Positions 1 through 29,526 of a DNA stretch of 29,526 nucleotides are shown here, in pieces. How positions within the stretch are numbered: position 1 is the stretch's first letter; every line of letters starts with the position of its first letter. The notes under the pieces were generated by a model. It saw only the letters and a program-made list of their open reading frames with translations, did not search any database and was not told the DNA's origin. The translations under genes were made by a program, and so were the position numbers. This DNA is from Thermodesulfobacteriota bacterium (GTDB taxonomy: Bacteria; Desulfobacterota; Desulfobacteria; Desulfobacterales; C00003060), in the NCBI GenBank assembly GCA_034189385.1, contig JAXHVD010000032.1, forward strand, positions 1 through 29,526. Reading direction: 5' to 3'.

Positions 1-104
1 CCGAGAACCATGAAGACCATCACAGCCCAGGTAAACACAATGGTTGCATTTACGACAATCGGTCCCCACCTGAAGAGAACCAGGTCATCAGGGCTAATAC
101 GCAT
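1..104 (-). CDS. atpB: F0 subunit a of N-type ATPase, 5' part (runs off window edge)
   Basis: Manual translation from ATG at 104: MRISPDDLVLFRWGPIVVNATIVFTWAVMVFMVL..., a typical N-ATPase subunit a N-terminus; follows atpR; GAGG SD upstream. Confidence 0.85.
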   Translation of the reverse strand, partial: MRISPDDLVLFRWGPIVVNATIVFTWAVMVFMVL

Positions 105-217
105 ATTTTAAGACCTCACTTCCCGATCTTCTGAATCCATCGCCTTTCGAGCCACTTCCCATGACGATTCATCGGCAATTACTGTGTCCAAAGCCTATAT
201 CTGGAAGCCAAGGGATC

Positions 218-550
218 TCAGCCCCGGGTTCTAACATCCAGACTTCTCCCTGCAGGCTCAGAGTGCGACTTGAGGCCGCTTCTATCCGGACCCCAACGCC
301 TTACGAGCACCGTCCGAACGCCGATAAAGGCAATCAAGCTCACTATCAGCCGTTCCCAGCGGCCTCCCATGACAAAATAGAAGCCCGCCAACACCACGGC
401 TGAGCGCCCAAAGAGGCTAAGAAGACTTAACCGGAGCGGTCGCCGCGCCGTGGGGAGCTTTCGAACCGTTAGCCACAACCCGTAAAAGTAAAATACGCCA
501 AGCCCAATGCCCGCCAGAAAACAAAGTCCTAGGGGAAGCCATTCAGTCAC
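218..550 (-). CDS. atpR: N-ATPase accessory membrane subunit AtpR
   Basis: Hydrophobic protein with GxFYFYGLWLTVR...SLFGR motif; position between atpQ and atpB; GTG start at 550 chosen from GGGGGA SD, overlapping the atpQ stop. Confidence 0.85.
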   Translation of the reverse strand: MTEWLPLGLCFLAGIGLGVFYFYGLWLTVRKLPTARRPLRLSLLSLFGRSAVVLAGFYFVMGGRWERLIVSLIAFIGVRTVLVRRWGPDRSGLKSHSEPAGRSLDVRTRG

Positions 551-876
551 ATTCACGTCCCCCTTCTTCCTCCTCAATCGCGTCTCGCTCTCGGATCACC
601 CAGAACCAGGCATTCAGGCAACCGAGCCCAATGCCAATGATGAGGAGCATCAAGGTCCAGGAATACCGGCTTGGCCATCGCAGGTCTATCCAGACACCAA
701 GGGCCACGCCAATCAGCGTGGGGATGGCGACAGACCACCCGACCAAGCCAAACATGCCCAACCCGAACCAAACAGAGCCTTCTTTCCGTTGCCGGGCCCT
801 CATCTTTCTGGCCTCTTTGGTCTTCACTTTACGGCACAGTTCCTTTCGGACGTCTTCTTCTCTTCGTTGGTGGCCG

Positions 877-884
<8 letters not shown>
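543..884 (-). CDS. atpQ: N-ATPase AtpQ (AtpZ/AtpI-like, ATPase gene 1 family)
   Basis: VWFGLGMFGLVGWSVAIPTLIGVALGVWID...GCLNAWFWV signature; operon position. Confidence 0.9.
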
Positions 885-2648
<1,764 letters not shown>

Positions 2649-2720
2649 TCATCTTTGGCGCGCTATTCAAAAGAGGTCTCTTCAGAAAATCAGAGCACTA
2701 TACACAGACCGGCACGCCTC

Positions 2721-3728
2721 TTATGAATAGTCGTGTTCATCCTGCATACTGCCTACCAGTTCCTCGAGTATATTTTCCAGAGTGATGAGACCTGTCACTT
2801 TACCCTTTGGGTCCAGTACGACCGCTTGATGGAGTTTTTTAGCCTGAAAGCCTCGCAATTGGGCATCGATCGTCTTGTCAGCCGGCACAAAATAGGCAGG
2901 CCGTAGAATCTTCTTGACAGAAACCGACTGCTTGCTTTCTATGGCCCTGAACACATCTTTGGCGTGCACAAAACCCATGACGTCTGAACCCCTTCCTTCC
3001 CTAACGGGAAACCGTGTATGCCCCGTTTTAACGATCATTTTGGTCAGATCATCCATGGAAGCATCTATGTCCAGGACGGTCATTTTCTCTTTGGGGACCA
3101 TGACCTCTTCTAGCGTCTTATCATTCAGGGTAAAAACCCGACCAAGCATTTTCCTTTCCTCTGCTGAAATAGCACCTTCATCCCAGCCCATCTTGATGCA
3201 GGTCTTGATCTCGTCTTCGGTCATAAGCGGGTTCTTCATCTTGGACACATCCACTCCCAGCAGCAATAAGATCTTGTTGGTGACGTAGGTAATCGAGACC
3301 ACCACTGGATTGGAGAACACCGTAATACCTTTGAGGAGGGGAGCCGTAAGAAAAGAAACCCGTTCATTGTAGTATTTCGCATACACTTTGGGGGTAATCT
3401 CGGCAAAGACCAGAATCGCCAGGGTGAGCAACCCTGTCACATAGATAATACCCTTTTCACCCCAAAAAGAGATGGCGAAGGCCGTGGCAAGGGCTGACAT
3501 GCCCACGTTCACCAGATTATTTCCTAACAAGATGGTGCCGATCAGGCGTTCCGGCTCCTTTAGTATGCGTTCTACCAGTTTGGCTCTAAGAGGCTTGGTC
3601 TCGGCAAGGTGCCTCAGACGCAGCCTGCTGATGGCCATGAGGGCTGTCTCAGACCCCGAGAAAAAAGCGGAACAGCCCAGCAACGCAATAAGTAAAACAA
3701 GCATTATAACGGGGTTGGTTAGTATCAT
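2721..3728 (-). CDS. CNNM/DUF21 + CBS-pair protein (HlyC/CorC family, putative Mg2+/Co2+ transport); no C-terminal CorC domain visible
   Basis: SAFFSGSETAL, ILLGNNLVN, FAEITPK, GHTRFPV, GLITLENILEELVG. Confidence 0.9.
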   Translation of the reverse strand: MILTNPVIMLVLLIALLGCSAFFSGSETALMAISRLRLRHLAETKPLRAKLVERILKEPERLIGTILLGNNLVNVGMSALATAFAISFWGEKGIIYVTGLLTLAILVFAEITPKVYAKYYNERVSFLTAPLLKGITVFSNPVVVSITYVTNKILLLLGVDVSKMKNPLMTEDEIKTCIKMGWDEGAISAEERKMLGRVFTLNDKTLEEVMVPKEKMTVLDIDASMDDLTKMIVKTGHTRFPVREGRGSDVMGFVHAKDVFRAIESKQSVSVKKILRPAYFVPADKTIDAQLRGFQAKKLHQAVVLDPKGKVTGLITLENILEELVGSMQDEHDYS

Positions 3729-3851
3729 CGCGCGATACTCCTATCATGACTCGGCCACTTCTGTCTGGCTCAAGGCTTGGGACACTATGCCTGTATCCCG
3801 GGATCCCGGCCACGGAATGCCTCCGCGAAATGTGACGGTGGTGCAGGTCCA

Positions 3852-5102
3852 TCAGTGCTTGGTCTTGGCCTTCTTGTCCCAGACCTCAATGAGATAGTCC
3901 TTTTGCTCTTCAAAGACTTGGGCCTGCTTTTCCACCACCTCTTCAGCCTCGCTAGAACTCATCTTTTTTGTCTGGTTGATGAAGGAGGCCACGCGGCCAA
4001 GATAGAGAGGGGTGACCACGTTCACCAGCTGCGTGCGATTGTACGTCCACTGGTGAAAGGTAGCAGCAATCTCATAGAGGGCCATGACCCAAGTCTTTTC
4101 CGGCATAACAAACTTGGTTTTGGATTTACCTGCACACTTCTTCAGTTCCTCATAGCATTGGGGGCAGAATACATCCCTGTAGAGCCCTTTGAATTGCCTG
4201 AAACCGGTCTTGTACTCCTTTACTAATGTTTCAAGATTGACCTGAATAGGCTCGGGCTCCATCAATTCCTCAAGCCCAAATACCGGCACGGTCCGGCTTC
4301 CCCGCACAGACTGCCATGCCTCCTCATTTTCTTCCATGAGCACAAAGAGGGTATGAACTACCTGGCGAAACATGGGGCCCAAGGACTCGGCAGGGTCTTT
4401 GGCGTCGTGGATCTTCACACCCAGATTGGACTGACAAATCTTGAAGTTGTGCGTGATGGCATGGGTCGTCATCCACACATCAATGCCGTATCGGGCCACA
4501 TCTGTCTCCCACACATCCTGTTCAATGTAGTGGCGTGCCAGCTCCCCTGCAAAGGCGAAGTCCCCGCCAATGGGCTGACGGATGCGCAGGCCGTAAAGGG
4601 CCCGGGTTAGGTTGTAGACAATGTTGTTTGTAATGGTCCCATCGTATTTGTACCGGGAATAAATGGGCGACACATACTCATAGTCCATTTCCAGGATCGG
4701 CTCCAGCAGGTACTTGACCCAGTCGCCGGTGATGGAGCGAAGATCCGAGTCAACCACCATGCACGCCTTCACCTTGAGGCGCTTGGCCGCTTCAAAGATG
4801 GACCGAAAGGCCGAGCCCTTGCCTCCAGGCCCTCGGTAGATAGAAACGAGCTTCTCCTGCCATGGCTTTATCTGAAACTCCTTGGCCACTTCGCGCGTGT
4901 CATCGGTGGAACCACCGTCTGCCACCATGATGACAGAGCGCATATCCCTGTAGTGTTTGTGTAGGCCGTGCGTGACCATCTGGACCACATGCTCGATCGT
5001 CTCCTGATTGTTATAACAGGGTATCCCCACTAGGATGTCCGCACGCTCTATTTCTTCGACCCTTTTTGCAGTATAGGCCCTAAGGCCCGTGTAATAGCGC
5101 AT
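3852..5102 (-). CDS. GT-A glycosyltransferase, glucosylglycerate/mannosylglycerate synthase-like
   Basis: ADILVGIPCYNN, DGGSTDDT, GKGSAF, DSDLRSI, RYKYDGTITN, IRQPIGGDF, YGIDVWMT, KIHDAKDP; start moved to ATG 5102 (GAGGAG SD). Confidence 0.8.
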   Translation of the reverse strand: MRYYTGLRAYTAKRVEEIERADILVGIPCYNNQETIEHVVQMVTHGLHKHYRDMRSVIMVADGGSTDDTREVAKEFQIKPWQEKLVSIYRGPGGKGSAFRSIFEAAKRLKVKACMVVDSDLRSITGDWVKYLLEPILEMDYEYVSPIYSRYKYDGTITNNIVYNLTRALYGLRIRQPIGGDFAFAGELARHYIEQDVWETDVARYGIDVWMTTHAITHNFKICQSNLGVKIHDAKDPAESLGPMFRQVVHTLFVLMEENEEAWQSVRGSRTVPVFGLEELMEPEPIQVNLETLVKEYKTGFRQFKGLYRDVFCPQCYEELKKCAGKSKTKFVMPEKTWVMALYEIAATFHQWTYNRTQLVNVVTPLYLGRVASFINQTKKMSSSEAEEVVEKQAQVFEEQKDYLIEVWDKKAKTKH

Positions 5103-5239
5103 GATTTCTCTACTCCTCAGTAGAATAGACCGGCCAGGAAGAGACACGGAACAGTGCTATGAGAAAAACCGCAGCCTCGACAAAAAAACCGCCTTATTAC
5201 AGGGAGTCGCCTCGATTTTCAACATGGAACAACGCCTCA

Positions 5240-5336
5240 ACGATTTCTTTTCTGCCATTTCCTCAAGGACCCCAATTATCAGCACCTCTTTGCCGAAGAA
5301 GTCCAGCAATCGGTCACCGGCATCTTTGTCCTTTAC
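5240..5336 (-). pseudogene. Remnant of the small paralog family at 8798-9674
   Basis: Translates *VKDKDAGDRLLDFFGKEVLIIGVLEE..., similar to VEPDSMGKELLGLVRQEIEVIGVLRR; no start codon. Confidence 0.45.
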
Positions 5337-5596
5337 TCAAGTTTCGCACCCTTGTCAACCGTTTGAAATAACGGCTAAGAGTGTGCTGAGGTTTCTAGAA
5401 AACGGAAGAACCATGGTTTGGACCCTTTTGATGCAATGGGAGCCTCGGGAGTGGGAAATCCGCTTCTCTTCGGCCTCCAATGCCCTTAATCTCTCACTCC
5501 CTCTGTTGCACACCCCCGGGGATACAAGTCTTGACAGACCGACTCCTAGTGGAAACGAGCGGTGCGCCTTTTTTGAAGCCGCAGGCGCAAACTTGA

Positions 5597-5625
5597 ATGA
5601 CACAGAATAGATTTTCTGTTATAAT
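5597..5625 (+). promoter_or_regulatory. sigma70-type promoter upstream of pgk with inverted repeat in spacer
   Basis: ATGACA-N17-TATAAT with TG extended -10; ACAGAA-N6-TTCTGT at 5602-5619. Confidence 0.55.
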
Positions 5626-5640
5626 ATAACTATCTTAAGT

Positions 5641-5874
5641 TTGACGGTTTCGTAAGGAGCTCCTCGCCAACCACATTGCGCCTTTTTGGGAAAAGGGCAC
5701 TTCGGATGTTCGGTGTCAAGAAATGTCCCCAGTATCATCGGGAGCTGAGGGCCTTGGCCCGAGTTCTGGTCCCCACGAATCGGGGAAGATTGCACGTGCG
5801 CCCATCTCTTTTCAAGCCCACAGGCGCAAGGGCGGACGGAGAAAGCTGCAAGCCCTTTTTGCTACTCCATCCAA
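5641..5874 (+). repeat. Degenerate TIR-bounded non-autonomous repeat (MITE-like), family shared with 8492 and 9171
   Basis: Left end TTGACGGTTTCGTAAGGAG resembles TTGACGGCTTCGTAAAAAG (9171); right end CTTTTTGCTACTCCATCCAA; CCACATTG about 30 bp inside, as in the reversed 8492 copy. Confidence 0.5.
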
Positions 5875-5950
5875 TAAGAGCTGCGTCCAACATTCAGAGA
5901 GTTGAACCTTTGTGAACCCTTTTTCTGGCTTCAGGCCTTGGAGGTGAATC

Positions 5951-7156
5951 ATGACAGTGAAAAGCATTGAGGAAATCGACCTGAAAGGAAAAAGAGTTTT
6001 TGTCCGCGTGGATTTCAACGTCCCCTTGGATGAGGAAGGAAACATCCTCGATGATACCCGAATTCGCAGTGTCCTACCGACCCTGAACTTTGCGCTCGAT
6101 GCGCGGGCAAAGGTCATTGTTGCATCACATCTTGGACGGCCCAAAGGCAAGCGGAATGAAAAATACTCTCTGCGTCCCTGTGGCGTGCGCCTTGGGCGAC
6201 TCCTTTCCAAGGAAGTTCGTATGGCGCCGGACTGTGTTGGCCCCCAGGTGGAGGCCCTTGTCAACGAAATGCAAAACGGCGATGTCCTCTTGCTGGAAAA
6301 TCTTCGCTTCCATCAAGAGGAGACCGACAATGATGCCATATTTGCCCAGGGATTGGCCCGACTGGCTGACGTTTATGTGAACGATGGATTTGCCGTGGCC
6401 CACCGGGTGAACGCATCGGTGGTTGCCATAACCGATTTTGTTGAAGCGTGTGTGATGGGCTTCTTGATGAAGAAAGAATTGAAGGCCTTTTCTCAGGTTG
6501 TAGAGAACCCACGGCGACCGCTGGTGGCAATCCTTGGTGGGGCCAAGGTGGGGGATAAGGTGGGGGCCGTCTCGCATTTCGTTGACCACGCCGACAAGGT
6601 TATCATCGGAGGAGCCATGGCCACCACGTTCCTTAAAGCCAGAGGGATAGACCCGAAAGGGTCCTTGGTGGAGGAGGACCTGGTTCCAGTAGCCAAGGAC
6701 ATTCTTGAAAAGGCCCTTAAAAAGGGGGTGAAGTTCTATCTGCCGGTGGACTGCGTGGCCGCTCAAGAGCGGAATTCGGAGTCCCCTACCCTGATACGGC
6801 CTGTTCAGGAAATCCCCGATGGGTGGATGGCTCTGGATATTGGCCCTGCATCAGTAGCCCTCTTCTCAGAAGTTATAGAAGATGCTCGAACCATCGTTTG
6901 GAATGGCCCCATGGGTCTGTATGAAATGGATTCCTTCAGCCGCGGCACCTTTGCCCTGATACGCAAAGTGGCCAGCAGTTATGCCTTTACCGTTTTAGGT
7001 GGTGGAGATTTGGATATGGCGGTCCACCGAACGGGGGAAGCAGATAACATATCTTACATATCGACTGGCGGCGGCGCATTCGTTGAGTTGCTCAGTGGCA
7101 AAACACTTCCTGCCATCCAAGCACTCATGGATTGTGGTGGCGCCGCAACAAGCTGA
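5951..7156 (+). CDS. pgk: Phosphoglycerate kinase
   Basis: RVDFNVP, SHLGRPKG, LLENLRF, ILGGAKV, WNGPMG, STGGGA; GGAGG SD. Confidence 0.97.
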   Translation: MTVKSIEEIDLKGKRVFVRVDFNVPLDEEGNILDDTRIRSVLPTLNFALDARAKVIVASHLGRPKGKRNEKYSLRPCGVRLGRLLSKEVRMAPDCVGPQVEALVNEMQNGDVLLLENLRFHQEETDNDAIFAQGLARLADVYVNDGFAVAHRVNASVVAITDFVEACVMGFLMKKELKAFSQVVENPRRPLVAILGGAKVGDKVGAVSHFVDHADKVIIGGAMATTFLKARGIDPKGSLVEEDLVPVAKDILEKALKKGVKFYLPVDCVAAQERNSESPTLIRPVQEIPDGWMALDIGPASVALFSEVIEDARTIVWNGPMGLYEMDSFSRGTFALIRKVASSYAFTVLGGGDLDMAVHRTGEADNISYISTGGGAFVELLSGKTLPAIQALMDCGGAATS

Positions 7157-7273
7157 TTGTTGGGTGACGTGCGAAAGACCAGGCATCCATGAAAAGCAGG
7201 TCACCCAAACCTTGCATACCTGTCAACCGCTTGAAATAACACCTGAAAATGTGCCAGGGCCCTGAGCGGTGCT

Positions 7274-8146
7274 TTACCAGTGGGGCTGGTTCCCGATGCG
7301 ATGGCCCATCACTTCCAGGGTGTCGGTTACCACCACAAAGGCGCCCGGATCCACCTGGCGGATGATCCGTTTGGTTCGGGCCAGCTCCCGAAAGGTGATC
7401 ACACTGTACAGGATCTGTTCTCCTTTACCGGAAAATGCCCCCTGGCCTTGAAGAATGGTGACGCCTCTTCGAACCTGCTCAAGGACCCTCCGTGAGATCT
7501 CCTCCCACTGAGAGGAAATAATGATAACGGCCTTCCTTTGGCTTAGCCCCGCGACCACCAGATTCATGACATGGGAGGTGACATACATATAGATCAACGT
7601 GTACAGCACCGGTTCCAGAGGGGAAAACATGGCTGCCAGAACCAGCACGCCGGCATTGAAGGCCAAGGTTGTCGTTCCCAGGCGGATGGAAAACCGGTTC
7701 AACAGGGTGACGGCAAGAATATCCGTCCCCCCTGCTGAGCCGACCGATCGCAGGATGATGCCCGACCCCAAGCCGCTTATGATGCCGGCAAGGAGTGCAC
7801 TCGGAACCGGATCATGGATCGTAACGGGCAGGTGAACCCATTGCAAGGCGCCGGAAAAAATAGCCATGCCTGCAACGCTGTAAAAGAAAAAGCGCCTTCC
7901 AACGAATTTCCAGCCTAATGCAAAAAGGGGCAGATTGAGCACAAGATAGAGCCCCGAAACAGGCAGGCATGGCACAAGGTAGTGGATGACCAAGGCCAGT
8001 CCGGTCACACCGCCGCTCACGAATCTATGAGGAATAAGGATCCCGTTGATGGCCGCTGCGCAGATGGCGCTGCCCAGGGTGATGAGCCCGATGTTCGGCA
8101 ACAATCGGCGCACGAAATGTGAAGTCCTTTTACTGGTGTGCCCCAT
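7274..8146 (-). CDS. YitT family membrane protein (DUF161 + DUF2179)
   Basis: SGGVTGLAL, LNLPLF, GSAGGTDIL, RGVTILQGQGAFS, IIRQVDPGAFV. Confidence 0.92.
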   Translation of the reverse strand: MGHTSKRTSHFVRRLLPNIGLITLGSAICAAAINGILIPHRFVSGGVTGLALVIHYLVPCLPVSGLYLVLNLPLFALGWKFVGRRFFFYSVAGMAIFSGALQWVHLPVTIHDPVPSALLAGIISGLGSGIILRSVGSAGGTDILAVTLLNRFSIRLGTTTLAFNAGVLVLAAMFSPLEPVLYTLIYMYVTSHVMNLVVAGLSQRKAVIIISSQWEEISRRVLEQVRRGVTILQGQGAFSGKGEQILYSVITFRELARTKRIIRQVDPGAFVVVTDTLEVMGHRIGNQPHW

Positions 8147-8198
8147 GGATTTCGCTCTTTCCGGATAACGACCTTCCTAAGGGGCCGTGCCAGGAGAT

Positions 8199-8474
8199 TT
8201 AGGCTACAGCGTCTTTAAGAACCTTGCCAGGCTTAAAAGTCACCGCATTATGGGCCTTGATGGTAATCTTTTCCCCCGTTGCCGGATTCACCCCTTTTCG
8301 GGCCTTGCGCGCCACCTTTGAGAAGGTACCGAGCCCGGGGAGAATAATCTTCCCTCCCTTTGCCTTGATGGCCTCTGCAATGCTCTCAAAAAGCGACTGA
8401 AGGGCCTTGGCTGCCTCAGCCTTTGAGACACCGGCGGCCCCTGCCATCTCGTCAATGAGTTCCGTTTTTGTCAT
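8199..8474 (-). CDS. hup: HU family DNA-binding protein
   Basis: MTKTELID...LPGLGTF...RKARKGVNPATGEKITI...FKPGKVLKDAV; AAGGAGG SD. Confidence 0.95.
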   Translation of the reverse strand: MTKTELIDEMAGAAGVSKAEAAKALQSLFESIAEAIKAKGGKIILPGLGTFSKVARKARKGVNPATGEKITIKAHNAVTFKPGKVLKDAVA

Positions 8475-8491
8475 TCTGTTTTCCTCCTTTT

Positions 8492-8691
8492 TTGATAGTC
8501 TCGTAAAAAGTCGATTTTGCTCTCTCCGTGAGCCTTCTTGGGATGCCTCACTCGGGCCCTAAACCATAAAAACTCTCCGCCGCGGCGGATCAAACAGGCT
8601 ATGATTTTTTACGCGCCCCTCGCCAGGCATCTTTTCCTCCGCCACGGCAAACTCAATGTGGTTTAGAAAAGATTCTTTTGGAGCTTGTCTT
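8492..8691. repeat. TIR-bounded MITE-like repeat directly upstream of hup
   Basis: TTGATAGTCTCGTAAAAAGTCG left end, degenerate complement GATTCTTTTGGAGCTTGTCT at 8671-8690, internal hairpin CCGCCGCGGCGG. Confidence 0.6.
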
Positions 8692-8797
8692 TTTTGCGGC
8701 CAGGATAGAGCAAGTTATCAGGGCCGCGGCTTATTACGTGCAATTCTCTCACAAGTCAACAAGATTCTTTCCGCCGGCCCCGCGTGGTCTGCCGACG

Positions 8798-9124
8798 CTA
8801 TTTGGACATGATCTCGTAGCTGGTCACGGTGAGGGATTTGTCTCCGTTGCTGTCTTCAGCCACCGCACCCATTGCCTTCACCCTCATGCCGTCCAGCTTG
8901 AACAGTTGCTTTCCAAAAGCGTTCTTAACGATTTGATAGTCCTCTCCCGTCCCAGAGAAAACTGCGGCAATGACACTTCCCTTATCGTCGTAATCCACGG
9001 CAGACACTGTTCCAATGATTGTAACCTCATCTGACTCTGTGGCCAGCACGCTGGCCGCCCATAAAAAAGAAGCGAACGCCAGCGCGCAGAACACTAAGAC
9101 TGAACACCTGCTGATCCCTTTCAT
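8798..9124 (-). CDS. Small secreted protein, predicted beta-rich (OB-fold-like)
   Basis: N-terminal signal peptide ending SVLA, GGAGG SD, similarity to 9345..9674. Confidence 0.75.
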   Translation of the reverse strand: MKGISRCSVLVFCALAFASFLWAASVLATESDEVTIIGTVSAVDYDDKGSVIAAVFSGTGEDYQIVKNAFGKQLFKLDGMRVKAMGAVAEDSNGDKSLTVTSYEIMSK

Positions 9125-9170
9125 GAGTGATGATTCCTCCTGCCTTTAATGGTTCTTCTGTGCCTTAGAC

Positions 9171-9333
9171 TTGACGGCTTCGTAAAAAGTCGAAAAATGC
9201 CCCTTTCCGTCATTCCGGCGAAAGCCTGTCGAGAGCCTCAAGGCCGAACGGCCGGAATCCAGTCTTTTCAACAACTTCTGGATGCCGGATCATGTCCGGC
9301 ATGACGATTACACGACTTTTTACCATTTCATCA
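9171..9333. repeat. Nested repeat: TIR element containing a REP-like doublet
   Basis: TGACGGCTTCGTAAAAAGTCG ... CGACTTTTTACCATTTCATCA enclosing GTCATTCCGGCGAAAGCC..GGAATCCAG / CTGGATGCCGGATCATGTCCGGCATGAC (9209-9305). Confidence 0.8.
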
Positions 9334-9344
9334 GACTTGATTGT

Positions 9345-9674
9345 CTAAAGAAGCGGAGCCTCCGTCCTTTTCTCTGCTTCCGCCTCGCCTTGCCAATCTC
9401 TTACTCCTTTCAGTCGATAACTGCTCACCCGGATTGTATTTCCACCTTTGACTCCCTTGACTCCTCTTCGCAAAACACCGATGACTTCTATCTCTTGCCT
9501 CACGAGGCCCAGAAGCTCTTTTCCCATCGAATCCGGTTCAACCAGGTACTCACGCTCACCGGGTGTTGAAATGGTGGTGGCAAGTGGATTCCCCTTCTCG
9601 TCCCACTCAATGGGGATGACAATACCCATGACTGTGATCGGTTCATTTCCGGCCTTGCCCCTTTTTCTAGCCAT
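9345..9674 (-). CDS. Small hypothetical protein, paralog of 8798..9124 without signal peptide
   Basis: EPITVMGIVIPIEWDEKGN...EYLVEPDSMGKELLGL...IRVSSY aligns by eye with DEVTIIGTVSAVDYDDKGS...DYQIVKNAFGKQLFKL...LTVTSY. Confidence 0.75.
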   Translation of the reverse strand: MARKRGKAGNEPITVMGIVIPIEWDEKGNPLATTISTPGEREYLVEPDSMGKELLGLVRQEIEVIGVLRRGVKGVKGGNTIRVSSYRLKGVRDWQGEAEAEKRTEAPLL

Positions 9675-9768
9675 CTTCTTCTCGTCTGAATCGGCCTGTC
9701 ATCAGTAACGCGTCTCACCCTGTGAGACAGGGGGGGTGCTGTCGCATATGATTTAGATCTGACGATAG

Positions 9769-9988
9769 GCAGTATCCGTGCCACAAGCGTAACCTCTTGA
9801 CATTGCGATGTTTGGCAGATTACGGGGACCTCCAATCGGAATTCCAAGTTCCGATGCCCACGGGCAAGAATGCCGGTGTTGGAATCTTCAGGAGACGGTT
9901 TGACCTTTCAACCGCTTGAAATTAGATTACGAATGGCTATGATAGAACTCTGAGTTCCGATATTTTCAAAGTGAGAACCAAGAATTCT
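9769..9988 (-). promoter_or_regulatory. sigma54 promoter 1 with IHF-like site and three enhancer palindromes
   Basis: Minus-strand TGGCAC-GGATA-CTGC (9783-9769); TGTCAAGAGGTTA (9802-9790); palindromes at 9838-9852, 9944-9958, 9974-9988. Confidence 0.8.
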
Positions 9989-10102
9989 GTTTTCCCCTTG
10001 AAAGTTTGTGGCTTTTGGTGCATTGGAGGGGACTCGGTATTTGGGAGACAGAACCAATCCACCCTTTTTGGCGGCGGCAGTAAAACGTCTCTGGAGGAAT
10101 AG

Positions 10103-11545
10103 ATGAAGGCCATTCTCGTTGCTTCTAACAACCAGTCCGCCTGTCAGGCCATTAGAGGCAGTCTGCGCAGGGAATACACAGTCGAGGTGACTTCCGAGAA
10201 GGATCGGGCCTTGGAGATGTTCAAAAGAAAGCGGTATGAATTCCTCTTCTTAGATGTAGAGATCCTACGCGAATCCACCCCTGACAATAACCTGAAAACG
10301 GCCCTTCAACCATTTTGGCAAGTCTACCCCACGGCCCAAATCATTGTCATGTCGTCCCAGGGCAAAATCAGGGAGGCCGTCATGGCCGTTAAGGCCGGAG
10401 CCAGTGACTACCTGACCTATCCAGTTGATCCCGACGAGGTCAGATATCTGACCGAGAGTGCCTATGAGTCACTGGTCATGGAATCAGAGCTGGACTACCT
10501 GAGAGATAGATTCTGGGAAGGAGGTTCCATTGATGTCGTCCGCACGCAAAGCCCCTTGATGCAAGATGTCTTCAACAAGATCCGATCTGTTGCACCGACT
10601 AAGAGCACGGTCCTCCTTGTCGGTGAAACAGGTACAGGAAAGGGCGTTCTGGCAGGACTGATCCACCAGCATAGCAACCGCAGGGACGGCCCCTTTATCG
10701 CTGTGCATTGTGGCGCCATACCCGACACACTTATAGAAAGTGAACTCTTTGGTCACGAGAAGGGCGCCTTCACCGGGGCTGTACGCAGAAAGCTTGGCAA
10801 GTTTGAAATCGCCCAAGGGGGAACCATGTTTCTGGACGAGATTGCCACCATTACGCCCACTGCCCAAATTAAGCTCTTGCAGGTACTACAGGATGGGACG
10901 TTTCATCGCGTGGGCGGGGAAGAGACTCTGGAGGCGAATGTCAGGGTTGTGGCAGCCACAAATATGGACCTTCAGCAACTCTGCGACCAGGGGCAGTTCC
11001 GAAGGGATCTCTATTACCGCCTGAACGTCTTTCCCGTAGATATCCCCCCCCTTAAGGAGAGGGCAGAAGACATTCCCCATCTCGTTGACGTTATACTCAG
11101 AAAACTCAACAAGTTCCATTCCAAGGAAATCCATGGCATAGATCCCGGGGTGCTAGACGCTTTTGAGGCGTACGCCTGGCCGGGGAATATACGTGAGCTG
11201 GAAAACCTTCTGGAAAGGGCTTACATCATCGAAGCAGCATCCATACTCGGTCCAGAGAGCTTTCCAAGTGACATCCTTCAAGATGGAACATCCATACCCT
11301 TGCAGAGTCTGCCCACGACTCACACACTTGCGGAGGCCAGGAGGAGGGGTGTAGAAGAGATAGAACGGTCCTATCTGAAAGGGCTTCTTACTGCTAAAGG
11401 AGGCCGAATCAAGGAGACGGCTGAGGCTGCAGGCATCACTACCCGCCAGCTACACAAATTGATGAAAAAACATGGCCTGCGGAAAGAAGACTTTAAGGCC
11501 ATCCCCCCCCAGGACAACTTTTCAGAACTGCAAGTTCCGAAATGA
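10103..11545 (+). CDS. sigma54-dependent enhancer-binding protein (NtrC/Fis family: receiver-like, AAA+, HTH)
   Basis: [49 protein letters not shown]-terminal [22 protein letters not shown]. Confidence 0.96.
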
Positions 11546-11741
11546 AAGAAAAACGGAACTAAGGGTTCCCCACATCCAATCTCTGATTATCTCAATATGT
11601 TGTGCTCGATCTGCAGGTTTGTCTCCTTTCTAATGGCACCTCCCTCGACCAAGACCGGAACTGCTAGTTCCTGTCCGCCCCTCCTCCATTCATCTCAATA
11701 GTAGAGATTCCAATGGGTTAACCAAGTGGCACGGCAATTGC
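11524..11741 (+). promoter_or_regulatory. sigma54 promoter 2 with IHF-like site and three enhancer palindromes
   Basis: Palindromes at 11524-11538, 11555-11569, 11657-11671; TTCCAATGGGTTA 11708-11720; TGGCAC-GGCAA-TTGC 11727-11741. Confidence 0.85.
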
Positions 11742-11832
11742 CATGAGTAGAAGCGCTTGAGCGCGCCCCGAAGGAAGTCCTGGCGGGATCGCAGGAAAAA
11801 CTACACATAACAAGGCTTAAGGAGGTAGGAAA

Positions 11833-12210
11833 ATGAAGGTAAACAAGAGGTTATTGGCCGCAAGTCTTTGTATCCTATTATCATCACTGGTGTTCGTTTT
11901 TATGGCGAACGTTGGGCCAGCGCGAGCGTCGGACACACAACCCGCGCAAATGGATGAAGAGGACGCAGCAGGCAGTCTGTTTGAAACCGCCGATGCTTGG
12001 GCCGCCGAGAGTGAAGAGGAGTACAAGGAGGACGAGGACCAAGAGCCATTCAGAGAAGAAATGTCAGAAGAGGGCGAAGAGGGCTCTGAATACGAAAACG
12101 CCCCGTCAGGTGAGGAATATGAATCTTACACGCAGGAACCCTCTGATGAAGAGAGTTCTCACATGCCTCCACAAGGTGACGACGACCTCGCCCAGGCGCA
12201 AGCAGAATAG
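11833..12210 (+). CDS. Secreted, highly acidic low-complexity protein
   Basis: AAGGAGGT SD; signal peptide ending PARA; Glu/Asp-rich mature part. Confidence 0.8.
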   Translation: MKVNKRLLAASLCILLSSLVFVFMANVGPARASDTQPAQMDEEDAAGSLFETADAWAAESEEEYKEDEDQEPFREEMSEEGEEGSEYENAPSGEEYESYTQEPSDEESSHMPPQGDDDLAQAQAE

Positions 12211-12478
12211 GCAAGAGGAAGACACGGTATCTGTTGGATGAAAAAACCAGGCTTATCCCTTGCCCCTGCAGTGTTCGTGATCGAAAATTATATTTGCCAC
12301 AGGGAGGCAAATGCAAAGGCTCCATGTAAGGTTAACCCCTTTGTCGGGAGCGTTCTTCCTGGAAGAGCAATGCCTAAAAAAACCGAGACACGGCACCACG
12401 CGGGGGCAAGTTTTGGCCCATGAAAAGGCGCGATTGGCCCCAGCGAGTTCTCTTTTCGTCCTGGATTCTCAGAAGCAC

Positions 12479-12844
12479 ATGTTGGCAAAAAATAACAAGG
12501 AGTATTTCAGAGGCCTACTGATCCAGCAACTGGACGAGGTCTTAAAAAAGGCAGAAGCTGGTTCTATTGGTGCAACTGATTCCAAAGGCGCAGCTCCCGA
12601 TCTCATGGACCAGGCATCCTCGGAGACGGACAACGTACTGTCTTTCCGCATAAAGGAAAGGCAGAGTCGGCTGGCCAAAAGAATCAAAGCATCCCTGGCC
12701 AAGCTTGAAGACGGAACTTACGGAATCTGTGAGGAATGCGCCAGGGGGATCTCCGAAGAGAGACTGAGGGCTCGGCCAATAGCCAGGTTCTGTATTCGAT
12801 GCAAAGAAAAGCAAGAGTACGAGGAAAAACTTAGGGGGCTTTAG
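12479..12844 (+). CDS. dksA: DksA/TraR family C4 zinc-finger protein
   Basis: PDLMDQAS (DxxDxA tip), GTYGICEEC...ISEERLRARPIARFCIRCKE; start trimmed to ATG 12479 by typical length. Confidence 0.88.
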   Translation: MLAKNNKEYFRGLLIQQLDEVLKKAEAGSIGATDSKGAAPDLMDQASSETDNVLSFRIKERQSRLAKRIKASLAKLEDGTYGICEECARGISEERLRARPIARFCIRCKEKQEYEEKLRGL

Positions 12845-12874
12845 GCATCCCATCTAAACCCTCTGGCGCCGGAA

Positions 12875-13010
12875 ATGAACTACCCCGTAGCAAGGTATCA
12901 TATGTCATGCCGGACTTGATCCGGCATCCAGTTTGTTTCTCTGGATTCCGGCGTGCGCCGGAATGACGGATACGCGGCAAGCCGCGGGGAATGGACCCTG
13001 AGAGATTCAT
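12875..13010. repeat. Palindromic element (IS200/IS605-end-like) with a REP-like doublet inside
   Basis: ATGAACTACCCCG ... CGCGGCAAGCCGCGGGG ... TTCAT enclosing GTCATGCCGGACTTGATCCGGCATCCAG / CTGGATTCCGGCGTGCGCCGGAATGAC (12904-12967), inverted relative to 9209-9305. Confidence 0.7.
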
Positions 13011-13114
13011 CACTTGGGTATTCCCCAGTGCCGCCCTAAGAAAGAATCTCAAGTGTACCTTATGAGAACCAACGAAAACGGATGGAACGGCATCTTTGCT
13101 AGTGGACGGGATAG

Positions 13115-14209
13115 ATGGGATCGATTCGCTTGTTTCTGGCCTGTGCGGTTTTGGTATCACATGCCACGGCTTTGACCGTCGAAATCATGCCAGGACATGT
13201 GGCAGTCCAAGTCTTCTTCATCATATCCGGTTTCTACATGTCGTTGATTCTCAACGAGAAGTACTCTACGAGCACCTCTTTATTCTATACCAACAGGCTG
13301 TTCCGGCTCTTTCCCACCTACCTGCTCGTCCTTGTCCTGTCCTTTGCAGCTCTCTTTTCCTTCGACGTGGCGGCGTTCACCCGCACGGACAAATTTGAAG
13401 GTGTTTTTTCGCACGGGCTTGTCATGGCAGGGACCTATGCGTGGACAAACGTCGCAGTGTTGGGGCAAGAGATGCTGTTTCTACTAGGTGTAGACACTGC
13501 CAATTATTCTTTTTATTGGGCTGTGGACGGAGGCGCCTCAGCCAAGGCCTGGTCGTACATTTTGGTCCCACAAGCTTGGTCCCTTTCCCTGGAATTGTGT
13601 TTTTACGTCTTAGCCCCCCTTCTGCTGCGTCGCCGATGGTGCTGGGTCGGAGGCATCTTCTTCGCCAGTCTTTCGTTGCGGCTCTTTCTTGTCTCAAAGG
13701 GACCGGAATACGACCTGTTGTTGCGAAGATGCTTTCCTGCCGAGTTATGCCTATTTCTTCTTGGTTATTTTGGCTATCTCCTTTTCCTGAAGATCAAGGG
13801 CCGTCCTGGTAGACATTTCGGACTCCTCTCGTGGGTCGTGCTTCTGGCCGTGCTCTTGTCATTTGACAACATTACCGAAAAATACGCCTTCACTATTCTG
13901 GCCCTGACAACGGCCCTATGCATCCCCTTCATATTTAACGCCACAAGAAACAACCCACTGGACAGGTTCCTAGGAGACCTTTCGTACCCCTTCTATATGG
14001 TTCATTTTCTGATAGTGGCATTCTTTGATGACTATTTCGAGGAGTACCCTCTGTTGCCCTTGCTGGCCACAGTCTTGGTAGCCTCCTTGATCCTTTACTA
14101 TGCTGTAGACGGACCGATTGATCGCTGGAGGCAGCGACGCGTGGAAGCCGTCGCTGCCAAACCATTATCCCATAGTGAGGTGAGCAGAAGATGGAAGCTG
14201 TCACATTGA
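13115..14209 (+). CDS. Acyltransferase-3 (OafA-like) membrane O-acyltransferase
   Basis: RLFLACAVLVSH, AVQVFFIISGF, FYTNRLFRLFPTY, WSLSLELCFY, LGDLSYPFYMVH. Confidence 0.9.
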   Translation: MGSIRLFLACAVLVSHATALTVEIMPGHVAVQVFFIISGFYMSLILNEKYSTSTSLFYTNRLFRLFPTYLLVLVLSFAALFSFDVAAFTRTDKFEGVFSHGLVMAGTYAWTNVAVLGQEMLFLLGVDTANYSFYWAVDGGASAKAWSYILVPQAWSLSLELCFYVLAPLLLRRRWCWVGGIFFASLSLRLFLVSKGPEYDLLLRRCFPAELCLFLLGYFGYLLFLKIKGRPGRHFGLLSWVVLLAVLLSFDNITEKYAFTILALTTALCIPFIFNATRNNPLDRFLGDLSYPFYMVHFLIVAFFDDYFEEYPLLPLLATVLVASLILYYAVDGPIDRWRQRRVEAVAAKPLSHSEVSRRWKLSH

Positions 14210-14412
14210 GTTGTATTCAATGCGGAACAGAGTTTGTTTTCTCCGGTCAGGAACGGCAACGTTGCATGGCAAAGGGTTTTGGTGTGCCAAGGCGTTGCCC
14301 GGAGTGTCGCAAGAAGAAAGCCAAGGCAATGAAGACTAGTAATGGTTGGAGGGATATTACCAAGAGAAGGCGCACCCGCCGCAAAGAAGACTTCGAATGC
14401 TTTGAGTTGTGA
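14191..14412 (+). CDS. Small zinc-ribbon domain protein
   Basis: LSCIQCGTEFVFSGQE...KGF..PRRCPECR. Confidence 0.75.
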   Translation: MEAVTLSCIQCGTEFVFSGQERQRCMAKGFGVPRRCPECRKKKAKAMKTSNGWRDITKRRRTRRKEDFECFEL

Positions 14413-14527
14413 CCTCCACAGACCTTCGGGAAAAGGGCTCTCAGCTTAAGAACACGAAGAACCCTCTTGGGGCCCTAAAACGTCAGGCCAAGGGCGGCTC
14501 ACTATCAATCCGGGGGAGGAAAAGCCC

Positions 14528-14752
14528 ATGGGTTTAGGCATGAAGAAAACCGAGGAGCTGATCAAAATCGCCAGCGCGGGCGGTGGGTTTGCCCTGGAAG
14601 CAGGCCGGAGAACGACGGATGAACTGGCGAAGATCGCAACTGCGGCCAAACGATCTGGTGCTACCGTGACCTTTCGAAATATGGCCGTCAGGAAAACGGA
14701 CGACTTGGTCAGGATTGCCGCCGCCGGTAAGGGCCACGTCGTCTTTGACTAG
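14528..14752 (+). CDS. Small hypothetical protein with three internal repeats
   Basis: GGAGG SD; KTEELIKIA / TTDELAKIA / KTDDLVRIA. Confidence 0.75.
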   Translation: MGLGMKKTEELIKIASAGGGFALEAGRRTTDELAKIATAAKRSGATVTFRNMAVRKTDDLVRIAAAGKGHVVFD

Positions 14753-14918
14753 TGAGTGCATGCACATTTTATCATCGGGACGAACATGGCCAGTGAGGGC
14801 AGGGACAGAGGGAGACGACCCTAAGGTTGGCCTTGGGCCCCTGAGAAACGAACTGGCCTGGTTCAGATAGACAATGGAAAGGCTCGGTGAGGGCCTAATA
14901 TGGAGAAGGAGGGCAGAG

Positions 14919-15077
14919 ATGAAGAAGATAGAAAAAGACCTTCAAGGGCTGTTAGAAGGGCTAAAAGCGGTGACAGCACAGATAGACAGCCTGATAGACA
15001 GATGTGACAAGCTGCCGCGAGCTGAAGGCATGGGAAACAAAGAGGCCAAGAGCAAACCAACGGGTTCGCCGACGTAA
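14919..15077 (+). CDS. Small hypothetical coiled-coil-like protein
   Basis: AAGGAGGG SD before ATG 14919; heptad pattern IEKDLQGLLEGLKAVTAQIDSLI. Confidence 0.5.
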   Translation: MKKIEKDLQGLLEGLKAVTAQIDSLIDRCDKLPRAEGMGNKEAKSKPTGSPT

Positions 15078-15160
15078 CCCTAACGCTGCAACATTAGGGG
15101 TAAGTCAGGTGAAGGCCGCCTAACATCTTGTCATACAAGGAATCGGTCACATTCTAGGTT

Positions 15161-15188
15161 GAGGGCATGTCCGGCAGGACATGCCCTC
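15161..15188. other. Perfect 12-bp hairpin with GGCA (GNRA) loop
   Basis: GAGGGCATGTCC-GGCA-GGACATGCCCTC. Confidence 0.7.
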
Positions 15189-16311
15189 TGCTATGAAGGA
15201 AATGGAGTCTCCTCCCATGCCGGAATTTGAGATGAATGATCCACGGCTCTCTCTCATGGACGGGGCAAGCTCCCAGGTTCCGATCATTGCCCCCGAGCTG
15301 GAAAAGCAGAAAGAGATCGCATCAGACAGGAACCAACCCTTGGAGGATCGCTTGGAGGCCTATGAAGATATTCTTGATTCAGAGGTGGGTGACACAACCT
15401 TTTCCAGGGCACGGAACATGGAGCGCGAGGTGGGCTTGCGACAAATCTATTTCAAGTTTGAAGGAGGCAACCCCACGGGAACGCAGAAAGACCGCATCGC
15501 CTTCGTCCAAAGCATGGATGCCTTGCGTCGGGGCTTTGATGCCATCACCGTAGCAACCTGTGGCAACTACGGTGTGGCGGTAGCCCTTGCCGCCTCCATG
15601 GCGGGTTTGCATTGCATCATCTATATTCCTGAAGGGTACCACACCAAACGGGTTGAAGAAATGCGCGGGTATGGTGCGGAGATCATTCCCGTGCCGGGAG
15701 ACTACGAGAATGCCGTCACGGTCTCTCAAGCAAGGGCTGAATCCGACGAAATCTACGACGCAAACCCGGGTGGTGATAACACTGCGCTGCAGTTGAAGGC
15801 TTACGGCGAGATTGCCTACGAAATCTATGATGATCTCCGTGATGCGCCCGGAGTCGTTGCCCTGCCCGTCTCCAACGGCACCACCCTGGCGGGAATTTAT
15901 AAAGGATTCCTCAGTCTTTACCGACGGGGGAAGACCTCTCGGATGCCCCGCATGTTCGCCGGTTCTTCCCACGGAAAGAATCCCATTGTGAGGGCCTTTA
16001 TGAAGAACACTTTCCAGTGTGAGGACCTCAGGCCGGAGCGAATCCGGGGAACCCGCATAAACGAACCGCTCATCAACTGGCATGCCACTGACGGAGACCA
16101 CGCTTTGGAAGCCCTGAAAAACACTCGGGGCTGGACATCTCACGCCAGCGACAAGGCCATGGTCTCCTTCTCGCGCCTGCTGAGCAACCTGGAAGGTCTG
16201 AACGTCTTGCCTGCCTCCACGGCAGGGTTGATCGCCCTTGTTGAATGCCACAGGAAGGCCCCTCTGCCAGGCGATCGCTACGTGGTTGTGCTCACGGGAA
16301 GAAAATCATGA
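15181..16311 (+). CDS. PLP-dependent fold-type II enzyme, threonine synthase-like (start uncertain, may be 15193-15217)
   Basis: FKFEGGNPTGTQKDR (PLP lysine), ATCGNYG, LPVSNGT, PASTAG, VVVLTG. Confidence 0.88.
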   Translation: MPSAMKEMESPPMPEFEMNDPRLSLMDGASSQVPIIAPELEKQKEIASDRNQPLEDRLEAYEDILDSEVGDTTFSRARNMEREVGLRQIYFKFEGGNPTGTQKDRIAFVQSMDALRRGFDAITVATCGNYGVAVALAASMAGLHCIIYIPEGYHTKRVEEMRGYGAEIIPVPGDYENAVTVSQARAESDEIYDANPGGDNTALQLKAYGEIAYEIYDDLRDAPGVVALPVSNGTTLAGIYKGFLSLYRRGKTSRMPRMFAGSSHGKNPIVRAFMKNTFQCEDLRPERIRGTRINEPLINWHATDGDHALEALKNTRGWTSHASDKAMVSFSRLLSNLEGLNVLPASTAGLIALVECHRKAPLPGDRYVVVLTGRKS

Positions 16312-17414
16312 GCCCGAAAATCATGAGCCCATTGTCCGATGGCCACGCCATCGTCTACTGTGAAGGCGCCTTTGGGACGCCAAATGGCAAAACGGCCCAT
16401 GGGCTGGTCCGGCGCACAAGGCGCTATGAGGTCCTCTCCGTGGTGGACTCTTGCTGTGCGGGAAAGGACGCGGGGATGGTTTTAGACGGCAGCCCTAAAG
16501 GGATTCCTATCCATAACGACGTTCGCGGCGCGGTTGAGGCGGCCAGGAGAAATGGAGACACCGCCACCCACCTGGTCATTGGTCTGGCCCCCGATGGCGG
16601 CAGGCTCAGCCCGAAGGCCCGTAAAGATGTGATCCAAGCCATTGGGCTTGGTCTTAACGTAGACTCTGGTCTCCACGATTTTCTCTCAGAAAACGATGAC
16701 ATTTCAGCCCTGGCCGCCCAGCAGGGAGTAATCATTCGCGACATAAGAAAATGCCCCCCCCGAAAAGGACTTCACTTCTTCGAAGGAAAGATAGAAGAAG
16801 TCGACGCCCTAAAGGTCGCGGTCTTAGGAACGGACTCCGCTGTTGGCAAAAGAACCACGGCCTGGATTCTTGTGGATGCCCTCCAGGCCGCCGGTTGGAA
16901 TACCGAGCTCATTGGAACAGGACAGACAGCGTGGATGCAGGGAGTCCGTTATGGGATTATCCTTGACGCCCTCATCAATGATTTTGTTTCCGGTGAGATA
17001 GAACATGCCGTCTGGACGGCCTGGAAGGAGTCTCGGCCCCACGTCATCGTCATTGAAGGACAGGGAAGCCTCATGAATCCCGCTTATCCCGGTGGATTCG
17101 AAATACTGGCAGCAGGCAGGCCCGACGCGGTGGTGCTTCAACATGCCCCTGGGCGGCGAGAGTACGATGGTTTCCCCGGCTATTTCATCCACGGGCTGGA
17201 AAAACAGATAGAGGCGATTGAACTGCTGTCCGGCAAGCCGGTGGTAGCCATCACCGTCAACCATGAGCACTTGGAAGCAGGCCAGGTTCCCGCCGTGTGT
17301 CATGAGATTCGAAAAGCCACCGGCCGGCCTGCTTGCGATATGCTCTTGGAGGGCCCGGGACCCATTGTCAAGGCCCTGCGGCCCTATCTCAAAGGTCAAC
17401 AGGTGAAATTCTGA
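16308..17414 (+). CDS. DUF1611 family protein (DgcN-like)
   Basis: GKTAHGLVR, SGLHDFL, LGTDSAVGKRTTA, GTGQT, DFVSGEIE, IEGQGSL; ATGA overlap with upstream gene. Confidence 0.9.
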   Translation: MSPKIMSPLSDGHAIVYCEGAFGTPNGKTAHGLVRRTRRYEVLSVVDSCCAGKDAGMVLDGSPKGIPIHNDVRGAVEAARRNGDTATHLVIGLAPDGGRLSPKARKDVIQAIGLGLNVDSGLHDFLSENDDISALAAQQGVIIRDIRKCPPRKGLHFFEGKIEEVDALKVAVLGTDSAVGKRTTAWILVDALQAAGWNTELIGTGQTAWMQGVRYGIILDALINDFVSGEIEHAVWTAWKESRPHVIVIEGQGSLMNPAYPGGFEILAAGRPDAVVLQHAPGRREYDGFPGYFIHGLEKQIEAIELLSGKPVVAITVNHEHLEAGQVPAVCHEIRKATGRPACDMLLEGPGPIVKALRPYLKGQQVKF

Positions 17415-19768
17415 TGCTACGCAAAGAGACGAGACAACAGAAGCCGTACCTTGAAAGCGACCCGCTGGAGGGTTTGGCGGTCATCCCACGGCTCGAGGTG
17501 GGACCGGTCCGGCTGGAGAAAAACCGGCTCACCACCCCCTACAGGGTGAGTAAAAACAACAGCACTGACACCATGGAACTGGTGTACCGGTTCGCGGAAG
17601 ATGTCTTCGTTCCAGATGAAGAGGACTCCATCAATCTTGCGGCAATGATTGGAGTGCAGGTGGCTTTAAACTATGGGCTATTTTGCCATGAGATCGTTTT
17701 CCGCGGGCAGTTCAACAAAGAAGACCAGCAATTCATCAAGGCCATGGCCTCCAATACGGCTCGCGAGATCTTTGTGAAGAAGTTTCTCCAACCGAATCCT
17801 TTTCTCCTCCCTCAAGCGACCAATATTGCCCCTGTTAAGAAAAAGAGTTACCTTCGGGCCGAGTTGATTTTTCCCGACCAAGACAGCCCGCCTTCCCTTG
17901 GAAGGAAAAGAGGCAGAAGCACGATGGGCCAGTGGAACGGAGATTCAACAAGACATGCGGTCCTTTCAAGCGGAGGGAAGGACAGTCTTTTGACCTTCGG
18001 CCTCTTAAAGGAGATGGGCTGTGAGGTGCACCCCATATTCATCAACGAGTCCGGGCGACACTGGTTCACGGCCTTGAATGCTTACCGCCATTTTGTGGCC
18101 TCTCATCCGACGACAGCGCGGGTGTGGACAAACTCGGACAGGGTGTTCAACTGGATGTTGAGACATCTTCCCTTCGTCCGCCAGGATTTTGCCAGAGTCC
18201 GATCAGACGAATATCCCATCCGTTTATGGACGGTGGCCGTTTTCATCTTCGGAGCATTGGCCGTCATTAGAAAACGGGGCATTGGCCGTCTTCTCATTGG
18301 AGATGAGTTCGACACAACCCACAAGACGTCCTTTAAAGGAATTGTCCACTATGACGGTCTCTACGACCAAAGTCGATACTTCGACGCCGCCCTTACCCGG
18401 TACTTTCACCGCAAGGGATGGGGTGTCAGCCAGTTTTCCATACTGCGACCCCTGTCCGAGCTTCTGGTCCAGAAGATTCTGGTTGAACGCTATCCCGAGC
18501 TCCACCGTCACCAGGTTTCGTGCCATGCCAGTCATGAGGAAGCAAATGAGATTCGTCCCTGCGGCCGTTGTGAAAAGTGCCGTCGCATCGTGGCCATGCT
18601 GTCGGCCCTGGGAGCAGACCCGGCCCAGTGTCGTTACGGGCGCCAACAGATCGACCGCTGTCTGGCTGACCTCATGACCAAGGGAATTCATTCCGAAATC
18701 CCTGTAACCGAGTATTTGGCCCTCTTGCTTAAAGAAAAAGGCCTGATTCCAGCGCCGCACATCGGGTCGATCCAGGCACGTCAAAGAGAGGAAATCATGA
18801 ATCTGAGATTCCACGATGAGAAATCTCCTGTAGACGGTATTCCCGCAGACCTCCGTGAGCCCCTGTTTCGCCTTTGTCTTGAGCACGCAGACAATGACTC
18901 CACCTTCAAGAAGCCGGCCCCCATTGAACCCACCAAGGCGGTCTCCTCAGTTGCGTATCGTGACAGAGAAGAGGATGAAGGAGTTGACGATAGCCCCCTA
19001 TTGGCCCTCATGACGTGGCCTGAAGCAAAAAAGCGATTCAAATCCGTGGATGTAGCGCTCCTTCCTGTGGGTGCCATAGAACAACACGGCCCGCACCTCC
19101 CTTTAGATGTGGATGCCTTTGATGCCGAGTACCTGGCCCATGAGGTGGCAAAGGCCTGCACCGAGCCAATGCCGATTGTGCTTCCCTTAATCGCCTATGG
19201 TGTTTCCTACCACCATGAAGACTTTAGCGGAACCATCAGCGTGAATCCCGAAACGTTATCTAACCTAGTCTACGACATAGGCATGAGCGCTGCTCGTCAC
19301 GGCATCAGAAAACTGCTGATTATCAACGGACATGGCGGAAACGCTCCGGCCCTTCATTTTGCCGCCCAGATGATCAACCGAGATGCCCACATCTTCACCT
19401 GCGTTGACACTGGCGAGACGAGCGATCCTGACATCTACGCCATGGCAGAGACCCCGAATGATGTCCATGCCGGAGAGATCGAGACCAGTACCACCTTGGC
19501 GGTCCGCCCTGAGGTGGTGAGACTTGAGGCCGCAAAGAAATTCATTCCTCGATTTTCCAGCACATACCTCAATTTCACCTCTAAAAGGAGCGTGACATGG
19601 TACACCCACACATCCAAGATTTCTCCTTCCGGGGTCCTGGGCGACCCCACAAAGGCCACGGCAGAGAAAGGAAGGCGTATGTGGAAAAAGATGATAACGA
19701 ACTTGGTGGAACTTGTGGAACATCTCAAAAGCATGACCTTGAAGGAACTCTATCAGAAACGGTATTAG
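17414..19768 (+). CDS. Fusion: N-terminal PP-loop ATP-pyrophosphatase with Cys/Zn motif (QueC/MurL-like) + C-terminal creatininase-family amidohydrolase
   Basis: LSSGGKDS, SCH...PCGRCEKC; then LLPVGAIEQHGPHLPLDVD, NGHGGN, HAGEIETS, GVLGDP; TGATG overlap fixes start at 17414. Confidence 0.85.
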   Translation: MLRKETRQQKPYLESDPLEGLAVIPRLEVGPVRLEKNRLTTPYRVSKNNSTDTMELVYRFAEDVFVPDEEDSINLAAMIGVQVALNYGLFCHEIVFRGQFNKEDQQFIKAMASNTAREIFVKKFLQPNPFLLPQATNIAPVKKKSYLRAELIFPDQDSPPSLGRKRGRSTMGQWNGDSTRHAVLSSGGKDSLLTFGLLKEMGCEVHPIFINESGRHWFTALNAYRHFVASHPTTARVWTNSDRVFNWMLRHLPFVRQDFARVRSDEYPIRLWTVAVFIFGALAVIRKRGIGRLLIGDEFDTTHKTSFKGIVHYDGLYDQSRYFDAALTRYFHRKGWGVSQFSILRPLSELLVQKILVERYPELHRHQVSCHASHEEANEIRPCGRCEKCRRIVAMLSALGADPAQCRYGRQQIDRCLADLMTKGIHSEIPVTEYLALLLKEKGLIPAPHIGSIQARQREEIMNLRFHDEKSPVDGIPADLREPLFRLCLEHADNDSTFKKPAPIEPTKAVSSVAYRDREEDEGVDDSPLLALMTWPEAKKRFKSVDVALLPVGAIEQHGPHLPLDVDAFDAEYLAHEVAKACTEPMPIVLPLIAYGVSYHHEDFSGTISVNPETLSNLVYDIGMSAARHGIRKLLIINGHGGNAPALHFAAQMINRDAHIFTCVDTGETSDPDIYAMAETPNDVHAGEIETSTTLAVRPEVVRLEAAKKFIPRFSSTYLNFTSKRSVTWYTHTSKISPSGVLGDPTKATAEKGRRMWKKMITNLVELVEHLKSMTLKELYQKRY

Positions 19769-19772
19769 AAAA

Positions 19773-20840
19773 ATGAGAATCACCAAGCTTGATGCCTGGC
19801 CAGTCTCCATGCGGCTCTCTGAACCCTACACCATTGCTTATGAAACCGTTCATGCTGTTACGAACGTTTTTCTTCGAATGGAAACAACCAACGGGATTTC
19901 CGGTTATGGCTGTGCAGCTCCCGATGAGCATATCGCAGGGGAAACACCTGAAAGCGTCCTCCGAGTGTTGGAAGATGAGTTCACCGCCTCTGTAAAAGGG
20001 GCAGATCCACTCCGACCCGTCATGATTCTAGAAAGGCTCAAGCAACACCTATCGTTTCACCCTGCGGCTTTGGCTGCCTTGGATATGGCTCTTTGCGACA
20101 TTCTTGGCAAGGCCTGCAATCTTCCTCTTTGGAAACTCCTGGGGGGGTTCCGTGATCGCATAAGAACCAGCATCACCATCGGTATCTTGCCCCTGACAGA
20201 GACGGTACAGCGGGCACGGGAGTTTGCAGCAAGAGGATTCAAAAGCTTGAAGCTGAAGGGGGGCCTTGATGTAGATGCTGACATCGAGCGCGTGCTCAAG
20301 GTCAGAGAGGCAATCGGGAAAAAGATTGAGTTGCGTTTTGATGCCAACCAGGGGTTCACGGTGGAGCAATGTCTGAGATTCGTCGAAGGAACTCGTCAGG
20401 CACATCTTGAGCTTATTGAGCAGCCCACGCCCAAGGGACAACCAAGCCTGCTCGGTCGCGTCACGAGTGTGGTTTCTATTCCGGTCATGGCGGATGAGAG
20501 TCTCATGACGCTTAGGGACGCCTTTCGCATTGCCCAGCAAGAATTGGCTGACATGGTAAATGTGAAACTGATGAAGGTCGGGGGCATCACAGAGGCCCTG
20601 CAAGTCAATGCCGTTGCCCGCTCAGCGGGATTGGAGGTCATGGTGGGGTGCACGGACGAGGCTGCCCTGGCCATAGCCGCAGGTTTGCACTTTGCCTTGG
20701 CTCGCCCCAATGTGGTCTACGCGGACCTGGACGGCCACCTGGCGCTGGTCCATGACCCTTCTGCCGGGGCGGTGACGCTTCGCAACGGCACCCTTTTTCC
20801 AAGCACCAAACCGGGGCTGGGGTTCGATGTCGCTGATTGA
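19773..20840 (+). CDS. Dipeptide epimerase (L-Ala-D/L-Glu epimerase/DgcA-like, enolase superfamily)
   Basis: KLK, DANQG, IEQP, ADES, NVKLMK, DLDG. Confidence 0.92.
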   Translation: MRITKLDAWPVSMRLSEPYTIAYETVHAVTNVFLRMETTNGISGYGCAAPDEHIAGETPESVLRVLEDEFTASVKGADPLRPVMILERLKQHLSFHPAALAALDMALCDILGKACNLPLWKLLGGFRDRIRTSITIGILPLTETVQRAREFAARGFKSLKLKGGLDVDADIERVLKVREAIGKKIELRFDANQGFTVEQCLRFVEGTRQAHLELIEQPTPKGQPSLLGRVTSVVSIPVMADESLMTLRDAFRIAQQELADMVNVKLMKVGGITEALQVNAVARSAGLEVMVGCTDEAALAIAAGLHFALARPNVVYADLDGHLALVHDPSAGAVTLRNGTLFPSTKPGLGFDVAD

Positions 20841-20912
20841 AATGAGTAGCCCCTTGAAAGGCCCGTCATATGCTCCCTCACCGTCTGTTCCCCCTTGGCT
20901 CTGCCCCATACA

Positions 20913-21126
20913 GGAACTCTCAATTCCTATGTGGCAAAAAGCGGAACTTCAAGTTCATGTTGCCACATCCCTAGTTATTCCATTAGATTGCACTACATAG
21001 ACCATTCCATCTCCCCCTGACCGCGTCCCCCGTCCCGAAATCGGAACCGTGAGTTCCTTTCCGCCCTTGCCCAAATGGCTTCATGCTAATATTATCAACA
21101 TGTTAACATCATGGCACGCACCTTGC
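20913..21126 (+). promoter_or_regulatory. sigma54 promoter 3 (upstream of groES) with IHF site and three enhancer palindromes
   Basis: Palindromes at 20913-20927, 20943-20957, 21043-21057; TATCAACATGTTA (exact WATCAAN4TTR) 21093-21105; TGGCAC-GCACC-TTGC 21112-21126. Confidence 0.85.
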
Positions 21127-21348
21127 GACACGTAGCAATGGAGAATAGACACGAGATTCGTCCAGAATCGACGGCCCCCACAATGAAACAGGAGAGCAGG
21201 AGGTGATGACATGGAAATCTCTGGCTAGTGCCCATCCACAAATGCCCCCCGGAAAGCACGGGCAGACTATGTCAGCGGGGATCTGGCCCCGTACTGAACA
21301 AAAGAGATGCTGAAATGTCCACCATAACCGGAGCAGGGAGATTGGAGC

Positions 21349-21636
21349 ATGAAAGTGAAGCCATTAAACGACAGGATACTGGTTCTAAGGATCGACAAGG
21401 AAGAGAAGACGGCTGGCGGGATCGTCATCCCCGATACTGCAAAGGAGAAACCGCAGGAGGGCAAGGTCGTTGCCCTTGGCCCTGGAAAACGAAACGATGA
21501 GGGAAAACGCATGCCCCTGGACGTTCAAGAGAATGACCGCGTGCTTTTTAGCAAATATGGAGGCACGGACATCAAGATTGATGGCGTGGAACATTTGATT
21601 CTGAGAGAGGACGATATCCTGGGCGTCCTGGAATGA
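21349..21636 (+). CDS. groES: Co-chaperonin GroES
   Basis: [36 protein letters not shown]. Confidence 0.98.
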
Positions 21637-21661
21637 TCGAAAGGAAAGAAGGAGTTTAGTC

Positions 21662-23281
21662 ATGGCAGGCAAAGAGATTAGATACAGCATGTCGGCAAGA
21701 AAAGGGATGATGAACGGCGTGGACGCCCTGGCCAACGTCGTTAAGGTAACCTTGGGCCCAAAGGGCCGCAATGTTCTCATTGAGAAGTCTTGGGGCTCGC
21801 CCCGCATCACCAAGGATGGCGTGACCGTGGCCAAGGAGATTGAACTGGAGGATAAAATCAAAAATCTCGGCGCCCAGATGGTCAAAGAGGTGGCTTCCAA
21901 GACATCTGATGTTGCAGGAGATGGCACCACCACGGCCACCCTTCTCGCTCAAGCCTTGTATCGTGAAGGTGACAGGCTCGTGGAAGCAGGCTCCAATCCC
22001 ATGGCCATTAAGCGGGGCATGGAGAAGGCAGTGGATCTGGTCGTTGAAGAACTGAAAAAGATGTCAAAACAGACCAAGGACAAGACCGAGATTGCTCAAG
22101 TGGGCACGATCTCAGCGAACAATGACAGCTCCATTGGCGCTATTATCTCCGAGGCCATGGTGAAGGTGGGCAAGGAAGGCGTCATCACCGTCGACGAGGC
22201 CAAGGGCATGGAAACGTCCCTTGAAATCGTAGAGGGCATGCAATTTGACCGTGGTTACTTGAGCCCGTACTTCGTCACGGACGCAGACAAGATGGAGGCC
22301 CACCTGGAGGCCCCGTACATTGTCTTGCATGAGAAGAAGCTCAGCAACATGAAAGACTTGCTTCCTATCCTGGAGCAGATCGCCAAGACGGGCAAGCCCC
22401 TTGTCATCATTGCGGAAGACGTGGAAGGCGAGGCCCTGGCCACACTGGTTGTGAACAAGCTGCGTGGCACCCTGAAGTGTGCCGCGGTCAAGGGTCCCGC
22501 TTTTGGAGATAGGCGAAAGGCCATGCTCGAAGACATTGCTATCCTCACGGGCGGTCAGGTGATTAGCCAGGACTTGGGCGTCAAGCTGGAAAAGGTGACA
22601 CTGGACGATCTGGGCACTGCAAAACGGATCACCATCAACAAAGACAATACCACCATTATAGATGGAGGTGGCAAACGTGCCGCCGTGGAAGGGCGTGTCA
22701 AACAGCTCAGGGTTCAAATTGAAGAAACGACCAGTGACTATGACAGGGAAAAACTCCAGGAACGTCTGGCCAAGCTCGTTGGCGGTGTTGCCGTGATCAA
22801 TGTGGGTGCCGCCACGGAGACGGAGATGAAGGAGAAAAAGGCCCGCGTCGAAGATGCCTTGAACGCCACCCGGGCAGCCGTGGAGGAAGGTATTGTTCCA
22901 GGAGGGGGTGTGGCATACATGCGGACGTTGAAGGCCCTTGAAAGCCTCAAGTTGCCTGGCGAGGAGCAATTGGGGGTAAATATCGTAAAGCGCACCCTTG
23001 AAGAACCGGTCAGACAGATTGCCGAAAATGCCGGCTTTGAGGGCTCTGTGGTGCTTAAAGAGGTCATGGAAGGCAAGGACGGTTTTGGCTTCAATGCGGA
23101 AAGCGGGCAGTTTGAGGACCTCGTGAAAGCGGGCGTGATCGACCCGACAAAGGTGGCAAGATTTGCGCTGCAAAATGCGTCATCCGTGGCCGGGCTCCTC
23201 CTTACTACCGAGGTGGCAGTCACTGAAAAGCCGAAGAAGAAAAAGGGGACAGCACAGATGTCCCCCAAAGACATGTACTAG
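21662..23281 (+). CDS. groEL: Chaperonin GroEL
   Basis: [48 protein letters not shown]. Confidence 0.98.
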
Positions 23282-23630
23282 CCCCATCGGTAAGGGAGTG
23301 GACGTCTGAGCAGAGTGTTCTGAAACTTGGGGAGATACCTTTGCCACGAAGCCTGCCAGCAACCCCGGAAATCCGGCAGGGACACCACAGGGACTTGAAG
23401 GGTTGCCTATTTGGCTGTTAGGCATTTTGAAGGTCTCTGAGCCATAGGCAAAAGCGAAACTGAAATAACAGGCGGCATCCACTTCGTTAGCGGTTTGCGG
23501 TTTCACCATAGGAGCATAGGAGACAAGCCTCCTTTGAGGTTAACCTGATCTAGTTCAGGCGACATGGAGTCACTGTCAAAGTCGGCAAAGACGTACCAGG
23601 GGCGCTGAACCACGAAAGAGGGACCATATT

Positions 23631-24002
23631 ATGACTACACAACTTTCCTTTAGCAAATACGAACAAGAGATTCGTCCGATACTCAGAAGAAGCATAAACA
23701 GTGCTGAATCTACGGAGGACGTGAAGAAATTCTTCTTCTACGGTGTTCGAAACCTTCTTAAGAAGGTGCTACAGCGGCAAATGTCCATAGACCACGAGGA
23801 TATCCTTTTGGATCCAAAAGAAGAAAGGGGCTTCACCATCAGCAGCCGGGTCTGGGACATCCCGGCCTTTGCCTCAGCCTGGCGGGAGTCGGATTTGCCT
23901 CACATCATTGAACGCATGGCCGAATTCGCCATCAACCGATACAAACATCTTGACAAACACCCGGACAAGACCGAGGCGAAGATGTACCCCATCCCCGGAT
24001 AA
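23631..24002 (+). CDS. Hypothetical protein
   Basis: GAGGGA SD; 123 aa with globular composition; family not recognised. Confidence 0.75.
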   Translation: MTTQLSFSKYEQEIRPILRRSINSAESTEDVKKFFFYGVRNLLKKVLQRQMSIDHEDILLDPKEERGFTISSRVWDIPAFASAWRESDLPHIIERMAEFAINRYKHLDKHPDKTEAKMYPIPG

Positions 24003-24033
24003 CGCAAATCCCTCTCCTTGGCAGGCACGCACT

Positions 24034-24783
24034 ATGAAAGGAAACAAGACTCAAAGGCGCCTCATGGATGAGCCGACGGGACCGCGGCATCGAACGGGTG
24101 AATTGGAGGTCTCGGGAGCACATCTTGATTCATTAAAGGAGGCCTTGAGCATTGTATATGATGCCATCGATTCGGCCGTCGGCGGTATGATTATCACCGA
24201 CCTTGCCGGGCGGATTACCTATGTCAACCCGGCCTTCCTTAGAATGTTCGAGTATGGCAGCAAAGAAGAAGTGTTAGGCCATGATGCTGCTGATTTCTTT
24301 GCTTCCAAAGAAGTAAAAAGCCTTAGCGACGTAAGAGCCATCATTGATCTCACACAAGCTGCAACGGAGGAGTTTACCGTCTTACGTAAAGATGGCACAA
24401 CGTTTTATGTAGAGGTCTCTTGTTCAAACGTGGCAAACGACAAGGGGAATGTCTCAGGCAGGATGGCCTCATTTGTCGATATCACCCAGCGCAAACATAT
24501 GGAGCTGGAGCGAGAAACCCTTGTCGCCCAGCTTCAAAGCGCCCTTGCCAAGGTGAAAACACTCCGGGGCCTGGTGCCCATTTGTGCATCCTGCAAGAAT
24601 ATACGTGACGATAAGGGGTTTTGGCACCAAGTCGAAGCCTATATTCAAGATCATTCTGACGCAGTCTTTTCTCATGGTATTTGTCCCGATTGTGCCTTGA
24701 GGCTCTATCCCGACCTCTGTAAACAGGAAGAAAACAAGGAGCGACATGAGCTGAAAAGCGGCTCAAAAAAAGCGGATTTCTAG
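24034..24783 (+). CDS. PAS-domain protein with C-terminal CxxC...HxxCxxC domain (start 24034 or 24064)
   Basis: IITDLAGRITYVNPAF...RKDGT...DITQRK, then LRGLVPICASCKNIRDDKGFW...FSHGICPDC. Confidence 0.85.
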   Translation: MKGNKTQRRLMDEPTGPRHRTGELEVSGAHLDSLKEALSIVYDAIDSAVGGMIITDLAGRITYVNPAFLRMFEYGSKEEVLGHDAADFFASKEVKSLSDVRAIIDLTQAATEEFTVLRKDGTTFYVEVSCSNVANDKGNVSGRMASFVDITQRKHMELERETLVAQLQSALAKVKTLRGLVPICASCKNIRDDKGFWHQVEAYIQDHSDAVFSHGICPDCALRLYPDLCKQEENKERHELKSGSKKADF

Positions 24784-24854
24784 TAAATATTCGATGCGTT
24801 GAAGTTGTCCCCTTGACAAGCCCATAACATGCATTTTTGATTTTTTAATCATAC

Positions 24855-24872
24855 GTTTATCGGTCGATAAAC
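24855..24872. promoter_or_regulatory. Perfect palindrome upstream of hsp20 pair, candidate operator
   Basis: GTTTATCG-GT-CGATAAAC in AT-rich intergenic DNA. Confidence 0.45.
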
Positions 24873-24966
24873 ATTTTCCGACTGTTTAAAAACATTGTCT
24901 AATCAGTCCAAGTTTCTAGTCCAATGTGCTTAGAGGTGCAATGCTATTAGAAAGGAGGGATGAGCG

Positions 24967-25428
24967 ATGGCAATCATAAGAGGATTTGGCTTGCCTGCAT
25001 GGGGTTGGCGCGTTCCTACAGATGCGCAGCGCATAAGAAGTGAGATGGACAGGCTTCTTGAGGGTCTGACGGGCGCTACGTCCAGAGAGCCCGGAGCAGG
25101 GGTGTTTCCACTCACAAACGTGACAGAGGACCATGACAACTACTACGTCCGCGGTGAGCTTCCTGGGATCAAGGCCGATGAGCTGAACATCTCTGTAACA
25201 GCAGATGGCATTTCCATTTCAGGGGAGCGAAAGATCCGCACCCGAGGGGAAGACGCCAGATACCACCGGCGAGAGCGAAACGCCGGCAAGTTCAGCAGAA
25301 TGCTTAGCCTGCCTGGCCACATTGACACGGAAAAGGTGGAGGCGAGCTGCAGTGACGGTGTCTTGACAGTGGTGCTTCCCAAGGCAGCAGCAGCAAAGCC
25401 GAAACAGATCACCGTGAAAGCAGGGTGA
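24967..25428 (+). CDS. Hsp20/alpha-crystallin small heat-shock protein
   Basis: FPLTNVTE..ELPGI..ISGER..YHRRERNAGKFSR..DGVLTVVLPK; AAGGAGG SD. Confidence 0.95.
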   Translation: MAIIRGFGLPAWGWRVPTDAQRIRSEMDRLLEGLTGATSREPGAGVFPLTNVTEDHDNYYVRGELPGIKADELNISVTADGISISGERKIRTRGEDARYHRRERNAGKFSRMLSLPGHIDTEKVEASCSDGVLTVVLPKAAAAKPKQITVKAG

Positions 25429-25464
25429 TCACCGTACAATCCTATTTGAAGGGAGGGATAGACC

Positions 25465-25875
25465 ATGACTGAGGCCGAAGCAAAAGCGTTGGAAGCAAAA
25501 GAGAAACAGGAAGTGGCCAGCACCGCTGAGCAGACAAGACCGGGCCTGACTTTCAAGCCCGCAGTGGACATCTTTGAAACAGAGACGGGTATTACGCTCC
25601 TTGCCGATATTCCGGGCGTTACGGCAAATAATTTGAATATTGACCTTCGTCAAGACGTCCTCACCCTGTCAGGCGAGGTTGACACGCCTGAGACTGCAGG
25701 CGAAACAGAGATCCTGAAGGAATACAGGACAGGAAGGTATGTTCGTCAATTTTCCCTTTCAGACACCATTGATCAGGCAAAGATCGAGGCAGAACTGCAA
25801 GACGGTGTCTTAAGACTGGTACTGCCCAAGGCGGCAAAGGCAGTTCCCCGAAAGATCGAGGTAAAGGCGAAGTGA
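25465..25875 (+). CDS. Hsp20/alpha-crystallin small heat-shock protein
   Basis: PAVDIFE..ADIPGV..YVRQFSL..DGVLRLVLPK. Confidence 0.95.
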   Translation: MTEAEAKALEAKEKQEVASTAEQTRPGLTFKPAVDIFETETGITLLADIPGVTANNLNIDLRQDVLTLSGEVDTPETAGETEILKEYRTGRYVRQFSLSDTIDQAKIEAELQDGVLRLVLPKAAKAVPRKIEVKAK

Positions 25876-25934
25876 CAATGCCGGGCCTATGAGGCCCGGC
25901 GTTGTCCTCCTGTTCGGGACAAATCGTCTTCCCG

Positions 25935-26021
25935 TATCTTGTTCTGGCCCTCAGCAAGACCTCGAATGTAAACAAGATCAAGAAGGCCTATGGGAAAGCG
26001 GCGACGCAGTACCACCCCGAT
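25935..26021 (+). pseudogene. DnaJ J-domain remnant
   Basis: YLVLALSKTSNVNKIKKAYGKAATQYHPD (helices I-II plus HPD); no good start and no recognisable helix III. Confidence 0.65.
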
Positions 26022-26164
26022 ACGGCCTTGGCGTCCCAGAGCGCCGCGAACCCTGTGAGAGATCCTAGTCTTGGTCGCCGTCACACCAGGGAGTATCCAT
26101 TCATGAACGAACCTTCACACCCCGGCGATCAACCCTCCCCTGGTTTTAGTATCAACGTATGCAA

Positions 26165-26252
26165 TGACGCGTAGCGTCCGGCCCGTTGATGTGAATCGCC
26201 CCCTCAGCGATTCACATTAAAACTCTGTGATCTCAGAGAGCTCTGTGACAGA
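26165..26252 (+). repeat. Direct repeat copy A (left of HEPN-MNT)
   Basis: TGACGCGTAGCGTCCGGCCCGTTGATGTGAATCGC..GCGATTCACA..CTCTGTGATCTCAGAGAGCTCTGTGA; matches 27300-27338 and 27472-27596. Confidence 0.85.
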
Positions 26253-26335
26253 CACCCCTTTCTCGTCATTTCTCTTTGCAGTCTCCGTAAATTCTGTGAG
26301 AGATTGGCCACCAAAAGGATAACCTTCCAATATTC

Positions 26336-26364
26336 TAGACTATAAGTCAGGGTTGTGATATATT
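26336..26364 (+). promoter_or_regulatory. sigma70-type promoter for HEPN-MNT
   Basis: TAGACT-N17-TATATT with TG extension. Confidence 0.45.
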
Positions 26365-26463
26365 ATATTTAATTGAGTTCTTCACACCTTCGATTCGACA
26401 AAGGTTGTTTCAAAGGGCTACGTTACTCGCGCCCACAAGTAAATGGTGAGGCCACAGCAAAAT

Positions 26464-26850
26464 ATGGATAAAATGGTAGGTCATTGGGTTGAGCGGGCGG
26501 AATATGACCTCGACACTGCCAAAGCCATGTTGAATACGGCACGGTACTTGTATGTTGCCTTCATGTGCCAACAAGCTGTCGAAAAGCTATTGAAGGCCTT
26601 GATCGCTCAACAAGACAAGGAAAACCTTCCCATACACCACCTGAATCGCCTGGCAGAGCTTGCCGGGATTTAAGGTGATTTGGACATCGAACAGTTTGAT
26701 TTCCTGGCAGAATTGACACCCTACTCCATTGAGGCTCGATACGGCGACTACAAAGAAGGTTTGTCGGAGATCATCAACGAGGAAAAAGCAAGAGCGGTCT
26801 ATAAGCGGACACAGGAAATCTTTCAATGGCTCTATCAGAAGCTCGACTAG
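26464..26850 (+). pseudogene. HEPN domain gene with in-frame premature TAA at 26671-26673
   Basis: WVERAEYDLDTAK..FMCQQAVEKLLKA..HHLNRLA..AGI*GDLDIEQFDFLAELTPYSIEARYG..IFQWLYQKLD*. Confidence 0.88.
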
Positions 26851-27197
26851 ATGAAATCGTAAAAGGATTCGTTTCCAGGCTTTCCAGCGAGATGCCTGTT
26901 GAAGGGGTCATCTTGTTTGGTTCCTATGCCTACGGGAATCCAAAAGAGCACAGTGATATTGATCTGGCAATCATCTCTGACTGGTTTCAGGGTAAGACCC
27001 GTATAGAGAGCATGCAGCATCTGTCTCGCATCGCGGCACGGTACAATAGTCTGATAGAAGCTTATCCCTTCACTGCTGAAGAATACAAAAATCTGGACCA
27101 CAGGACTTTGCTGTCCAGCATTGTCAAGCATGGCCGGAAATACACCATTGATAACCCTCCACATCGAGGGCTCACCACAGATCCTCCTCAAGAGTGA
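26826..27197 (+). CDS. Minimal nucleotidyltransferase (MNT), HEPN partner
   Basis: ILFGSYAYG...SDIDLAII; overlaps the HEPN 3' end. Confidence 0.92.
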   Translation: MALSEARLDEIVKGFVSRLSSEMPVEGVILFGSYAYGNPKEHSDIDLAIISDWFQGKTRIESMQHLSRIAARYNSLIEAYPFTAEEYKNLDHRTLLSSIVKHGRKYTIDNPPHRGLTTDPPQE

Positions 27198-27229
27198 AAA
27201 CCCCATCCCTTCCCTCTCGGCTCGTCACT

Positions 27230-27596
27230 CATCCCCCCTTCTCCGGCGCTAAGATCCCGAACTCGGTCTGCCCCAAAGCCGCACCGGCAATTCAAAGAGT
27301 GACGTGCAGCGTCCGGCCGGTTGATGTGAATCGTCCCCTTTTTCCGTCAAGAGAGGCCACTTTTTACCCAAAACTGCTTTGAGCAGAAATGGGTAAAACA
27401 TCCCTCCATCTTCTCCGGGGCTGACATCCTAAACCCGGTTTGCCCCAAAGCTGTACCGACAATTCAGAAAGTGACGCGTAGCGTCGGCGGGTTGATGTGA
27501 ATCGCCGTCCCTGCCCCGTTAAATGTACCATCCTATTTAGCCGGGGTCAGCGATTCAGATCAAAAACTCTGCGATCTCAGAGAGCTCTGCGAGAGA
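27230..27596 (+). repeat. Tandem imperfect duplication (copies B and C) right of MNT
   Basis: About 110-bp units 27230-27338 and 27399-27506 (TGCCCCAAAGC..AATTCA..GTGACG..TTGATGTGAATCG); copy C continues like copy A to 27596 with a hairpin inserted at about 27510-27546. Confidence 0.85.
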
Positions 27597-27710
27597 TTGT
27601 CTTCTGCACCTTTTCCGTCATCCGCCCTCTGTCCTCTGGCTTTCTCTTCTCCTACGTAGTTCTACGATGCGAATTTAGGTATTTCTACGATTTCTTACCC
27701 CCTAGAATCC

Positions 27711-27844
27711 TTGACAAAAATTCTCCGTGGTGGTAGGGTCCCTTGCGGCTTGCGTCGTACCCCATTGACCCTAACCAAGAGGGTGCCATGAACTGAATGG
27801 AAAGACCCCGTTTCTCAAAGAGAGAGATGGGGTTTTGTGTTTTT
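27711..27844 (+). ncRNA. Candidate about 100-nt sRNA or orphan leader with own promoter
   Basis: TTGACA-N17-TAGGGT with TG extension; GTACCC/GGGTGC stem; ends in a terminator. Confidence 0.45.
27805..27844 (+). terminator. Intrinsic terminator
   Basis: ACCCCGTTTCTC-AAAGA-GAGAGATGGGGT followed by TTTGTGTTTTT. Confidence 0.75.
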
Positions 27845-28605
27845 GGGGCTGAGGGAATGTGGCATTCAAAACTCGCCTCGCAGGTCTAAGTATCAGCCAA
27901 CAAGGAGAAACTCAGGCGAGTTGAAAAATCCGGGTAAAGCAGAAAAATAAAACAACGCCCGGAAAGCTTACTCGGAAGACAATGAAGAAACTGGCTTTGT
28001 GAAATCTGTAGGTTTGACCCCAGTCGGTTCGGTATGGGCCCTGGAAAGGCTGAATTCCAGGATTGAAGACAGGACCAAATGTGGAAAACTAAAGGGCGTC
28101 CCGCAAATCTCGCAAATTTCTTGCCCCGGTTGCTGATCAATGAGACACATCACATCATGCTGAAAACCCGGGGATTAATATGAGGCGATAGGGCACGTAG
28201 GTTACGCGGAGTCACAAGCTTCTGGTTTCGATATGATCGGTCTATCTACGCTCATGGTTTCGGACTAGCGATGTCAAGTATTGCTATGGGAGATAACATT
28301 TTGAAAAACTATAATTTTTGGGGTATTTAGGACCAATCTTTCCGCTGCGTGCCTCTTTTCAAACCTTTTTCCGTCCTATTGACATGCTCCGGTAGAATGC
28401 TATTTGAAGAGCTGAACGCTGTCGACGTGGGGCCTGCAATCTTGTGGTATGCGGGACAAGTCTATGAATTACGTGTCAAATGCCTGGATCAAGCCACGGC
28501 AAGATACCCTTTAGCTTCAGGTGGTTACGGCTTGTCATTTCGGCCTCCTAAATCGAAGTCAGGGGCGGCGGGATTCTGATTCCAAGGCATAGGGGCCAAG
28601 TTGGG

Positions 28606-29184
28606 ATGAGCACTAAAACCACTTTTCATACCGCGTACAGTCTTCTGGTGAAAGACTTCCTGAGACTGTGTGAGTTCATCGCCCCCCATAACTCAAACTT
28701 GGCCACCTTCTCGCATAGGAACTACGAGCTTCTACTCCGAGTGTGCACAGAATTCGAGAACCTGTCGAAATTCGTTCTGACTGAGAACGAATACGCAAAG
28801 AGAGAGAATATGAATATCCAGGATTACAGGCATCTCGAAGAGTACTTTGAACTCAGCAAGCAGGAGGCCGGTCTCTTATTTTGGACGCCGAAAAAGAAGT
28901 TTGTAAGGCCCTTTGCAGACTGGGCTCATTCCAATAGTCCCTTAAGCTGGTATCAGGACTACAACAAAGTAAAGCACAACCGAGAAGCAGAATTCCCGCT
29001 GGCGTCTTTTAATAACTTGGTGCTGTCTCTTTCCGGTCTCTTTCTCTGTCTTCACGCAAGATTCAGGCGATCCTTCTTCAATCCATATAGCCCGGGGGTG
29101 CGGTCAGGCGGAAGTTCTAGTGGAGGGTATACGGAGATTCAACTTGACAACTCCATATTTAGTGTCAGGAGAGAAACTCCTTAA
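28606..29184 (+). CDS. Gene-cassette hypothetical protein, possibly HEPN-like
   Basis: LLLRVCTEFE...PFADW...WYQDYNKVKHNR; ATG directly after GTTGGG, stop codon inside the attC R'' box. Confidence 0.75.
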   Translation: MSTKTTFHTAYSLLVKDFLRLCEFIAPHNSNLATFSHRNYELLLRVCTEFENLSKFVLTENEYAKRENMNIQDYRHLEEYFELSKQEAGLLFWTPKKKFVRPFADWAHSNSPLSWYQDYNKVKHNREAEFPLASFNNLVLSLSGLFLCLHARFRRSFFNPYSPGVRSGGSSSGGYTEIQLDNSIFSVRRETP

Positions 29185-29241
29185 CAAGTGGCTTCACAAG
29201 GTCTGCTCGAACCTCTCGGCCTGTGAGCCACAGCGTTGGCA
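29179..29241 (+). mobile_element. Integron attC recombination site
   Basis: R'' CCTTAAC, 5-nt spacer, L'' GCTTCACA, L' TGTGAGC (one extra base in L''), 6-nt spacer, R' GTTGGCA; 63 bp. Confidence 0.8.
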
Positions 29242-29250
29242 TGTAAGGGC

Positions 29251-29526
29251 ATGAATCCGGACACTCTAAAACAAGAGCTGAGAAGGTGCGCGCTGGTATT
29301 TTCCAAACGGAGAGGCCTACTAGTAGATGACTCCCATTCCTCCGCCATCATCTTCCGTAATATCGCAGACAATTTTCACCCTGAGTCCTATACTAACATA
29401 ACCATGCATTCCGACTGGAACGCCCGAACAAAGAAAAGGCACCAGAATGTGCCCGATGCTAAGGAAATGCAATCATCCAACAGCAGCGATGCACTATTGA
29501 TGAATATCTTCTGCCACCCATCGGTA
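29251..29526 (+). CDS. Second cassette ORF (partial), resembles PGN_0703-type putative restriction endonucleases
   Basis: Manual translation MNPDTLKQELRR...NFHPESY...EMQSSNSSDALLMNIFCHP, open to window end; family call from recalled motif only. Confidence 0.6.
   Translation, partial: MNPDTLKQELRRCALVFSKRRGLLVDDSHSSAIIFRNIADNFHPESYTNITMHSDWNARTKKRHQNVPDAKEMQSSNSSDALLMNIFCHPSV

Follow-up and report, generated by a model that had tools for sequence, protein, structure and literature searches.

A sigma54 promoter design recurring before genes for chaperones and for small unnamed proteins in Desulfobacterales and in some other bacteria

Introduction

The stretch of DNA analysed here (29,526 nucleotides, hereafter the window) contains three sigma54-type promoters, P1, P2 and P3, with very similar upstream sites. 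P1 and P2 lie on either side of a gene for a sigma54 enhancer-binding protein (bEBP), and P3 precedes groES-groEL. According to the original prediction, this bEBP acts on upstream palindromes and the promoters form a local regulon. The locus raises the questions of whether promoters and bEBP belong together, which genes they would serve and how the activity of such a bEBP could be controlled.

Results

Promoter architecture in the window

The three TGGCAC-N5-YTGC sites were re-found at 9783-9769 (minus strand), 11727-11741 (plus) and 21112-21126 (plus), and the spacing of the palindromes was as claimed: 54-55 bp separate the end of the proximal one from TGG, a further 100-106 bp lead to the next and another 30-31 bp to the third. 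With RGAAY-N5-RTTCY as the working consensus, each promoter has three palindromes at about -70, -172 and -203, plus an IHF-like box at -19. In the following list, palindromes are given without strand, and their offsets are those of their start relative to the TGG of the -24 element; C5 is a contig carrying a second copy of the block.

9769..9783, minus: P1 sigma54 -24/-12 promoter, TGGCAC-N5-CTGC, kept in the C5 copy
9790..9802, minus: IHF-like box next to the P1 promoter, 1 mismatch
9838..9852: P1 proximal palindrome, offset -69
9909..9921, minus: P1 second IHF-like box, offset -138, 1 mismatch
9944..9958: P1 middle palindrome, offset -175, within the bEBP upstream region and adjoining a sigma70-like match at 9916-9943
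9974..9988: P1 distal palindrome, offset -205
11524..11538: P2 distal palindrome, offset -203, within the last codons of the bEBP gene
11555..11569: P2 middle palindrome, offset -172
11590..11602, plus: P2 second IHF-like box, offset -137, 1 mismatch
11657..11671: P2 proximal palindrome, offset -70
11708..11720, plus: IHF-like box next to the P2 promoter, 2 mismatches
11727..11741, plus: P2 sigma54 -24/-12 promoter, TGGCAC-N5-YTGC
20913..20927: P3 distal palindrome, offset -199
20943..20957: P3 middle palindrome, offset -169, picked up in a looser scan
20978..20990, plus: P3 weak second IHF-like box, 3 mismatches (the best score there), placed via the C5 copy
21043..21057: P3 proximal palindrome, offset -69
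21093..21105, plus: IHF-like box next to the P3 promoter, exact
21112..21126, plus: P3 sigma54 -24/-12 promoter, TGGCAC-N5-YTGC

The palindrome had been described as GGAAC-N5-GTTCC; related sites do occur at all nine places, but only three (11555, 11657 and 21043) are exact. Likewise, the promoter-proximal IHF-like box is present at all three promoters but exact only at P3. The second IHF-like box, at -134 to -139, had not been noticed before.

Two other candidate promoters were rejected. The TGGCAC at 8192 (minus strand), before yitT, is without the -12 GC of a sigma54 promoter. The sigma70-like match at 9916-9943, considered as a promoter of the bEBP gene, has a -35 match that falls within the second IHF-like box; that it is conserved in relatives is therefore no evidence for a promoter. 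An Rfam scan of the window gave no match, and a terminator scan was uninformative (28 found versus 22.5 +/- 5.7 in shuffles).

Distribution of the motif

Concerning the rest of the genome, the whole block is duplicated on C5 with 79-94% identity and every site kept. The genome scan suggested with the original prediction, run with a matrix from the nine window sites alone, gave triplets only on the window contig (C26) and C5. Among 129 TGGYAY-N5-YTGC sites in the whole genome, only six showed an upstream motif match of any kind, namely P1-P3 and their C5 counterparts, in a scan with an 18-site matrix that itself includes the sites of these six promoters. Near-identical contigs of both copies are present among metagenome loci. 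The assembly is 90% complete with 4% contamination, and even rpoD is missing from it; rpoN is present.

Across the class, the promoter pattern was found in 47 of 165 bEBP-positive versus 10 of 235 bEBP-negative genomes, counts that overstate independence because the sampled genomes are related. All 18 genomes with two or more bEBP copies carry it, and a reversed control gave 4 matches in total. The strict pattern was absent from 118 of the 165 bEBP-positive genomes. At bEBP orthologue loci, a promoter with an upstream site was present in 35 of 40 cases in one set and in 45 of 80 in another, the other 35 being without a called promoter; many relatives have only one or two called sites, and neither of the two Fibrobacterota loci (L118, L122) has any. 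The 80 loci contain 170 sites, versus 6-8 in each of five shuffles, and site offsets at orthologue loci peak at -67 to -70, -169 to -174 and -199 to -204. The sites flank the bEBP stop codon at 60 of 98 loci, and motif and HTH are conserved together across phyla.

When promoters were found from the motif alone, the distal site was present in 59 of 71, a distal pair with 29-32 bp spacing in 45 of 71 and the IHF box in 66 of 77 (1.5% in controls), while a bEBP at least 50% identical lay within 3 kb at 24 of 80 loci. The second IHF-like box was present in 41 of 69 promoters, versus 6-24 in four control windows. The co-occurrence of motif and bEBP orthologues, on which the original prediction had staked itself, is thus seen from the bEBP side and from the motif side. 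The regulon it proposed is supported, but not as a local one: in relatives there are targets on other contigs, and the system is conserved.

The enhancer-binding protein

10103..11545, plus: sigma54 enhancer-binding protein, 480 aa, with a degenerate receiver, an AAA+ domain with GAFTGA and a Fis-type HTH

The AAA+ domain matches Sigma54_activat (PF00158, E 1.6e-67). GAFTGA is exact in 93 of 103 orthologues, Walker A and B are intact, and the arginine fingers R300 and R306 are kept in all 103. The C-terminal Fis-type HTH scored 20.9 bits with HTH_8, below the cut-off of 22; it is conserved in the family, and the predicted structure has helices at 436-443 and 447-456 in this region. Among 30 bEBP-like matches in the genome, this HTH motif is found only in the two copies of the bEBP. 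The best score against the named bEBP families of NCBIfam (NtrC, AtoC, ZraR, NifA, NorR, PspF, PEP-CTERM regulator, RtcR and others) was 352 bits versus a cut-off of 502.6, and the best 25 of the 38 matches were all under the curated cut-off.

Canonical NtrC-type receivers have an acidic pair after beta1. None of the 103 orthologues has D or E at position 8, and none is acidic at both 8 and 9. The conserved Lys after beta5 is also absent in all of them, with Tyr there in 90; in the NtrC-family chain 4l4u, the aligned residue is K. A kinase gene lies within 2.5 kb at 2 of 59 loci of this bEBP, versus 14 of 28 for other bEBPs. As for the phospho-acceptor, Asp51 persists in 93 of 103 orthologues, so that phosphorylation by a distant kinase may still be possible.

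Genes behind the promoters

9345..9674, minus: cytoplasmic OB-fold protein of 109 aa, encoded first behind P1, predicted binder of the bEBP AAA+ domain
8798..9124, minus: paralogous OB-fold protein, 108 aa, with a signal-peptide-like N-terminus (judged by eye)
8199..8474, minus: HU-family gene, co-directional behind P1, putative member
7274..8146, minus: YitT/DUF2179 membrane protein, co-directional behind P1; in several relatives it comes first after such a promoter
11833..12210, plus: first gene behind P2, for an acidic protein (28% D+E) whose N-terminus resembles a signal peptide
12479..12844, plus: DksA/TraR-family gene with DxxDxA motif; in relatives, it follows such promoters in first or second place
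13115..14752, plus: three putative members: Acyltransferase_3 and zf_Tbcl zinc ribbon, both heading such promoters in relatives, and a 74-aa gene
15181..20840, plus: PALP, DgcN-like, creatininase-domain and dipeptide-epimerase-like operon; directly behind such a promoter at loci L189 and L356, membership here uncertain
21211..21228, plus: hsp20 remnant of five codons; the gene is intact there in the C5 copy, and metagenome locus L216 has the same deletion
21349..23281, plus: accessory groES-groEL behind P3

The targets originally named (the small paralogue pair, the acidic secreted protein, dksA and groESL) are borne out by relatives, where the pair is commonest and the others recur behind such promoters. 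YitT, DksA-like and Usp genes also head such promoters. The targets are heterogeneous and many are enzymes without an assigned product. Gaps of 220-428 bp between several downstream genes make operon extents uncertain. The N-ATPase, co-directional behind P1 in C5, was rejected as a core member: in the window an opposite-strand pgk interrupts, and it was found at 0 of 112 orthologue loci.

Concerning the chaperones, groES, groEL and hsp20 are recurrent minority targets across genomes. Judging from the remnant and the C5 copy, P3 was formerly the promoter of hsp20-groES-groEL, and hsp20 has been deleted in the window copy. The groESL of the window is one of three in the genome; the third, a housekeeping one beside an ileS-like gene on contig C6, has no motif. 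The hsp20 pair at 24967-25875 has neither the motif nor a sigma54 site. In line with the earlier failure to see CIRCE at groESL, no copy with up to three mismatches to the consensus was found anywhere in the assembly. Neither hrcA nor rpoH was found in this 90%-complete assembly; as rpoD is missing too, this is no argument for their loss as a cause of sigma54 control.

The OB-fold family and its predicted complex with the bEBP

The commonest target across genomes was an unnamed OB-fold family, not groESL. It supplies the first gene behind 50 of 122 and 32 of 77 promoters in two sets, and is present at 82 of 112 bEBP loci. An OB gene was found in 124 of 165 bEBP-positive versus 19 of 235 bEBP-negative genomes, the search giving no match in 41 of the former. 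Complete genomes, such as G008, G285 and G341, are among those with both bEBP and OB genes. The family amounts to 2451 clusters at 50% identity (a shared-word search with the OB protein gave only 10 close relatives). The OB fold is predicted for the family; among the best structural neighbours are domains of envelope lipoproteins, namely NigD-like (Z 8.1, rmsd 2.2, 72 aligned) and NlpE (Z 7.2, rmsd 4.1, 80 aligned). PF19135 (DUF5818) weakly matches 2 of 31 members (best E 0.0036); in the comparison with DUF5818 the Atlas feature score was 0.88, and the secreted paralogue gave a TM of 0.75 to a DUF5818 model. No PspA- or FleN-family Pfam match was found in the 31 members.

The predicted complex of the OB protein with the bEBP AAA+ domain scored 0.72, versus 0.00 for the best of three controls; the mark for this score is reached by 116 of 157 solved pairs and 2 of 215 mismatched pairs. 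The runs share at least 91% of contacts, and the partner pLDDT is at least 82. On the OB side of the predicted interface, G17 and W24 (both 31 of 31), P21 (28 of 31) and E40 (30 of 31) are conserved. On the bEBP side, position 167 is K or R in 96 of 103 orthologues versus D or E in 18 of 28 other bEBPs, and F310 is present in 103 of 103 versus 4 of 28. The predicted site also includes Y305, adjoining arginine finger R306, and residue 192, which aligns to PspF S54 in the W56 loop. This loop is the place where PspA docks (PMC3791423), and 192 is the only predicted contact within it.

In 24 bEBP loci from genomes without an OB match, T166 (24 of 24), K/R167 (19 of 24), and F310 and P311 (24 of 24) were kept; only N192 falls, from 12 of 20 to 4 of 24 without OB. 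No sign was thus seen that AAA+ patch and OB gene co-evolve, and the patch may be conserved for another reason.

Discussion

In Desulfobacterales and in some other bacteria, the same promoter design is found repeatedly before genes for chaperones and for small unnamed proteins. The explanation that we favour, with a probability of roughly 0.6, is a conserved sigma54 regulon, likely activated by the bEBP via the palindromes, likely a broad stress programme and with predicted control by the OB protein acting on the AAA+ domain.

The individual steps differ in strength. Very probably, the HTH of the bEBP binds the palindromes and its AAA+ domain opens the promoters. Three bound dimers would probably give one hexamer, as for NorR, with IHF bending the DNA at two places, one at about -137 to carry the distal pair towards the proximal site, the other at -19 to carry the ring to RNA polymerase. 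The structural model makes it rather likely that the OB protein, first product of P1, docks on bEBP residues 162-168, 192 and 305-311. If it does bind, it would probably inhibit, as PspA and FleN do, giving a negative feedback in place of phosphorylation. The output would probably be general stress protection, with accessory GroESL, Hsp20, DksA-like, Usp and HU proteins, polyamine and probable solute-making enzymes and acidic exported proteins. Salt or osmotic stress is a first guess for the stimulus.

The same regulon and binding partner could exist with the OB protein as a co-activator that stabilises the hexamer, in a positive-feedback switch towards, for example, a dormancy or biofilm state. 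The predicted complex gives no sign of control, either activating or inhibiting, a receiver without Lys may need help to activate, and induced partners required for activation exist, such as RtcAB with RtcR (PMC9650030). We give this reading a small chance: several of the 41 bEBP-positive genomes without OB match still have sites and promoters, so the OB protein does not look essential, PspA (PMC3791423) and FleN (PMC8528422), which bind AAA+ domains in trans, inhibit, and Y305 lies beside an arginine finger.

It seems improbable that the regulon is real with the OB proteins only as outputs (small stress or envelope proteins), the bEBP being controlled by an orphan kinase at Asp51, a small ligand or its own level. 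The complex score speaks against it, as do an interface located on the residues best conserved in the cytoplasmic subtype and the absence of Lys and acidic pair throughout the orthologues. Nevertheless, Asp51 is mostly kept, the AAA+ patch persists where no OB gene is detected, HATPase_c matches number 71 in the genome, and the secreted paralogue, of a fold with envelope lipoprotein domains among its best structural neighbours, cannot meet a cytoplasmic activator.

That another factor binds the palindromes, the bEBP being a mere neighbour or a co-regulated gene, is very improbable. Binding by the bEBP is a prediction, there are 28 other bEBP-like genes in the genome, and 10 genomes have the pattern but no bEBP match; however, four of these ten represent one recurring match that looks like a coding-sequence coincidence and the genomes are incomplete, while the sites flanking the bEBP stop codon and the joint conservation of motif and HTH tie the two together. 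A chance pattern or an artefact of this incomplete assembly, in which C5 and C26 may come from two relatives binned together, is hardly credible given the excess of sites over shuffles, the independent recovery of elements that had not been searched for and the near-identical metagenome contigs of both copies, and a binning error would leave the motif untouched.

The favoured regulon under an OB-controlled bEBP resembles the E. coli phage-shock system PspF-PspA: a bEBP has a divergent target as its neighbour, the first product of this target binds in trans to the AAA+ domain (a prediction here, with one contact in the W56-loop equivalent), and the output is stress-related. Unlike PspF, the bEBP keeps an N-terminal receiver-like domain, has no YLW patch and scores far under the PspF cut-off; the partner is an OB fold whereas PspA is a coiled coil, and the targets here are chaperones and metabolic operons. 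FleQ-FleN of Pseudomonas has an N-terminal domain needing no phosphorylation, probably like the present bEBP, and a partner on the AAA+ domain (PMC8528422), as predicted here, but FleN is a P-loop ATPase on loop 1 and nearby helices, with flagellar targets, whereas the site predicted here is the 162-168/305-311 face. The norVW promoter of NorR also has three enhancer sites, all needed for ATPase and oligomer; they fit a 66-bp fragment (PMC2831303), whereas the present ones, a pair and a single site with an IHF-like box between, extend over about 150 bp. Motif and sensor domain differ from those of NorR.

The activator of Bradyrhizobium japonicum groESL3 is NifA; activator family and motif are different here, and the window has no nif genes. 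The likeness is that of an accessory groESL under sigma54, there co-regulated with nif genes (PMC4842269, PMC6604987); with this RpoN-dependent precedent, groESL is not the most surprising part of the regulon. With B. subtilis SigB, the likeness concerns the output only (overlapping YitT, DksA-like and Usp families), control being there by an alternative sigma70-type factor with partner switching and here by sigma54 and a bEBP. YocK we take to be DksA/TraR-like, and NhaX a Usp. Together with yitT, their genes are listed in the SigB regulon (PMC7824861). The sigma54 regulome of Desulfovibrio vulgaris (Kazakov 2015, Table 1) reflects the same phylum-level strategy, with many bEBPs and palindromic sites, some for stress genes. 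The main text of that paper contains no groEL, hsp20 or GGAAC, and in its Table 1 the targets are identified by locus tag, none with a chaperone function; this comparison covers the main text and Table 1.

Literature searches, with thin coverage of subscription papers, supplementary motif tables and RegPrecise, returned no description of the regulator, the motif or the OB-fold partner. A bolder proposal, which we hold to be doubtful, is that sigma54, instead of RpoS or SigB, runs the general stress response of many Desulfobacteria, that a stand-alone OB-fold protein capping the AAA+ domain of a kinase-independent bEBP represents a new class of anti-activator, that its exported paralogue acts on the envelope side of the same signal and that the two-IHF, three-site enhancer templates the hexamer.

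For a regulon undescribed in the literature searched, a motif, a regulator and a list of targets are now available, along with a candidate control protein. Of 401 genomes sampled from the class, 166 have the regulator, which was also found in several other phyla, and a first role is proposed for the OB-fold proteins, a large family without a name. As the geometry of the promoters is fixed, direct tests should be easy, either in vitro or by reporters in a laboratory strain. If true, the control of sigma54 through an OB-fold protein on the AAA+ domain of a bEBP would be a new mode, to be set beside PspA, FleN, HrpV and NifL.

Promoter architecture and its occurrence in the genome

The following features of the window are considered:
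9783-9769 (-), sigma54 promoter P1
11727-11741 (+), sigma54 promoter P2
21112-21126 (+), sigma54 promoter P3
10103..11545 (+), gene of a 480-aa sigma54 enhancer-binding protein (bEBP)
9345..9674 (-), first gene behind P1, coding for a cytoplasmic 109-aa protein (OB protein)
8798..9124 (-), secreted paralogue of the OB protein

The three -24/-12 sites were borne out at the positions originally predicted, and so were three related palindromes per promoter, located at about -70, -172 and -203 relative to TGG. GGAAC-N5-GTTCC, the sequence originally given for the proximal palindromes, is exact in three of the nine related sites, and the family consensus is RGAAY-N5-RTTCY. The IHF-like box is present at -19 to -7 of all three promoters, though not always perfect, with one, two and no mismatches in P1, P2 and P3, respectively. 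There is a second IHF-like box with a peak at -134 to -139 (41 of 69 promoters; four control windows gave 10, 14, 6 and 24). It is readily recognised at P1 and P2, but weak at P3. The window gave no match to Rfam families. Concerning its short intergenic elements, those at 5332-5596 and 9186-9322 have 77–88% matches elsewhere on contig C5 of the same assembly, and that at 12900-12970 is a GC-rich hairpin.

The assembly (4.13 Mb, 90% complete; the window is its complete contig C26) contains rpoN and 15 HU/IHF-family matches. When the nine palindromes of the window were made into a matrix and the genome was scanned with it, three further triplets came up, all on C5, as part of a second copy of the block, 79–94% identical and with the same three promoters. 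When an 18-site matrix was used, which was built with sites of those same six promoters, only 6 of the 129 TGGYAY-N5-YTGC sites in the genome, i.e. the C26 and C5 promoters, had an upstream palindrome match. The two blocks may be genuine paralogues or may stem from two relatives binned together; the metagenome loci include contigs resembling each of the copies closely.

There are three groEL genes in the genome, and the motif was looked for but not found at the copy on contig C6. Between P3 and groES, the C5 copy has an intact hsp20, while the window retains just a ribosome site and five codons, a deletion also found in metagenome locus L216. As originally noted for the window, no CIRCE element was found, here or elsewhere in the assembly, and hrcA was not found in this 90%-complete assembly. 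However, no rpoD-type sigma factor was found in it either (three ECF-sized sigma matches only), so the absence of CIRCE and hrcA says little.

Other genes of the window were also noted. An alternate F1F0 (N-ATPase) operon (window 1-2645, minus strand; locus L197, 1-6107) runs into the contig end in the window and is cut there; C5 has the whole set (beta, epsilon, Q, R, a, c, b, alpha, gamma), with a split Usp-like gene and a probable Na+/Ca2+ antiporter coming next. A more distant, separate atpD is on contig C8. The window pgk (5951-7156, plus strand; 27–28% identity to the genome's other two pgk-like genes) lies between yitT and a GT2 gene, on the strand opposite to both, and is missing from the C5 copy, where two other genes stand between HU and yitT. 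Two hsp20 genes (24967-25875, plus strand) have neither motif nor sigma54 site, and their C5 counterparts are about 11 kb from the remainder of the block. A HEPN and nucleotidyltransferase gene pair (26443-27197, plus strand) is toxin-antitoxin-like.

Properties of the regulator

The bEBP was below cut-off for all 25 NCBIfam families among the matches listed. GAFTGA, Walker A and B and both arginine fingers are intact in the family (103 full-length orthologues). The HTH motif is conserved in orthologues and, within the 30 bEBP-like hits of the genome, occurs elsewhere only in the C5 copy. The receiver was modelled as a receiver-like alpha/beta domain; among the 103 orthologues, Asp51 is kept in 93, but the acid at position 8 is absent and the catalytic Lys is never present. 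A kinase was found within 2.5 kb at 2 of 59 bEBP loci versus 14 of 28 other bEBPs of the genome. The degenerate receiver, together with the scarcity of adjoining kinases, makes it likely that the bEBP is controlled by something other than a cognate kinase.

Co-occurrence of motif and regulator

With orthologues defined by the bEBP N-terminal 147 residues (E ≤ 1e-12), matches were found in 166 of 401 class genomes. The named bEBP loci (best 80 of at least 421) are mostly from Desulfobacterales, others being from Syntrophales, Desulfatiglandales, Verrucomicrobiota, Aminicenantes, Krumholzibacteria, SAR324, Calditrichaeota and Fibrobacterota. The original prediction had set the co-occurrence of the motif with bEBP orthologues as a check, and the promoter plus upstream site was indeed present in 35 of 40 strong-match loci, as well as in 45 of the 80 named loci (eight of which are also among the 40). 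These 80 loci contained 170 palindrome sites, compared to 6–8 in shuffles. The strict pattern of proximal palindrome site plus promoter occurred in 47 of 165 bEBP-positive versus 10 of 235 bEBP-negative genomes (44 versus 6 without seven matches resembling one coding-sequence coincidence), counts that include related, non-independent genomes and are given with no p-value. All 18 genomes with at least two such matches were bEBP-positive.

A metagenome scan was also run from the motif side, with only the proximal site and promoter as the query; from at least 123 listed stretches, 80 were taken with flanks, giving 77 distinct promoters among the matches listed. Elements outside the query were recovered: the distal site in 59 of 71 promoters, the 29–32 bp distal pair in 45 of 71, and the IHF box (≤2 mismatches) in 66 of 77 versus 1.5% of random positions. 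A bEBP at least 50% identical was within 3 kb in 24 of the 80 loci.

Target genes

The groESL target originally proposed is real but belongs to a minority: groES occurs in 6 of 112 bEBP loci, and hsp20, groES or groEL is the first gene at 10 of 77 metagenome promoters. The commonest first gene codes for an unnamed family of 80–110 residues, the OB family (at 50 of 122 promoters of genome loci, some counted repeatedly because loci overlap, and at 32 of 77 in metagenomes). The acidic secreted protein and, tentatively, dksA had also been proposed as targets; both have their like in other loci, where acidic exported and DksA-like proteins are recurrent first genes along with zf_Tbcl, YitT and Usp. 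Further recurrent ones among those listed are KamA (accompanied by two ATP-grasp ligases and a GNAT), a group of polyamine enzymes (SpeD, spermidine synthase, ornithine and arginine decarboxylases), glycosyltransferases, a PALP-DgcN-like-creatininase-epimerase operon and a conserved unnamed 120-residue family. The caller used to assign first genes was a simple one, and some of the singletons are in the wrong frame. In the 112 bEBP loci, DksA-like was found 29 times, zf_Tbcl 23, HU 16, hsp20 seven, and N-ATPase beta in none.

Some single genes of the window and of other loci were also noted. The window GT2 enzyme (3852-5099, minus strand) is related to glucosyl-3-phosphoglycerate synthase, below cut-off; since C5 has GT4 and glucosylglycerate-hydrolase-like genes behind its P3, the combination with GT2 hints at a metabolism of solute sugars. 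The gene at 17414-19768 (plus strand), placed between DgcN-like and epimerase genes, has a creatininase domain C-terminal to 530 unannotated residues in which a faint MurL-like match was seen; the set might form a D-amino-acid or peptide pathway. In loci L172 (2970-6780), L161 and L186, a KamA-family radical SAM protein and two D-Ala-D-Ala-ligase-like ATP-grasp proteins are directly behind promoters, accompanied by GNAT in L172, and their product is perhaps a beta-amino-acid peptide solute. A 115–124-residue family with an MxWKFWKK start (L085, 11687-12046, and others), a recurrent first gene, matched nothing in Pfam or NCBIfam. In a same-genus genome (L044, 5495-6529, minus strand), a sulphur oxygenase reductase gene is directly behind a full three-site promoter.

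The OB family and its predicted complex with the regulator

The profile of the OB family reached 2451 clusters; the only lead from Pfam is a weak one, to DUF5818. It comprises cytoplasmic and signal-peptide subtypes, homologous at 98% probability by profile comparison, and an OB fold is predicted for the former (model pLDDT 80.8). Of 112 distinct bEBP loci, 82 carry the gene; at the genome level it was found in 124 of 165 bEBP-positive versus 19 of 235 bEBP-negative genomes.

Co-folding of bEBP 1-400 with OB residues 8-95 scored 0.72, versus 0.00 for the best of three controls. Of the solved pairs, 116 of 157 attain this mark, as do 2 of 215 mismatched ones, a calibration only rough for the alignments used here. 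The runs shared at least 91% of contacts, with a partner pLDDT of at least 82. The bEBP residues predicted to be in contact belong to the AAA+ domain (162-168, 192, 305, 309-311), not to the receiver, and they set the subfamily apart from the other 28 bEBPs of the genome. On the OB side, the contact involves the residues that are best conserved in the cytoplasmic subtype; W24 and a TxDEE stretch found in this subtype are mostly missing in the secreted one. In the alignment with PspF, residue 192 falls in the W56 loop, described as the docking place of PspA (PMC3791423). On the other hand, the patch is largely kept in 24 loci of genomes without an OB match, so the OB gene alone does not explain its conservation. 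The prediction lends support to a putative binding of the cytoplasmic OB protein to the bEBP AAA+ domain, and does not give the sign of the effect.

Proposed mechanism and output

RpoN-dependent groESL is described in B. japonicum (PMC4842269, PMC6604987), and sigma54 promoters in front of chaperone genes in Bacteroidota and Planctomycetota (PMC12316311). The main text of the D. vulgaris regulome paper (PMC4641369), as far as it was covered, mentions no groEL, hsp20 or GGAAC, and the literature searched gave no account of regulator, motif or partner. The sigma54 regulon is real, conserved and apparently undescribed, and the OB protein is predicted to be a new type of bEBP partner.

Since NorR is described as needing all three of its sites (PMC2831303), we infer that three dimers on the three palindromes would form one hexamer. 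One IHF bend would connect the proximal site with the distal pair, and another would deliver the ring to the sigma54 polymerase. P1 would produce the OB protein; by binding to the activator, this protein would most likely dampen its activity, in the way reported for PspA and FleN with their activators. The output of the regulon looks like general stress protection, and some of the target families overlap the B. subtilis SigB list, as given in PMC7824861.
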